Shown in pieces: positions 1 to 64,000 of a DNA stretch of 64,000 nt (positions are counted from its first letter, which is position 1; each line of letters starts with the position of its first letter). Below the pieces are notes generated by a model that was not told the DNA's origin, made no database searches, and was given only the letters and a program-made list of their open reading frames with translations. Source of the stretch: Verrucomicrobiota bacterium (GTDB lineage: Bacteria > Verrucomicrobiota > Kiritimatiellia > JAHIZV01); the NCBI GenBank assembly GCA_018814445.1, contig JAHIZV010000169.1, forward strand, positions 2,162-66,161, given 5' to 3'. The translations under genes were made by a program, and so were the position numbers.

Positions 1-1425
1 CAGGCGGTGCTCCGCTCTGGATGTGAACATACGGTATGGCTCATCGGTGCCTTTCGTGACAAGGTCATCTATCAGGACGCCGATGTAGGCCTCGTTTCGA
101 CTTAGAACCATGGGGTCTTCGCCTCGCACCTTCAGCGCCGCATTGACGCCGGCAATGAACCCCTGGCCTGCGGCCTCCTCGTAACCGGTGGTTCCGTTGA
201 TCTGCCCGGCAAGGAAGACATTCTCGATCAGCTTGGTCTCCAGACTGTGATAGAGCTGGGTAGGATCAGCGTAGTCGTACTCAATGGCATAGCCGGGCTT
301 CAGGAATTCCGCATGTTCAAGTCCGGGAATCGAATGAATCATCTCGTGCTGTATGTCCTCCGGAAGACTGTTGGAGGTGCCGTTTGGGTAGATTTCAACG
401 GTGCTGCGACCTTCAGGTTCGATAAAGACATGGTGAGAGGACTTGCTCCTGAATTTCACAATCTTGTCCTCAATCGAGGGACAGTATCTTACACCCGTGC
501 CTTCAATGGATCCGCCATACATCGAGCTTCTGGCTAGGTTATTCTCAATGATTTCATGTGTTTTCGCCGTTGTATGCGTCAAATAGCAGGGAATTTGGTC
601 GTATCCGGGAGGCCAGGGACGGAAGACATCTGCTTTATGTTCCACGTGGAACATGGGGTCTTTTCCCGTAATTGGTACCGATTTCTGTTCCACGTGGAAC
701 ACACGCCGCTTTTCGGCGCTTTCCGCCCATTCTCGCCGGGCGGCCAGGGAGAAAAACGGCGGAGGATCGAATCCTGGCTGGGGCTCCATCTTCTGCCAGT
801 CTATGGAATCCTTGTGCAGCCTCGGCGGCGTGCCGGTCTTGAGCCTTCCGAGTCGAAATCCAAGATTAAGGAAAGAGCGGCTTAACTCAGTCGCCGCCTT
901 TTCATCGATTCTGCCTCCAGGGAAATGCCGGTCTCCGATATGTATTACTCCTCCGAGAAACGTGCCCGTGGCGATGACGAGAGATGCTCCGCGAATTTCG
1001 GATCCATCCGATGTGCGGACGCCTTTGAGCTTTCCGGCCTGGAGAAGAATTTCAGTGACCAGGGCCTCGATGATTTCTAAGTTCGGTGTCCGAGCGAGAA
1101 CGGCTTGAATCCGCAGAGGGAAGAGGGGCTTGTCGCATTGGACGCGGTTAGCCTGAACGGCGGGCCCCTTGCGGGTATTGAGTGTCCGGAATTGTATGCC
1201 GGTGTAATCGGTGTTGCGGGCAATCTCACCCCCGAGCGCGTCGAGTTCAAAAACGATATGTGATTTAGCGATACCTCCAATCGACGGATTGCATGACATC
1301 CTGCCAATCGCATCGCGCGAGATGGTTATGAGGGCGGTTGAAACTCCGAGTTTGGCCGCAGCAAGAGCGGCTTCGTAGCCGGCATGTCCGGCACCCACCA
1401 CAATGACATCATATGCTCTATTCAA
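1..1425 (-). CDS. mnmG: tRNA uridine 5-carboxymethylaminomethyl modification enzyme MnmG/GidA (3' end beyond window)
   Basis: Not in the ORF track because it is open at the window edge. Manual translation from TTG at 1425 gives [28 protein letters not shown] and [17 protein letters not shown]. It lies directly downstream of mnmE. Confidence 0.95.
638..653. promoter_or_regulatory. parS site (perfect 16-bp palindrome TGTTCCACGTGGAACA)
   Basis: Matches the chromosomal parS consensus; lies inside mnmG; parB is about 10 kb away. Confidence 0.9.
686..701. promoter_or_regulatory. parS site (second perfect TGTTCCACGTGGAACA)
   Basis: Identical copy 48 bp from the first. Confidence 0.9.
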
Positions 1426-1486
1426 AGTCAGTTCCAGTATATATAACCACTTGTACTCCAGTGGTTTAGGATAATGTCTGGCGGTG

Positions 1487-2860
1487 TCATTTCCCGATAC
1501 AGAACCGGGAGAAGATGTGGTCCAGAAGTTCTTCCTCGTACGTTTTTCCGGTAATAGTCCCCATTGCCTCGAGAGCGTCTCGCATCCTGGCGGCGGCAAG
1601 CGGGATATCGTCATCGCGTTCAGAGGCGAGCAGTGCGTCTGCGGCATCGAGATGTTCTGCCGTCTCGATCAGCAGGAGGCGGTGGCGCTCGGAAATGACG
1701 GCATGTGGCGGACCTTCCACGTGGAACTCCTGTTCGAGATTCCTGCTTATAGCATCTCCCACAGCGTCTGCGGATCCTGCAGTCAGGAGAGATGTACGCA
1801 CGCACTGGAACTGGAGAAAATCCTTCTGAGTCACTTTCTCGCCAAGATCGATTTTATTAAGGACGAGGACGCTTCTCCGGGGGTCAAGGCCTTCAATATG
1901 CTTCATGGTTTCTGAATCAACAGGCTGAGAAGCATCGAGCACAAGCAAGTGAATATCAGCCTTCTCGAGTTGCCGCCGGGTCCGGGCAATGCCTTCCTGT
2001 TCCACGGCACACACGGTTTCGCGCAGGCCTGCCGTATCGACGAGACGGATTGGGACGCCGTCGAGGACCAGTCCCTCCTCGATAGAATCTCTGGTCGTTC
2101 CGGGAATATCCGAAACGATGGCGCGATCCGTGCCCAGCAACAGGTTCAGAAGTGTCGACTTGCCGACGTTGGGTTTTCCGGCGATGACTACGAGCGCGCC
2201 ATCCCGAAGGAGATGGCCTTCATCCCACGTCTGAATCAGTCGGCTTACCTCAGTGGAGACTTCTTTGAGTCTCGCCCGGATATCGTTAAATACTGCCGGA
2301 GGGAGGTCTTCCTCGGGAAAATCGAGCGTTGCTTCCACATCTGAAGCGACGGAAATGCCTCGCTCGTAAATATCTTCAATAACGCGACTTAAGCCTCCCT
2401 CAAGCTGGTCAACGGCAGCGGAAGCGGCGCGCTCTGAGCGGGCTTTTATGAGATCAAGAACAGCTTCGGCCTGCGCCAGATCAAGACGTCCATTCAGGAA
2501 GGCGCGGCGAGTGAATTCTCCGGGCTCGGCCAATCGGGCACCCTCCTCGATGACTCGGCGCAGAATGCGGCGCGCGCTGACGGGTCCTCCGTGACCCTGG
2601 AACTCGACCACGTCTTCCCGCGTATAGCTGTGCGGAGCCCGCATAAGCATGAGCAGAATCTCATCAATGTCACCGACAATTCCTTGAACCGTCCCATGCA
2701 GAAAAGTCCCGGTTCCGGCTTCAGAAGGCCTGCGTCCTTTTCCCTCGAAGATGGCATCCGCGATCTCGAAGGCTTTTGGTCCGGAGACGCGGACGATCGC
2801 TACTCCCGCTTCTCCGGGAGCCGTCACGATTGCTGCTATGGTGTCTTCGATTAAGTTCAT
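1487..2860 (-). CDS. mnmE: tRNA modification GTPase MnmE/TrmE
   Basis: DTIAAIVT N-terminus, GKPNVGKS P-loop, GTTRD, DTAG, NKID and C-terminal FCIGK. Start moved to the ATG at 2860. Confidence 0.97.
1713..1728. promoter_or_regulatory. degenerate parS-like site (CCTTCCACGTGGAACT) inside mnmE
   Basis: The 12-bp core TTCCACGTGGAA is intact but the outer bases differ. Confidence 0.55.
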
Positions 2861-3055
2861 GACAGGTGCGGATGCGGAGGGTTCCTCTCCAGCATGCCGC
2901 GCGTGCGAGATGTTGGCGTAAGTGCAACACCCGTGCAATTCGAAAGAGAAACTCAAGGACTGCCAACCTGCGCCAGGCTTCATGCCCGTTGGCGAGATCG
3001 CCCTAGACCTGGGCTACCTCTTCGCGATACAATACACTTGAAAGGACCGCTTTAT

Positions 3056-3496
3056 ATGAGAAACGTTCTGAAACTGTGCTCAATGCTCACTTTGCTGGGG
3101 CTCATCGTTGCGTGCAATACGCCTGAAGCGCGGATTAAAAAGAATACGGAGATGTTCGACGGCTTTCCTCCCGATGTGCAGGAGCGTGTCCGCCAGGGAA
3201 AAATCGCGGTCGGCGATACGCGCGATATGGTATTCATCGCGCTCGGAGAACCGAATCGCCAATACGTGAGGACCACGGCCGACGGCGATGCCGAATTGTG
3301 GTCGTACGTCGATAGAGACGTAAGACCGGAACGCGAACGGGTCACGGGTTCGTTTCGTGTGCGCGATTCCCAGGGCCGATATCGCAACGTCAACGAGTCA
3401 ATGTGGGTTTCGGTGGATCACTATACCGAGTACGAACGCCTTCGCATCGAGTTGATAAACGGCAAAGTGCACGCGATAGAGACGATCAAGAGATGA
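3056..3496 (+). CDS. hypothetical lipoprotein
   Basis: Signal peptide with lipobox-like LIVAC; AAAGGA upstream; GDTRDMVFIALGEP resembles small outer-membrane lipoprotein (SmpA-like) motifs. Confidence 0.75.
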   Translation: MRNVLKLCSMLTLLGLIVACNTPEARIKKNTEMFDGFPPDVQERVRQGKIAVGDTRDMVFIALGEPNRQYVRTTADGDAELWSYVDRDVRPERERVTGSFRVRDSQGRYRNVNESMWVSVDHYTEYERLRIELINGKVHAIETIKR

Positions 3497-3518
3497 CGGC
3501 TGAAGAGCCGATGTCTTT

Positions 3519-4463
3519 CTATCCTTCTCTGAATGCCATGACGTCATCCAGGCTCGCGGCATCAGCCAGGAGCATCACGAGGCGATCGACGCCGAGCGCG
3601 ATGCCTGCACATTCAGGCAGGCCCGATTCCAGCGCTGACAGAAACGCATGATCCAACGGGTATCTCTCGCGTCCGGCTTCTTCCCGCATGGCTGCCCACT
3701 TATCAAATCGCGCTTTCTGTTCTACGGAGTCTGTGAGTTCCGAATAGGCGTTGGCGAGTTCAAGTCCGCCTATATACAGCTCCCATCGTTCAGATACGGC
3801 GGGGTTAGCGCGCTTTCTGCGCGCAAGCGCGGCAAGTGCCGAGGGATAATCCGAGAGTATCACCGGGACATCGTGGGGCAACGCCGGTTCGACTTTGGTG
3901 ACCAGATCGAGATCGAAGCGGTCTTCATCGAACTCCTTTACTGGATCCCATCCAGCGTGTTGGATGAATGCATTGGAGACAGTGGTCAAATTCCAGAGAG
4001 GAACAAGAGAGATCTCATTGCCTTGGTATGCAATGTCGGTTGTACCGCGCACTTCGTTCGCGACATGGGCTATGAGAGCCTTCGTGTCTGTGAGAATATC
4101 GAGATAATCCGCTCCGCTCCGGTACCATTCCAGCATGGTGAATTCGGGATGATGGAGATCTCCTCTCTCACCTCTTCGGAAGCATGCGCCCATCTGAAAG
4201 ATCCGTTTATACCCCGCGGCAACGAGGCGCTTCATGTGAAGTTCGGGTGATGTGCGGAGGTAACAATCTCCTGAAGGCTCCGCGTCGATATGGAGTTCGA
4301 GCGCGGGAGTAGCAACACGGACGGGCGTCTCCACCTCAATGAAATCCCGCTCGGTGAAGAACGCCCGGATAGACTGAAGGACCCGGTGTCGAATCTGGAG
4401 ATTCGTTTTCAGCGACTGTAATCGCAGCGTGTCCGGGTTGGCATCTGGGCTTTCAGGTTTCAG
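3519..4463 (-). CDS. epmA: EF-P lysine aminoacylase EpmA (GenX/PoxA); start uncertain
   Basis: EVETP, YLRTSPELHMKRL, HHPEFTMLEWY, ELANAYSEL and GIALGVDRL motifs; next to efp. The frame stays open and homologous upstream of the GTG at 4334; a CTG at 4463 with GAGGG upstream is a candidate start. Confidence 0.9.
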   Translation of the reverse strand: MKPESPDANPDTLRLQSLKTNLQIRHRVLQSIRAFFTERDFIEVETPVRVATPALELHIDAEPSGDCYLRTSPELHMKRLVAAGYKRIFQMGACFRRGERGDLHHPEFTMLEWYRSGADYLDILTDTKALIAHVANEVRGTTDIAYQGNEISLVPLWNLTTVSNAFIQHAGWDPVKEFDEDRFDLDLVTKVEPALPHDVPVILSDYPSALAALARRKRANPAVSERWELYIGGLELANAYSELTDSVEQKARFDKWAAMREEAGRERYPLDHAFLSALESGLPECAGIALGVDRLVMLLADAASLDDVMAFREG

Positions 4464-4486
4464 GTTTGAGCCCTCAGGTTTCCAAT

Positions 4487-5053
4487 CTAACCTTTGCTCA
4501 CCCGCTCAGAATACGCGCCGGTACGTGTGTCTATTCTGATCACATCGCCTTCATTGACGAAAATCGGCACCTGGACTTCATAACCATTATCGACTTTAGC
4601 GGGTTTGAGCACGTTCGTTGCCGTATCGCCGCGCGCGCCGGGCTCGGTCTCGATGATCTTCTTCTCGATGAAGTTCGGCAGCGTGACCTCAAGCGGCCGG
4701 TTGTTGAAGAAGAGGACCTCCACCTCCATGTCCTCCACGAGGAAGTACTTCTGGTTCCCCAGCACGTCTGAACTCACATGAATCTGCTCATATGTGTCAG
4801 TATCCATGAAGACGAAGTCACTGCCGTCTTCGTAAGAGTAGATCAGATCCTTCGAGAGAAGATTCGGTTTGTCGATCTTCTCAACGGAGCGATATGACTT
4901 GTCGAGAGTCGAGCCGGTGAACAGGTTCCTGATCTTGCATCGATAGATGGCCTGTCCTTTGCCCGGTTTCACAAACTGGAAGTCCGTGATGATGCAGGGC
5001 TCCCCGTCGATTTCAATTTTCAGTCCTTTGCGTAGATCAGATGCGCTGTACAT
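4487..5053 (-). CDS. efp: translation elongation factor P
   Basis: VKPGKG loop (Lys, EpmA-type), RGDTA, VPIFV and IRIDTRTGAY. Confidence 0.98.
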   Translation of the reverse strand: MYSASDLRKGLKIEIDGEPCIITDFQFVKPGKGQAIYRCKIRNLFTGSTLDKSYRSVEKIDKPNLLSKDLIYSYEDGSDFVFMDTDTYEQIHVSSDVLGNQKYFLVEDMEVEVLFFNNRPLEVTLPNFIEKKIIETEPGARGDTATNVLKPAKVDNGYEVQVPIFVNEGDVIRIDTRTGAYSERVSKG

Positions 5054-5082
5054 GTTCTCACCTTCCTGTCCGCCAAAGAGAA

Positions 5083-5106
5083 CGGACGATCCGACGGGAT
5101 CGTCCG
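5083..5106. terminator. GC-rich hairpin between pckG and efp
   Basis: 10-bp perfect stem CGGACGATCC-GACG-GGATCGTCCG; weak U-tract. Confidence 0.45.
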
Positions 5107-5141
5107 CTCATCGACGATTCACTTCGTATCAGCCGCGAAGA

Positions 5142-6938
5142 TTAAGCGTTCTGCAGCCGGGCCTCAAGAGCATTGAGTTCGTCATTCAGTTCTGCGGGGA
5201 GCTTGTCGCCAAACTTGGCAAAGTGCTCTCTGATTGCATCGACAACGGCCTTCCATTCCGCGGTATCGACTTTCATCAGTTCCGCCATGTCCTCAGCCGG
5301 GATATCCAGGCCGCTCAGATCGAGAGCGCCGTCAGCCGGCATCAGGCCTATAGGACCTTCCCTGGCCTCTGCAGTTCCGTTGCACCGTTCGAAGATATAC
5401 TTCAGGACACGGCTGTTCTCACCGAATCCGGGCCACAACCATTTACCGTTGGTGTTCTTGCGGAACCAGTTTACGTAGAAGACCTTAGGCATCTTATCTC
5501 CGCCCTTCTCGCCCATCTTGATCCAGTGCGCGAAGTAGTCTCCCATGTGGTAGCCGCAGAACGGAAGCATAGCCATCGGATCAAATCGGAGCTGGCCGAG
5601 TCCGCCCGCTGCTGCTGCTGTCTTTTCGGAGGCCATGGAGGCTCCAAGGAATGTGCCGTGCTGCCAGTTGGCAGCTTCGATGACGAGCGGCTGAGTCGTT
5701 GCTCGGCGCCCGCCGAAGAGGATCGCGCTGATCGGCACTCCCGCGGGATCTTCCCACTCATCCGCGATCACCGGACACTGGCTTGCGGGTGCGGTGAAGC
5801 GTGCGTTGGGATGCGCGGCGGTGCGTCCGCAGCCGGGCGCCCAGGGACGGCGCAGCCAGTCCACGAGATGCTCCGGCTCATCTTCTTTCATATCCTCCCA
5901 CCAGACATCTCCTTCCGGCGTCAGTGCGACATTGGTAAAGATGGAGTTCTTTGCGGCACTGATCATCGCGTTGGGGTTTGAGTAGTCGCTCGTTCCCGGT
6001 GCGACACCGAAGAACCCGGCTTCAGGATTGATGGCATAGAGTCGACCGTCCTCGCCGAATTTCATCCAGGCGATATCATCGCCGATGGTCTCGACCTTCC
6101 AACCCTTGAGGGTTGGATTCATCATGGCGAGATTCGTTTTTCCGCACGCGCTTGGGAACGCAGCGGCGACGTACTTCACATCCCCGTCGGGTGATGTGAG
6201 TTTCAGAACCAGCATATGCTCGGCCATCCAGCCTTCGTCACGAGCCTGAACGGAGGCGATGCGAAGCGCATGACATTTCTTGCCGAGCAGCGCGTTTCCG
6301 CCATAACCCGAACCATAGGACCAGATCTCGCGGGTCTCCGGGTAATGCGTGATGTACTTGTTCTCGGCATTGCACGGCCAGGGCTGATCGGGCTGTTTTT
6401 CGCCGGTCAGCGGTGAACCGATCGAGTGGATGCCCCGGACAAAGTCTTCGCTGTCACCGAGGACTTCAACAACCTTCGTGCCTACGCGCGCCATGATGTG
6501 CATATTGCAGACCACGTAGGGCGAATCGGTGATTTCAAAGCCTATCTTGGCAATCGGGCTTCCGATCGGGCCCATGGAGTAAGGAATCACGAACATCGTG
6601 CGGCCCTGCATACAGCCGTCATAGAGGCCGCGGAGAGTTTCCTTGATCTCCGCAGGGGCCGTCCAGTTATTCGTCGGCCCCGCGTCTTCCTTACTCTCGC
6701 AGCAGATATAGGTGCGGTCTTCCACGCGCGCCACATCAGCGGGATCCGACCGGCAGATGAAGCTGTTCGGGCGGATATCATCGTTGAGCCGAATATACGT
6801 TCCGGAATCGACCATGAGTTTGCTCAGGCGGTCGTATTCGTCCTTGGACCCGTCACACCAGACGATTTCGTCCGGTTTGCACATGGCGGACACTTCGTCT
6901 ACCCACTCAAGCAGCTTCTTATTCGTTGTTTTTGTCAT
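5142..6938 (-). CDS. pckG: phosphoenolpyruvate carboxykinase (GTP)
   Basis: [46 protein letters not shown] and [11 protein letters not shown]. Confidence 0.97.
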
Positions 6939-7068
6939 AGGTTTCCTCTGTTTCAAGTTAGTCTACTATGTTTCAGAATCTAAGCCCGTCAAGGGCGGGG
7001 GAAAAATAAGGAAGGAGAGATCAGTTGGCAAGCTTTTTCGTTATTTTTTTGTCGAATAAGGAGGGCTT

Positions 7069-8058
7069 CTAGAATCTCCCTACTAATTCGAGAAAAGCCC
7101 CATGTCGAGTGCTCTCGACATTGTCGAGAGAGGTGTTCCCGGCAGTCCCGTCCGCGAAATAGATCGTATCTTCGCCGTTCTCAGCCTCGAAGTGCATATA
7201 CCAATATCCGGCAGACAGCGTTAAGCTCTTATGCAGTTCGTAGCTGAGCGAGCAGCGGGCATCGATCCCGCGCCCCGTATCAGCCGTCTGGACGAAATTG
7301 GGCGAGCTTTCCCGAAAGTCGTCCGGGCCCGATCCTGCTCGCAGATTCCAATAGGCCTGACCTTCGTAATCAAGCAGTGCAAGCAGCGCAGCCTCGCAGG
7401 AAAGCGTCCACTTAGGATATACCGGAATGATAGCTCTCCCGCCCAGCCTGAGCATCTGCCACGCGAAGTCGTAGGTGGAATCGAGACCGTCAAGCGGGTC
7501 ATATATGGGTTCGCCCAGCACGAGTGTCGTTACGCCGTCCGTATCGTTGACTTCATCTGTGTAGTAGTGGTATCCGATGAATCCTTCAAGCTGAGCGTCG
7601 ACTTTCTTGAGTTTGAACAGCTCGCGCAAGTCGACAAGCATATCCAGCGTGAAAAACTTCGTGTTGCCCTCTGTTTGAGCTTCCGATTCAAGGAATTTGA
7701 AATCGTCGATCCAGTCGGAGTCGGTATTAGCGCCATCATTGATGTTCCCGCCCCCGAGCCGGCCTGCAAAGCTGACAAGGCGAGACGCGCGGACCTCTCC
7801 GGAAAGGACGAATACAACGCTGTCCAGATTCTCCCACTGAAGCTTTGAGCGTCCGGTAGCGACGCCGAAACCGGGATCGGTGAAGATGAAACTCGTTTCC
7901 CATCCACCTTCTCCTGTCGTGATCCAGGCGCCCGCGCCGACCGAGATGTTCTCATTTCCGTATATCTGGACGCTTCCACTGCCGGATCCCGCAAAGGAAT
8001 CAGAGGCGATGAAGATGCCGAACGGGATGATAAGAAGAGTCGAGAGCGAGAGCTTCAT
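7069..8058 (-). CDS. outer-membrane beta-barrel protein, omptin-like
   Basis: Signal peptide, alternating beta strands, RSKLQW and DSDW omptin-like motifs, terminal Phe. Confidence 0.65.
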   Translation of the reverse strand: MKLSLSTLLIIPFGIFIASDSFAGSGSGSVQIYGNENISVGAGAWITTGEGGWETSFIFTDPGFGVATGRSKLQWENLDSVVFVLSGEVRASRLVSFAGRLGGGNINDGANTDSDWIDDFKFLESEAQTEGNTKFFTLDMLVDLRELFKLKKVDAQLEGFIGYHYYTDEVNDTDGVTTLVLGEPIYDPLDGLDSTYDFAWQMLRLGGRAIIPVYPKWTLSCEAALLALLDYEGQAYWNLRAGSGPDDFRESSPNFVQTADTGRGIDARCSLSYELHKSLTLSAGYWYMHFEAENGEDTIYFADGTAGNTSLDNVESTRHGAFLELVGRF

Positions 8059-8112
8059 GACGATTTCCTCCGTAATGATTCGGGCCGCATGACCGCAGAT
8101 CATACACTATTC

Positions 8113-8154
8113 CCCGAAACCCGAAACCCGAAACCCGAAACCCGAAACCCGAAA
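8113..8154. repeat. perfect heptamer tandem repeat (CCCGAAA)x6
   Basis: Read directly; lies between the Na/Pi transporter stop and the barrel gene start. Confidence 0.95.
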
Positions 8155-8156
8155 GG

Positions 8157-9827
8157 CTACTTTTCTCCGCCAAGTGCTTCGGCAACGTTGAGCCCATGGT
8201 CGCGTATGCGCCGATAGGCGTTGAGCATATCCATGTAGATGAGGCTCTTCAGCGGCGGAATCTTCTCCTCGGCGAGACGGGAGAGATGGTGCCGGCGGTA
8301 TTCCTTCATCAATCGGGTTACGTCGTCGCCGCGAGAATGGGCACGGCTCACGATATCGGTGGGAGGCTCTTTGATGGATGCGATCACCATATCCAGGTAG
8401 TCTCGCACAGCGTCGTGCAGATTCAGAATCTCTTTGAGACCCTCTTCGGATATCTCGAGCTTGTTCTTGCGCAATTTGAGATACATCTTCATCACGTTGG
8501 TGATGTAGTCACTGATGGACTCCAGCTCGTCGGCCGCCCTCAATTGAATGCGCGCTTCTTCAATGGATGAATGGGTAACTCGTCCGGACATAAGTTGCCC
8601 AAGAAATACGGTGATCTCCTTCTGAACGTTGTCGAGGATGTCTTCCCGATGAAAGATCTTCCGCTTCAGCTCTTCGTTCGGTTTCTCCTGCTGAAGGACT
8701 TCCCGCAGCTTGTCCATCATCAACTGGATGCTTTCACCCATGAAGACGAGCTCTTTCTTTGATTGCGCGAGACCGAAGTTGGGCGTGTCCAGCATCCTGA
8801 TGTCGAGATAGGTAAGATGCGGAGTCTCCTTCGTGCCTTTGTCCGGCGCGATCTTCGTCACGAGCCAGGCCAGCGGCCGGAGCAGAGGAATGAAGAGGAT
8901 CGTATTGGTCACGTTAAAACCGGTATGAACCAACGCGATTCCAGCCAGAATGTAAGGAAACGTCTCTACGCCCTCGGCAAGAACCATCACCCCCGGATCA
9001 TGTCCCACGACTTTCCGGATGACGCCGATGTATATGGGGAATATCGCGGTAATCCATGCCACGCCCAGAATGTTGAAGACGGCATGTGAGTAGGCTGCGC
9101 GTTTAGCGTTTGTCGATGCGCCCAGTGAGGCGAGATAGGCTGTGATGGTTGTGCCGATGTTCTCGCCTAGAACCAGTGCAGCCGCCGTCTCGAAACCGAT
9201 CACGCCTGTCTTCGCGAGACCCATGGTAATACCGAGTGTGGCCGAGGAAGACTGCACTATCATCGTGAGAAGGCATCCAACCAGCGCGCATTTGAGGACT
9301 CCGAAATAGGAATCAGCCTGAAACCGGGCGAACCAGTGCGCAAATTCAGGAATTGAGCGAATGGGTTTCAGTCCGCCGCTCATGAGTTCCAGACCGAAGA
9401 AGATCATGCCGATACCCATAAACACCATGCCCGTGTAACGAACGCGTTCGTTCTTGGAGAAGAGGAAGAAGAACGCCGCAACGCCAAGCATCGGCAGTCC
9501 GTACTTCCCGATCTTGAGCGTCAAAATCCAGCCGGTAATCGTCGTTCCGATGTTGGCGCCGAAGATGACGCCGATAGCCTGCATAAGGGTCATGAATCCG
9601 CTGTTCACAAGTCCGACGACCATGACTGTGGTGACGGAGCTGGATTGAACGACACAGGTGATGAACAGGCCGACGCCTACGGCCAGCAGACGGTTGTCGG
9701 TAACAACGCTGATCATCTTGCGCAAGCGGGTTCCGGCCACAGCCTGAAGCCCCTCGGACATGTTTTTCATGCCGAAAAGGAAGATTCCCAGTCCGCCGAT
9801 CAGATCGAAGATCATTTTGAGTACCAT
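8157..9827 (-). CDS. Na+/phosphate cotransporter family protein with PhoU-like C-terminal domains
   Basis: Two QSSS motifs with GANIGTT/GENIGTT; helical C-terminus with ELESISD and RIRDH. Confidence 0.93.
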   Translation of the reverse strand: MVLKMIFDLIGGLGIFLFGMKNMSEGLQAVAGTRLRKMISVVTDNRLLAVGVGLFITCVVQSSSVTTVMVVGLVNSGFMTLMQAIGVIFGANIGTTITGWILTLKIGKYGLPMLGVAAFFFLFSKNERVRYTGMVFMGIGMIFFGLELMSGGLKPIRSIPEFAHWFARFQADSYFGVLKCALVGCLLTMIVQSSSATLGITMGLAKTGVIGFETAAALVLGENIGTTITAYLASLGASTNAKRAAYSHAVFNILGVAWITAIFPIYIGVIRKVVGHDPGVMVLAEGVETFPYILAGIALVHTGFNVTNTILFIPLLRPLAWLVTKIAPDKGTKETPHLTYLDIRMLDTPNFGLAQSKKELVFMGESIQLMMDKLREVLQQEKPNEELKRKIFHREDILDNVQKEITVFLGQLMSGRVTHSSIEEARIQLRAADELESISDYITNVMKMYLKLRKNKLEISEEGLKEILNLHDAVRDYLDMVIASIKEPPTDIVSRAHSRGDDVTRLMKEYRRHHLSRLAEEKIPPLKSLIYMDMLNAYRRIRDHGLNVAEALGGEK

Positions 9828-9950
9828 GTCGTCTCCTCTGTTTCCTTCGATAGGGAAAGGTTAGCAGAGTATCAGCAGGGGTAAGGTCGTACTCAAGCTT
9901 TCTTCGACAGAAAATCGCGTTGCGTAGAAAAAAGGAGAAAACCACTAGAT

Positions 9951-10574
9951 CTAGTGGGTCAGGGCATTCAGGACACGACGGACAGTGTCTTCCGGGGTGG
10001 TGTAGTGGACACCTTTTATGCCCACGCGACCGGCTCCGTCAACGTTGATAAGAAGATCGTCTATGAAGAGACATTCGTCAGCGTTCAGGTCGTTCTTCTC
10101 GAGTCCGAGCCGATAGAATTCGGGGTCAGGCTTCAAGACGCCGAGATAGCAGGAAACGGCATCGCCCTTGTGGAAACTCAATGAAGGGAACGCGGTGTAT
10201 ACATAGGGCACATGCAGGTCTCCGGCGTTGGAGAAGAAGTAGATGTCATATGTCTGCGCAAGTTCCCGCGCAAAATTGATCATAGGAGTATTCTCGCTGA
10301 ATACGTCGCGCCAGATATCGACGAAATCCTCATAGCCTCCTTCGAAATGGGTGATTTCCTGAAAGCGCGCAAAAAAGGTCTCCGATGAAATCTGTCCGCT
10401 CTCGTATTCGACAATAGATGGATCGCGGCTCACAAGATCGAAGAAGCCTTTGGCGCCAGAGATGTTCGCGTTGGGACAAAGCGGAAGAAGACGGACAACA
10501 GCCCGTTCGTATTCCAGGTTTAACAGCACAACACCAAGGTCAAACAGGATACTCTTGATAGACCTAGAAATCAT
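9951..10574 (-). CDS. HAD-family phosphatase (YihX-like)
   Basis: FDLGVVL, KPDPEFY and FIDD motifs. Confidence 0.88.
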   Translation of the reverse strand: MISRSIKSILFDLGVVLLNLEYERAVVRLLPLCPNANISGAKGFFDLVSRDPSIVEYESGQISSETFFARFQEITHFEGGYEDFVDIWRDVFSENTPMINFARELAQTYDIYFFSNAGDLHVPYVYTAFPSLSFHKGDAVSCYLGVLKPDPEFYRLGLEKNDLNADECLFIDDLLINVDGAGRVGIKGVHYTTPEDTVRRVLNALTH

Positions 10575-11484
10575 CAGACAGGCCGAGAATCACGAGCAAC
10601 CGGTCCAGATCGTCCGTCGAATAGAAGTCGATCTCGATACGGCCGCGAGCCTTTTTACCGTTGGCCAGCGTTTTGCAGGCTGCGACGCGAACGCTCGTAC
10701 CGAGCCTCTGATGCAGTTGTTCAGTGATGTGCTGGAGGTGACTCGCAGGGATATCGGATCTTTCGGTCCTGGGCTTCCTCGGAGCCAGTTTCGTCTTTGC
10801 GACGATCTTCTCGACGGCCCGGACGGAAAGACCTTCTTTCACGGTTCTCTGAGCGAGAAGTTCCTGCTCATCCGATACGCTGAGACCAAGCAGCGCTTTC
10901 GCATGACCAGCGGAGAGGCGATTTGCGCTGACGAGAGTCTTCACGCCATCGGGAAGGCTGAGAATCCGGACGGCATTGGCGACGGTCGCCCGGCCTTTGC
11001 CCACGCGCTGGGCGATCTGTTCCTGCGTCATCTCAAACTTGTCGGCAAGCGCCTGGTACCCCTCGGCTTCATCGACGATGTTCAGATCTTCTCTCTGTAG
11101 ATTCTCAACGAGGGCGAGCTCGAGAGCTTCTCGATCCGAAACATCCATGATGATGACGGGAACTTCCTTGAGTTCGGCATCATGTGCGGAACGAAGTCGT
11201 CTCTCACCCGCGATCAGCTCGTACTCCGGCCCGGTCCTGTCGTCGCCGGATTTCTTGATCTCGCGGACGAGCAGTGGCTGCAGAACTCCCTGCTCTCGAA
11301 TGGAGCGAACAAGGTCTTCAAGCGCCTCCGGAGAGAACTGCCTGCGCGGCTGCCAGGGATTCTTGTGGATGCAGTGAATCGGAACACGCGTGATACCACC
11401 GGGCAGTTCGCCGCCCGTATCCGATGTAGGAACTTCCTTGATCAGGGCATCAAGCCCGCGGCCCAATCCAGCATGTTTCGCCAT
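10564..11484 (-). CDS. parB: chromosome partitioning protein ParB/Spo0J
   Basis: GLGRGLDALI, NPWQPRRQF, GVLQPLLVR, IAGERRLR, ENLQREDL and an HTH. Confidence 0.97.
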   Translation of the reverse strand: MAKHAGLGRGLDALIKEVPTSDTGGELPGGITRVPIHCIHKNPWQPRRQFSPEALEDLVRSIREQGVLQPLLVREIKKSGDDRTGPEYELIAGERRLRSAHDAELKEVPVIIMDVSDREALELALVENLQREDLNIVDEAEGYQALADKFEMTQEQIAQRVGKGRATVANAVRILSLPDGVKTLVSANRLSAGHAKALLGLSVSDEQELLAQRTVKEGLSVRAVEKIVAKTKLAPRKPRTERSDIPASHLQHITEQLHQRLGTSVRVAACKTLANGKKARGRIEIDFYSTDDLDRLLVILGLSDDF

Positions 11485-11655
11485 CCCGCAATCTCCTAAG
11501 TAGATAGGGAACTATATTTGAAAGGGAGAGAGGGGGAAAGGGAGAAAGAGTGTGGGAGTTTGAATGTGTGGGAGTGTGTGTGGGCTGCCACTGGTTATTC
11601 GTGACTAATGACGAACGAAGAGCAACTGACTCATGACCGGCCGAACGCCTAATGA

Positions 11656-12087
11656 CTATCTTTCCGGCAGTCTTCCGCGCGCATCAAAGAGAACTACCAG
11701 CGTCAGGATGATCAGCCCGATGTTTCTGACGATATTATGCGTGCCGATGGTCTCGGCGTCCGGATTGACGGAGAAGCATCCGCATGTGATATCGATGCCC
11801 CGGAGCATCGTTGAACCTATCGCTGCGGTAAACACGATCAGCATAATCAGGACGATCCACGCGGCGGCTTCACGGAAGGATTTGGCGAAGAAGAGGGCGA
11901 ACGCGCAGAACAGTTCGAGCATCGGAACAAAAAGGGCGACTGCGTTGATCGCCGAATGGGGGAGTATCTGGTAGTAGAAAACGAGGGTCGCGAACTCGTG
12001 TGGTGAAAGGATTTTGGAAATGCATGCCAGCAGGAACACGATTCCGATGGCTATGCGAGATGAGGTTGCGAGGAAGCGCCAGTTCAT
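11656..12087 (-). CDS. MauE/DoxX-family membrane protein
   Basis: Four hydrophobic segments; RGIDITCGCF motif. Confidence 0.88.
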   Translation of the reverse strand: MNWRFLATSSRIAIGIVFLLACISKILSPHEFATLVFYYQILPHSAINAVALFVPMLELFCAFALFFAKSFREAAAWIVLIMLIVFTAAIGSTMLRGIDITCGCFSVNPDAETIGTHNIVRNIGLIILTLVVLFDARGRLPER

Positions 12088-12608
12088 AACCCCTCCTCCG
12101 TTGCGTAGCCCGCGTCTACCCAGGCTTTCATTCCTCCGACGAAGAGAACGACATTTGTGTAGCCCTGATTCTTGAGAAAGAGGACCAGTTCATACGACTC
12201 GTCGCACGCGATGCCGGAGCAGTACGCAAGGATGGGTTGTTGAGGCGTGATGTACGCCTGAGCCGTCATGAATGCGAGATCCACGTCGTCATATGGAAGA
12301 GGAAGAGCCGTAGGAAGGTGTCCCTCTTCATAGTCCGAACGTGGCCGCGCGTCGAAAACGATATGGCGGCCCGCTTCGATGATCGCATGCGTCTGATCGA
12401 GATTGGCGAGAGTGATCCCGGCTTTCAGAGCCTTCGCCTCGATGTAGTGACTCCAGTCCTCTACCCACAGAATACGGTCAGGACGCAGCGCGTTCAGAAT
12501 CGCGGCCCCGGCCGCGGACACGACAATCAACAGAAGGATATGAGACAGCAAAGGTCCCGTTCGGCCCCTGCGTGAAGCTACATCCGTCAGTATCTGTCCC
12601 GGTTGCAT
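12084..12608 (-). CDS. membrane-anchored rhodanese-domain protein (start uncertain)
   Basis: One TM segment, then DARPRSDYEEGHLP, YCSG and GGMKAW; overlaps the MauE-like gene. Confidence 0.85.
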   Translation of the reverse strand: MQPGQILTDVASRRGRTGPLLSHILLLIVVSAAGAAILNALRPDRILWVEDWSHYIEAKALKAGITLANLDQTHAIIEAGRHIVFDARPRSDYEEGHLPTALPLPYDDVDLAFMTAQAYITPQQPILAYCSGIACDESYELVLFLKNQGYTNVVLFVGGMKAWVDAGYATEEGL

Positions 12609-12677
12609 GGGACGGAGCCTAACAACTTCTCTGCCGAAGGCCAATCATAACAACGGGCAGGCGGCTTCACGCGACCA

Positions 12678-14108
12678 TCAGTCTGAGGAGTTCCACTTCA
12701 TCGCGGCAACCTGTCCCTGCCGCGCGTAGTCCGCCGCTTCGCCGAGGATGCGTGCGGCTTCCTGCGGGGCGTGGAAGCCCATCGAGTTTTCGGCGGCAAT
12801 GTAGTCGAGACGCCACTGCGCTTTACGCTGCAACTCGAGCGATTCCTTCAGTTGGTCTTCCGTTGCGCCGGCGGCTTTGGCCGCGGCAATAGCATCCAAC
12901 TGGTCCATCAGGGCGGCTCCGGCCCGTTCGAGCAGGTCGTGATTCCGCTCCTGGATAGCATCGACCCGCGCCTTGATTTCGTCCTCCGGGAAATGGTGAC
13001 ACACCTGACACGCACGGTTGATATTCAACAGCGGACTACGCACCCAGTGATCAGAAACCTTGGTCGCGCCGTCACGCATGTAAGGCATATGGCAATCGGC
13101 GCATGCCACACCACTGCGCGCATGGATGCCCTGGCTCCACATTTCAAATTCGGGATGCTGGGCTTTGAGTATTTCCGCTCCGCTTTCCTTATGCCTGTAG
13201 TCGAAGAAGCGCGTTCCATCCTCGAATGTCTTCTCGTTCCAGAACTTCTCCAGGTCCTCCACTTTGAGGCCGTTGCCCCACGGGAATGTGAGCGGCATTT
13301 TGTTCGCGCAGTAGTATTCGACGTGGCATTGCCCGCAGACGAAGGAACGCATTTCGGTTCGCGTTGCATCAGTATTCGGATCATAGGGTTCTTTCTTTCC
13401 GGCGTCGCGCCACTGCTGGATTGAAGGAAGATGCGGGACCTCCGCTTCCGAGTCGGCCAGCGCGCGGATGCCGGTGATGAATCCGGGGCGTGTCACGCGC
13501 AACTGCATCGTATCGGGGTCGTGGCAGTCGACACATGAAACCGGATGGTCATGACCCATCTCGTGAAGCATCGCGTTCAGGTCCTTGTACGAGTACTGAA
13601 AGGTCTTTTCAAATCCCGCCATTGCGTCGCCGTCGCCCAGCTCGCGATAAAGCGGCATGATGGATGCGTGGCAGTGAAGACAGGAGCCGGATTGAGGTTT
13701 CGTCTGCCGCTCGGTTTTTTCCTGATCGACCAGCATGTAGGCGTGCCCGCGCCGGTCCCGGTAGTCGATGGAAAATGCATAGCCGAGAAACATACGCTTG
13801 AGCCATGGATCGCGCTCAATCTTCTCCGCCGGCAGGGCCTCGCTACCCCCATGGCCTCCGAATCGTGTGCGGGTCGTAATGGCGGTTCGCTTGTACGAGT
13901 CATATTCCTTGGGCCAGTTTTTACCCCATAGCTCCGGATCGGTGTCGTTTTCAGTCACTTCAACCAGGCGGACGTAGGGCGTTCTGGTATCGGCCTTTCG
14001 CTCGAATATGTTGACCAGCAATGCGGTCACCAGCGATGCGGCGACGGCGACAACTATGACGATAATGGCGAAAAGCGCCTGCAGACGTGATCTTGATGAT
14101 GCGTTCAT
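12678..14108 (-). CDS. nrfA: ammonia-forming pentaheme cytochrome c nitrite reductase NrfA (CXXCH first-heme variant)
   Basis: Five CXXCH motifs, [14 protein letters not shown], diagnostic [17 protein letters not shown] and [10 protein letters not shown]. Confidence 0.95.
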
Positions 14109-14656
14109 GGTTTCATCCTTTCTAAAAATTCGCCGAGGTCAGGTCCGCCCAGGCCCGCGGTCTCTCCGTGACCCGCAGACTGGTGACAATGGAGGCAACT
14201 GACCGCATCGGCGTCCGAGGTCGCTCCCGATACCAGGTTGTGGACCATATCCTCGTGGCAGGCCATACAGTTCTCCTGCAATATCCCGCGGTTCTTCTTC
14301 TTGATCATGATCGGCTCGTGGAAATCCTGGAATGTGAATCCCCTGGAGTGGTGATATCCGTTCTCCGCCTTGGCGATGTACTTCGGGATAAACTCGTGCG
14401 GGAGGTGACAGTCCACACAGGTAGCGACGCCGTGGTGGCTGGATTTCTGCCAGGAGTCATACTGGGACTGCATGATGTGACAATTGGCGCAGGCAGCGGG
14501 ATCCTTGCTGAAGTAGGAAAGGCCCTCAGCATACTGGAACGTGTATCCGCCGACACCGATAAGCAGACCCAGAACGATGGCGGCAGACAGGATGATCCCG
14601 CGCGGTCCCGAACCGGAACCGTCGGTTGCGCTCTTGCCGTCTTCTCTGTCGATCAT
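14105..14656 (-). CDS. nrfH: cytochrome c nitrite reductase small subunit NrfH
   Basis: N-terminal TM plus four CXXCH motifs; overlaps the nrfA start. Confidence 0.94.
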
Positions 14657-14736
14657 GAACCCCTCTTGCGGACACTTTCCGCAAGAGGAAGGGGGGAGTC
14701 AAGGCGGGAAAGCCAGTTCAGGAAGAGGAGCGGATT

Positions 14737-14783
14737 TTCCAAGCCTTGGAAGTTCGTTTCAGAGAATCTTCCAAGGTTTGGAA
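14737..14783. repeat. pair of short palindromes TTCCAAnnnTTGGAA (REP-like)
   Basis: Copies at 14737-14751 and 14769-14783; a similar pair occurs at 28534-28579. Confidence 0.8.
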
Positions 14784-14794
14784 AGCGAGCGGGC

Positions 14795-15208
14795 TTAGCC
14801 GAGCATGCGCTTCATCTCTTCAGCGTGTCCGGCTTCGTCAGCGGCTTGTTCTTCCATCTTCATTTTCAGGTCGATCAGGCCTGCGGCATCGGCCAGATCA
14901 GCCAGTTTACGGTAGCCTTCCACGTCGGCTTCTTCCTCGGCAATGTCATGCTCGAGCATCGCGCGTACTTCACCCGGAGGAGGTGTCAGATCGGGATTCA
15001 GCTTCGGCGTCCCGCCCAGCATGACAATCTTATCAGCGAGGTATTGCGCATGACCGACTTCGTCGACGACCTCGGACTGATACATTTTCCGTACGGCATC
15101 CCACTGAGCGCCCTTAATGCCGGCTGCCTGCAGGAGGTATCTCAGAAATGTGGATACCTCGCGATTCATGGCGTGGTTTAGTCCTTCGATCAGTTTCTTG
15201 TTGCTCAT
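14795..15208 (-). CDS. ferritin-like / bacterioferritin-family protein
   Basis: Two ExxH di-iron motifs (DEVGHA, DEAGHA) and LGGTP. Confidence 0.85.
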   Translation of the reverse strand: MSNKKLIEGLNHAMNREVSTFLRYLLQAAGIKGAQWDAVRKMYQSEVVDEVGHAQYLADKIVMLGGTPKLNPDLTPPPGEVRAMLEHDIAEEEADVEGYRKLADLADAAGLIDLKMKMEEQAADEAGHAEEMKRMLG

Positions 15209-15241
15209 GACTGTCCTTTCCCTTCTTGTGACTCGTGATGT

Positions 15242-16573
15242 TTACAGTTTTGCCGTGGCGTCTCTTGTCGCGAACACGAATGCGTTGTCCGAAGGCTTGG
15301 CCGCCAGTTCAGGATGGGTCGCGTATTGATGAATAAGCAAATCGTCGATCGTGACGCCCTTCTGAATGGCCAACGAGAGAAAGTCCACGTTCGCGGCTAC
15401 ACCGTGCCCCGGCCGCAGAATGCTTCCGCCTATCAACCTCCGCGAAGTTCGCTCAAATACTAGTTTTGTTTTGATCATGGCAACGCCATCGATCATCGGG
15501 TAGCGATCCATCACTTCAGAAGAACCGCAAACAACATCGAACCCCTCTCTGACCGCCGCTTCCTCGATCAGGCCTGCTGACCCGAAGCTCGTTCCGAATA
15601 CCGCCGAGGCGCTGGCATTAATGACGCCGGGAAAGATTTCGTTTCTGCCGAGAATATTCGCCGCGACGACCCTGGACATGAAGACCGCATTTGTCCCAAA
15701 TTCACCGCGAGCAGGTCGGCCCGTAACAAACGATTTCTTTGTGGCGCAATCTCCCGAAGCATAAACACCCGGCGCGTTCGTTCTCAGATATTCATCGACA
15801 TCTACGCCGAATCGGCTTGTTTGGAGTCCCGCCTCTTCCGCGATCTCCGTATTCGGAGAAACGCCGATGGACAACACTACGAAATCTGTCTCGATCACCG
15901 TGTCGTCTTCAAGGCGTACCGCCTGCACGACTCCCTCTTCCGTAACGAACTCAGAAACGGCGACTCCGGTTCGAACGTCAATGTCGTGTTCTTTCAATTT
16001 GTCCTCTACCGTGACGGCGAACTCCTCTTCCGTTGTCGCCAGCAGTATATGCGGGAGCATCTCGACGAGGGTCACATGAATGCCCAGCTCTGTGAGTATC
16101 GCGGCCACTTCAATCCCTATGTATCCGCCGCCCACAACGACACACCGCCTGTGTTGGCCTGCCCATTCGCGCAGTCGAACCATGTCGCCGCGTGACCGTA
16201 CGGGCGTTATGTTCTCGGCATTGATGCCCGGCAACGAAGGAATAGCAGGTTTTGATCCGGTCGCCAGAACGAGATGAGAATACGAGATACTTGTTCCCTT
16301 TTCAGTCGTGACCGACTGCCCGGCCGTGTCGATGTGCTGCACGCGATCAATGATGAGTTCCGCCCCGAAATCCGTCACGAGGGAGTTAGGAATAAGGAAT
16401 TTCTTCTCCGGCTTCTCATCGGATATGCCATACGGAACCGCACATCGGTTGACATTGATCTCTTCGTCCTTGATGAGTGTCACGGATAGATCTGCTTTTG
16501 CCGCATGAAGGGCATGCACGATCAGCCGGCCTGCAGGGCCGCCGCCCACAACAAGTACATCTGTTTCTTTCAT
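15242..16573 (-). CDS. FAD-dependent pyridine nucleotide-disulfide oxidoreductase (NADH oxidase/CoA-disulfide reductase-like)
   Basis: GGGPAG, single-Cys RCAVPY, LATGS, GGGYIG and SGDC. Confidence 0.9.
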   Translation of the reverse strand: MKETDVLVVGGGPAGRLIVHALHAAKADLSVTLIKDEEINVNRCAVPYGISDEKPEKKFLIPNSLVTDFGAELIIDRVQHIDTAGQSVTTEKGTSISYSHLVLATGSKPAIPSLPGINAENITPVRSRGDMVRLREWAGQHRRCVVVGGGYIGIEVAAILTELGIHVTLVEMLPHILLATTEEEFAVTVEDKLKEHDIDVRTGVAVSEFVTEEGVVQAVRLEDDTVIETDFVVLSIGVSPNTEIAEEAGLQTSRFGVDVDEYLRTNAPGVYASGDCATKKSFVTGRPARGEFGTNAVFMSRVVAANILGRNEIFPGVINASASAVFGTSFGSAGLIEEAAVREGFDVVCGSSEVMDRYPMIDGVAMIKTKLVFERTSRRLIGGSILRPGHGVAANVDFLSLAIQKGVTIDDLLIHQYATHPELAAKPSDNAFVFATRDATAKL

Positions 16574-16581
16574 CAGGGCCT

Positions 16582-16986
16582 CTATGAGTTTGCTGCGCGC
16601 GTGGTGATTTCGAAATCGGGGGTATCGATGACGTGCTTTTTGACCGTGCAGAGATCGGCGGCCCGCCGAATCGCTTTCTCGTACTTCTCGGGAAAATCCT
16701 TCGGCAGGGTCAGCATGATTCTGATGGGCGTGAAGAGCTTTCGTGCGGGATCGCGCTCCGCCTCAAGGTTCACTGCAAGACCCTCTGTATTGAGGTCCCT
16801 GGAGTTGCAGAACTCCAGCGCGTAAATCCCCACGCATGTGGACATGGAAACGAAGAAGAGATCGAAAGGCTCCGGGGCCGAGCCCTCGCCGCCGTTTTTC
16901 ACGGATTGGTCCGTATGAACGGTAAATCCGTCGTAGTGAGCATCGACCTTCTTCCCGCCTGGAAATGTGACTTCAAATTTCTTCAC
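16582..16986 (-). CDS. OsmC-family protein
   Basis: TDQSVKNGGEGSAPEPFDLF, STCVG and DLCTVKKH. Confidence 0.88.
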   Translation of the reverse strand: MKKFEVTFPGGKKVDAHYDGFTVHTDQSVKNGGEGSAPEPFDLFFVSMSTCVGIYALEFCNSRDLNTEGLAVNLEAERDPARKLFTPIRIMLTLPKDFPEKYEKAIRRAADLCTVKKHVIDTPDFEITTRAANS

Positions 16987-17024
16987 TTCATGTATCTCCC
17001 TCTGTTGAGCCGCGCGTGCGTTTC

Positions 17025-17225
17025 CTAAGCAAAAGGGCAGGTCCCGGTTGGGCAGGAAGCTCCCGCGGATGCTCCGCCTGATGACGCAGCGTTAAACGCC
17101 GCAAACTGCTTCTTGATCCTGGAAGATCCGCACTTGGGGCATTGCGCAGGAGCATCTGCTTCGCCCCGAACAAGGACTTCGAAGCGATGCTCACAGTCTT
17201 CACACACGTATACGTAGATAGGCAT
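17025..17225 (-). CDS. FmdB-family zinc-ribbon protein
   Basis: MPIYVYVCEDCEHRFE...CPKCGS. Confidence 0.88.
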   Translation of the reverse strand: MPIYVYVCEDCEHRFEVLVRGEADAPAQCPKCGSSRIKKQFAAFNAASSGGASAGASCPTGTCPFA

Positions 17226-17237
17226 GGTATCTTGTCC

Positions 17238-17567
17238 TTATGCTTTGGCTGCCTCGTCAATAGCGGCCGTAAGAGTCGCCGTGTTCTGGACTCCGACGAA
17301 ACCGTCCACGGGTTTGCCGTCTTTGAAGAGAATGAGCGTGGGAATGCTCCGAATACCGAGCTGACCCGAAGTCATGGGCGCATCGTCCACGTTGACCTTG
17401 GCAATCGCGGCCTTTCCGCCGATTTCAGCAGCGAGCTGCTCAATAATGGGGCCCTGTACCCGGCACGGTCCACACCAGGGCGCCCAGAAATCGACAAGGA
17501 CGATGCCTTTCCCGACATGTTCCGCGAAATTCCGGTCTGTCAATTCAAGTACACCTTCTGTGATCAT
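17238..17567 (-). CDS. trxA: thioredoxin
   Basis: VDFWAPWCGPC and IRSIPTL. Confidence 0.95.
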   Translation of the reverse strand: MITEGVLELTDRNFAEHVGKGIVLVDFWAPWCGPCRVQGPIIEQLAAEIGGKAAIAKVNVDDAPMTSGQLGIRSIPTLILFKDGKPVDGFVGVQNTATLTAAIDEAAKA

Positions 17568-17617
17568 CGTTTTCTCCGTTTACCTGTATGTCATTCATGG
17601 AGATCAGGCTTCCTGAT

Positions 17618-17768
17618 CTGAATGGCGCTGACTTAAGGCCACGACATGCCTTACGGCATTGACTACAAACAATGCGAACTTCATCAATTGTTCGTAGTTA
17701 AGCCCGTCAGGGCTGTGCCTTTCTTTGCCTGACGCATCCGAAAGTGGTCTTAAGTCAGCGGCATTCAG
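17618..17768. repeat. ~150-bp structured MITE/REP-like element, copy 1
   Basis: Terminal inverted repeats (CTGAATGGCGCTGACTTAAG...CTTAAGTCAGCGGCATTCAG), internal hairpin, inverted homolog at 22722-22871. Confidence 0.85.
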
Positions 17769-17848
17769 GCCTGATCTGCCGTTCATAATACTGAGAGTCA
17801 CGGATGAGCGGTCAGGTTCCCGAAAAAACAAAAACATTTCGAGATGAT

Positions 17849-18634
17849 CTACACTGCTTCCATCTGTTTACGGAGTTTGTCCAGCAGAACCTTGGGAATC
17901 CTTCCCTGGTTCATGCCTCCGCAGACGTAACGGGTGAGATCGAGAGAGGCGAAGACATTGCGGCATCGCTCGCACATGATGGTCTGGCCGACGGGGAAGG
18001 TTATTCCCCGGTCCAGTGCTTCCTGCTTGGCATGCAGCAAATCGAGGCAAACCTGCTTCGGATACGCGGCGGCACTGCCTTCTCGACAGGGAAGTTCGCC
18101 GGTCAGATCCCGACGAAGTTTCAAGCGCGCGCGATGGAGCCGCGTCTTCACGGTTTCGGGTTTGAGTCCGAGGATCTCGGCGACCTCGTCTATCGGCAGT
18201 TCCAGAATATCCTTTAAGATCAGCGGCATACGGAAAGGGGCGGGCAGTGCCGCGATGGACTTCTCCATGCATTCGCGCAGCTCGCCGCGTTCCGCCAGTT
18301 CCGCCGGATTCGTGATTTGTCCGTCGATATCGGGCATATCCTTTTCCCTAAAAGGGAGAAGTTCATCGATGGACTCGATGCGCCCCGGTTCCCCCGCTTT
18401 CTTCCGGCGCATGCGCCCGCACGTTCGCACCGCTATGGTATAGAGCCAGGTTGTGACTTTTGAGCGCCCGTCAAACTGCTTCCAGTTCTTATAGGCCTTC
18501 AGGAACGTTTCCTGCACCAGATCCTGCGCATCATGCGGATTGCCGCATAGACGCAGAGCGAAGCGATACATCTGATCGCCATACTGACTGAGCAGGCGGG
18601 CCACAGCCTTTTCTCGGGGTTCATCCTGCTTCAA
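17849..18634 (-). CDS. ECF RNA polymerase sigma factor with Cys-rich C-terminal extension
   Basis: DAQDLVQETF and TWLYTIA (region 2), TVKTRLHRAR (region 4), then a tail with C...CERC...C. Confidence 0.92.
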   Translation of the reverse strand: MKQDEPREKAVARLLSQYGDQMYRFALRLCGNPHDAQDLVQETFLKAYKNWKQFDGRSKVTTWLYTIAVRTCGRMRRKKAGEPGRIESIDELLPFREKDMPDIDGQITNPAELAERGELRECMEKSIAALPAPFRMPLILKDILELPIDEVAEILGLKPETVKTRLHRARLKLRRDLTGELPCREGSAAAYPKQVCLDLLHAKQEALDRGITFPVGQTIMCERCRNVFASLDLTRYVCGGMNQGRIPKVLLDKLRKQMEAV

Positions 18635-18646
18635 GAAGGAACCTTC

Positions 18647-20332
18647 CTACTTCTCTCGCGGGAAGGGCCAGGCCATGAGACCGCCCTCCATCACCTTCAC
18701 GTTCGTCCAGCCGTTGGCTTCGAGGACGCTGGCGGCTTCGTAACCGCGCAACGATATTTTGCAGTAGCAGATGATCTCCTGATCTTTGTCAGCGGGTAAT
18801 TCGTTGAGCCGGTTCCGGAGCGCGCCCAGGGGAATCAGGTTCTCGCCGACGCCAAGCCGCATCCGTTCAAATTCGTCTGCGCCGCGGACGTCCAGAAGAT
18901 AGGGCTGCCCCCCTTTTTGCAGACGCTCCCTGACTTCGCTCGCGGACAGACCGCTCATGCGTCCGAGCATCTTGTTCTCAAGCACGTGGGCCGTCATGAT
19001 GAAATTGTCGATTGCGGGAGAGAAAGGCGGCGCATAGGGCAGGTCGGCGTTGACCAGATCCGCGACCGTCAGTTTTCCATGAATCGCCATTGCCGCCTGT
19101 GCGATTCGCTTGCTGACGTCGCCGGGACCTACGGCCTGAAGGCCCAGCAGGCGGCCCGTATCCGCATTGGCAACCATTTTCAGCAGAAGCAGTTCTCCGC
19201 CCATGAAATGGGGTTTGTCCGGCGCCGCGGTAATGACCGAAACAACGTTGTATCCGGCTTCCCTCGCGCGACTCTCGGAAAGCCCCGTAGCCCCGGCTCC
19301 GTAGTCAAATACTTTGCACACGCCCGTCTGGATCGTGCCCGGAAATTCCACTTTGTTCCCAGTCACGACGTTCTGCCCGACGACCCTTCCTTCAAGGTTG
19401 GCGAGATCGCCGAACGGTGCATGAACCTTCTCTCCGGTAATGAGATGGGGTATCTCCACGCAGTCGCCCGCGGCGTAAATGTCCGGGTCGGACGTCTGCA
19501 TGAACGTGTCGACTTCTATGCCGCCTCGTTCCCCGATTTTCAGTCCGGCGTCTTCGGCCAGCTTGGAGTTCGGTCTTACGCCGACGGCGACGACGGCCAG
19601 TTCACAAGGCAGCTCGATCCCGTTGCGGAGTTTTACTCCGGTCAGTTTTCCGTTCTCGCCGAGAAACTCCGCGACGGGATTCTCGGTGATTACGATGGCG
19701 GCCTTGCTCCTAATATGGTTTTCCAGAACCTTCGCCATTTCCCAGTCGAGGAAGAGCAGGAGCTGGCTCATCATTTCCACCAGTGTGATCTGAATGCCGG
19801 CGAGATGCAGAGCTTCGCAGGTTTCCACGCCGATAAGTCCACCGCCGATCACGACAGCCCTATCGATCTTCTTCTCGTCGGCGATCTGCCGCAGGTAATC
19901 GGCATCACGCATCGACTGAAGCGTTGAGATTCCTTCCAGATCACTCCCGGGAAGCGGCGGCACCACCGGGCTCGCACCGGTTGCGAGGACCAGTTTGTCG
20001 TACGCCAATTCGAAATCCTGTTCCTCATCGAGATCGTGGCAGGACACGACATGGCGCTTGCGGTCAATGGCCGTGACGCGTGTCCGCGTCATCGCGTTGA
20101 TGCCCTTGGCCTTAAGATAGTACTTCGGATCCCGTATCACGCCCGTGGGCGTGGAAAGCAGTTGGTTCCGGTCGTCAAAAAAGCCGCCGACGAAATAGGG
20201 ATAACCGCAGGAGGCCATCGACAGATCGGGGCCTTCCTGCAGGATAGTAATCTCCGCATGCTGATCCATGCGCCTGGCTTTGGCGGCGGCTTTAGGTCCT
20301 GCCGCGGACCCTCCTACGACGACGATTTTCAT
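18647..20332 (-). CDS. CoA-disulfide/persulfide reductase with C-terminal rhodanese domain (CoADR-RHD/Npsr-like)
   Basis: SMASCGYPY, GGGLIG, YAPPFS, then LDVR...YCKISLRG...GGLMAW. Confidence 0.92.
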   Translation of the reverse strand: MKIVVVGGSAAGPKAAAKARRMDQHAEITILQEGPDLSMASCGYPYFVGGFFDDRNQLLSTPTGVIRDPKYYLKAKGINAMTRTRVTAIDRKRHVVSCHDLDEEQDFELAYDKLVLATGASPVVPPLPGSDLEGISTLQSMRDADYLRQIADEKKIDRAVVIGGGLIGVETCEALHLAGIQITLVEMMSQLLLFLDWEMAKVLENHIRSKAAIVITENPVAEFLGENGKLTGVKLRNGIELPCELAVVAVGVRPNSKLAEDAGLKIGERGGIEVDTFMQTSDPDIYAAGDCVEIPHLITGEKVHAPFGDLANLEGRVVGQNVVTGNKVEFPGTIQTGVCKVFDYGAGATGLSESRAREAGYNVVSVITAAPDKPHFMGGELLLLKMVANADTGRLLGLQAVGPGDVSKRIAQAAMAIHGKLTVADLVNADLPYAPPFSPAIDNFIMTAHVLENKMLGRMSGLSASEVRERLQKGGQPYLLDVRGADEFERMRLGVGENLIPLGALRNRLNELPADKDQEIICYCKISLRGYEAASVLEANGWTNVKVMEGGLMAWPFPREK

Positions 20333-20358
20333 AGATCCGCTTTCCTGTGATGAGTAGA

Positions 20359-21381
20359 TCAGTAGCTGTCTTCAGTCAGGACAACCTTGCCTTTGAATAC
20401 CCGGTAGATTACGGCGCTGTACCCGATCACGAGCGGCATACCGACCAAGGCGATGATCAACATCACCCGATGCGTGCGTGGAGTGGACGCTGCGTTGTAG
20501 ATCGTGAGGCTGTTTGCCAGATCGGTACACGATGGCACGAGGCGGGGGAAAAGGCAGACCGCGAAAAGTCCGACTGTCGCCAGGATAGTCACCGCAGAAG
20601 CCAGAAAAGCGCGCCCGTCTCTATTCGCGCCGGAAGCAATCGGGATGAAGACGAGGCCGGCCATCAGAATGATGAGAAGGGCAAGTAACAGCGGGCTTTT
20701 CGACACTCCATAGAGGAGAAAAGGCGCGGCGAAATAGGTGGCTATCAGTACGCATGCATAGAGTGCGGCGAAAGCGATCCAAGTTCTGGAAAGCCACTTG
20801 CGCATTCTCCTGCGCTGGTCACCTTCGCTCTTCATCGACAGATAGGCGGCGCCGTGCATCACGCACATAACCAGACTGAGCGCTCCGGCAAGGAGGGCGT
20901 AGGGATTAAGCAGGTTGAAGAAGCCGCCCGTGTACATTCCTTCACTGTCCAGGGGAATGCCCCGGGCTATATTGCCGACTGCTACACCGAAGAGGAGAGC
21001 AGGCACGAGACTTCCGAGTCCGAACGCCCAGTCCCAGAACCGTTTCCACGCAGGGGCATCAACCTTTCCCCGGAACTCGAGAGAGACGGCCCGGAATATC
21101 AGAGCGACAAGCAGCAGCATCAGGGCCATGTAGAAAGCGCTGAAGACCGTCGCGTACACGATAGGGAAAGCCGCGAATAACGCACCCCCGCCGGTAAGCA
21201 GCCACACTTCGTTTCCGTCCCACACCGGGCCGATGGCATTCAGATTCACGCGGCGTTCGTGTTCGTTGCGCGTGAAGAGATGTATTACACCGACCCCGAG
21301 ATCAAAACCGTCGAGAATCGCGTACCCGCCGATCAGAACGCCGACAAGTATGAACCAGGTTGTGTTCAGATCGATCATCAT
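20359..21381 (-). CDS. cydB: cytochrome bd ubiquinol oxidase subunit II
   Basis: LDGFDLGVG and GPVWDGNEVWL; start moved to the ATGA overlap with cydA. Confidence 0.96.
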   Translation of the reverse strand: MMIDLNTTWFILVGVLIGGYAILDGFDLGVGVIHLFTRNEHERRVNLNAIGPVWDGNEVWLLTGGGALFAAFPIVYATVFSAFYMALMLLLVALIFRAVSLEFRGKVDAPAWKRFWDWAFGLGSLVPALLFGVAVGNIARGIPLDSEGMYTGGFFNLLNPYALLAGALSLVMCVMHGAAYLSMKSEGDQRRRMRKWLSRTWIAFAALYACVLIATYFAAPFLLYGVSKSPLLLALLIILMAGLVFIPIASGANRDGRAFLASAVTILATVGLFAVCLFPRLVPSCTDLANSLTIYNAASTPRTHRVMLIIALVGMPLVIGYSAVIYRVFKGKVVLTEDSY

Positions 21382-22709
21382 GCCACCTCCTTCACGGTAA
21401 CGGACTCCGCTTCGTGCTTCATCTCCTTGATCAGTAGAAACACGTACAATGAGCCGAGGAAAATATAGATGACGCCGAACATGATAATAGTCGCAAGAAT
21501 CTGTCCGGCAGGCACTGTTACTGAAACCGCATCCCGCGTGCGAAGCATGTGATAAACGATCCACGGCTGTCGGCCGACTTCGGCGGCGACCCATCCAAAC
21601 TGGCAGGCGATCAGGGGAAGCGGAATCGAGCACACGAGCAGTTTCAGGAAGCGGCGGCTCTCGGGCAGGCGTTTTCTCACGATCTGCAGTGCGCCCCAGG
21701 ACATGGAAGCGATGAAGAAGAGTCCGAGCAGAACCATGTTGTGAAAAGAGACGAACGTGAGCCACAGCGGCGGTCGCTCGTCTTCAGGAAATTCGCTGAT
21801 GCCGGGAATCTCCGCGTCGATATCACCAAAGGCCATGAGGCTGAGCAGGCCGGGAAGCTCGATCTTCGCGTTGAGTTCTGGCGGTCTCGTTTTGACCAGT
21901 CCAAAAACTGCAAGGGGCGCGCCGGACTGCGTGCTGTAGAGCCCCTCGATAGCCGCGAACTTCTCAGGCTGTGTGTGAGCAACCTGTCGGGCGTGCATGT
22001 CCCCGAACGGGAATACGACCGTGACTGAACTGATGATGCCCACGACAAGAACTGTCTTCAGGGCCTTTAACGCGGCCCGGTTCTGCGCGTTCCGGAGCAG
22101 CAGGAAGGCACATACGCCGGCGGCAAAGAAGGCGCCGGACACCAGTGCCGCATCAATCGTGTGGAAGAAGCGAGGCCACATCGACGGATTGAATACGGCC
22201 TCAGAGAAACTCGTCAGTTCAGCGCGCCCGTTCTGAATCACGTAACCCGCCGGTGTCTGCATCCAGGAGTTCGCTACCAGGATCCAGAAGGCGGAGATGG
22301 TGGATCCCACAGCCACCATCAGGATCGAGAACCAATGAACACCTTTCGATACGCGCTTTCGACCGAAGAGATACAGGCCGAGAAATCCGGATTCGAGGAA
22401 GAAGGCAAACACTCCCTCGGCTGCCAGCGGCGCTCCGAATATGTCCCCGACGAACTTCGAATACTCGGACCAGTTTGTGCCGAACTGGAACTCCATTACA
22501 ATCCCCGTGGCCACGCCCACGGCAAACGTCAGGGCGAGAAGTTTGCCCAGAAAACGACCCATGCGGACAAAGTCTTCGTCGCTCCGCCGCCAACCTAATC
22601 CCTCGACAATGACCAGCACCCATGCGAGCCCGATGGTAATCGGCGGAAATAGAAAGTGAAAACCGATTGTCAGTGCAAACTGTATTCTCGCCAGTAATAC
22701 CGCATCCAT
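21378..22709 (-). CDS. cydA: cytochrome bd ubiquinol oxidase subunit I
   Basis: FHFLF, GIVMEFQFGTNW, QPEKFAAIEG and EVGRQPW. Confidence 0.97.
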   Translation of the reverse strand: MDAVLLARIQFALTIGFHFLFPPITIGLAWVLVIVEGLGWRRSDEDFVRMGRFLGKLLALTFAVGVATGIVMEFQFGTNWSEYSKFVGDIFGAPLAAEGVFAFFLESGFLGLYLFGRKRVSKGVHWFSILMVAVGSTISAFWILVANSWMQTPAGYVIQNGRAELTSFSEAVFNPSMWPRFFHTIDAALVSGAFFAAGVCAFLLLRNAQNRAALKALKTVLVVGIISSVTVVFPFGDMHARQVAHTQPEKFAAIEGLYSTQSGAPLAVFGLVKTRPPELNAKIELPGLLSLMAFGDIDAEIPGISEFPEDERPPLWLTFVSFHNMVLLGLFFIASMSWGALQIVRKRLPESRRFLKLLVCSIPLPLIACQFGWVAAEVGRQPWIVYHMLRTRDAVSVTVPAGQILATIIMFGVIYIFLGSLYVFLLIKEMKHEAESVTVKEVA

Positions 22710-22721
22710 TAAACATCTCCT

Positions 22722-22871
22722 CCGAATGTCACTGACTCAAGGCCCCTTCGGATGCAATAGGCAAACAAAGGCACAGCCCTGACGGACTTGACTGCAAACA
22801 ATGGATGAAGCCTGCACCGTTTGTAGTCAATGCCGTAAGGCATGTCGTGGCTTTAAGTCAGCACTATTCAC
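22722..22871. repeat. ~150-bp structured MITE/REP-like element, copy 2 (inverted)
   Basis: Reverse complement aligns end to end with 17618-17768 (shared GCCACGACATGCCTTACGGCATTGACTACAAAC and CCGTCAGGGCTGTGCCTTT). Confidence 0.85.
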
Positions 22872-22978
22872 ATATCCTTCGGCTGATTCGCGCATCCGCA
22901 AATACTTATGCACCTGATCACACCTTCTTGACAATCAATTATTATGCACATATGTTCATAATAAATCAGGGCCGCGTC

Positions 22979-23365
22979 ATGTCGAGACCATTCAAAACCC
23001 GCTGTATAGGACCCTTGCCGGGGGTGACTGTGTTCAAACCCGCCGGTGTGCCGGCCACCGAATTGGAGAAAGTGGTCATTCATCTCGATGAACTGGAGGC
23101 CGTTCGACTCGTGGACGGCGAAGGTCTCGATCACGCGCAGGCGGCTCAGCGCATGAATGTGTCCCGTCCGACCGTGAGCCGGATACTGGGGCGGGTTCAC
23201 GGGAAGATAGCGCAAGCCCTGACGGAAGGTCAGGCGCTTTTCATCCAGCAGGGCGGTGCGCCCGTCGAACGGGTTGCGGCCGGAGAGACCCGCGGGAAGG
23301 GCCGAATGAGAAAAGGCAAAGGAGAAAGAAATGAAAGTAGCGGTGTGCGCGGAAGAAGGAAGTAA
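22979..23365 (+). CDS. DUF134 (UPF0251) HTH DNA-binding protein
   Basis: MSRP..R, FKPAGVP, DELEAVRLVD and AAQRMNVSRPT. Confidence 0.9.
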   Translation: MSRPFKTRCIGPLPGVTVFKPAGVPATELEKVVIHLDELEAVRLVDGEGLDHAQAAQRMNVSRPTVSRILGRVHGKIAQALTEGQALFIQQGGAPVERVAAGETRGKGRMRKGKGERNESSGVRGRRK

Positions 23366-23747
23366 GGCTTCCTGGATCGGCAAATGCGTAAGCAAGAGTC
23401 CGTTCTTTGTTCTGGCTGACACGGATTCGGGTGAGTTTGAAAGCATGCCTAATCCTGCCATCGGCGCGAAGGGACACCATGGCAGAGTGGCGGCCGAAGC
23501 TCTCATCAGAACATCAGTGAAGTCCGTGATCGGCACCCATTTCGGACACAAGGCAATGCGGCTTCTTGCGGCCGAGGGCATATCCGTCTACCAGACGGAG
23601 CCCGGCGTGGTGGAACATGCGGTGCAGGCTCATAAGGCGGGACGGCTATCTCTCGCGCAGGAAGGAAATCCCTGCCACGACTCATCGTCTCACCGGTCGT
23701 GCTGCAAGGGAGGTGCGGGTCACGGCGGGACCTGTTGTCATGGGTAG
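23331..23747 (+). CDS. NifB/NifX-like (FeMo-cofactor-binding fold) protein
   Basis: MKVAV, SPFFVLAD, NP, FGHKA and GISVY; Cys/His-rich tail; typical DUF134 neighbour. Confidence 0.8.
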   Translation: MKVAVCAEEGSKASWIGKCVSKSPFFVLADTDSGEFESMPNPAIGAKGHHGRVAAEALIRTSVKSVIGTHFGHKAMRLLAAEGISVYQTEPGVVEHAVQAHKAGRLSLAQEGNPCHDSSSHRSCCKGGAGHGGTCCHG

Positions 23748-24369
23748 ATATGCGCGCGCAGAGATGGTGGAGAACCAGGCCCGCCTGCTGCAGCGCAATG
23801 CTGTCTACAAACGGTTCGGTTATGATGTCCAGTCGAGCATACACTTCATCCTCTCCAGGCTGCATCCGGTCGAAGGAAGGATTCTTGAGATCGGCACAGG
23901 CAAGGGACGCTTTTTGACCGCCCTGGCGCGTCACGCCGATGATATTACGTCCATTGACGTGGATGCAGCGGAACAGCGTGCCGCAAAACTCAGCGTAGCT
24001 CAGGAAGGCCTGACGCCGCGGGTCCGGTTTCTTCGGGGAGACGCGATGTCGATGAAATGGAAGCGTCCCGCCTTCGATTTGACCGTTTCCATGAATGCTT
24101 TGCACCATATTCCCGATCAAGCGCTGGCCGTGAAGGAAATGCTGCGGGTGACCCGGCCGACCGGGAGAATCATGATCAGTGATTTTGATGAAGAGGGATT
24201 CGAAATCATCGAGCGGATTCACGAGTCAGAAGGCCGGGTGCACACACGCCTGCCGTACCGATGGGATAATCTGGCCGACATCTTCCGGGAACATGGCTGG
24301 AGCAGTTCGGAGCGCGCCGGACATCATCAGACGCTCATTATGGCCCATGGTCCGGACGCGCGCCGATGA
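23740..24369 (+). CDS. class I SAM-dependent methyltransferase
   Basis: ILEIGTGKG, GDA, ALHHI and EMLRVTRPTG. Confidence 0.88.
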   Translation: MGRYARAEMVENQARLLQRNAVYKRFGYDVQSSIHFILSRLHPVEGRILEIGTGKGRFLTALARHADDITSIDVDAAEQRAAKLSVAQEGLTPRVRFLRGDAMSMKWKRPAFDLTVSMNALHHIPDQALAVKEMLRVTRPTGRIMISDFDEEGFEIIERIHESEGRVHTRLPYRWDNLADIFREHGWSSSERAGHHQTLIMAHGPDARR

Positions 24370-24798
24370 TTATGCCGATGCGACGGTCGACTCGACGGAC
24401 ACTCCAACGGGGCATTCGACCGCGGCGCTGACAGGACAGAATTTTTCGGCCTGTTGGACCGCCTTGGCCATCTTCTCCGAATCCTCTTCTGCCTGTACGA
24501 CGGTGCGGATCACGATATCGATGCCCTGAAACCGAAGTCCGTTAGCGGTTCGCTCCATGCGTCCCACGGCCTCACTTTCATATGAAGTCATTCCGATTTT
24601 CATCTTGTCGACGAAATACAGCACCGTTAACAACACACAGCTTTCCACGGCGCCAACCAGCATGTCTTCCGGTGACCAGCGATCTTTCTTTCCGCCGAAC
24701 TCAGGCGGCGGTGTGATATCCAGCGTAGGTTTTCCGTCGCACCGGATGTCCGCCGCCTCACCGCCGCTCCATTTCACCGATGTCTTGTACTCCCACAT
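24370..24798 (-). CDS. OsmC-family protein
   Basis: PPEFGG, WSPEDML..AVESC and AEKFCPVS. Confidence 0.9.
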   Translation of the reverse strand: MWEYKTSVKWSGGEAADIRCDGKPTLDITPPPEFGGKKDRWSPEDMLVGAVESCVLLTVLYFVDKMKIGMTSYESEAVGRMERTANGLRFQGIDIVIRTVVQAEEDSEKMAKAVQQAEKFCPVSAAVECPVGVSVESTVASA

Positions 24799-24817
24799 GC
24801 CAACAGTTCCTTTCGGA

Positions 24818-26239
24818 TTAGATCTTTCCGCGCCGTGCCTCCAGTTCTACACGAATATCCGTCAGTTTCCGGCGGTTGAGCGGATAGATCCACAGAATCG
24901 CGATCGCGGCGAGCCAGAAGACGACCGGCAGCAGGATGTAGACCATCAGCATGCGGTGGAGCACGTTCTCGGGCTGGGTGTGTCCGGCATCGACGTTGAA
25001 ACCCGTCCACTCAAGAACAAAGCCCGACAGGCCTACCGATAGTGTCATACCCATCTTCAGGAACCACGAGAAGACGGCGTTAATACTGCCCTCGCGCCGC
25101 TTGCCCGTGTGAAGTTCATCGTAATCGACCATGTCCGCCAGCATCGACGGAACAATGAGCCAGAGCGAAGCGGTGACGCTGGCGTAGAATACGGCCGGAA
25201 CGATTTGCAGGTAAGGGTGAGCCGGAGTCAGACACACGAGATTCAGCACACAGCCGATGAAGCCGGAAGAAATGATGATCATCATGGTCCACTTCTTGTC
25301 CAGCTTCTCGCAGACCCAGGTCCAGAAGGGAACCGCCGCAAGCCCCATCAGGAAGGCGGTCGTATCTTTGAATCCCTCGATCACCGCGGCGCTGGCGAGA
25401 TGACCGTCGTTGATGTAGTAGAAGTTGATGTACAGTCCAAGAGCTCCGGTAACGCCTGCGCCGAACACCTGGAAGACGACGAAGCCCGTCATCATCCACA
25501 GAGGTTTGATGTTGAACGTGTCCTTCAATCCCTGCAGCAGGGGCTCTTTCGCCTGTTTTGAAGCTTCCTTCTCGTAGTAGCGCTCCTTGATGAACAGGGC
25601 GGGAAGCGAGCCCAGGGCGATCACCGCGAAGGCAAGCCAGATGCTGATGCTCTGCACGCCGCGCGTGATGTTCGGTTCGCCGTTGGGATCAGCGAAGAAC
25701 CCGCTTGCGGCCAGCGGCAGTACCCAGCCGCCCAGCAGAATGCCGAACTTGGTGAAGATAGTGCGGTACGCCGCAACACGCGTGCGCTCGTCGTAGTTTG
25801 GAGTCATTTCCAGCATCAGGCTGTTGTACGGCATGGCCCAGATTGTTGTGCTGGTGTAGGCGAGGATGCCGATGAGCGTGATGTAGATCACCATGCCCAG
25901 TTCACCGAAGGCCTCGGGCGGGCGCCAGAGAAACGGCGTGATCATTGCCGCGAGCGTTGCCCCGAGAAGAATGAACGGCCGCCGCCGCCCCCAGCGAGTC
26001 CGGGTGTTGTCCGAGATGTTGCCCATGATGGGATCTGTAATGGCATCCCATCCACGGTAGATCATCAGAATGATGCCGAGCAGGCCGGGTGCGATGCCGA
26101 AGCCGATGTTGAAAACGGGCATCCACAGCCGGGCCGCCAGACCTACCGTGAAGAAATCAACCGCCCCACCCGCCCCGTATGACATCTTCTGCCAGAAAGG
26201 AACTCGATCTTCCGCCGGAATCGCTGGTCTTTTTGTCAC
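24818..26239 (-). CDS. GPH/MFS_2 glycoside-cation symporter
   Basis: WDAITDPIMGNISD, TRWGRRRPF, EMTPNYDERT and DYDELHTGKRREG. Confidence 0.93.
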   Translation of the reverse strand: MTKRPAIPAEDRVPFWQKMSYGAGGAVDFFTVGLAARLWMPVFNIGFGIAPGLLGIILMIYRGWDAITDPIMGNISDNTRTRWGRRRPFILLGATLAAMITPFLWRPPEAFGELGMVIYITLIGILAYTSTTIWAMPYNSLMLEMTPNYDERTRVAAYRTIFTKFGILLGGWVLPLAASGFFADPNGEPNITRGVQSISIWLAFAVIALGSLPALFIKERYYEKEASKQAKEPLLQGLKDTFNIKPLWMMTGFVVFQVFGAGVTGALGLYINFYYINDGHLASAAVIEGFKDTTAFLMGLAAVPFWTWVCEKLDKKWTMMIIISSGFIGCVLNLVCLTPAHPYLQIVPAVFYASVTASLWLIVPSMLADMVDYDELHTGKRREGSINAVFSWFLKMGMTLSVGLSGFVLEWTGFNVDAGHTQPENVLHRMLMVYILLPVVFWLAAIAILWIYPLNRRKLTDIRVELEARRGKI

Positions 26240-26313
26240 TTTTCCATCCCCTTTTCACCAAGCATAACCTGAATTCATAAACTGTAGACTATTAAAAACT
26301 AGTCGCGCAAGTA

Positions 26314-26499
26314 TTAGTTTAGGTCCCTTTGCCTTTTTACGGGGGGCGGCGACGAGTGGAGAACGAAATGCACTTTCTGCAGGTCAGGCCGCTCCTCCTT
26401 CATATCGGCTGCCCGGTAGTTGAAATGAAGACGAAGAAGGGACAGATGCAGGCAGAGGGAGGCCAGCAGACAGACGATGAATATTAGCGTATGTCTCAC
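26314..26499 (-). pseudogene. probable N-terminal remnant of a TonB-like energy transducer
   Basis: SLCLH (SxxxH) TM motif followed by a short Pro run and an early stop; overlaps position directly after the receptor remnant. Confidence 0.4.
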
Positions 26500-26517
26500 G
26501 GACTTCTCCTGAATGTT

Positions 26518-26850
26518 CTACAGATCGTACTTGGCAGTGATGTAGACGTAGCGTCCCGGCGCCGGAACTTCGTCCCCGGCGGCGAATACGGAGACTTCCG
26601 CCTTGATCCTGTCGTTTCCGTACCGGGCCCCGACATCAACCTCGTACTTCTCTTCCGGGTCGAGAGACGGGTTGCCGACCTGGTATCCGCCTGGTGCCGC
26701 ACCGAAAGCGAAGTATTGCTCCGTAATACCCGGATAGCGGGTGATCTTTCCCATTCCTGCATAGATGGTAATCTCATCGCCGGCCGCGTATTCGGTGAGG
26801 ATATTACCGGACAACATGATCTCATCCCGATCCGTGTCCGCCGCATCCTG
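26518..26850 (-). pseudogene. C-terminal remnant of a TonB-dependent receptor
   Basis: R.PGITEQY...GNPSLDPEEKYEVDVG is joined almost directly to terminal PGRYVYITAKYDL; most of the barrel is missing. Confidence 0.7.
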
Positions 26851-26881
26851 CAATGGCGTGCTCTTTTCCGGTTTTCGTCGT

Positions 26882-27580
26882 CTATTCGAACTGTTTGCGG
26901 AGCTCCTCGAAAGCTTTGCGCAAGTCCGCGAGTTCGGATTGTGTCTGCTCAAGCCTGCGCTCAAGATCGCTGATCCGGTCATCGGACGGCAGCATGGCTT
27001 CCGTCTCCACAATCGTTGGCGGTTCTGACATCTCGGGAACCACGCCTTCCAGCAGATGCGCATAGCGGCCCTCTTTGCGCCCCCTCTCTCTCTGGAGCTT
27101 AACGGCCAGGGGAAACGGCAGGCCTGTGGCCAGCGTCTGAAGGACTTTTTCGACCTCGTCGATGGAGTCGAAGCCGCACATGCGTTCGGTGCGGGTGCGA
27201 AGTTCGCCGCAAGTCTGCGGTCCGCGCAGCATCAGCACGCAGAGGACGGATAGTTCCCGCGGATCGAGTTTGACAACCTGTTCGAGCGTAAACCGGTACT
27301 TCCCGACGCGGCTGTGGGCTTCGCGCACCAGGCTGGCAAGATGCTTCTCGCGCAAATCGTCGAGAGCGCTGACGACGGTATCCTCGTCGTAGCTCACGAC
27401 CGGATCCCGGCTCGACTTCTGATTGCAGGCGTTTGTCAGGGCATTGATCGAGAGGGGGTAATGCTCCGGCGTGGTCATGCTCTTCTCGATCAGGCATCCA
27501 AGCACGCGCACTTCGACATCCGTCAGAAGAGGAAAGGACGCGCGGGCCGAGTCGACATCTCCATTGCTTTGCTCGTTCAT
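26882..27580 (-). CDS. yceH: YceH / DUF480 family protein
   Basis: EVRVLGCLIEK..TTPEHYPLS.NAL..ACNQKSSRDPV and LRGPQT.GELR. Confidence 0.92.
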   Translation of the reverse strand: MNEQSNGDVDSARASFPLLTDVEVRVLGCLIEKSMTTPEHYPLSINALTNACNQKSSRDPVVSYDEDTVVSALDDLREKHLASLVREAHSRVGKYRFTLEQVVKLDPRELSVLCVLMLRGPQTCGELRTRTERMCGFDSIDEVEKVLQTLATGLPFPLAVKLQRERGRKEGRYAHLLEGVVPEMSEPPTIVETEAMLPSDDRISDLERRLEQTQSELADLRKAFEELRKQFE

Positions 27581-27660
27581 GCCGAAAACGTATCAAAAAA
27601 CGTTTCCTCTGTGGAGGGTCTTTATGCCGTAGAGCACCAAATGAAGACAGGACACCAGCT

Positions 27661-28163
27661 CAGTGGAACCAATTGCTCGATTGGCTGCAGAAGGAGTCTC
27701 CAGATCGGGCGCTGCATCCGCTCCTGACCATCGCCATTTTCTGGCGATTCATCCGTTCCAGGACGGAAACGGTCGGCTCTCCCGCATCCTGACCACGTTG
27801 CTGCTCCTGCGGGCCGGCTATGGCTACGTGCCCTATGCATCGCTTGAGCACATCATCGAGGCGAGCAAGGAGCAGTACTACCTTGCGCTTCGCAGAACCC
27901 AGAAGACGATCTACACGGATAACAGCACGATCATGACATGGGCGTCCTTCTTCCTGCGCTGCCTGCGACAGCAGATCGCCGTGCTGGAGAAGAAGATTCA
28001 GGATGAGGAGAAGCTGACGGAGCTAGCCCCCTTGTCGAGGGACTTGCTGCAGTTTTCCCGGGAACAGGGACGACTGACCGTCCGTGAAGCTGTGAAACTC
28101 TCAGAAGCAAATCGAAACACCATCAAACTCCACCTGCACGAGACGTTGAGTCATCTGCTATGA
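27661..28163 (+). pseudogene. Fic-family protein, 5'-truncated and frameshifted
   Basis: HPFQDGNGRLSR Fic motif; the preceding LLDWL...LHPLLTIAIF lies in a different frame (shift near 27740); no N-terminal half. Confidence 0.8.
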
Positions 28164-28223
28164 TTCCAGTCCTCTGTCGCAATAGCTTATCGACAACCCC
28201 GCTGTACCCGTCCTCCAGAACGC

Positions 28224-28345
28224 GCCGCCGGTATTCCTTTTCTGGACGGGCCGGGACGTCGGGCCGACTTTCATGCGATCCGACACACCTCCAGCACACA
28301 CCTGGCCGTGCATGGGGTGATCTCGTGTCGCCTTCTGGCGCATAA
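28224..28345 (+). pseudogene. tyrosine integrase remnant
   Basis: Manual translation AAGIPFLDGPGRRADFHAIRHTSSTHLAVHGV contains the HxxRH box; abuts the tRNA 3' end. Confidence 0.75.
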
Positions 28346-28362
28346 GGGCGTCAGGAGGAAGA

Positions 28363-28439
28363 TGGTGGGCCCAGTAGGACTCGAACCTACGACCAGAGGA
28401 TTATGAGTCCCCTGCTCTGACCAACTGAGCTATGGGCCC
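28363..28439 (-). tRNA. tRNA with CAT anticodon, most likely tRNA-Ile2 (lysidine)
   Basis: GGGCCCATAGCTCAGTTGGTCAGAGCAGGGGACTCATAATCCTCTGGTCGTAGGTTCGAGTCCTACTGGGCCCACCA forms a cloverleaf with encoded CCA; paired 1-72 and no initiator GGG/CCC anticodon stem. Confidence 0.93.
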
Positions 28440-28533
28440 GTCAAAGGTCGGTTACACTACTGAACTCGGGAGTCGAATGCAATATTCTCGTGGAGTTTCA
28501 GCCCATGTTGCCCTGCAATAGCTGCCGAGAAAC

Positions 28534-28579
28534 TTCCAAGGTTTGGAAAGCCGGCCTGAAAAACATCCAAGGCTTGGAA
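28534..28579. repeat. pair of TTCCAAnnnTTGGAA palindromes
   Basis: Copies at 28534-28548 and 28565-28579, just after the dctM stop. Confidence 0.8.
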
Positions 28580-28580
28580 G

Positions 28581-29873
28581 TCACGGTCCTGCGTGGACTC
28601 CCGCTATCTGCGGAAGATACAGCGAAAGGGCCGGGATCAGGGAGATGACGATCAGGACGACGACTGCGGCGAGGACGAAGGGGATGGATTCGCGGGCCAC
28701 GCCGTCCATATCCGTTTCGGCGAGGTTCGCGGCCGTAAAGAGATTCACGCCGACTGGCGGCGTCGCTTGACCGATAGCAAGGGCGCAGATGAAGATTACA
28801 CCGTACCACACGGGATCGATGTTGTAGTGGCCCAGCACGGGAATCAGCAGAGGCATGACGAGGTACGAGATGGATATGGCGTCGAGAAACATGCCGAGCA
28901 CGAGGAGCAGCAGATTAACGAGCAGAATCATCATGACGGCATTCGGACTGATGGAAACAATCAGATGCGCCGCCCCGTCAATGATCCCGGTTGTCGAGGC
29001 GGCCCATGAGAAAATCCCGGCAAAGGCGACCACGAACATGATGACGGATGTGGTTACCGTCGCTTCCACGAAGATGCCGACGATGTCTTTGAGCCTGATC
29101 GACCGATAGACGACAAGACCCACAAAAAGGCTGTAGAACACGGCCACCACCGCCGCCTCGGTCGGAACAAAAACTCCCGTGTAGATTCCGCCAAGAATGA
29201 TCACGGGAGCAAGGAGAGCCCAGAACGACTTCAGAAACGCGCGTAGAATCTCACCCGGTGTCCCGCGTTCCTCAAGTCCGCGGTATCCTCGCTTTCGCGA
29301 TATGAAACAGGCCACGGCGATCAGGGCCATACCCATGAGTATTCCGGGAAAGATACCGCCGAGGAACAACGCACCGACCGATGCGCCGGTGATATTGCCG
29401 AAGATGATGAAGGCGATGCTCGGAGGGATGATGATAGAGAGGTCGGAAGCATTGGCGATCATCGCGGCGGAGAAATCACGGCTGTAACCGTGTTTCAGCA
29501 TGGGCGCAATGAGGATAAGCCCGACGGCCGCCGTAGTCGCCGGGCCGGACCCCGACATCGCCCCCCAGAACATGCAGGTGAGCACGCCCACAATCGCGAG
29601 CCCGCCCGTCGTTCTCCCGACAAGCAGTTCAAAGAAATGAGCAATGACCCGCGCGAGTCCCGCCCTGTCGAGGATCACACCGGCCAGTACAAAGAACGGA
29701 ATGGCGAGAAGCGGAAACGAAGAAATCCCCGAAACGAAGTTCACGCCCGCCATGTTGAATCCAAGGTCGAACACAGAAAGGGCGAGCATGCCGGAAATGC
29801 CAAGTGCCGTCCCGATCGGCACACCGATCAGCGTCAGGACGACAAAGACGCCGAATAGAAGAACCGCCTCCAT
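28581..29873 (-). CDS. dctM: TRAP transporter large permease
   Basis: LLAIPFFVLAG, IIPPSI, PTEAA and TPPVGVNLF; start moved to the ATG at 29873. Confidence 0.94.
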   Translation of the reverse strand: MEAVLLFGVFVVLTLIGVPIGTALGISGMLALSVFDLGFNMAGVNFVSGISSFPLLAIPFFVLAGVILDRAGLARVIAHFFELLVGRTTGGLAIVGVLTCMFWGAMSGSGPATTAAVGLILIAPMLKHGYSRDFSAAMIANASDLSIIIPPSIAFIIFGNITGASVGALFLGGIFPGILMGMALIAVACFISRKRGYRGLEERGTPGEILRAFLKSFWALLAPVIILGGIYTGVFVPTEAAVVAVFYSLFVGLVVYRSIRLKDIVGIFVEATVTTSVIMFVVAFAGIFSWAASTTGIIDGAAHLIVSISPNAVMMILLVNLLLLVLGMFLDAISISYLVMPLLIPVLGHYNIDPVWYGVIFICALAIGQATPPVGVNLFTAANLAETDMDGVARESIPFVLAAVVVLIVISLIPALSLYLPQIAGVHAGP

Positions 29874-30385
29874 CAGCCGCCCCCCGCTTCGATGTTCGGC
29901 GTTCGATGTTCCGTGTTCGATGTTCGCGGCACGCTCCGCGCGCTGCGCCAGATTCCGCGGAGGAGATAAAACGAGAAGACAGGCACACCAGCGTAATAGA
30001 TCCAGACGGGAACGCCGAGAGCCGGTGACCTCGCATGGAACAGGGCCATCTCCTGATGGATGCTCCGGATGAGTAGTATCACGACAGCCAGCACCAGTAT
30101 CGAGCTGAGTGCGGCACTGATGAAAGAAGCCGCCCGCTGCCATCGGCGGGGAAACTTCCTGTAGAGTGAGACCATACCGAGCTGGGAGCCGCGTTCGAAG
30201 GCGAGACCGGAGCCTATAACCACGAGCCAGACGAAAAGGTTGATTGTGATCTCCTCGGTGAAGGCGAGTGAGTAGTGAAAGAGATAGCGTCCGAGAACAT
30301 TGATAAAGGCGACCACAGCCATCGTTCCCAGAATGCCGGCGCAGAGCAGATGGTCCGTTCTGACTTTGTCCTCTCCCGATGTCAT
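29873..30385 (-). CDS. dctQ: TRAP transporter small permease
   Basis: Four TM segments and NV.GRY...FTEEI; lies between dctP and dctM. Confidence 0.9.
   Translation of the reverse strand: MTSGEDKVRTDHLLCAGILGTMAVVAFINVLGRYLFHYSLAFTEEITINLFVWLVVIGSGLAFERGSQLGMVSLYRKFPRRWQRAASFISAALSSILVLAVVILLIRSIHQEMALFHARSPALGVPVWIYYAGVPVFSFYLLRGIWRSARSVPRTSNTEHRTPNIEAGGG
29888..29929. repeat. degenerate heptamer array (TTCGATG-like)x6 inside the dctQ 3' end
   Basis: TTCGATG TTCGGCG TTCGATG TTCCGTG TTCGATG TTCGCGG. Confidence 0.8.
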
Positions 30386-31428
30386 TTGCTCATGTCGTCG
30401 AGTGCGGCCTTGTAAACCGCGGGATCAATCTTCCCGACCCATTGGTCAAAAACAGGTTTCGTCGCCGACTGGAACGCTTTGCGCGCATCGGCAGAGAGCA
30501 TTTCAACCTCCATCCCGCGTTCGTTGAGCATGGCGACCGGATCCGGCACTTCAATCTCGTAGCCGAATTCTTTGCGGAGGATCGTCAGTGATGTTTCTCC
30601 GTCAAGTCCGGCGCGGCACAGGGCTTTTTCGAAGCGCGCGGCTTCGATCGCGGCAGCCTGAACCGCGCTCTGAATATCTGCGGGAAAGGACTCCCATTCC
30701 TTCCTGCACCAGTAAAGGACAAGCGGGTCCGCAAGGTAATTCCAGAATGTGGCATGACGGTGATACTGGTAGATTTGCAGCGGGAGCAGAATGCCGACTG
30801 GATTTTCCTGCCCGTCAACGACGCCCTGTTGAAATGCGGTGACCGCGTCACCCCAGTTCATGTTCACGGGATCCGCACCGAGTGCCCGGAAGATGTCGAT
30901 AAAGATGGGGCTTCCGACGACACGGATGCGCAGACCGGCAACGTCCCCCGGCATGCGGACCGCCCGCTTGCTGTTGGTGAGCTGACGGAATCCGTTCTCT
31001 CCCCATGCGAGAGGCATCAGTCCCTTCTGCCGCATGGCCTGGAAGATCAGCCGGCCGGTCTCACCGTCCTCAAGCCTGTCGAGGTTTTCATACGTATTGA
31101 CGAAGAAGGGCAGAGCGAAGACGTTCATGTCCGGTATAACAGGCGTGACATTGATGGTTGAATCGAGCGCCAGATCGATCGCGCCGGATGAAACCATCTG
31201 TGCCGAGTTAAGCTGTGCTCCTTTAAGCAGCTGGCTCCCGTAGTACGGTTTGACATTGATCCGGCCGTCGGTCTTTTCGGCAACGAGTTCAGCGAACTTC
31301 GCCGCGCCCATTCCCCAGTAGGTGGTCGGGCCGACGACTACCTGCATGCGATACTCCCTTTTAAGTTCCGTCTTGTGCGAGCAGGCGGCAAGAAAGAGGC
31401 CGGCAAACGCAACGGCTAAGAGTCTCAT
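30382..31428 (-). CDS. dctP: TRAP solute-binding lipoprotein
   Basis: LAAC lipobox, ENGFRQLT, GLRIRV and GVVDGQENP. Confidence 0.93.
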   Translation of the reverse strand: MRLLAVAFAGLFLAACSHKTELKREYRMQVVVGPTTYWGMGAAKFAELVAEKTDGRINVKPYYGSQLLKGAQLNSAQMVSSGAIDLALDSTINVTPVIPDMNVFALPFFVNTYENLDRLEDGETGRLIFQAMRQKGLMPLAWGENGFRQLTNSKRAVRMPGDVAGLRIRVVGSPIFIDIFRALGADPVNMNWGDAVTAFQQGVVDGQENPVGILLPLQIYQYHRHATFWNYLADPLVLYWCRKEWESFPADIQSAVQAAAIEAARFEKALCRAGLDGETSLTILRKEFGYEIEVPDPVAMLNERGMEVEMLSADARKAFQSATKPVFDQWVGKIDPAVYKAALDDMSK

Positions 31429-31559
31429 GTTATCTCCCCGGATAAGAACTGGCGGACGATAACATGGGGATGACAACGGGGGAAAGCTCGCAAAACTATT
31501 CACTATGCCGACAGATAGGGTTAATATGTGAATGAACGCAGACTAACCGGAGTTGAATA

Positions 31560-32189
31560 ATGAACACGAAGCGCCGCGGCGGTTTCACATTGATGGAGTT
31601 GTTGGTGGTGATGGGCATCATCCTGCTTCTCGCGGCACTTCTGACTCCCGTTGTCACGCAGGTTCTCGAGCGGGGTCGACGGACCTACTGTCTGAATAAC
31701 GTCAAGATGATCGCCACTGCGGCAACCCTTCTGTTCGCTGAATCAGAGCCTGAGCTGCCGTACCGCGGCAGTGCTTCCGGGGATTGGGGAGCGGCTGCGG
31801 CTCAGCTCATTCAATATCTTGACGAGAATACGGCAGCTTTTCACTGCCCCTCGAATAAGAAGAAGGACTTCACGTACACCTTCGTAAACAGCAAAGGAGA
31901 TACGGTATCCGATTATACTAACTACGAAATGAACGGCTACCTCTGCTCCTATGGGTCGTCGATCCGAATGGACCGGTGCATCACGTATCCTTCTGAATCC
32001 GCTTATACTTACGATGTTCCGTACACCGGTGATTCAAGTCCACATGAAACCGGTGCTAACATTGGCTATCTCGATGGTCATGCCGAGTGGCTTTCTTTGG
32101 AAAAAATGGCGCTCGACGGTGCGGAGGTCGACAAATTCTTCTGCTGGGGTCACGAGTTCTGCAAGGGCACGGCGGGCTGCGTTAACTAG
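31560..32189 (+). CDS. prepilin-type N-terminal cleavage/methylation protein with H-X9-DG motif (DUF1559-like)
   Basis: GFTLMELLVV, CLNNVK, FHCPS and HETGANIGYLDGH. Confidence 0.9.
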   Translation: MNTKRRGGFTLMELLVVMGIILLLAALLTPVVTQVLERGRRTYCLNNVKMIATAATLLFAESEPELPYRGSASGDWGAAAAQLIQYLDENTAAFHCPSNKKKDFTYTFVNSKGDTVSDYTNYEMNGYLCSYGSSIRMDRCITYPSESAYTYDVPYTGDSSPHETGANIGYLDGHAEWLSLEKMALDGAEVDKFFCWGHEFCKGTAGCVN

Positions 32190-32354
32190 GCAGTCGCAGA
32201 TTGCTTCCGAAAATGACAGAGTTATTCTGGTGGGTGATTCAGGGACTCTTTCTTCTTCCTCGTGTACGTCGATATCTTCGTGGGTGAATCCCCAGTACAG
32301 TATTGACATGTTTTATCAATTCGTGTTTTTTGCGCCGTAAAGGGGGTCATTGCA

Positions 32355-33389
32355 ATGAAATTGAGAAAATACGAGAAGAATCCGATTCTAAGTCCCCGGG
32401 CCGATTCCTGGTGGGAGACTGCCTGTGTAACCAATCCGGGAGCCTGGTACGACGGTGAGAAGGTCTATATGTTGTACCGCGCCGGTCCTGATACCGACGA
32501 GCACCCTGTCTTTCTTGGACTGGCGGAAAGCTGGGACGGGTTTAACTTCGAGCGTGCCTCCGACGAGCCGGTCTTCGGTCCGTCCGAAAACTCGTTCGAC
32601 GGCGGGTGCGTTGAAGATCCCCGCATTGTCAGGTTTGGCAACACCTATTTTGTTACATACGCCACGCGCATCTTCTCACCGGGAGCGTACTGGAAAAAGA
32701 CGATCGCTCTGAATGCTCACAATCCGCAGTTCGCCGACGAGGCGCCGGCGACTGTGAGGAACAATCTAACGAGGACAGGTCTGGCGGCAACAAGAGACTT
32801 TCGCGAATGGTACCGCTTCGGCCCGATCACGCCGGCTTCACAGGACGATCGCGACGTAATCATCTTTCCGGAGAAGATCGGCGGAAAATTCGCGCTCCTC
32901 CATCGTCCGTATGACTGGACCGGACCGAAATACGGCTGCGAGAAACCGTCTATCTGGCTTTCGACGTCGGATGATCTGATGACATGGTCGGGAGATCATA
33001 TGCTGGCGGTCTCGACCTATGACTGGGAAGAACAGAAAGTCGGCGGAAGCACGCCGCCGGTCAAAACTGATGCAGGCTGGCTGACGCTTTATCATGGCGT
33101 CGACAACAACAACGTCTATCGTGTCGGCGCCATGCTGCTTGATCTGAATAATCCGCGCAGGATCCTCGCGCGCACACCTGAACCGATCCTGGAACCGGAA
33201 GAGGACTACGAGAAAACCGGGCTTGTCTCGAATGTCGTATTCCCCTGCGGAAACGTTGTTATCAAGAATGAATTCATCGTCTACTACGGTGGCGCCGACA
33301 CGCACTGCTGCGTCGCCAGTGCCCCCCTCGACGAACTGGTGGCCCACGTTCTTGATCATCCGTGGCAAGTGGCCAAAGCGGGACAATAG
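32355..33389 (+). CDS. GH130-family beta-mannoside phosphorylase/glycosidase
   Basis: NPIL, NPGA, LYRA, GCVEDPRI, FPEKIGG, LHRP, YHGV, NVVFPCG and YYGGAD. Confidence 0.9.
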   Translation: MKLRKYEKNPILSPRADSWWETACVTNPGAWYDGEKVYMLYRAGPDTDEHPVFLGLAESWDGFNFERASDEPVFGPSENSFDGGCVEDPRIVRFGNTYFVTYATRIFSPGAYWKKTIALNAHNPQFADEAPATVRNNLTRTGLAATRDFREWYRFGPITPASQDDRDVIIFPEKIGGKFALLHRPYDWTGPKYGCEKPSIWLSTSDDLMTWSGDHMLAVSTYDWEEQKVGGSTPPVKTDAGWLTLYHGVDNNNVYRVGAMLLDLNNPRRILARTPEPILEPEEDYEKTGLVSNVVFPCGNVVIKNEFIVYYGGADTHCCVASAPLDELVAHVLDHPWQVAKAGQ

Positions 33390-33469
33390 GAAGAGGCGGA
33401 AGCGGCGATCCACCGGCCGTCCACAGAAACCGCTGGCTATCGTGTATTATTTGTAATAGAGATGAATAA

Positions 33470-34459
33470 ATGCCCAGAGGGAATACAGCGTCCGACACGG
33501 CTTCAGGGGCTTCAATCTACGATGTTGCCGAGAAGGCCGGAGTCTCGATTGTCACGGTGTCACGTGTGTTCAACGACTATCCGCATGTGAGTACGAAGAT
33601 GCGTGATCGCGTGCTGGCCGCCGCGCGCGATGTCGGCTACACCCCCCGCCTGGTATCGAAACCGAAGATTCTGGCCGTCATAGTCGGGCACCTTGAGTAT
33701 CTGACGGCCGGTGATTACAAAACGCGTCTCATTCTTCAGCTTGTCCGTGAATCCTCGAAACACGGGTACCTGATCGAGTTCATTCCGCATTCTTCCGCCT
33801 ATCTCGCAACGAAGAGTCTTGTCGATGGAGTCATTGAGATCGGGCTGACGGAAGAGGAGACCGCCATGCTGGATCTTCCGCCGGTCCCCACGGTTCTTGT
33901 CAACAAACGGGCCGAAGACGTCACGCATTCAACCGTATGCTCCGATCACTACCGGGAGGCGAAGGTGGCTACGGAATATCTGCTGGAAAAGGGCCACTCC
34001 CGCATCGCTCTTGTACTGGATGAGTTGAAAGGATGGGGGGTGGAGAATCGGGCCTCAGGCTATCGGGATACTCTGCTGAATGCCTCCGTCGACTCTGAGC
34101 CTTTGATTTTCTCCGCGGAGGACTCTCCGGCGTCCGAGGTCACAGATCAGATTATCACAGCGAAGTGCACTGCGGCGCTTCTCCTGACAGACAACGCGGG
34201 ACTCGAGATTGTCGACTGTCTCACAAATGTGAAGGGCCTGCGCATTCCTGATGACATCTCCGTCATAACGATTGAAAACAAGTCAGCAAGCGCCTTCTTC
34301 AATCCGCGCCTGACGACGATCGACCAGCCTCTCAAGGATATTGCCGCCGACATTGTGAAGGAAATCTCCGCAGCCGGTGACGAGCAGGGGAGAATATTTC
34401 ACCACGTATTTGAAAGCCGCTTGATCAAGCGCGACTCTGTCTCTACCGTGACGTCCTGA
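33470..34459 (+). CDS. LacI-family transcriptional regulator
   Basis: IYDVAEKAGVSIVTVSRVFN, IPDDISV and LTTIDQP. Confidence 0.95.
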   Translation: MPRGNTASDTASGASIYDVAEKAGVSIVTVSRVFNDYPHVSTKMRDRVLAAARDVGYTPRLVSKPKILAVIVGHLEYLTAGDYKTRLILQLVRESSKHGYLIEFIPHSSAYLATKSLVDGVIEIGLTEEETAMLDLPPVPTVLVNKRAEDVTHSTVCSDHYREAKVATEYLLEKGHSRIALVLDELKGWGVENRASGYRDTLLNASVDSEPLIFSAEDSPASEVTDQIITAKCTAALLLTDNAGLEIVDCLTNVKGLRIPDDISVITIENKSASAFFNPRLTTIDQPLKDIAADIVKEISAAGDEQGRIFHHVFESRLIKRDSVSTVTS

Positions 34460-34478
34460 GTCTCTGCGGGCGATTGTT

Positions 34479-35363
34479 ATGAAGCCTTCTTTTCACTTTC
34501 TGGTCTTGCTGGCTTTGATCTCGACGTCTCGTTCGGAAACCGTGGTTCTCTTTGACGCTGTATCAGAAGGCGAGATCCCCTGGGTGTGGGGAACCGCCAG
34601 ATTGCGGGTCGATGAAACCGTACTGACACTCACGGAGTCCGACCGCTTTGGAAGCAGTGGTGGAACCCATATGGACAACCCACTGCCCTATCTTCCCGGC
34701 GGCGTGATTGATTTCTCCGTGGAATCAGTGGTCAAGGGCCGCTACACGCTTCAACTTGATAACGTCAAAGACCATGGAGTTCTGGAGTCCGTTCGTCTCG
34801 TGCCTTCGGCAACGAACACGGGCTCGCGATCCTTCTCGCTCAAGGATGCCGGCTTCAAGAAACCGTGCCGCACATTCGTCATAGTTCTTGCGGTGGAGGG
34901 TGAAGGAGCCGAAACGCATATCCGGGATCTTCGGTATTCGGTCGAGATACTGCCCGACCAGATTCTGCTCGATGAAGAGTTCAAGAATCAAAACGCTTGG
35001 GAGTGTTTTGATCTCGTTGCCGCTTCTGAGCGCGATGACATCAGGATTCAGACTGTTGAAGGAAAGACATGCGGATCAATGCTGCACACGTCCCGTCTCG
35101 AGAAGAGTGACGACCAAGTGCTGTATGTCCATCTCACCGGAGGCACGAACGCGACAGTCAGTGTTCAGATCACTTCCTTTGATGCCAAAGGTCAGTATGC
35201 CGGGTCCGTCGATGCTGTTGAACGCGCCAAAGACGGATGGTATGCGGTGCGACTTGACGGACTTCGCTGGCCGGAAGGAAGCGTCTCGTACCAGCTCAAA
35301 TTATGGCTGGTGGGAAGCGACAACGCCTCAGCAGTAATAGACCGTTTAATGGTCACGAACTGA
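34479..35363 (+). CDS. secreted hypothetical beta-rich protein (paralog of 39042-39935)
   Basis: Signal peptide; motifs shared colinearly with the 39042 protein. Confidence 0.75.
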   Translation: MKPSFHFLVLLALISTSRSETVVLFDAVSEGEIPWVWGTARLRVDETVLTLTESDRFGSSGGTHMDNPLPYLPGGVIDFSVESVVKGRYTLQLDNVKDHGVLESVRLVPSATNTGSRSFSLKDAGFKKPCRTFVIVLAVEGEGAETHIRDLRYSVEILPDQILLDEEFKNQNAWECFDLVAASERDDIRIQTVEGKTCGSMLHTSRLEKSDDQVLYVHLTGGTNATVSVQITSFDAKGQYAGSVDAVERAKDGWYAVRLDGLRWPEGSVSYQLKLWLVGSDNASAVIDRLMVTN

Positions 35364-35441
35364 CTCTATTTGATCGCCAGCCATGCTCTTATGGGTGTAG
35401 AGTTAATCAATCAGCAGAGCCATGGAGAACCGATTTTTGCC

Positions 35442-36470
35442 ATGCGCGTACCAATTGGAAGAAAGCTGTTCTTAAGTCATTTGATCGCTGTCATCTTCGT
35501 CTCCGGCAGCATCGGAAGCTATTTCTACTTCAGCGCGAACCGCAGTCTGATGCAGAGTCTGCAGACGCGGCTCAAGAACAGCGCCGCTATCATAAGCGTG
35601 TCGCTGTCGGCCCGCGACCTGTCCGGTATTGACAGCAAAGATGACGTGTCGGACCCCACATATCTCTCCCTCCTGGACACACTGCGGAGAATGCGCCGAA
35701 GCAATCCTGACATCGCGTATCTATATGTGATGCGTAGAGTCGATGGCGGCGTTCAGTTTGTGGTCGATTCAGACGAAACAGAGGAACAGGCTCTACCCGG
35801 CCAGCCCTATGAAGACGTTGTACCGGCTCTTCTTGAGGGCTTTGACATCCCCTCGGTCGACGACGATATCTACTCGGACGAGTGGGGTTCATTTCTGTCC
35901 GGCTACGCGCCGATCGGCGGCGGTAACGGGGACTACCTCATCGGCATCGACATGCGCGCGGATGAAGTCGCTCAGAAGTTCAAGTATCTGCGTCTGTCCG
36001 GATTGATTTCCCTCGTGTTCTCCGTGGTCCTTGCCCTTGTTTTCGGAAACCTCGTCTCGCGGCGTTTTGTGAAGGGCATTCATGCTCTTATCGTGGCCTG
36101 TAGAAACATGGCCGACGGTCGGCACATGAAGGAATTGGACATCCGGACGGGAGATGAGTTCGACAGCCTGATCGAGGCGTTCAACACGATGTCGGGGAAG
36201 TTGAATCACTCCCGGAAAGAACTCGAGGAATCCAATGAACAACTCGAGAATCGAGTTCGAGAACGAACCCGCGAGCTGCAGGAGTCGCTTGACCGGGTGA
36301 AGCAACTCTCCGGTCTTCTGCCCATCTGCGCAAACTGCAAAAGTATCCGTGACGACAAAGGCTACTGGCGCCAGGTCGAGGGCTATCTGCAGGAACACTC
36401 CGAAGCGGTATTCACGCACGGCATATGTCCCAAGTGCATGAAAGCACTCTATCCCGACCAGGCAGACTAA
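35442..36470 (+). CDS. membrane sensor: periplasmic domain, HAMP, coiled coil and C-terminal Cys/His domain
   Basis: Two TM segments, DEWGSFLSGYAPI, DEFDSLIEAFNTM and LPICANCKSIRDD...HGICPKC. Confidence 0.85.
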   Translation: MRVPIGRKLFLSHLIAVIFVSGSIGSYFYFSANRSLMQSLQTRLKNSAAIISVSLSARDLSGIDSKDDVSDPTYLSLLDTLRRMRRSNPDIAYLYVMRRVDGGVQFVVDSDETEEQALPGQPYEDVVPALLEGFDIPSVDDDIYSDEWGSFLSGYAPIGGGNGDYLIGIDMRADEVAQKFKYLRLSGLISLVFSVVLALVFGNLVSRRFVKGIHALIVACRNMADGRHMKELDIRTGDEFDSLIEAFNTMSGKLNHSRKELEESNEQLENRVRERTRELQESLDRVKQLSGLLPICANCKSIRDDKGYWRQVEGYLQEHSEAVFTHGICPKCMKALYPDQAD

Positions 36471-36472
36471 GG

Positions 36473-36508
36473 GTCAGACACTGAAATATTGAATATTCAG
36501 TGTCTGAC
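36473..36508. terminator. 13-bp inverted repeat between convergent genes
   Basis: GTCAGACACTGAA...TTCAGTGTCTGAC. Confidence 0.55.
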
Positions 36509-37645
36509 ACTGAATTTTTCCCAGAGCGCCCTTGCTTCGGTGAGCTTGTCCCGGCATACCGCCAGAGGCGTTCTGCCATAATCACGGGTTGGTTCGAGGG
36601 TTGTGGTCTCAGCGTAGTCATTCCAGGTGACTAGTTGAATCAGGGGGGCCGGCACGCACGCAGAAGGGTCACCGTCAGCCCATTTCCTGAGGTAGTCCAG
36701 GTAGACCTGCCATGTAAGATCCAGGGTGTTGCCGACGCTTGTTTCGCGGCAAATTACTCCGGGGCGAATATGGGGACTGCCGGGATCATTGGCCCAGGCC
36801 CAGACAACGAGCTGATTGTTGAAGCCCGGCCAAACGCCATGCATGATATAGGAGCATTCGGAATTCTCAGCATTGGCCTTTCGGTATATGCCGCGCAGAT
36901 AGTCCAATCCGCAGTTGTCCGGGTCACTCCAGCAGTAGGGACTGTCGAGGTCAACAGTCTCCCTGTCCGGCTGCACCCACGCATAGCAGGCGTCCTCACC
37001 TTTTCCTTGCGGATCACCGCTCCAGAGCAGATCGGCGCCGCCCACACCGAAAACCTCGTCCAGTGCTTCCCTGAACGCCCGACAGTTGTCGCCGTACGGA
37101 AAGATCGAGAAAACGGGTCTACCATCTCTCAGCAGGTAGACATCCGTGATCAGATGCTCCCTGACGAAGGTCAGATCTTCAAGAAGCGACTGCGGCTTCT
37201 TCCCTTCTGTCGGCCATTGAGCCTGGGAGTCGAATGAGATGAAGTAGTAGAAGGGATGGTCCGGATTTTCGGTATTCCATTTCTTGAGCCCGCGCAGCCA
37301 GTGAAGTGTAATCACGTTCTCGACAGAGTACTTGCCGTACCAGTTGATGATGAAGCCCTGCACGCCGTAATCAAGCGCCGTCCGAATCTGCCATTCGATG
37401 ATGTCCGGATTGCGTGAATCGTAGATGCCTATCTCCGGAACATGATGATGCGTTCGCTTGTACCCCGCGCGGCTGTCATTCCAGTGTCGCATGTCCTCAA
37501 TCGGCGCCTTCCAGTCGAGCTTGACCTCGTCATCCGGATGAAGAGGAAAACCATCGGCCGTGATCGTGAACCACGGGACGAAGTGACCGAACATCAAGGG
37601 CAGAGTCAGAGATTCCCCGTTACTGTTTTCTGTATGAAACTTCAT
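36497..37645 (-). CDS. GH71/GH99-like glycoside hydrolase (no signal peptide)
   Basis: HFVPWF, PEIGIYDS, GFIINWYG, DGRPVF, PGFNN and VTWNDYAE. Confidence 0.8.
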   Translation of the reverse strand: MKFHTENSNGESLTLPLMFGHFVPWFTITADGFPLHPDDEVKLDWKAPIEDMRHWNDSRAGYKRTHHHVPEIGIYDSRNPDIIEWQIRTALDYGVQGFIINWYGKYSVENVITLHWLRGLKKWNTENPDHPFYYFISFDSQAQWPTEGKKPQSLLEDLTFVREHLITDVYLLRDGRPVFSIFPYGDNCRAFREALDEVFGVGGADLLWSGDPQGKGEDACYAWVQPDRETVDLDSPYCWSDPDNCGLDYLRGIYRKANAENSECSYIMHGVWPGFNNQLVVWAWANDPGSPHIRPGVICRETSVGNTLDLTWQVYLDYLRKWADGDPSACVPAPLIQLVTWNDYAETTTLEPTRDYGRTPLAVCRDKLTEARALWEKFSVRH

Positions 37646-37755
37646 TCCTGTTTCCGACGGCTCCTGCTAATGGGCGACTATAGAGCGCAACGGTAAACCT
37701 GTTGATTAAGCTTATCAATTGATTTCAGTGCCTTTTTCTGGTAGTCTCCACAGCC

Positions 37756-39021
37756 ATGACATCAACATATACCTCTATTCCCTTTATCCTTGCATCCGTC
37801 CTTCTCTGCACAATGATATCGCCCGCGAAATCCCATGGCGAGAAGCCTATGGTCTTCGCCCACTATATGCCCTGGTTCCGCGCTGAGAAGGAGGCGGACG
37901 GATTCATCACATGGGATCACTGGCAATGGTTCGGCAAGGGGCCGAAACATGATCCAGATGATATAGACGAAGATGGGCGGCGTGATATTGCCTCGGTTTT
38001 CTATCCTCTGATAGGCCCCTACGATGGACGGGATCCCGACGTGTTGGAATATCATTTTCTGACGGCGAAGCTTGCGGGGATCGACGGGTTCATCGCGGAC
38101 TGGTACGGACCCGGCAATTATTCTGACGAAGTCTTTGCGGCGATGGTTAGAACCGCCGAGCACTACGGTATGAAAGTCGCGATCTGTCTGGAGGAGAAAT
38201 CCTTCTTCCCCGCCTATTCCAAAGCGACAAGCCGAGAGGAAGTGATGGCCGTAGCGGCGAACCAGATTCGGCATGTGCTGAATACTCACGCCGGGTCGCC
38301 GGCCTACTTGAGAAGGAACGGCGATCCCGTCTTTTTCATGTTTAACAACCACGAAAATGGTGCACTGGGAAGCCACATCCTCACACACGAAGAGATCAAG
38401 GCCGTTCTGGATGGTATTGAAGAGGAGGACGTGCTCCTTGTGCGCGGGTATCTCGATATGCACTACGCCGGCATTGCCCGAGGGGGATACCTCTGGTGCG
38501 ACAGTCCCTCCGGCCGGGAGAACTTCTACAAACACGTTCCTGAGGCGCGGGAGAAAGGCGTCGAGTACATCGTCGGGGTCGCAAACCCGGGTTTTGACGA
38601 CTCCGGAGTCTGGGGTTGGGGCGGGAGCCCCCGGATTACCGATCGCCGCGGCACGAAGTAATATGAGGAAAACTGGCAGGAAGTGCTTAAGTACAAACCT
38701 GATGCGGTGCAGATCGTGACCTGGAACGATTTCGAGGAGGGCACGACCATCGAGCCGACCGTAGAGTACGAATTTCAGTTCCTCGACTTGACCGAGCGCT
38801 TCGTATCCGCTTTTAGTGGGCGCAAAGAAGACCTGAGGAACAACGCCTGGCCGTATAGAATCTATCAATTGCGGAAGCATCTCGCCGGGATCGTTGATGC
38901 AGACAGAGGGAGAAGGTGGTCAGACAAAATGGACGGCTTTGCAGGAGATCTGGGCGGTGGAAAAAGTTTCCTGATGGGCCTGAAGCTCTGGTATCTTGAA
39001 GTGCGAATACGGTCACTTTGA
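37756..39021 (+). pseudogene. secreted GH71/GH99-like hydrolase interrupted by one in-frame TAA (38659-38661)
   Basis: AHYMPWF, YPLIGPYD, GIDGFIADWYG and PGFDD before the stop; the same frame continues to VTWNDFEEGTTIEP. Confidence 0.85.
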
Positions 39022-39041
39022 TTGTTGAGGGAGATTTCCGG

Positions 39042-39935
39042 ATGAAGAGACTTTTCTTATGGGCCGCCTTGTCAGCCTTGGTCCTTTCATGTGCGCATGC
39101 CGAGGATCTGACGCTATTCAGCGCGGCAGAGGCCGGCGCGGACGCATGGAGTTGGGGCGGGGCTCGTGTGAAAGCTTCGGGTGATAATCTGTTGCTTACA
39201 GAGAACAACCGCTATGGCCCTTACGGCGATGCTTTCGTTTCGGATCATCTTCCCTACATTCCGTCGGCCACAATCAAGCTTGATGTAGCAAAGGTCGTCG
39301 CCGGTAAATACACGCTTCAGGCGGTATGCTTTGACGGCGCCAGCGTGCTCAGGTCCGTGGATATCGTTGCGACTTCGTCAAAGACCGGGCCGCAGATGCT
39401 GAGCATGTCGGAATCCCGTATTCCCCGCGGGACCGATTCAATCGTTCTGAAGATATGGGTGGTTGAGGAAGAGGGGGCCGCGATCGAACTGAAAGACCTG
39501 ACCTACTCGGTCAGTATCAAGAGCGAGTACGTTCTTCTTGATTCTGATTTCAGAGATGCTTCTTCATGGGAAGCGGACGGCGTCACCCTCACGCCTGGAG
39601 ATGACAAAGCCGTGCTGACTTTGCAGGACGGCAAGGAATTCGGCTCGCTCCTGCATAACGCGACGTTTCAGAAACAGGGCGGAAAACTTGTGTTGATCAA
39701 GCTCGCAGACGTTGAATCGGCCCGGCTTACACTCCAGATCCTGGTCTTTGATCGCCAGGGGAAATACCTGCATCCTGTCGATATAGCGAAGGACTTGAGT
39801 TCCGGCTGGCATGGCTTTCTCACGCGCGATATCACGTGGCCTGAGGAGGCGGGGACGTTCAGATTCAAGCTCTGGCTGTCCGGTGACAAAGGGGGCAGCG
39901 CAAGTCCCGAGCGGCTGTTGGTGGTGGCGAGATAA
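39042..39935 (+). CDS. secreted hypothetical beta-rich protein (paralog of 34479-35363)
   Basis: Signal peptide MKRLFL...AHA; GAGGGAG upstream. Confidence 0.78.
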   Translation: MKRLFLWAALSALVLSCAHAEDLTLFSAAEAGADAWSWGGARVKASGDNLLLTENNRYGPYGDAFVSDHLPYIPSATIKLDVAKVVAGKYTLQAVCFDGASVLRSVDIVATSSKTGPQMLSMSESRIPRGTDSIVLKIWVVEEEGAAIELKDLTYSVSIKSEYVLLDSDFRDASSWEADGVTLTPGDDKAVLTLQDGKEFGSLLHNATFQKQGGKLVLIKLADVESARLTLQILVFDRQGKYLHPVDIAKDLSSGWHGFLTRDITWPEEAGTFRFKLWLSGDKGGSASPERLLVVAR

Positions 39936-39991
39936 TCGGACACCAGATACCGGAAGACGGATTTCGGATGGCGTCGTGAGCGAATTCGGCA

Positions 39992-40705
39992 TCAATCCGC
40001 AGAATGATACCAGTAGTCCTTCTCGTCGGTTGCGCCGGTGAGCGCAATGTCTTTGCTCTTGAAATACTGCACGCCCATATCCGCAAACAGATAGTTTCCA
40101 CCCGCGCCATTCTTGTGGACGTCGCCGGGCCGCTGGTCCAACCCGCAGAAAGAGAACTTCCCGACATAGCCGCGATCGTCCCGCGCGTTACCGGGCCTTT
40201 CGCCTACGATAATAAGGCGTCCTCCTCCGGACTGCGATTCTTCAAGGGAGAGCGGCAGATGCCCGCATGAGTCTCCTGGTCCCTTTTGATACCCGCCAAA
40301 CGGATAGTGGTACTCGCACCCTTTCCAGTTATACCCCCCGTTTGCGGCGTAGGAACGCGGCTTGTTCGTTGAAGTCAGGTCAATGTACGGATCACTTGGG
40401 CACTCGAATACCGATTCCTCCCCGCCCAGATAAGCGAGTATCTCTGTGTCCCATGTGACGCCGGCGGTGTCGTTCACGGCAGGATACACATAGCCGTTGT
40501 CGTCGGCCCACATGATGATCGCCTGACCAATTACACGCAGATGGCTGGCGCATTTGGTCATGTTCCCCTTCTCCCGCACATTTCCAATGATGGGAAACAT
40601 CAACGCCGCAAGGATCGCTATCAGGGCGATAACAACGAGAAGCTCAACAAGCGTGAAGCCGAGGATGCGTCGATAAGGAAAAGCGCTTGTATGTGGTTTA
40701 TTCAT
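39992..40705 (-). CDS. prepilin-type / H-X9-D motif protein (DUF1559-like)
   Basis: GFTLVELLVVIALIAILAA, CASHLR, FECPSD and HKNGAGGNYLFAD. Confidence 0.88.
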   Translation of the reverse strand: MNKPHTSAFPYRRILGFTLVELLVVIALIAILAALMFPIIGNVREKGNMTKCASHLRVIGQAIIMWADDNGYVYPAVNDTAGVTWDTEILAYLGGEESVFECPSDPYIDLTSTNKPRSYAANGGYNWKGCEYHYPFGGYQKGPGDSCGHLPLSLEESQSGGGRLIIVGERPGNARDDRGYVGKFSFCGLDQRPGDVHKNGAGGNYLFADMGVQYFKSKDIALTGATDEKDYWYHSAD

Positions 40706-40767
40706 GACTCTTTCGTGAACAAAACAGTATGATCCTCCCCGATTTTCTTTACAAGAGATCACTTTCC

Positions 40768-40781
40768 TGTAAGCGTTTACA
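40768..40781. promoter_or_regulatory. LacI-type operator TGTAAGCGTTTACA
   Basis: Near-perfect palindrome with central CG in the divergent gap, 3 bp before the lacI-like start. Confidence 0.7.
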
Positions 40782-40784
40782 ACT

Positions 40785-41771
40785 ATGAGTCCAACACTGG
40801 TAGAAGTCTCACGGAGGGCCGGCGTTTCAACTGCAACCGTCTCCCGCGTCATCAACAAGAGCGCATTGGTCACCGAGGCAACGCGCGCGAAGGTCATGAA
40901 GGCTATTCGCGAACTTAACTATCACCCGAGCCGGGCGGCACGCATGCTCGCCCGACAGTCGACCGAGACAATCGGCGTGGTCTTTCCGGACATCCAGGGA
41001 GGGTTCTTCGCGGAAGTTCTCCACGGTATCGATCTGGAAGTGACCGACACCCGCTATCACCTGATCACAGCTTTCGCACATGGAACTCAGGATGAAAGTT
41101 CTCTCGTGGAGGGTTTCCTTTACGAGCGCTCGGTTGACGGCCTGATTCTGATGAACCTGGCCCTTCCTGAAGAGTTCCTCAAGACCATCTCGACGCGCGA
41201 TATGAGAGTCGTTCTTATCGATCGTCCCGCGCCGGGCTTTCCCTCGGTCTGTATCGATAACGGTACGGGCGTTGTCTCAGCCCTCGCTCATCTTACCGAA
41301 ACGAGGGGGTACTCGAGGATCGGGTTCGTGCAGGGACCGATCGGGACATACGACGCCGAAGAGCGCTGGAGTGCGTGCAAAGCATTTGCCCGAGACAAGG
41401 GTCTTATACTTAACGATTCGTGGATTCTGAACGGCGACTTCAGTGAGGGCGCGGCCTTCGCCGCCATCGATCAACTGATTTTATCGGGTGGGGAGCTGCC
41501 GGAAGCCTTCTTCTGTCTCAACGACCACATGGCTTTCGGAGTCATGGAGGCCTGCAGGAAACACGGCGTCAGTATTCCCGGCGATTTGGCCGTTGTAGGA
41601 TTCGATGATGGCTACACGGCCCGTCTACTGCGTCTGACAACGGTTCATGTGCCTCTTCACGAGATGGGTCGGCTGGCCGCGAGCGAGGCGATGAAAGGGA
41701 AAGACGAAGACGCGGCACACCATGTTCTGCAGACCGAATTGGTGATTCGGGATTCGTGTGGGAGTAACTAG
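40785..41771 (+). CDS. LacI-family transcriptional regulator
   Basis: VSRRAGVSTATVSRVIN, IPGDLAVVGFDD and LTTV. Confidence 0.95.
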   Translation: MSPTLVEVSRRAGVSTATVSRVINKSALVTEATRAKVMKAIRELNYHPSRAARMLARQSTETIGVVFPDIQGGFFAEVLHGIDLEVTDTRYHLITAFAHGTQDESSLVEGFLYERSVDGLILMNLALPEEFLKTISTRDMRVVLIDRPAPGFPSVCIDNGTGVVSALAHLTETRGYSRIGFVQGPIGTYDAEERWSACKAFARDKGLILNDSWILNGDFSEGAAFAAIDQLILSGGELPEAFFCLNDHMAFGVMEACRKHGVSIPGDLAVVGFDDGYTARLLRLTTVHVPLHEMGRLAASEAMKGKDEDAAHHVLQTELVIRDSCGSN

Positions 41772-41977
41772 TGCGAGATCTTGAATACGAAGCACCCCTT
41801 GCCCATTTGTCCGAACGGAGCGCACGACTAACCTGCAAGATCGAGGTTCTGCACCAGTGCACAGAACTTCTCCCTCTCCCTGAGGGAGAGGGCCGGGGTG
41901 AGGGAGGATTGGCCGTTGAATTTTCCCCTCACCTCAATCCTCTCCCCCGGGAGAGGAAGCTCAACGATTCCGCGCAC
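41771..41977. repeat. composite palindromic REP-like element (CCCTCTCCC..GGGAGAGGG..GGGTGAGGG type)
   Basis: CCCTCTCCCTGAGGGAGAGGGCCGGGGTGAGGG followed by an inverted CCCCTCACC...CCTCTCCCCCGGGAGAGG; GTGC/GCAC ends. Confidence 0.75.
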
Positions 41978-42037
41978 CAGGGGGATAGACCGACACCTCC
42001 TGATCGCGGAACTCGGACTGCGGCCCCGGCAGCCTGC

Positions 42038-44959
42038 ATGATCTGCCTCGTCATCATGGTAGTATTTGCAGTCTTCCCCGCGTTCGGCGCATGGCAGGCC
42101 GATACTCATTTTTCCCTCGGAACAAGCAACGGTATGCCCGTAATTCTTGATCCGGACGGCCACCCGTTCAAGTCAGTCGGCATGGTCTGGGCCTACGGAC
42201 CGGAAGAAGGAGAGTTTCATCAGGACCTCACGCCCGAGCGCGTGATCGAGCATCTGCAAATGCTGAAGGATCTCGGGTTCAACACGCTGAATCTTTACGG
42301 TGAAGCGTACATCCCCGAGATGCTGAACTGGTGCGACGAGAACGAGATCGCGGTCTACTTCCGCACTTCCTACGGCGGTTCTCTGCCGGAGGAAACACGC
42401 GAGTATCCGGACTTCATGGATTCCGATATCAGGCGACGTGCGATCAGTCACTACGACGGATTCCTGAAACAGATCGGGAACCATCCCAGCGTTCTTGCCA
42501 TTGACATGGACCACCGCTGGATCTTTCCGCTCGATTGGGCCGGTCGCCGTCGCATAGATGAACCGCAGCTTGGTCCCGCAGGAATCGCACACTTTCCGGC
42601 ATGGCTCAAAGAGAAGTACGGCACGATTGATATTCTGAACGGAAAGTGGAAGACGGACTACACCTCGTTTGCCGCCGTTATCGCGGATCCCTCGCTCGTC
42701 GGGAACGGCAAGGTACAGAAGCTCGGCTATCATCCCGCGCGGGTTGACCTGATGCGCTACACGTTGTGGACTGCGACGGATTTCATCAGCGAACTCGCCG
42801 CGGCGATTCACAAAAGAGTTCCTGGAGTCATGCTCACACCGACGACGGAACATCCAGAGTGCATTCCGGAGATGAGCCCGCGCGTCAAAGATACGGGCAT
42901 AGCGTTCATGTCGCCGGTTCACTACAACAGCGCGGAGGACTTCGAACGGGAAATGCCTTCTTTCTCAAAGCTGATCTATGAGACGCGCTGGCACTACGAC
43001 ATACAGGGCGGCCCGGCCTACATAAGCGAGACCGGATGGCGGACCCGGGTACTCAACCAGAATCCACCCAATATGCGTTATGCGTGGATCCCTTCGCAGG
43101 ACGAGGAAGCCGCGGCAAGGATGTACGCGAAACAGTTCGCGCTGTTGAGCGTGATGCCGTGGGTAGGCGGCTACGGATACTTCAAACTCTATGATAAATG
43201 GCCGGAGGGTGACTTCGGATATCTTCGCGATGACGGGTCAAAGAAACCGCAGGCGCTTATCGGTGATGCGGTCAATGAAGCCTTTCAATCGATCCTGACA
43301 ACCGATCCCGCGCCGGAAGTCTGGATCTACTATCCTAAGTATGCGCATACGACGACGAGGCCCGGCTTCGCGCAATTCAAGTCGTGGGTACAACTTTGGG
43401 AAAAGCCGTTCATGGACGCCCTGGAACGGAGGGTTCACGAACACTGGGAGGGATTGAGCGCCGGCGATCGTGCGGTCGGCTCCAATTTCGCCGCCTGCGC
43501 CGCAGCCGATTTCGAGACGCTCTGGCGGGGGTTCGCATTCACGGAGAAGATACCCGCGGACGGCAAGCCCGTCGTTCTCTTCTCATCGATCATGGAATTC
43601 ATGTCGGACGAAGACCGCGAGCAGCTGAGAGATATTCGGACCATAAGTTTCGGAGAAATAGGATCACGCGATCTGTTCATGAATGAAACGGTTCCGTGGG
43701 ACATCGATATCCTTGGACTCACATCGGAAGACGCGATGGAATCGGTGATGTCTGTTCCTCATTTTCCCCAGATCTGCACGGGCCAGACCATTCGACTGCC
43801 TGAGGCATCTTTCAACAGGCTTGATCTGTGCGCGTCCTCCCGCGATGGGGATGCAGCCGGGTTCATCGACCTTGCTTACGTGGACGGCGGCAAAGAAAGA
43901 CTTGTTCTCGGCCCCGCGATCACGGACGCGAAACATCCAGCGGCGATGACCACCGGCGGATTCACGAATAGCGCGCACTTCAGTCGCCTGTCTGTCCCGC
44001 TCGAACCCATGTCGCAAGTTGAAGCGATCACTCTGCCCGATGCTTCGTGGATCACGATTCACTCGGCGGATCTTGTCACCGGCGGATTCGCAACCAATAT
44101 CCGCGTTGCCTTGACGATCGACTACAAACCCATCGAAGGCGAAACGCGGTGGTGCCGACTGCTGCGGAAATCAACGAACTCGGTGACGGTCCTTCAGCAT
44201 TTTGACTCGGGATACCCCGCCGTCCTCGCAAGCGGCCCGCACGCGGTCTTTGCCTACGACCCATTGACGTGGACGGGAAGGAAGAACGATATCAGCGCAT
44301 GTGTGGGCGCTCATGACAGACTGATCGAGCGTTGTCTCACCTACCTCAGAGAAGTAGATCAGCGCGCCACACCTGACGGCGGGGCTCGCAATGACCGACG
44401 TTCTACGCAGGCAGCGGCTCCGCGACAAACACGTCATCGCGAGCCCCGCGGCAGCGGGACGTGGCGATCCAGACGTTTGCAGGAGGAACAAGCTGAATCA
44501 AAGGCAACTCCGATTACCGACTGGCAGATCTGCGGTCCTTTCACCTCCGATGGGCTGTTTGATGCTGTTGTTGCCGACGAGAGATCTCTATGTCCAGCCA
44601 ACGCACCGGCAGACGGGAAATGGATCGCCTGCAAGCGGGAGTCGGGAGTGATCCATCTCGAGGATGACGCCCTCATGGGGAATAATGACTACTCTTCCGC
44701 GTACGCTTACACTCAGATCACATCAGACGACGAGAGAGACATGAATCTTCTGCTGGGCAGTGACGACGGAATCATGGCCTGGTGGAACGGTCGCCTCGTG
44801 CTCGCCAACGAAGTCTTCAGGGGAGTGACTGCCGACAAAGACATCGTACACGTCCGCGCAAAAAGGGGAACAAACACCCTCCTTCTCAAAATCTTCGATG
44901 AGGCCGGCGGCTGGGGCTTCAGCGCGGCGACTGCCACATGCAATGCACAAGAGGAATAG
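42038..44959 (+). CDS. large secreted clan GH-A (GH42/GH5-like) glycoside hydrolase with C-terminal beta-sandwich domain
   Basis: LKDLGFNTL, HPSVLA, WLKEKYGTIDILNGKW and YISETGW; C-terminal WQICGPF...AYAY...LGSDDG..WWNG domain; start approximate. Confidence 0.75.
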   Translation: MICLVIMVVFAVFPAFGAWQADTHFSLGTSNGMPVILDPDGHPFKSVGMVWAYGPEEGEFHQDLTPERVIEHLQMLKDLGFNTLNLYGEAYIPEMLNWCDENEIAVYFRTSYGGSLPEETREYPDFMDSDIRRRAISHYDGFLKQIGNHPSVLAIDMDHRWIFPLDWAGRRRIDEPQLGPAGIAHFPAWLKEKYGTIDILNGKWKTDYTSFAAVIADPSLVGNGKVQKLGYHPARVDLMRYTLWTATDFISELAAAIHKRVPGVMLTPTTEHPECIPEMSPRVKDTGIAFMSPVHYNSAEDFEREMPSFSKLIYETRWHYDIQGGPAYISETGWRTRVLNQNPPNMRYAWIPSQDEEAAARMYAKQFALLSVMPWVGGYGYFKLYDKWPEGDFGYLRDDGSKKPQALIGDAVNEAFQSILTTDPAPEVWIYYPKYAHTTTRPGFAQFKSWVQLWEKPFMDALERRVHEHWEGLSAGDRAVGSNFAACAAADFETLWRGFAFTEKIPADGKPVVLFSSIMEFMSDEDREQLRDIRTISFGEIGSRDLFMNETVPWDIDILGLTSEDAMESVMSVPHFPQICTGQTIRLPEASFNRLDLCASSRDGDAAGFIDLAYVDGGKERLVLGPAITDAKHPAAMTTGGFTNSAHFSRLSVPLEPMSQVEAITLPDASWITIHSADLVTGGFATNIRVALTIDYKPIEGETRWCRLLRKSTNSVTVLQHFDSGYPAVLASGPHAVFAYDPLTWTGRKNDISACVGAHDRLIERCLTYLREVDQRATPDGGARNDRRSTQAAAPRQTRHREPRGSGTWRSRRLQEEQAESKATPITDWQICGPFTSDGLFDAVVADERSLCPANAPADGKWIACKRESGVIHLEDDALMGNNDYSSAYAYTQITSDDERDMNLLLGSDDGIMAWWNGRLVLANEVFRGVTADKDIVHVRAKRGTNTLLLKIFDEAGGWGFSAATATCNAQEE
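44357..44470. repeat. palindromic element (CTCGCAATGAC / GTCATCGCGAG...GTGGCGATC, RPE-like) inserted in frame in the hydrolase
   Basis: GCGGGGCTCGCAATGAC (44379-44395) pairs 16/17 with GTCATCGCGAGCCCCGC (44433-44449); outer CGCCAC/GTGGCG pair. Confidence 0.75.
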
Positions 44960-45071
44960 TGTCAGCGACCGGAGTCCGCACCGACGCTTCTCTCCTATCC
45001 CGCTCTTGACTGACTGACCAATCTGAGGATGATACTGATTCTGGCTTTCAGGGAAGGTGGAAGAGCATCTC

Positions 45072-46076
45072 ATGCCTGCGGAAACATCAGACAACTCAGC
45101 GTCCTGTCTAATTGTCGGGGCTGGCGTCACCGGCCTTCTGGCGGGGTGCAGACTGCGTGAAAAGGGGCATGCTGTCACGATTCTGGACAGCGAGCGCGCG
45201 GTCGGAGGGAGGATGTCGACGATCGAGATCGATGGCGCTCACTTTGACCATGGAACACAGTTCTTTGTCGGTCAGGAAGGGGAATTCCGGGACTTGATCA
45301 CCCAGTGGGAGGAAGCCGGCGCGGCGACACGCTGGGGTGGGCGCTTTCTGGGAGAACAGGGACACGACGAATTCAGAACGGCAGCGCGCTACTGTGGCGC
45401 GGGTGGCATGAGCGCGATAGCGCAACACCTGGCTGCGGAGCTCGATGTCCGCCTCGGTCAGGAGGCGGTGCGGGCGGAAATGACCCCCAAAGGCTGGTGT
45501 GTCTCAGTGGCGACGGGAGAAACATACTCTGCGCAGAGCCTTCTGCTCACGGCGCCCGTACCGAGTTCACTTCGGATTATCGATACCGGAGGAGTAGAGT
45601 TGCCCGCAGAGATCGAGAAGGGACTGGAGGCCGTCACGTATCAGCCTTGCCTTGTGCTTCTCGCGTTGCTCGATGGCCCCAGCGGCCTTCCGGAGCCCGG
45701 CGGCATCAAACTCAACAGCAGTATTCTCATGTGGCTCGGCGACAACAAGATCAAGGGCGTATCTCCGGGAACCCATGCCGTGACTCTTCAAACAAGCGGG
45801 GCGTTCAGCGACACGCACCTGGCAGATGACGAAGAGAGCGTGAAGAATCTCATTTCAAATGCGGCCATACCTTTTCTTCAGGGCATCATCAAGAAATCCT
45901 ATCTGCACCGGTGGAAGTATGGCCGGGTGACTAATGTCTTCGATGCCCATTACGCGTGGGTTGACGGCCAGTGTCCTGTCGCTTTCGCGGGCGACGCGTT
46001 CGGCGGGCCCTGCGTCGAAGGCGCCGCGATCTCCGCGTTGAGGGTAGCTGAACGGCTGGCCGATTATCTCGGCTGA
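45072..46076 (+). CDS. renalase-like FAD/NAD(P)-dependent oxidoreductase
   Basis: IVGAGVTGL, VGGRMST, FDHGTQFF, HRWKY and GD...VEGAAIS. Confidence 0.88.
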   Translation: MPAETSDNSASCLIVGAGVTGLLAGCRLREKGHAVTILDSERAVGGRMSTIEIDGAHFDHGTQFFVGQEGEFRDLITQWEEAGAATRWGGRFLGEQGHDEFRTAARYCGAGGMSAIAQHLAAELDVRLGQEAVRAEMTPKGWCVSVATGETYSAQSLLLTAPVPSSLRIIDTGGVELPAEIEKGLEAVTYQPCLVLLALLDGPSGLPEPGGIKLNSSILMWLGDNKIKGVSPGTHAVTLQTSGAFSDTHLADDEESVKNLISNAAIPFLQGIIKKSYLHRWKYGRVTNVFDAHYAWVDGQCPVAFAGDAFGGPCVEGAAISALRVAERLADYLG

Positions 46077-46280
46077 AAACTTCCGAAACCTGGAAGTCTG
46101 GTCATGTCCCGAGTCTTCTGCAATTCAGCTTTACTTCTTTCACGCGGATTGAGGGATCGACATATGCATGGAGACGAGTAAGCAGGTAGAGTAAGTGTGC
46201 AGAAGCACGCAGCGCATAGTTAAACGGTTTCACTTAAACGACCTGCTTCATCGCCCCCCCCTTCACGGTGATTCCCGACT

Positions 46281-46407
46281 TAGAGCGAATTCACAGAAAC
46301 TGTAGCCGTGATATGCGCAATGGATGGCCGGCTTCCACGCCGTCCGCGGCCGCGGTGTAACGCGGCTGTCCAGAGAAAACGGCTATGACATTGTTTGATC
46401 TGCTCTA
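46281..46407. repeat. 127-bp nested palindrome with TAGAGC...GCTCTA ends (MITE-like)
   Basis: Paired arms TAGAGC/GCTCTA, TAGCCGT/ACGGCTA and TGGATGGCCG/CGGCTGTCCA; the right end coincides with the modC stop. Confidence 0.65.
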
Positions 46408-47481
46408 GCTTAGATACTTCACTGCGTAGGTTTTGAACATACACCAGACCATGCCGCCTTCGCGAAGTCCCAGATGAGAGGCTGCACTGTGCGTGACCTC
46501 GGCGAGGAGTTTCACGCCTGCATCGACCGTGCACAGCGTGCAGTCCGGAGCCTGGGTGAGCCGCTCGATTCGTCCCTCTATCTGGTTCTGTAGTGACACG
46601 TCATCCGCCCGTTTCGACGCCAGCACAAGGTCCTCCGCCCTCACCGACACATAGAGATCGGCTCCGGTTCTGTACTCCTCCGCATAGGGCGCGCGTATCG
46701 TTTGATCGCCTGCGCCGAGAGACGTGATGCCATCCGCGGAGGATGTGTCAGTCACATTCACTTTGAAGATGTTGACCAGCCCGCCGCGGAGCTTCCGCCG
46801 AAGAGCGGGTGACTCGTGAATCAGATCAAGGTAGCTTCCGAATCCCACGGTCTTTCCTCCGTCCATCACGAACAGCTCATCCGTGAGTTGAAGAATGTCG
46901 GTCAGGTCGTGGCTGACGACCAGCATGGGAACATCAAGGGCGGAGCGAATCCGCCGAATAAAGGGAAAGACTCTCTGGCGCAGTTCCATATCCACCGCGG
47001 AGAACGGTTCGTCCAGCAGGAGCAGACGGGGTGACGCCATTAAGGCTCTTCCGAGCGCCACGCGCTGACTTTCGCCTCCCGAGATGTCCGAAGGATTCCG
47101 CGCAAGGAGGCCTTTCAACTCGAGCATTTCCGTAACCAGTTCGAATCTCCTCTCGCGTTCAACGGCATGAAGTCTCCCCGCGCCATATCGAAGATTACGG
47201 CTGACGGTCAGGTGCGGGAACAGGCGTGCGTCCTGAAAGACTATGCCGATTCGGCGTCTATGGGCGGGGACGCAAATGCTCCGAGCCGTATCAATCAGCG
47301 TCTGACCGTCGAGATCCAGGCGGCCGTGGTCAGGTCGGATCAAGCCGGCGATGATATTCATCAGCGTGCTTTTTCCCGCGCCTGACGCCCCGAAGATCCC
47401 GGTTACTCCCGCGCTCGTCTGCAATGCGATATCCAGCTCGAACTCCGGGCGGAGATACTGTGCGTCGAGTCCGAGTCTCAT
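46405..47481 (-). CDS. modC: molybdate ABC transporter ATPase
   Basis: GASGAGKS, FQDARLFPHL, SGGESQRVA, LLLDEP and a C-terminal TOBE domain (SLQN). Confidence 0.95.
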   Translation of the reverse strand: MRLGLDAQYLRPEFELDIALQTSAGVTGIFGASGAGKSTLMNIIAGLIRPDHGRLDLDGQTLIDTARSICVPAHRRRIGIVFQDARLFPHLTVSRNLRYGAGRLHAVERERRFELVTEMLELKGLLARNPSDISGGESQRVALGRALMASPRLLLLDEPFSAVDMELRQRVFPFIRRIRSALDVPMLVVSHDLTDILQLTDELFVMDGGKTVGFGSYLDLIHESPALRRKLRGGLVNIFKVNVTDTSSADGITSLGAGDQTIRAPYAEEYRTGADLYVSVRAEDLVLASKRADDVSLQNQIEGRIERLTQAPDCTLCTVDAGVKLLAEVTHSAASHLGLREGGMVWCMFKTYAVKYLS

Positions 47482-48167
47482 GCAATCACCCCCATTCGCT
47501 TCTTGAAGCTTCGCACCCAGAACTCCGAAATGGCCAACGCGAGAAACGCTATCAGCACGGAGATAATCACGAGACGAAGTGCCGGTGCGTCTCCTCCGGG
47601 CGATTGCAGATATGTGTAAAGCGCCAGCGGAAGTGTACGCGTCTCCATGGGAATATTCCCCGCGAAGGTGATCGTGGCTCCAAACTCACCGATGCTTCTG
47701 GCGAAGGAGAGCACAAAACCGCTGACAACTCCGGGAAAAGACAGGGGCAATGTGATCCGGAGAAACGTCTTAAGCGGGTTGGAGCCCAATGTCCGCGAGG
47801 CTTCTTCGAGTCGAACGTCAACCATCTCCACAGCCGTCCGTATCGATCGCACGGCAAGAGGAAAAGAGACGACCATTGACGCGAGGACCGCGGCCTTCCA
47901 GGTGAATGCCAGGCGTATGCCGAGTGTGGAGAATATCCACTTTCCCAGGACGCCGTTGCTTCCGAACAGAACCAGCAGAAGGTAGCCGGTGACAACCGGC
48001 GGCAATACGAGCGGAAGGTGAATCAGGCTGTCGAGCACGAGTTTGCCTGCGAACTCTTTTCGCGCCAGCAGCCAGCCGCAAGCGATGGCCGGCACCAGAT
48101 TGACGCCGGCGCACCACAAAGCGATCTTTGCGGAAAGGGCAAGAATAGACCACTCTTCCGGTGTCAT
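47478..48167 (-). CDS. modB: molybdate ABC transporter permease
   Basis: LPLVLPPVVTGY and FARSIGEFGATITFAGNIP. Confidence 0.96.
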   Translation of the reverse strand: MTPEEWSILALSAKIALWCAGVNLVPAIACGWLLARKEFAGKLVLDSLIHLPLVLPPVVTGYLLLVLFGSNGVLGKWIFSTLGIRLAFTWKAAVLASMVVSFPLAVRSIRTAVEMVDVRLEEASRTLGSNPLKTFLRITLPLSFPGVVSGFVLSFARSIGEFGATITFAGNIPMETRTLPLALYTYLQSPGGDAPALRLVIISVLIAFLALAISEFWVRSFKKRMGVIA

Positions 48168-48280
48168 GTTCGTCTTTGTCCTATCCAGGGCTCCGCGCCT
48201 ATTCTGGAGGGTCGGCTTTCACGCTGACCATACTGGCGCCATCACTCAGGTTTGACCATGAGCCATTTTCATTGGTGAAT

Positions 48281-49054
48281 CTACTGTTCGACCGATACAA
48301 ACCCCAGTGCTTCGGCCAGCTTTGCAGCAGCAGGACTTACCATGAAATCCAACAGTCTCTTCGCGCCGGGACGTGACGGCCGGCAACAGGCGACACTGTA
48401 TCTTATCGGGTCGTGAAGTTCAGGCGGGAAGACCGCGACAACTCTCACTTTCTCCGAAATAGCAGCATCGGTCTTGTAGACGATGCCGAGTTGGGCCTCC
48501 CCCCTTTCGACCGTTGCCAACGCCGCGCGAACATCGAGACAGGGAAGCAGCCGGCCCTCAAGTTTCTCTGCCCATCCAAGTGAACCAAGTGCTTGCGCCG
48601 CGTAGCGTCCGGCGGGTACATGAGCAGGATCGCCCAGAGCCATATAGCCCTCGAACAACTCTGAAGGATCAACGTCAGCGGATATCTTCACTTCGATCCG
48701 ACTTTCGACAGGGGCGATCAGTACGAGGGCGTTGCTGAGAAAATCAACGCGCGTTTCCGGAAGTGTCAGGCCTCTCTCTTCGAGGTAGTCCATCCATTGA
48801 AGGTTGGCGGAAAGAAAAATGTCCGCTGGCGCGCCCTGCGCGATCTGGCGTGCAAGGAGTGATGAAGAGGCAAGATTCAGTCTGACTTTTTCACCGGTTT
48901 GCTCTGTATAGGCGTCAGCAACGTCTTGAACGAAATCCGTCGTGCTGGCTGCGGCGCAGAGAAGCAGGGATTTATCCTCCGCGGGCGACGAAGTGATCAG
49001 GGATGCGAAGGCGAGAACCGAAGTCAAAAACGAGTTGAAATGCTTCAGTTTCAT
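48281..49054 (-). CDS. modA: molybdate-binding periplasmic protein
   Basis: AAAS, SSLLARQI.QGAPADIFLSA, VPAGRYA and VYKTDA. Confidence 0.96.
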   Translation of the reverse strand: MKLKHFNSFLTSVLAFASLITSSPAEDKSLLLCAAASTTDFVQDVADAYTEQTGEKVRLNLASSSLLARQIAQGAPADIFLSANLQWMDYLEERGLTLPETRVDFLSNALVLIAPVESRIEVKISADVDPSELFEGYMALGDPAHVPAGRYAAQALGSLGWAEKLEGRLLPCLDVRAALATVERGEAQLGIVYKTDAAISEKVRVVAVFPPELHDPIRYSVACCRPSRPGAKRLLDFMVSPAAAKLAEALGFVSVEQ

Positions 49055-51207
49055 ATCTTCTGCGGGCGGGGCGCTTTGATCACTACTTCGCGCGAACCGT
49101 CGAGGGGCAGTTTGAATTCCAGTTCCACGATGTCGCCGGCGTGGCTTCGCGGAGGTCGACCCCAGCCCATCATAACCATCGCTTCATCACTGCCGGGCTT
49201 AGGCTTGAGAACCTTGATGTCCCTGCCGATTTCCTGTTCACGGCCGTCAACACAGACACCGAGCAGCGTCCGCTCCGCGACGAGATTGACGCGAATTCGC
49301 CAGGTTCGTTCCTGCAGTTGCCCGGGAAACCGGCCTTCCGTCGCGTTCACCTTGACCGAGACTTCGTCCTTGCCCCCGGTAATTTCAATTCTCGTTCGCG
49401 CGTATTCGCCGGACTGATACCCGAGGCCTTCTCCCGCGTCTTCGTATAGCTCGCGCAGGATTGTTCCCGCATGGCCGGGAAAGACCATGACCGTGATGGG
49501 GTCCCATGGGCGCTGGCCCGTGTAGCCCATTTCCGGAGCAGTGATAAGTGCGCCGCCGCGACGGACATACAGCGGGATGTGGCGAAGTGTCGATTTCTCT
49601 TCAATGGTCGTGGGTCCGTACACGATGTTGCCCGTCCACAAGTTCTGCCACATGCCGGGAGGAATCCATACCTGGGAGGTCGCAACGCGCGTCTTCTTGT
49701 CGGCGGGCTTCGTAACGGGAGCAACAAGCAGGTCATCGCCGAGGAGATATTCATCACTGCGATGAGCTTCGCGGTGCTCCGGCCACCCCAGAGACGGCTT
49801 GCGCAGGATGGGTGTGCCATCATCATAAGCCCGTCGCGCAGCGGTGTAGATGACTGGGAGGAGGCGGTAGCGTAGCTTGGCATATTCGCGAACGATGTCC
49901 GCCGCCTCTTCTCCGAAGAGCCAGGGGTAGCGGAAGATGCCTTCCCCGTATGTGCCGTGAATACGCGTGATCGTTCCAAGACATCCGTATTGAAGAAAGC
50001 GCACATACAGCTCGTCGTCCGGCTGACCGATATGACCGCCCAGGTCCTGGTGAACATATGGCAGAAGTCGCAGGCCTTCCTCAACGCTGTCGCAGATGCC
50101 TGTCTCGAGTTCCTTGTAGGTCGCCTGAATGTCTCCTGTCCACCAGATTGGAAACCGGTGTGAACCATGGTTCCGTGAGCGCATGCTCATAATCATCGTG
50201 CGTTTGTCCGGCGTGTGAGAGCGGATGATGTTCCAAAAGAGATACTGTCCCCACAGCGCTTGATCCATACCGGGATCCGGCTCCCGGATACTGTCGGGCC
50301 AGTTCTGATCGTACCACCACGAGTCGAGTCCCATGTCGAGGAAACCTGTTAATCCTTTGTACCGGAACTTCAGCATGGCAGGTTCCAGCGCCGCCATGCC
50401 GTTGGGTTGTGGATGATCGTTAAACATGAGGCGCACATTCTTCTTGTGTGCCCGGTCGATGAACCTCTGCATGTCCGGGAAGTATTTTTTCTCAACGTCA
50501 TAGCCGCCAGAACCGCCCACGCGCCAATCCGTATCCAGTACGAAAACGTCCAGTGGATAGTCCCTCTCGCAAAAAGCATCGATATCCCTGAGGGCATCTT
50601 CCTCCGTGAACGGATAGTAGAGACTGGTCCAGAAGCCGAACGCCCACAACGGGAGCAGAGGGATCTGTCCCGTGAGTTTCAGATACTCTTTGCGGGAGTG
50701 GTCCGGGCCCTGCGAGAGCAGGAAGAGGTATTTGTCCCGTCCCTTGAAACTCAGATCCCATCCGCTTGTGTGATAGAGGGGATCAGATTCAGAGATCTGA
50801 TCTTCCGGAGGGGGACACGCCCCCCACGGTGGAGGAATGAGTCGGGGACTGTCCGAAAGGACCCATGCCCGTTTCTTGCCCGGTGGAGCAAAGCAGTCAG
50901 GCTCGTACGAGGTCTTGTCCCCTCCCGACCAGATCGAAGTGCCGGAGTCCTTCTCACGCACCTCGATGCTGCTCCAGACCTTGTCGACGTTTCCTGTCCG
51001 CTCGGCAAGGATCATGCAACCTGGTAATTCGATTCGCATCAGTGATCCGTCCTCAATCACCCGAAACTCGGCACCCGGCCACTCCCGATCCACAACCAAC
51101 AACGTCGGGTTGTCCTCGAATCCCTCCGGTCCCCGCTCTTCAAAACGAAGCAGGGTGGGCGACAGTATACTGACCCGTACGAAATCAGATATTTGAAGAT
51201 ATTTCAT
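49051..51207 (-). CDS. GH31 alpha-glycosidase
   Basis: PLWAFGFW, PLDVFVLDTDW, WWYD, WTGD, DLGGH, LRYRLLPVIY, LGDDLLVAP and LYEDAG. Confidence 0.92.
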   Translation of the reverse strand: MKYLQISDFVRVSILSPTLLRFEERGPEGFEDNPTLLVVDREWPGAEFRVIEDGSLMRIELPGCMILAERTGNVDKVWSSIEVREKDSGTSIWSGGDKTSYEPDCFAPPGKKRAWVLSDSPRLIPPPWGACPPPEDQISESDPLYHTSGWDLSFKGRDKYLFLLSQGPDHSRKEYLKLTGQIPLLPLWAFGFWTSLYYPFTEEDALRDIDAFCERDYPLDVFVLDTDWRVGGSGGYDVEKKYFPDMQRFIDRAHKKNVRLMFNDHPQPNGMAALEPAMLKFRYKGLTGFLDMGLDSWWYDQNWPDSIREPDPGMDQALWGQYLFWNIIRSHTPDKRTMIMSMRSRNHGSHRFPIWWTGDIQATYKELETGICDSVEEGLRLLPYVHQDLGGHIGQPDDELYVRFLQYGCLGTITRIHGTYGEGIFRYPWLFGEEAADIVREYAKLRYRLLPVIYTAARRAYDDGTPILRKPSLGWPEHREAHRSDEYLLGDDLLVAPVTKPADKKTRVATSQVWIPPGMWQNLWTGNIVYGPTTIEEKSTLRHIPLYVRRGGALITAPEMGYTGQRPWDPITVMVFPGHAGTILRELYEDAGEGLGYQSGEYARTRIEITGGKDEVSVKVNATEGRFPGQLQERTWRIRVNLVAERTLLGVCVDGREQEIGRDIKVLKPKPGSDEAMVMMGWGRPPRSHAGDIVELEFKLPLDGSREVVIKAPRPQKI

Positions 51208-51242
51208 AATCACAATTGGGGGTAAGACTCTGAATCTTCGTC

Positions 51243-52487
51243 CTATGCACCGTTCACTAATTGCTTTCTTAACATAACCAATGGATGAATCAGGTAGAAA
51301 AATGGGAGCGTCCATTTTTTTCTGAGTCTGTAGTAGCTCTGAATTCGGACGGGAGACGCAAAGAGAAGTCGGCCGATGAAAAGGAGGCGTACCGGCCTGA
51401 AGAAGAAGCCGTGATGCACATCCATGCTCGCCTGGATCAGGCGGTCCACCCAGCCGATGCTGAGCAGTCTTCCGGTCAGCGTGGTGTCTGTTTTGAGCAT
51501 ATCGGTGGTAACGCCCAGAGAGGCCAGCACTTCCGCGGCCCGCGACCCAGGCAGGAGCAAGTCCAGCAGGCGGAGCGTTTCGACGAGTTCGCCATTAACG
51601 TTTTGCTCGCGCGATCTTTCCCCGATGACATTCCAGTTCAGCTCTTCTTTTTCAAGAAAGAGCATGAGATCGATGAACCACACGAGCCGGTTATCTCGCG
51701 ACGGCTTGAGGAACCACTCGGCGGGGCGGCTGTCACGGAGTCCCAGGAAGTTGATCAGGCCGTGTTTGGCCACGTGTAGACACAGGTATATCAGGGAGTC
51801 TTCCGGGGAGAGCGTCCCGATCTCGTGCCCGCTGGCGCGGAATGTGGTGACTCTGCTCAGAACGGCACGCATATCGATCCGCGCGAGATTCGCCTCATCC
51901 ACCAGGCCCCAATGAAGTTCAATCCAGGGAAGGGAGTCGCTCTCGTGCTTGAGGACAAGATGAAAATGCGCCCGCCTCATCATCAGTTCACTGAACCAGT
52001 TTCCCGCGACCGAATAGCCCATCGTCTTAAGGACATCCAGAGCGCGCTGGACGTTTCGTCTGTGTACAAGGATGTCGACGTCGTCATACGGCCTGACGAA
52101 AAGGCCGTGGTAGTAGGATTCATGCAGGTAGGGACCCTTCAGCACGGCGTAGATCAACCGGTTCTCGCGGAAAAGCGCATCGATCTTTCCCAGCATGACG
52201 ACGGTCACCTTGTGATGCATTTGCCGGCGACGGAGTTCCTGTGAAAGATGATCGCGGTACAGCTGCGGGATATTCATGTCGTCACGGGGAAGCAGAACCT
52301 GCGCGGCAAGAGGAAGCAGTCTGTGCGCGGCGAGAGCTTCGTAGGCCGTAGCCCAGTTCTCTATCTGCAGCTGTGCCCCGTCTTCGCGATGTGTAGCCAC
52401 GCCCAGCTTCCGCATGCAGTCCGTCAGTATGCTTTCAGCGGAGACCGTGCGCGGGTTGGATTTCGTTATGACCCGTTCTTCGTCCAT
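51243..52487 (-). CDS. nucleotidyltransferase-family protein (NTP_transf_5-like)
   Basis: VLKGP, RPYDDVDILV, IELHW, LCLHVAKH and LVWFIDL. Confidence 0.87.
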   Translation of the reverse strand: MDEERVITKSNPRTVSAESILTDCMRKLGVATHREDGAQLQIENWATAYEALAAHRLLPLAAQVLLPRDDMNIPQLYRDHLSQELRRRQMHHKVTVVMLGKIDALFRENRLIYAVLKGPYLHESYYHGLFVRPYDDVDILVHRRNVQRALDVLKTMGYSVAGNWFSELMMRRAHFHLVLKHESDSLPWIELHWGLVDEANLARIDMRAVLSRVTTFRASGHEIGTLSPEDSLIYLCLHVAKHGLINFLGLRDSRPAEWFLKPSRDNRLVWFIDLMLFLEKEELNWNVIGERSREQNVNGELVETLRLLDLLLPGSRAAEVLASLGVTTDMLKTDTTLTGRLLSIGWVDRLIQASMDVHHGFFFRPVRLLFIGRLLFASPVRIQSYYRLRKKWTLPFFYLIHPLVMLRKQLVNGA

Positions 52488-52545
52488 TAGCGACTCAACA
52501 CTTTGCCACGCTATCTCAGGAAAGAAAGTCTTTCGTGTCCCACAT

Positions 52546-52602
52546 GGAGGGCGAAGCTCGTGACACGGCGAAGCCCGCAGGGCGCAGATGGCTGCTGAGC
52601 CG
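52546..52602. repeat. possible REP-like remnant (GGAGGGCGAAGCTC...CTGCTGAGCCG)
   Basis: GC-rich hairpins in the divergent gap; similar GGAGGGTCGGC..GCTGACC hairpin near 48206-48229. Confidence 0.35.
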
Positions 52603-52691
52603 AATCATCGACGTATTATGTTTGCAACAGGTCGTCAAACTGGGTATTTCCTGACCGCCCGAATGCAATAAGGAAGAACGGATATACGACT

Positions 52692-53129
52692 ATGAACGAG
52701 GCTATGAATTTCTCAATAAACAGCCAGGATGTTGTCAACGAGACGATCGAAGGCGAAGTGATCATGATCAACATGAAAAGCGGCAACTACTACAGTGTTG
52801 ATCGAGTGGGCGCCGACATCTGGACCTGTCTTGAGAAAGGCCTGGCATCCGCGGATATTGTGGACGTCGTCGCGAAGAAGTACGCAGTGGATGCTGATAC
52901 GGTGAAAGACGAAGTGGACCGGTTCTTGAGCGAATTGAATGCGGAGAATCTTCTCTGCCCCGCTGAATCGTCCGCGTCCGCCGACGGGTTTGCCCTTGAG
53001 CCCGCAGGTGAGGGAGACTCGTTTCAGGCCCCTTCGCTTGACAAGTACGACGACCTTCAGGATCTGCTTCTCGCGGACCCGATTCACGACGTAGACGCCG
53101 GAGGCTGGCCGAACAATCCGGAGGCCTGA
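52692..53129 (+). CDS. PqqD/RRE-domain protein with acidic C-terminal extension
   Basis: RRE pattern (GEVIMIN...YYSVDRVGADIW...Y.VD...DV..FL.EL....LL) over residues 1-90, then a linker and FQAPSLDKYDDLQDLLLADPIHDVDAGGWP. Confidence 0.88.
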   Translation: MNEAMNFSINSQDVVNETIEGEVIMINMKSGNYYSVDRVGADIWTCLEKGLASADIVDVVAKKYAVDADTVKDEVDRFLSELNAENLLCPAESSASADGFALEPAGEGDSFQAPSLDKYDDLQDLLLADPIHDVDAGGWPNNPEA

Positions 53130-53146
53130 ACGGCGGGAACCTGAAT

Positions 53147-54217
53147 GTGACCGATCCTGCGACATCACCCGAACAGGAAGCTCGTATGATCGAGTTCCTC
53201 CGGGTCGCGCACGATCTGTTCGAGCGCGCCGCGGCGAACGCGGGCGGTGTCCGGGAGCACGTCTTTGAGATCGCCGGCCTCCACCTGAAACTGCGTTTCG
53301 CGGGCGAAGCGATTGTTCCCCATGTTCTGCCCGCGCTGGAACATCTGTCCGTTCCTCTCCATGAAGACGTAAGCGCCACGATCGACCTGTGGGATGAAGC
53401 CTCGACGGGCATCGTCCTTCCCCGTCCGCCGTGGAAAGAAACGGACTACGTCATACGCGGCGAGATTCCCGGCCTGTGCAGTAGAGAAATGCACACGGCA
53501 TTCGATCCGGGCTTTCGAGGACTCAGCATGCTCCACATCGCGGCGGGACGAGGGATCTTCCATCTGCCTGACGCGTCGCTGATTCCGTATTACGAGCACT
53601 CCTCCCCTCTGCGAAGCATTCTTCACCGGTGGCTTGAGGAGAACCGCAGGCAGTACATGCACGCGGGCGCAGTCGGGACGGAAAATGGCGGCGTGCTTAT
53701 CGCGGGTAAGGGCGGCTCCGGCAAATCAAGCACCTGCCTGAAATGCCTGTGCGCGGGCATGCTGTATGCCGGCGATGACTACACCGTGCTTGATCTTGAT
53801 GACATCCCCCGCGTTCACAGCCTCTACTGCACCGCCAAGCTTAACGCCGAAGACGTAGTGCATTTCCCCGAACTCAAAGGAGCAGTCCGGAACGAAGAAA
53901 CCATGGACGCCGAAAAGGCCCTGCTCTTCGTGCGTGGCTTCTTCCCCGGGAACATCGTCAAAGCGCTCCGGCTCCGGGCCGTGCTGATTCCGAGCGTAGG
54001 ACATCCGGGAACAGAGATAGTCCCCCTCTCACCGATCGCAGGACTGAAAGCCCTCGCCCCCAGCACCATCTTCCAACTCCCCGGCGCGGGCAGAAGAGCC
54101 TTCGAAACCCTCTCCGCGCTGGTAAAAAGGGTACCCTGCCACGCCCTCCATCTCGGCCCGGACCGAAACGAGATTCCTGATGTAATCAGATGCTTTCTGG
54201 AAGACGTTCAGCAGTAG
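53147..54217 (+). CDS. HPr-kinase-related serine kinase
   Basis: HAGAV....GVLIAGKGGSGKSST and YAGDDY; 17 bp after the RRE gene. Confidence 0.85.
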   Translation: MTDPATSPEQEARMIEFLRVAHDLFERAAANAGGVREHVFEIAGLHLKLRFAGEAIVPHVLPALEHLSVPLHEDVSATIDLWDEASTGIVLPRPPWKETDYVIRGEIPGLCSREMHTAFDPGFRGLSMLHIAAGRGIFHLPDASLIPYYEHSSPLRSILHRWLEENRRQYMHAGAVGTENGGVLIAGKGGSGKSSTCLKCLCAGMLYAGDDYTVLDLDDIPRVHSLYCTAKLNAEDVVHFPELKGAVRNEETMDAEKALLFVRGFFPGNIVKALRLRAVLIPSVGHPGTEIVPLSPIAGLKALAPSTIFQLPGAGRRAFETLSALVKRVPCHALHLGPDRNEIPDVIRCFLEDVQQ

Positions 54218-54335
54218 ACCTGCTGCGGATGTCAGATGGTCTCAATTCTCTGAACCGCGTCAACCGTCGAGAAAACTGCCGAACCGATTCTTGAATCAGG
54301 AGATGCGCCCCCTTTTCTTCCGCTCGACCTGTCTC

Positions 54336-57300
54336 TCAATTCTGCCAGAATGTGTAACGGTAACAAGCGCCGAAGGCGCAGATATTTGCATAAGCTGAGC
54401 CGCTCCACTTGGAGTCAAATCCACATTGTTTTACAGAACAACCACCACTATTGCAGCACGCCTCCAATGCAACACCACGTGATGCCGAGATATTTGCTGT
54501 TGCTGAAGCCAATTTGTCCAGCCCCGCCAAAGACGTCTCAAGTTCACCGCCACCGGTTGCTGTCAGAGTGACACCTCCCATGATCTTGCCACAGCCTCCG
54601 CTCTTTCCCTCGCAGCCGCCATCCACGAATTCAACCGATCCAGCCACCGTGCCTTCCACAGAGCCTTTGACACCGATGTAGCCGGAAATAGAGATATCCA
54701 TACCGGGTACACCTATATTGAACTGAGGGCCACCTACTACGGAAGCGCTTCCCTCGAGCGAGAAAGTCCACGATCCTCTTGTCTCCTCAGTCCACCCGCC
54801 AGGACAACACTCCTCGCACACCTCTCCTCTCAACTGAGTGGCAATCTTCATATCCCCCTGCAAACTAATCCAGCCGACAGGAGGGCCGATGTGGAAATCG
54901 CCGAGTCCCAATGAAAAGTCCTTATAGACGGCATGACAGTTGCGCTTAGCTGTCAAGCCTAGGGGGTCTACGTACACAACTGGACGATTCTCGACGAAGA
55001 CGTACAGATGTTGACCTCCTTGCTCTCCGATAGGATCCCGGGACAGCCATCTTCCCGAACTTGGGTGGTAATGCCGGTAGCCGAAATACAATAGCCCACT
55101 CGCGCTATCCAGTTCCTTTCCGTTGAATAGGAACCGCGACGTTTGGTTCGGCTGACTCGATACGAGAGTACCGAAGGGCGCGTATTCTAAACCGGCCATT
55201 TGCTCGTATGCATAGGTTGCCGCAATGCTCCCATTACCAGAGTTGAGCGGATTCATCAGCTCACCGGGATCGTTAACATCAATGCTGACGCCGAGGATTC
55301 CGCCGATGCCTCCAGCACTGTCAAGTGTTCCGGAGATGTCCATTCCTCGAACACAGACCTCGAGGTTCGAACTCTCACCATCCAGCACGGCCAAGGGAAT
55401 AAAATGACTATAGACGTACAGATTTGTATGACAGGCGCCCCCTTCGCCCTGAGTACGCTTATACCTTCGAGCCAAGCCGTCATATTGGCTTCCCATTACA
55501 TTCAATCCCGTTGCGAGCTTCGTGGCCCGAACAAGATGGTCTGCTTCGTCAAACGCATAAGCGAACTCTCCGTCGTTCGTCAGATTGCCGTTTGCATCGA
55601 AGGCGTAGGAATGTCCGCTGGCAACGACGCTGATCCGGCTGGTTGCGGACCGGCCGAAGACGTCGGTGGCAATGGCTATCCATTCGTTGGGTCCCGGTAC
55701 GACGGCCTGGTTGGTGACGACAAATGTTCCGTCGCTGAAGGTGTATACCGGTTGACTATTAACGGTAATGACAGCGTCGGTGATATTGACTGAGCCCATG
55801 ACGGCCATTACCCCCGCCCAGCCGCTTGTGGTGAGCTGATTCAGTTCGTTGTAACGAGTCGATGTTACAAAGCCGTTCTCGACCTTCTGGGTCATGTTTC
55901 CGGCGGGATCGTATGCGTAGCGGAACGAGTAACCCGGCCACGCCGAATCATCACCCATGTAGCCTTCGGCTGAAGTCAGTTGTCCGATGGCGTCGTAACC
56001 GTAGTCAATCCGCCTGCCGTCCTCGCGAACTACCCGGGTCCGTTGATCATGTCCGTCATAGGTGTACGCGAACGAGAGAAGAACATCTCCGGAGGATTTC
56101 TTATGCACAAGATTCGTGAGCCGCAGAAGGGCGTCATAATGGTAGACGGTTCTCACTCCATTCGGGCGAATGAGTTCAGCGGGAAGCCGGCCGTTGCGAG
56201 TGTACATGTAACTGTACGAGCCTTCCGGCGCGGATACGCTGACAATGCGGTCCAGTGAGTCAAAACCATAGCCGACGCTGATCCCGCAGTAGGCCATGTT
56301 GGTCAATCGCTTGCTGGCGTCGTAGCCATACAGGACGCTGTCGTTCTGGAAAGGACCATCCGTACCGGTTTCTTTCGTGCAGCCCTCGACGTAGGACCAC
56401 GTGGTCGTACCCACGCTGTCGATCATCTTTGTTCTTCGATTCAGGGCGTCGTACTCGAAGCCGACGTCCGGATCGCTGTGATAGTTGACGTTGGTCAGAT
56501 TGCCGTTCAGATCATAGGAGTAATAAGTCCATCGCCCGATGCAGTCCCGCTTCGCGCTCAATTGACCTTCATCGTCGTATTGATACTGCTCGCCGCTTAG
56601 ATCGTTGAATACCCGCGCCGTCTTTCGGCCTTCAGCATCGAAGCTGAAGTACGTGTGATGGCCGTTTTGATCGACGAGGTTGGTAACGTTGCCGAAAGCA
56701 TCATATTGATAGCCGATGCTGTGTCCGGAGTTGTCGACACGATTCGTCACCCGACCGAGAACATCGCGCTGATAGATTGAAATACGTCCCGCGCGGTCCG
56801 TTTCCCGCGCCAGGTACGTGTTGGTGTACTGTCTGTCGACAAACGTACCATCCGGCAGATAAGTCCGCAGTGGCCGGCCAACTTCATCGAAGGTGTTGGA
56901 GATGACCAGTCCGCTCGCGTCACGAAACGCCACGAGCCATCCCAACGCATTATACCAGTTGCTCTGCACCAGCAGTCCGTCACGCATGATGCCGGTCAGT
57001 TTGCCAAGGCCATCGTAGGTACGCTGTTCGGCAATCCCGTTGGGGTCCTGCATGCCGGTCAGTCGCCCCAATCCGTCATAGTAGTTACTGGTGATGAACC
57101 CTCGGCAGTCGCGGATGCTTATAGGCCTGTTGGCGGCATCATACGTATACGATATTGCTTCTCCCATTGCGTTTGTCCGGCAAAGCCGGTTGCCGACCAG
57201 ATCATATGAGTACGTGGTCGTGCTTCCGCCGGGCGAAGTCTCTGACGTGAGGTAGCCAAACTGGTCATAATCGAGCAAGGTGGCCCTTCCGAGACGGTCT

Positions 57301-60300
57301 TCCTGAGTGCGGATACCGTCCGGACCGTATGACCAGGTGCGAAAGGCGCCCGATCCGACATCTGTTTCCATGATCTTCCGGCCCAGTCCATCGTATGCAT
57401 TCGTGATGATCTGTCCGGAGGGTGTGGTTTCAACTCGCAGTCTGCCTTTGTAGTCGTAGGTGTAGTACGTCGTATAGCCCAGCGGGTCGGTCTGCGATTC
57501 GGGATAACCCCATACGTCATATCCGACGATCGTCATTCCTCCGGATGGTGAGACAACATTGGTCGGTTGACCATAAGCGTTGTAGCGAATGGTCTGGGTG
57601 CTTCCGTCGGGGAAGGTTGTTGAAATCGGATTCCCGCGCCAGTCGTAAGTGTACCGTGTAACGTGGCCGAGAGCGTTGGTCGTGGTCACAAGATGACCAC
57701 GCTCGTCATAACCATACTTTGTGACGTTGCCATGCGGATCGGTTACTGCAATGGTGCGTCCAAGTGAATCGATCGTGTTGGACCAGAATGTGCCGTCCCG
57801 CTTACGTTCTGTCTGAACCTGGCCAAGTGCATCGTAGGTGAACGTCTGGTAGGTTCCGTCAGGATAGTCAACGCGCGTAATCCTGTTGCTTCCATCCCGT
57901 GTATTTGTCGTCGTGCGGCCCAACGGGTCGGTCATTGCCTGCAGATGCACGGGATACGTGTTGTCGGTGTAGCTCCAGTTCCAGCTTCTTCCCGCACTGT
58001 CGACTTCGGATGTGACTACGCCGAAATGAGCTGACAGGCCGTACGTGTGCGTATTGCCGAGGCGATCCACGTACGACGACATGAACCCCTGATTCCCGAC
58101 ATAACTGTAATTCTGCGCCTCTCCGGCTTCGTTCGTGATGACCGCTACGCGCGTGCGATTCTCGTCCGGGTAGTAGCAGTACTTCTTTGAGCCATCCCCG
58201 TACTCGACCACATGCATGCCCGGCTGATTGGTCGGGAACGTCAGCCTCGCCACGAGCGCGCTGGTTACCAGGTGCCGCTCTTCATAGATCATGCCCGACA
58301 CGCCGACAGGCGCCTCGGGGCTGTTGTCTCTTTCCCGCTGATAGGAGTAGGCCATTCGGCTGTAGGGCGGCGGATACATTGGGTCATCTGCGCCTATAAG
58401 CACGGGGCGCCAGTATTTCCCCGGGGGAGGCGAGCGGTAAGAATACTTGGCCGATGTGCCGTCACCATAGTTCGCGCGTCTCAACGCGCCGTGACCGATT
58501 CCGTCAATGAACATGGAGTCATACTCGTAACTGACCACGCGGCCATCACTGCCGGACGCGCAGAGGATAAACTCCGGCGCAATCCAGATCACGGAACTGA
58601 AGTCGTTCGCCTCGTCCACATACGGATTGTTCGTGTCGGTAAGCCAGTTGGTTCCGTTCACGATGAACTTGTACTGATAGACTCCCTCCGCAAGATCGAC
58701 CGCTCCGGTCCAGAGGCCGCCTCCCGCATCGTACATCTGATAGTTCGATGTCGGGCTGTAATCGCGCCCGGGCAGACGCACGCAGGAACCCGTCAGACTG
58801 ACGAAGTTGAACGCGAAATTCCCGAACGTATCTTTGCTTCCCGACGCTCCGTCCCCGAGGAAATACCCCGACAGATAACGGTCGTTGCCGCTTGTTCCGT
58901 CGCTGGCGAGCACTCCTGCAATGAAACATGTCGAAACAGAAGATACCGCCTGTGCGTTCAGCGACGTCCACGGTATGCTCACCTCCCAGCGTTCCGTGAT
59001 CCGGTTGCCGTCTCCGTCCGTTGAAGTTGTTGGATTGGTTCCGGTTCCGTCGAACTGCGAAATGCGAGCCCCGGCCACCGCATTGAATCCGCCCGAGCCG
59101 CCAAGATAGAAAGCGCCCTGGCCATATTGGTATCCTGAACCGATCTGGAACGCATAGGAATTGGCATCCCCCCATTCATCGCCCAGCAGGATGGCGATAT
59201 CCATCGGGTGGGCAAACTTCACGTTATGCAAGTAATCGAGAGCGTAGGGTTGGCCGGTCTTCTGCCAGAGGTTCGACGCATTGTCGGTAAGCGTGTCAAA
59301 ATCCAGAAAGACAATCATCCCGTTGTGGTCGTCTGACACATCAAGGCCAATGCCGCCGACATAGAAGTTAGTCGCGTCATAATTAACGTAGATTTGGCCG
59401 AAGCTTCCGTATCCGCCTGAACCGGAGGTGATCCATGATCCGCCGTTTGTATTGAAGTCGAAGTTATCACCGATGTTATTCTGGTCGGCTCCTGGCGGGT
59501 CTGCGGTGACGAGCGGAGACCCGTTCGTCGCGGCGTTACTTTCAGGGGTACAGCACGGGGAGGACTCCTGCAGTTGCCAATAAGGATCACGGCCGGGCAT
59601 GCGAAGCCTTGTTCCTGTCAGGCGCATAAAATTGAAGCCGAACTCGTTGTTCTGATCGAGCGGACCCTCTGCGGAATCTCCCAGGTATCCTGCCGAAAGA
59701 TAGCGGTTGTTGCCGCTGACATTCTGGCTCGCGACTACGCCCGCGACAACGCAGGTCGTGATGGAAGAGATATCGGATGCGCCAAGATCCGACCACGGTA
59801 TCTTAACTTCCCAGCGATCTGTGAGTCGATTTCCGTCGTCGTCGGTGGAAACGGTTGCATTGGTTCCTTCGCCATCAAACTGTGAGACCGTTGCCCCGCT
59901 TACAGGGACAAACGCCCCGCTGCCGCCGAGAAGGAACACACCCTGTCCAAAGTTGTAGCCCGACCCGAGTTCGAAGGAAGGATAGTTACCGTCACCATAC
60001 TCATCGCCCAGCACCATGGCGATATCCATGGGGCGAACGAATTCGACATTGTGCAAGTAATCCAGACCGTTGGGCGCGCCGGTCTTATTCCAAAGATTCG
60101 AGGCGTTTTCAGCCAGTGTGTTGAAGTCCAGAAACAGGATCATAGCATCGCCATCGCCCAGCATCTCGCAGTCGTATGCTCCGACATAGAAATTTGTCTC
60201 ATCGTAGTTGAAATAGACATTCCCGAGACTCCCAAATGAACCACCCGCGGAGGATGTTATGAGTGGACTGCTATTGGTAGTCAGGTCGAACTTGTCGCCC

Positions 60301-61154
60301 ACGTTGTTCTGCTGTATTCCAGGAGGATCACTTGACACCGCCGGGGAATACTCGATCGGTGAGCGAAGGCTGAAATCAGCTCCGTTCCAGGTTGCGGCAA
60401 TGACAACGGAAGTGGCTTCGGCATCAGCCCACTGAAAACTGATTCGACCGGGCGAAACGAAGTTGGTCGGGTTTCCGTACTCGATCTGGATGAAATGATT
60501 TGTGTTGGGATCAGCCACTTTCACGAGCCGGCCCTGTGAGTCATAGCTGAAAGAGGAGAAGCGCTCAAAGGCGTCATAAACGCCCTGCATCTGAAATGTC
60601 GAGCCGGGCCCTTTATAGAACGCATGCCGTGTGCCGTCTGTTGAGAGCAGATAGAACTGGTTGGGATCGATGTCGGACTGCAGTAGACGATTCTGAACCG
60701 CGGCGCCGGCGACGTAGTAGAGACTGGTCGATGATTCCTTGTAGTAGTAGGAGTCAACACCTGAAGGCCAACTTACGCGGATCACGGGGCCATAACTGTT
60801 GGCTCCGACCTCCGAAATGTCCCAGAAGTAGTTGTGACGCCAGTTTCCCGCCGTGCCAAACTCGGAGACGATGTTCCCAAGCCAACGGCTTGACGAGATT
60901 CTCTCGAACTTCAGTTTGTCCGCGCCCACGCCATCGGAAAGAGCGAGATCTGACACTTCCCGATGGACATTGCCGTTGTAAATCCAGAAAGGATTGCCTC
61001 CGCTTCCGTCAGGTCTGCAACAGTCACCATCCGGACAGTCGTCGGGTATGTTTTCACAGTTCTGACCAAAGGATCGGCAGGACAGCAACAAGACTGCCGC
61101 AACCAGAATGAACCACGAGCATTTGTCATTTCTCACCACTCCCTCCCTCGTCAA
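54336..61154 (-). CDS. secreted RHS/YD-repeat protein (2272 aa) with inserted carbohydrate-binding-like domains and a Cys-rich C-terminal domain
   Basis: Signal peptide, many YD repeats, and RHS core GKELD..GLLYFGYRHY....GRWLSRDPIG...DPLGL. Confidence 0.93.
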   Translation of the reverse strand: MTREGVVRNDKCSWFILVAAVLLLSCRSFGQNCENIPDDCPDGDCCRPDGSGGNPFWIYNGNVHREVSDLALSDGVGADKLKFERISSSRWLGNIVSEFGTAGNWRHNYFWDISEVGANSYGPVIRVSWPSGVDSYYYKESSTSLYYVAGAAVQNRLLQSDIDPNQFYLLSTDGTRHAFYKGPGSTFQMQGVYDAFERFSSFSYDSQGRLVKVADPNTNHFIQIEYGNPTNFVSPGRISFQWADAEATSVVIAATWNGADFSLRSPIEYSPAVSSDPPGIQQNNVGDKFDLTTNSSPLITSSAGGSFGSLGNVYFNYDETNFYVGAYDCEMLGDGDAMILFLDFNTLAENASNLWNKTGAPNGLDYLHNVEFVRPMDIAMVLGDEYGDGNYPSFELGSGYNFGQGVFLLGGSGAFVPVSGATVSQFDGEGTNATVSTDDDGNRLTDRWEVKIPWSDLGASDISSITTCVVAGVVASQNVSGNNRYLSAGYLGDSAEGPLDQNNEFGFNFMRLTGTRLRMPGRDPYWQLQESSPCCTPESNAATNGSPLVTADPPGADQNNIGDNFDFNTNGGSWITSGSGGYGSFGQIYVNYDATNFYVGGIGLDVSDDHNGMIVFLDFDTLTDNASNLWQKTGQPYALDYLHNVKFAHPMDIAILLGDEWGDANSYAFQIGSGYQYGQGAFYLGGSGGFNAVAGARISQFDGTGTNPTTSTDGDGNRITERWEVSIPWTSLNAQAVSSVSTCFIAGVLASDGTSGNDRYLSGYFLGDGASGSKDTFGNFAFNFVSLTGSCVRLPGRDYSPTSNYQMYDAGGGLWTGAVDLAEGVYQYKFIVNGTNWLTDTNNPYVDEANDFSSVIWIAPEFILCASGSDGRVVSYEYDSMFIDGIGHGALRRANYGDGTSAKYSYRSPPPGKYWRPVLIGADDPMYPPPYSRMAYSYQRERDNSPEAPVGVSGMIYEERHLVTSALVARLTFPTNQPGMHVVEYGDGSKKYCYYPDENRTRVAVITNEAGEAQNYSYVGNQGFMSSYVDRLGNTHTYGLSAHFGVVTSEVDSAGRSWNWSYTDNTYPVHLQAMTDPLGRTTTNTRDGSNRITRVDYPDGTYQTFTYDALGQVQTERKRDGTFWSNTIDSLGRTIAVTDPHGNVTKYGYDERGHLVTTTNALGHVTRYTYDWRGNPISTTFPDGSTQTIRYNAYGQPTNVVSPSGGMTIVGYDVWGYPESQTDPLGYTTYYTYDYKGRLRVETTPSGQIITNAYDGLGRKIMETDVGSGAFRTWSYGPDGIRTQEDRLGRATLLDYDQFGYLTSETSPGGSTTTYSYDLVGNRLCRTNAMGEAISYTYDAANRPISIRDCRGFITSNYYDGLGRLTGMQDPNGIAEQRTYDGLGKLTGIMRDGLLVQSNWYNALGWLVAFRDASGLVISNTFDEVGRPLRTYLPDGTFVDRQYTNTYLARETDRAGRISIYQRDVLGRVTNRVDNSGHSIGYQYDAFGNVTNLVDQNGHHTYFSFDAEGRKTARVFNDLSGEQYQYDDEGQLSAKRDCIGRWTYYSYDLNGNLTNVNYHSDPDVGFEYDALNRRTKMIDSVGTTTWSYVEGCTKETGTDGPFQNDSVLYGYDASKRLTNMAYCGISVGYGFDSLDRIVSVSAPEGSYSYMYTRNGRLPAELIRPNGVRTVYHYDALLRLTNLVHKKSSGDVLLSFAYTYDGHDQRTRVVREDGRRIDYGYDAIGQLTSAEGYMGDDSAWPGYSFRYAYDPAGNMTQKVENGFVTSTRYNELNQLTTSGWAGVMAVMGSVNITDAVITVNSQPVYTFSDGTFVVTNQAVVPGPNEWIAIATDVFGRSATSRISVVASGHSYAFDANGNLTNDGEFAYAFDEADHLVRATKLATGLNVMGSQYDGLARRYKRTQGEGGACHTNLYVYSHFIPLAVLDGESSNLEVCVRGMDISGTLDSAGGIGGILGVSIDVNDPGELMNPLNSGNGSIAATYAYEQMAGLEYAPFGTLVSSQPNQTSRFLFNGKELDSASGLLYFGYRHYHPSSGRWLSRDPIGEQGGQHLYVFVENRPVVYVDPLGLTAKRNCHAVYKDFSLGLGDFHIGPPVGWISLQGDMKIATQLRGEVCEECCPGGWTEETRGSWTFSLEGSASVVGGPQFNIGVPGMDISISGYIGVKGSVEGTVAGSVEFVDGGCEGKSGGCGKIMGGVTLTATGGGELETSLAGLDKLASATANISASRGVALEACCNSGGCSVKQCGFDSKWSGSAYANICAFGACYRYTFWQN

Positions 61155-61819
61155 AGTCCCGGCACCTCATCTTCACCCCCAGGCGGTGGCACCCAGAAAT
61201 TGAGAGACGTTTCCTGGAAACCTGACCGAAGAACCACCATGCACATCCCCGGCCAGTCACTGGCGGTATAGCCAAAATCAAGACATCCGGAGCTGTCCGT
61301 ATAAATCAACTTGCTCGTCGAGCCATCGTCCAGACGTCCGGCGTTTGCCACTTCAATTGCGACAGGTGTGTCGGGATCCGCTTTCGGCCACTTGAGGCGA
61401 ATCTGCATGGTTTCGCCCGGCGCGATTCGAATAGTCTCGAACCTTCCATATACATTTCGTGGCTGTAGATTTCGTGAGGCCAGGGATACTTCTGCCTCGG
61501 CCCACCCCAACGGTGGTTCTGCGGGTTCAGGAATATGGGCAGGCACGGGGGGCGGATTAAGCGGCTCGCCGGGTTTCCGGCTTATGTCGAGCTTGTTCTT
61601 GTCGGAGGCTGGCGGGGGTTCCGGCATCTCCTCACTGAATTCGGCCGGCGAAGGCGCGTACGTATTCTCGCCTGGCCGATCTTCCGGAAGGGAGACGGGT
61701 TCACTCTGCGCCGTCAGCGAAGGTTCCGACGGGTTTGGTCTCCCGCGTTTCAGATGCCATAGAACCGCGATGCCAATCAGCAGCACTCCGGCGAGAAGAT
61801 AGATGACTCCTTTCTTCAT
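61151..61819 (-). CDS. membrane-anchored Pro-rich hypothetical protein
   Basis: N-terminal TM, Pro/Glu linker and beta domain; overlaps both neighbours. Confidence 0.75.
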   Translation of the reverse strand: MKKGVIYLLAGVLLIGIAVLWHLKRGRPNPSEPSLTAQSEPVSLPEDRPGENTYAPSPAEFSEEMPEPPPASDKNKLDISRKPGEPLNPPPVPAHIPEPAEPPLGWAEAEVSLASRNLQPRNVYGRFETIRIAPGETMQIRLKWPKADPDTPVAIEVANAGRLDDGSTSKLIYTDSSGCLDFGYTASDWPGMCMVVLRSGFQETSLNFWVPPPGGEDEVPGL

Positions 61820-62331
61820 TACGGTATCACCGATCCGTCGCGAGGATAGGTGATGGCAATGACGGGGGCCGCATTCGATCTATTGGGATCCGCGCCAACC
61901 TGATACTCCTCGAAGTTGCTGTAACCGTCCTCATCGAAATCCTGGGAGGCATCAGTCGGATTGAGACCGTCGAGGGGTGGATGCCGCAACTCCCACACAT
62001 CATCCATGCCATCCTCATCCGCATCGCCGGTGTCAGTGAGAGCTATTTCCTGCAGGCGATACAGTTGCCTGTCGGCTGATCCCACAATGCCGGCATCCAG
62101 AAAAGTCTGAACCGCAGTCTGGCCCAACTGCATATCAATGATCGTCCATGCCCCTGTAGGAGACGCGGCCGATAGGGAGCGGTAGTAGGAATCCGTTTGT
62201 GCAGGATAATCGACCGCAGCGTCCTGCGCGTCTTCAATACGCAGGAAGACAGAAAAATCCTCTGCCCGAGAAACGATGAGAGCAACAACCGCAAGAAAAA
62301 CGGTCAAACCTGCCAGCCACTTTCCACGCAT
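61819..62331 (-). CDS. secreted protein with Ca-binding DxDxDG (thrombospondin-3-like) repeats
   Basis: Signal peptide; DADEDGMDDVWE, DFDEDGYSNFEEY and GADP. Confidence 0.78.
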   Translation of the reverse strand: MRGKWLAGLTVFLAVVALIVSRAEDFSVFLRIEDAQDAAVDYPAQTDSYYRSLSAASPTGAWTIIDMQLGQTAVQTFLDAGIVGSADRQLYRLQEIALTDTGDADEDGMDDVWELRHPPLDGLNPTDASQDFDEDGYSNFEEYQVGADPNRSNAAPVIAITYPRDGSVIP

Positions 62332-62468
62332 ATCCCACCTCGTTGGCCAGTCTAATCACACACATTGAGGCGCGGCAATACACATCTTATTCTTTCGATG
62401 CATAGAGGGGCGCGTGTGGTTCCGCTTGGACTCAATCCTTGCCTGCGTTACCGTCTGTAACTTTGAGG

Positions 62469-62796
62469 ATGACCTTGACTACCGTATTGGTGATAGATCT
62501 TTTCGTTCTGACTCCTGACCGTGACTATGGGTCTGCCCGTATGTTCGGGGTTCTCGAGCTTCTGCTTGATGCTGGCTGTCGTGTGACGTTTGCGGCTGAG
62601 GCTCCGGCGGATGACGCGCGGTATGCCGCGGCGATTGAGCAGGCTGGTGTGCAGGTCGTTCCCGCGCGGGGCCGTCAGGCTCTGAATGAGTACCTGAAAG
62701 AGAACGCCCCAAAGTTTGACCTGGTTGTCATCAGTCGCGCCGAGGTGGCGGGGCGACACCTTGCAACGATTCGCGAGTGTGCGCCGGATACGCGCG
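62469..62796 (+). pseudogene. N-terminal fragment of a glycosyltransferase
   Basis: VLVID....PDRDYGSARM...GCRVTF...FDLVVISR; runs into the repeat flank and stops. Confidence 0.7.
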
Positions 62797-62821
62797 AAAA
62801 AGAATGGGGAAAAAGAATAGG

Positions 62822-62911
62822 AAAAGAATAGGGCTATACCTTAAAACATAAAATAGGAAGGCTGTCTCTGTTCCCATAGTTTATACTTTAAGGTATGGCC
62901 CTTTCTGCCTT
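62822..62911. repeat. 90-bp AT-rich palindromic element, copy 1
   Basis: AGGGCTATACCTTAAA...TTTAAGGTATGGCCCT inverted arms; identical to 63740-63829. Confidence 0.92.
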
Positions 62912-63254
62912 GCTGAAGAATCATCCCGCGCCGTTTCCGCTGGATCTGGCTGCCCGTCTCGTACGGATGTTCTCTTTTGCCGGCGACACAGTCCTGGATC
63001 CATTCTGCGGGTCAGGAACGACGATGGTCGCGGCCCTCAAGCACGGTCGCAACAGTATAGGGATCGAGATTGATCCTGAGTACTGCCGCATGATAGCGAG
63101 ATACCTGAAAGCGGAAAGCCAGGATCTTTTCAGTGAGACTGAACTGAAGTTCGAGCAGGCTGTTCACCGCAAGCGGGAGCTTGTTGTCAGAGAGAATAAA
63201 TCACTCTATCAAGTCCGTCCCGCAAAGAAACGCCTGGCCGATATCGTGAAGTGA
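62912..63254 (+). pseudogene. C-terminal fragment of an N4/N6 (beta-class) DNA methyltransferase
   Basis: [17 protein letters not shown] and GIEID present; catalytic xPPY half absent; the ORF's ATG comes from the repeat. Confidence 0.85.
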
Positions 63255-63312
63255 CGCTCCGCTTTCCTTCACTAGTATCAAGTCGCGGCTCCTCTTCCTG
63301 AATGGCCTCATA

Positions 63313-63378
63313 AGCATTAAACAAGGCCTGACCCCTTTCCGGACGAGCATTAAACAAGGCCTGACCCCTTTCCGGACG
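63313..63378. repeat. 33-bp perfect tandem duplication containing CCTGACCCC
   Basis: AGCATTAAACAAGGCCTGACCCCTTTCCGGACG x2. Confidence 0.9.
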
Positions 63379-63735
63379 ATCACCAGCCAGTTGTCATAGA
63401 CATACCTGTTTGTTGTTCCGACACCGCCTGAGTATAGCACTCGTTCTCTACGTCTACCAAGGCCGTCATACTCCGACTGCATCAGCAAATCGCTCGTATC
63501 TGAGTCTCTGACTTCGATAAGCCTGTCCGCGTCATTGTACGTGTAGGCACGTTGCCCATCGTTCGTGAGATTGCCATTGGCATCATACCTGTACCCGCTG
63601 TGTTCCGCGTACACGGATACGCTGTTCGTGTCCTTACGGCCAAACGGATCTGTAATTACCGCACTGAGTTTGTTCGAGCCGGAAGAGACCGTTACGTTCG
63701 TGGCAACAAAGGTGCCATCTGCAAACGCAGCGGCA
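63379..63735 (-). pseudogene. internal fragment of a second RHS gene
   Basis: ADGTFVATN...TDPFGR...YDANGNLTNDG...YDGLGRR...YVYDNW; colinear with the intact RHS at about 55400-55750. Confidence 0.85.
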
Positions 63736-63739
63736 AATA

Positions 63740-63829
63740 AAAAGAATAGGGCTATACCTTAAAACATAAAATAGGAAGGCTGTCTCTGTTCCCATAGTTT
63801 ATACTTTAAGGTATGGCCCTTTCTGCCTT
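63740..63829. repeat. 90-bp AT-rich palindromic element, copy 2
   Basis: Identical direct repeat of 62822-62911. Confidence 0.92.
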
Positions 63830-63999
63830 CCCTGCGCCCATTGCGGAGGCTCGGGCGGAGCGCGAAACAGGTCGGCTTGTTCGCCCTCGCGTGGTCGGCC
63901 GTCGAGCAGACGCGTGATCTCTTCCCATCCGGCCCGCTCATCCTCGTCGAGCCCCGGGAGCTTGCCCAGTGTGGCTACGATGCGCTGGCGAGGTCCACG
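63830..63999 (-). mobile_element. truncated transposase N-terminus, IS1634-like
   Basis: Manual translation RGPRQRIVATLGKLPGLDEDERAGWEEI...DLF...PQWA resembles IS1634-family N-termini; cut off at the 90-bp element. Confidence 0.65.
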
Positions 64000-64000
64000 T

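Follow-up and report, generated by a model that had tools for sequence, protein, structure and literature searches.

The locus under study lies in a DNA stretch of 64,000 nucleotides, here called the window, and comprises three genes. A nucleotidyltransferase-fold protein of the NTP_transf_5 family (PF14907; 414 aa, Pfam 1.4e-37) is encoded on the minus strand (51243..52487) and is separated by a divergent intergenic region of 204 bp (52488..52691) from two plus-strand genes. These encode a PqqD/RRE protein of 145 aa with a conserved tail (52692..53129) and a PEPCK/HprK-superfamily P-loop kinase-like protein of 356 aa (53147..54217), the ORF of which begins 17 bp past the stop of the RRE protein. 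In the 145-aa protein, an RRE (winged-helix) domain of the lasso B1 type spans residues 22-88 (52755..52955) and a Ser/Ala/Gly-rich linker then leads to the tail. The tail contains a leader-like segment, FQAPSLDKY, of the aromatic-xx-P-x-L type (residues 111-119, 53022..53048), followed by an amphipathic helix and invariant peptide, DDLQDLLLA-DPIHDVDAGGWP (residues 120-140, 53049..53111). The P-loop and the DD motif of the kinase are located at 53705-53728 and 53774-53779 of the plus strand. The nucleotidyltransferase, RRE, linker, tail and kinase described in the initial annotation were all recovered in place, and translation showed that FQAPSLDKY begins exactly at 53022. The same annotation had remarked on missing lasso genes, and indeed the RRE/kinase pair has no adjoining gene for a lasso cyclase, a B2 peptidase or a free precursor. 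The intergenic region holds no precursor-like small ORF and none of its small ORFs has the leader motif; promoter-like matches in it did not exceed the shuffled expectation. A leader-motif scan of 49-56 kb of the window returned only two spurious matches, both overlapping genes.

RRE domains are the usual handle by which RiPP enzymes find separate precursor peptides. The PF05402 PqqD match (2e-15) covers the entire 22-88 region, and the best folds identified by Foldseek were those of TbiB1 (5v1u/5v1v; E 1.4e-6, 34-36% identity, target-normalised TM 0.9), with the lasso peptide synthetase B1 6jx3 also among the top matches. These nearest solved structures show lasso B1 proteins bound to their leaders, TbiA in the case of TbiB1; the window protein differs in that its leader-like segment belongs to the RRE's own chain, following the domain on the C-terminal side, and is predicted to bind in the groove. 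Against the NCBIfam model lasso_PqqD_Bac the protein scored 60.1 bits, under the cut-off of 80; it gave no match to TIGR04353, no NCBIfam model matches its tail, and its neighbours in the ESM Atlas are labelled only 'PqqD family protein'. It scored 167 bits against the HMM of what we call the PqqD-tail family (defined by the RRE, the aromatic-xx-P-x-L segment, the DPIHDxDxxGWP motif and an adjoining kinase, to which the usual cluster adds GT2 glycosyltransferases), with every invariant column kept. The GNYYS strand of the RRE is invariant or nearly so across the family alignment.

Across an alignment of 85 family members drawn from many phyla, conservation was highest in the tail, which carries six of the nine invariant columns, namely D129, P130, H132, D135, W139 and P140, each in 85/85 sequences. 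In the leader-like segment, F111 is aromatic in 84/85, P114 is kept in 77/85 and position 116 is L, I, V or M in 79/85, and the segment fits the lasso leader motif YxxPxL documented in PMC6784204. The AlphaFold2 monomer of the 145-aa protein (mean pLDDT 84.7) places residues 111-120 with a pLDDT of 93 and a beta-strand at 117-119, by which the segment is predicted to sit on the RRE in cis. The proposal that the RRE bears, on its own tail, both a leader-like sequence and a conserved peptide is upheld by the conservation, by the lasso B1 folds, by the YxxPxL match and by the AlphaFold2 model, and also by the free peptides of two paralogous clusters and their absence from related loci, described below. 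The suggested check on tail conservation came out in its favour, and docking of FQAPSL on the RRE is predicted. A search of the tail against PDB sequences gave only a chance-level match (E 1.6).

No Ser or Thr of the tail is conserved among the 85 sequences, the window tail has no hydroxyl residue beyond Y119 (Y in 75/85, replaced by F in six sequences, by H in three and by C in one), and the C-terminal residue, Ala in the window protein, is Ser in just 18/173 relatives. Position 120 was considered as the sole phosphosite and rejected, since it is T/S in 42/85 but E/D in 35/85, and the kinases keep their catalytic residues whatever residue stands there; it may simply cap the tail helix. In relatives longer than 220 aa that match the motif pattern (n=15), the DPIHD-type motif is present exactly once in each, and multi-module relatives have 2-3 RRE modules with a single DPIHD motif. 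The extra modules cannot therefore be substrates. An F-x-x-P-type segment follows most PqqD domains in the multi-module relatives read, and only some of them by strict regular expression.

The kinase, taken as HPr-like in the initial annotation, is weakly related by sequence, with 17.3 bits against PF07475 (HPr kinase; E 0.0036, cut-off 33.3) and 24.8 bits against TIGR04352 (1e-5, cut-off 200); it scored 443 bits against the family HMM. The kinase signature of H172, GKGGSGKS at 187-194 and DD at 210-211 was found in 37/37 aligned sequences, H172, G187, G190, G192, K193 and D210-D211 being invariant. In Foldseek, the model of the kinase (AlphaFold2, pLDDT 93.8) matched PEPCK at 1.7e-11 over about 390-410 columns and HprK/P at 2e-7. 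Because the P-loop, the preceding His, the DD motif and the fold are all shared, the protein was assigned to the PEPCK/HprK superfamily, which confirms the earlier identification at that level. It has the P-loop fold and the H...GxxGxGKS...DD signature in common with HprK/P and ATP-dependent PEP carboxykinase. It differs from both in having only 11-18% identity to them and in its C-terminal helices, which are predicted to bind the RRE. Its N-terminal domain aligns with that of PEPCK and not with HprK/P, and the two-domain fold as a whole is closer to the small-molecule kinase PEPCK.

The linkage of kinase and RRE is found well beyond this genome. A kinase gene is present in 74/80 related loci, on the same strand in 73/74 and directly downstream in 45/74; counts from the 'Kin' HMM were left out, as it took in kinase-GT2 fusions and plain GT2 genes therefore match it too. 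In five representatives of 781-849 aa the kinase, its P-loop and DD motifs included, is joined in one chain with PqqD modules, and kinase-GT2 fusion proteins also exist. Moreover, the predicted complex of the RRE-tail protein with the kinase scored 0.72, compared with 0.01 for the best of three controls; the 0.72 mark was reached by 58/80 solved complexes and 2/110 mismatched pairs, counts that apply approximately to this pair, which was modelled from purpose-made alignments. At least 82% of the contacts recur between runs, with partner pLDDT of at least 80. In the predicted interface, kinase residues 295-327 pair with RRE residues 15-35, and tail residues 119, 121-122, 125-126 and 139-140 are also placed there. 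Kinase residues 94, 119-124, 141 and K188 of the P-loop are at the interface as well, their pairing with tail residues being left unspecified in the output, and no confidently placed contact falls on the invariant tail residues 129-135. The kinase is thus predicted to bind both the RRE and the tail, and the proposed kinase partnership is borne out by the 74/80 loci, the fusions and the complex score.

Relatives of the RRE-tail protein were found in 448 genome stretches from many phyla, and the family comprises 1385 cluster representatives at E<=1e-30 and 48 homologues of similar length. Within the phylum it is present in 2/301 sampled genomes, this one included. Among all relatives, the full cluster is present in two isolates, Coleofasciculus sp. 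LEGE 07092 (L030) and Halomicronema sp. CCY15110 (L036). The three genes predicted as a module do exist here, but the module was understated, as relatives carry further genes. In loci with full flanks, GT2 is present in 40/40 (1-7 per usual cluster), NTP_transf_5 in 32/40 and an ABC exporter in 21/40. The neighbourhood survey suggested earlier thus returned the kinase, as anticipated, together with a constant GT2 that had not been foreseen. The companions of the RRE/kinase pair include polysaccharide-type GT2 enzymes, a GlcNAc 2-epimerase and exporters of the flippase or ABC type. No protease is conserved in related clusters, so that no released product is evident.

The nucleotidyltransferase of the window is divergent from the pair, as had been noted, but it is a non-canonical paralogue and not the usual type of the family. 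It scored 130.1 bits against PF14907 (cut-off 31.2) and 58.5 bits against the HMM of the cluster-family NTP_transf_5, as compared to 364.9 bits for the copy on contig C31 of the same genome. It is 40% identical to a paralogue on C65, its sister in a quick tree (SH-aLRT 100), and both the HMM scores and the tree place it outside the clade that usually accompanies the PqqD-tail family. A second NTP_transf_5 type, similar to that of the window, was found in 4/80 related loci (L019, L030, L056 and L061). A search of the window protein against PDB sequences gave nothing meaningful. Further, no family-type GT2 was found anywhere along the 66-kb contig C83 which carries the window; such genes are located on C31 and C109.

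The genome also has two paralogous clusters, on C31 and C65, each with its own PqqD, HprK-like kinase, NTP_transf_5 and free small peptides (25-35 aa) sharing the aromatic-xx-P-x-L motif with the window tail. The C31 peptide, encoded by a 25-aa ORF behind a strong ribosome-binding site, begins with YQAPEVIEY, closely mirroring FQAPSLDKY, and the cluster is served by the same GT2, GT4 and NTP_transf_5 families as the PqqD-tail clusters. On C65 there are four tandem ORFs of 32-35 aa, and the cluster is a near-member of the NCBIfam HPr-rel-A system (32.8 vs 35). A word-based search, weak for short peptides, found no homologues of a 43-aa C31 ORF. Free peptides were looked for in the related loci as well. 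The strict leader-motif pattern, which as a control recovers the C31 peptide and 2/4 of the C65 peptides (4/4 when relaxed), gave one dubious match and no free peptide in 80 related loci. Clustering of 1284 small ORFs from these loci gave only pairs from near-identical genomes, and a word-based search for free short proteins of 30-78 aa with the tail motif found none.

Among known systems, paeninodin and pseudomycoidin clusters are similar in the kinds of protein that they encode: a B1-type RRE, an HprK-related P-loop kinase and an enzyme of the NTP_transf_5 type, joined in many cases by a half-size ABC exporter. According to PMC8498205, an HPr-kinase homologue phosphorylates the lasso precursor and the nucleotidyltransferase adds hexoses onto the phosphate, and this order, phosphate first and then sugar on the phosphate, is likely to be the common logic. 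In contrast to these clusters, the PqqD-tail family has no cyclase, B2 protease or free precursor, its RRE itself carries the leader and peptide, it adds 1-7 GT2 glycosyltransferases, its peptide is invariant whereas theirs is variable, and the C-terminal Ser acceptor of those peptides is not conserved in it. The sequence of phosphorylation and then nucleotidylation put forward in the initial annotation is not supported: no Ser or Thr of the tail is conserved, the nucleotidyltransferase of the one studied analogue (PMC8498205) adds hexoses and not a nucleotide, and the NTP_transf_5 beside the pair is not of the type usual for the family.

The pairing of PqqD with an HprK-related kinase is catalogued in the NCBIfam HPr-rel-A system (TIGR04352 kinase and TIGR04353 PqqD), and a PqqD-family chaperone is likewise coupled with such a kinase in the entries for HprK-related kinase B/GeoRSP and the SynChlorMet cassette; the window proteins lie far under every cut-off of these. 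Borosins of the omphalotin type share the concept, proposed here for the window protein, of a precursor peptide built into a biosynthetic protein. Their core peptide is joined to the methyltransferase that modifies it, whereas in the window protein the partner would be the recognition domain, with the enzymes encoded apart. Literature searches on PqqD with an HprK-like kinase and a nucleotidyltransferase or PF14907 returned only lasso-peptide papers, unrelated ones or none, those on PqqD-fused precursors only unrelated ones, and no paper describing the system was found in the mostly open-access literature covered.

The pair at 52692-54217 is the core of a widespread system for which no description was found in the literature, and an RRE with its own peptide, almost always beside a kinase-like enzyme, points to an undescribed protein-modification system. 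The best explanation as a whole, to which a probability of about 0.5 is given, is that the tail serves as a fused precursor or carrier. The C-terminal tail would stand in for the separate precursor peptide of ordinary RiPP clusters, its aromatic-xx-P-x-L segment resting on its own RRE in cis and the helix with DPIHDVDxxGWP forming the invariant 'core'. With its C-terminal helices the kinase would dock on the sheet of the RRE, drawing the tail into the cleft beside the P-loop, and the tail would most likely be activated with ATP. Sugars would then be added by NTP_transf_5 and GT2, much as pseudomycoidin is phospho-glycosylated. The canonical NTP_transf_5 and glycosyltransferases of this genome lie on C31, away from the pair, with a further GT2 pair on C109. 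We infer both the role of the tail as substrate and the chemistry performed on it. Several points run counter to this explanation. The tail has no conserved Ser or Thr and seldom ends in Ser, a single DPIHD motif stands beside 2-3 RRE modules in multi-module relatives, no protease is conserved, and residues 129-135 are outside the confident contacts with the kinase. The invariant 'core' is unlike most RiPP cores and would suit a docking or activating peptide too, and the window contig has no GT2 as against 40/40 relatives with full flanks. The fullest form of the fused-precursor reading is more tentative. In a true built-in precursor, the RRE would hold its own leader and hand the invariant peptide to the PEPCK-like kinase, which would activate a non-hydroxyl residue (for instance, an invariant Asp or His of DPIHDVD), and NTP_transf_5 and the GT2 series would build a phospho-glycan on it.

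A different possibility, which is a real one at well below even odds, is that the RRE-tail protein is left unmodified, its RRE, cis strand and helix serving as a scaffold which binds the kinase. DPIHDVDxxGWP would complete the active site or regulate it, for instance by supplying Asp/His metal ligands, and the kinase-GT2 complex would act on a sugar, a lipid-linked glycan or another non-peptide substrate. A motif invariant across phyla is as expected of a binding epitope, and the lack of a conserved hydroxyl acceptor, the single motif beside 2-3 RRE modules and the lack of a conserved protease would all agree with such an adaptor. The kinase fold nearer to PEPCK than to HprK/P and the accompanying polysaccharide-type GT2, GlcNAc 2-epimerase and flippase- or ABC-type exporters also favour it. 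Against it, the known role of lasso B1-type RREs is the presentation of peptides, the paralogous clusters, which have the same enzyme families, rely on free peptides that share the leader motif, and the tail contacts are predicted in the inter-domain cleft near the P-loop, the place expected of a substrate.

The free peptides with a near-identical motif in this genome, and the location of the canonical GT2 and NTP_transf_5 genes in the C31 cluster instead of the window, would also agree with an auto-inhibited RRE, in which the cis segment is a pseudo-leader displaced by a free precursor such as the C31 peptide, which the kinase then modifies. This is unlikely, given that C31 and C65 each have their own PqqD and kinase, that a free peptide is absent from the 80 related loci, and that the invariant DPIHD motif would be left unexplained. 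It is very improbable that the pair is a stranded, non-functional remnant cut off from its glycosyltransferases; the 66-kb contig without GT2 and the presence in 2/301 sampled genomes of the phylum, which suggests recent transfer, speak for it, but both ORFs are intact with every invariant residue kept, and other contigs of the genome carry undamaged canonical genes for GT4, GT2 and NTP_transf_5. A conventional lasso tailoring module (B1, kinase and nucleotidyltransferase) with its precursor, B2 and cyclase elsewhere, for which the B1-like RRE and the enzyme pairing known from paeninodin/pseudomycoidin clusters would argue, can be practically dismissed: the four cyclase-family matches (PF00733, Asn_synthase) are restricted to contigs C132, C23 and C185 and none shares a contig with a PqqD gene, the only Transglut_core3 gene (PF13471, B2 peptidase) is on C31 beside that contig's own PqqD, the conserved neighbour families of the 80 related loci include neither Transglut_core3 nor Asn_synthase, and the C-terminal Ser is not conserved.

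This study has revealed a compact and testable system, and the C31 and C65 clusters with their free precursors provide comparators built into the same genome. A natural, widespread RRE family with its own leader and invariant peptide would be a new pathway architecture, and would assign a function to the long-catalogued, unexplained pairings of PqqD, HprK-like kinase and NTP_transf_5. Since GT2 is present in 40/40 full-flank loci, it would also link RiPP-type recognition with glycan assembly. If the tail is a true built-in precursor, the protein would be a self-leadered, protein-anchored glycan primer or, if cut at the invariant Asp-Pro, would yield a conserved glycopeptide destined for export, and this would represent a new class of RiPP-like product in many bacterial phyla.

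Three open reading frames fill window 51243-54217. The NTP_transf_5 gene, coding for a nucleotidyltransferase-fold protein (51243-52487, minus strand; PF14907, 1.4e-37), is divergent from the gene of the 145-residue PqqD/RRE protein (52692-53129, plus strand; PF05402 over residues 22-88, 2e-15), and the gene of a 356-residue kinase-like protein (53147-54217, plus strand) starts 17 bases after the latter. The initial annotation had placed the leader-like tail at 53022-53129, and on checking the translation these coordinates were found to be exact. Both flanks of the module consist of unrelated genes, a GH31 hydrolase (49051-51315) on one side and on the other a YD/RHS-repeat protein of 2272 residues (54336-61154, minus strand), which is convergent with the kinase gene and has a Cys- and Gly-rich C-terminal region. 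The translations of three neighbouring minus-strand genes at 46405-49054 resemble the binding protein, permease and ATPase of an ABC uptake system of the molybdate type, and the ATPase frame gives a weak match to the ABC HMM.

The AlphaFold2 model of the RRE-tail protein (mean pLDDT 84.7) has as its top solved-structure match the complex of TbiB1 with leader (5v1u/5v1v; E 1.4e-6, 34-36% identity, target-normalised TM 0.9), the other top match being lasso peptide synthetase B1 with leader (6jx3), and the RRE belongs to the lasso B1 type. Leaders of such systems carry the motif YxxPxL, as described in the relevant passages of PMC6784204, a pattern that the F-x-x-P-x-L of the tail matches. The monomer model gives residues 111-120 a pLDDT of 93, with a strand at 117-119 and a helix at 122-128, and residues 131-145 a pLDDT of about 50; the pairing partner of the strand is inferred. 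The RRE appears, as modelled, to hold its own leader in cis. Independent support for this comes from relatives having two or three PqqD domains per chain, in which, on examination of the sequences by eye, an F-x-x-P-type segment comes after most of the PqqD domains; a strict regular expression matches after only some of them. The central idea of the initial annotation, that the RRE is fused to the sequence it recognises, is well supported by the motif and its conservation together with the predicted docking.

A word-based search returned 48 homologues of 121-185 residues, each at 92-100% query coverage. The 85-sequence alignment has nine invariant columns, and six of these are in the tail (D129, P130, H132, D135, W139 and P140). 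They are preceded by the leader-like segment, with an aromatic residue at 111 in 84/85 sequences, P114 in 77/85, L/I/V/M at 116 in 79/85 and K/R at 118 in 74/85. Residue 120 (window 53049-53051), immediately before the tail helix, is T/S in 42 and E/D in 35 of the 85 sequences and is D in the window; this split is either phosphosite/phosphomimic-like or merely a helix cap. Scanning one genome per species turned up 448 stretches encoding a relative, spanning Chloroflexota, Acidobacteriota, Nitrospirota, Cyanobacteriota, Thermodesulfobacteriota, Verrucomicrobiota, Patescibacteria, Actinomycetota, Bacillota and others, and among 1.84 billion representatives searched with a profile, 1385 matched at E<=1e-30. 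Judged by sequence, the tail marks out a large family across phyla, which is rare in the phylum of the window itself (2/301 sampled genomes, the source genome included).

The kinase is a fixed partner of the RRE-tail protein. Its homologue is present in 74/80 related loci, always at E<=1.1e-29, on the same strand in 73 of the 74 and directly downstream in 45. Six loci are without it (L029, L034, L048, L072, L085 and L090), and the sequence downstream of the RRE-tail gene is short in five of them, being below 1.3 kb in L029, L034 and L085 and below 3 kb in L072 and L090. The window kinase matches the HPr kinase models weakly by sequence (PF07475, E 0.0036; TIGR04352, 1e-5); its AlphaFold2 model (pLDDT 93.8) matches ATP-dependent PEP carboxykinases across about 390-410 columns (E 1.7e-11), and its match to HprK/P is confined to the P-loop domain (E 2e-7). 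Residues H172, G187, G190, G192, K193 and D210-D211 are kept in 37/37 aligned kinases. Five representatives of 781-849 residues have PqqD modules fused to a kinase domain with the P-loop and DD motifs present, and the long natural PqqD proteins (P0052, P0054, P0056, P0061 and P0067) include such fusions with three PqqD modules. Tandem proteins of two and three modules (268-398 residues) also occur.

Binding of the RRE-tail protein to the kinase is supported as a model. The predicted complex scored 0.72, the best of three controls reaching 0.01, and this mark was attained by 58/80 solved complexes and 2/110 mismatched pairs, counts which are approximate because our own alignments were used. The runs agreed in at least 82% of contacts, with a partner pLDDT of at least 80. 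In the modelled interface, kinase helices 295-327 lie against RRE sheet residues 15-35; tail residues 119, 121-122, 125-126 and 139-140 are also included, and the kinase contributes residues 94, 119-124, 141 and the P-loop K188, the residue-to-residue pairing with the tail being unspecified.

The source genome has five PqqD genes, and three of them are accompanied by genes for an HprK-like kinase and NTP_transf_5. On contig C65, four tandem minus-strand frames of 32-35 residues (11982-12449) separate the PqqD gene (12486-12896) from a B12-radical SAM gene (10347-11780); they share P-x-(V/I) near the N-terminus and a C-terminal AFT...Y segment. Genes for an HprK-like kinase, an S24/NTP_transf_5 fusion and PhoD come next, and the whole resembles a RiPP cluster with free precursors. 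The PqqD of this cluster, at 32.8, falls short of the cut-off (35) of the NCBIfam HPr-rel-A PqqD model. Contig C31 has a tight minus-strand operon (1840-12458) in the order GT4, GT2, GT2, NTP_transf_5, polysaccharide flippase, 652-residue radical-SAM-like protein, Transglut_core3 (lasso B2-like), PqqD, PaaK/F390-synthetase-like ligase, 25-residue frame and HprK-like kinase. The small frame (within 2996-3127) has a strong ribosome-binding site and an N-terminal YQAPEVIEY, similar to the FQAPSLDKY of the window. An Asn-synthetase-type cyclase is absent from this operon although B1 and B2 are present, and the ligase may take the cyclase role.

No free peptide was found in the 80 related loci. Clustering of 1284 small frames gave only pairs from near-identical genomes and no family, and a strict motif scan, which recovers the C31 peptide and 2/4 C65 peptides (4/4 with a relaxed pattern), gave one dubious match. 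In a large protein collection, no protein of 30-78 residues has the words of the tail.

The usual cluster is larger than that of the window. Among the 40 loci whose flanks reach at least 4 kb upstream and 7 kb downstream, GT2 glycosyltransferases were found in 40/40 (1-7 copies, mode 3), NTP_transf_5 in 32, an ABC exporter with membrane domain in 21 and a GlcNAc 2-epimerase-family protein in five, the family assignments being verified on representatives. The GT2 enzymes show likeness to polysaccharide-type GT-A enzymes, and some kinases are fused to a GT2 domain, as in L033 (8512-10329, 605 residues). The 66-kb window contig has no GT2 gene of the family type. Elsewhere in the genome, the GT4, two GT2 and NTP_transf_5 proteins of C31 score 412.6, 254.9, 230.8 and 364.9 bits against the family HMMs, and the 7.7-kb contig C109, which has no kinase or PqqD gene, holds an orphan GT2 pair of the family (5933-7266, minus strand; 242 and 226 bits) directly upstream of threonyl-tRNA synthetase. 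In a quick tree, the C31 NTP_transf_5 falls inside the canonical clade beside that of locus L023, and that of the window is sister to its C65 paralogue (40% identity, SH-aLRT 100). Four of the 80 loci (L019, L030, L056 and L061) have a second NTP_transf_5, which is of the same kind as that of the window. The part assigned to the adjoining nucleotidyltransferase by the initial annotation is not supported, the window protein reaching only 58.5 bits against the cluster HMM.

In lasso systems, the B1-type RRE presents a peptide to the enzymes. Here the presented peptide would be the RRE's own tail, given the fusion and the predicted docking, and the kinase would bind the RRE and take the tail beside its P-loop, as predicted by the complex and favoured by the gene fusions. 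Most likely, the tail would then be activated with ATP, and NTP_transf_5 and GT2 enzymes would transfer sugars, as suggested by the pseudomycoidin precedent (described in PMC8498205) and the universal GT2 neighbours; by analogy, the system would work in the way that a kinase and a nucleotidyltransferase tailor paeninodin and pseudomycoidin.

The weak point of this mechanism is the acceptor. The tail has no conserved Ser/Thr in 85 sequences, and the proposed phosphorylation followed by nucleotidylation is not supported. Y119, beyond which the window tail has zero hydroxyl residues, is swapped for F, H or C in 10/85, and a C-terminal Ser occurs in 18/173 relatives and is not conserved. Asp129, His132, Asp135 and Trp139 are the invariant candidates, and any of them would be a chemically unusual acceptor for a kinase of this family. 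Because of this weakness, a sizeable share remains with the reading in which the tail is not modified but serves for docking or activation, a glycan being the substrate of the enzymes. This reading also better explains the multi-module relatives, where several RRE modules go with one DPIHD motif; the long proteins matching the DPIHD..GWP pattern carry one copy.

Core peptides fused to a biosynthetic protein have a precedent in the borosins. The window system uses a lasso-type RRE but fails the defining tests of a lasso cluster, being without B2, cyclase and free precursor, and its scores fall well short of the cut-offs set for the catalogued HPr-rel-A family. Relatives are named merely 'PqqD family protein' in databases, and in the literature, covered incompletely and in main texts, no description was found of the family, its gene pairing or PqqD-fused precursors. 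The first observation is borne out, and it widens to a large family that spans phyla and has the kinase as its fixed partner. Since the free peptides of C31 and C65 carry a leader-type motif, such peptides are the normal partners of PqqD/kinase/NTP_transf_5 sets, and in the family of the window this motif is on the RRE itself.
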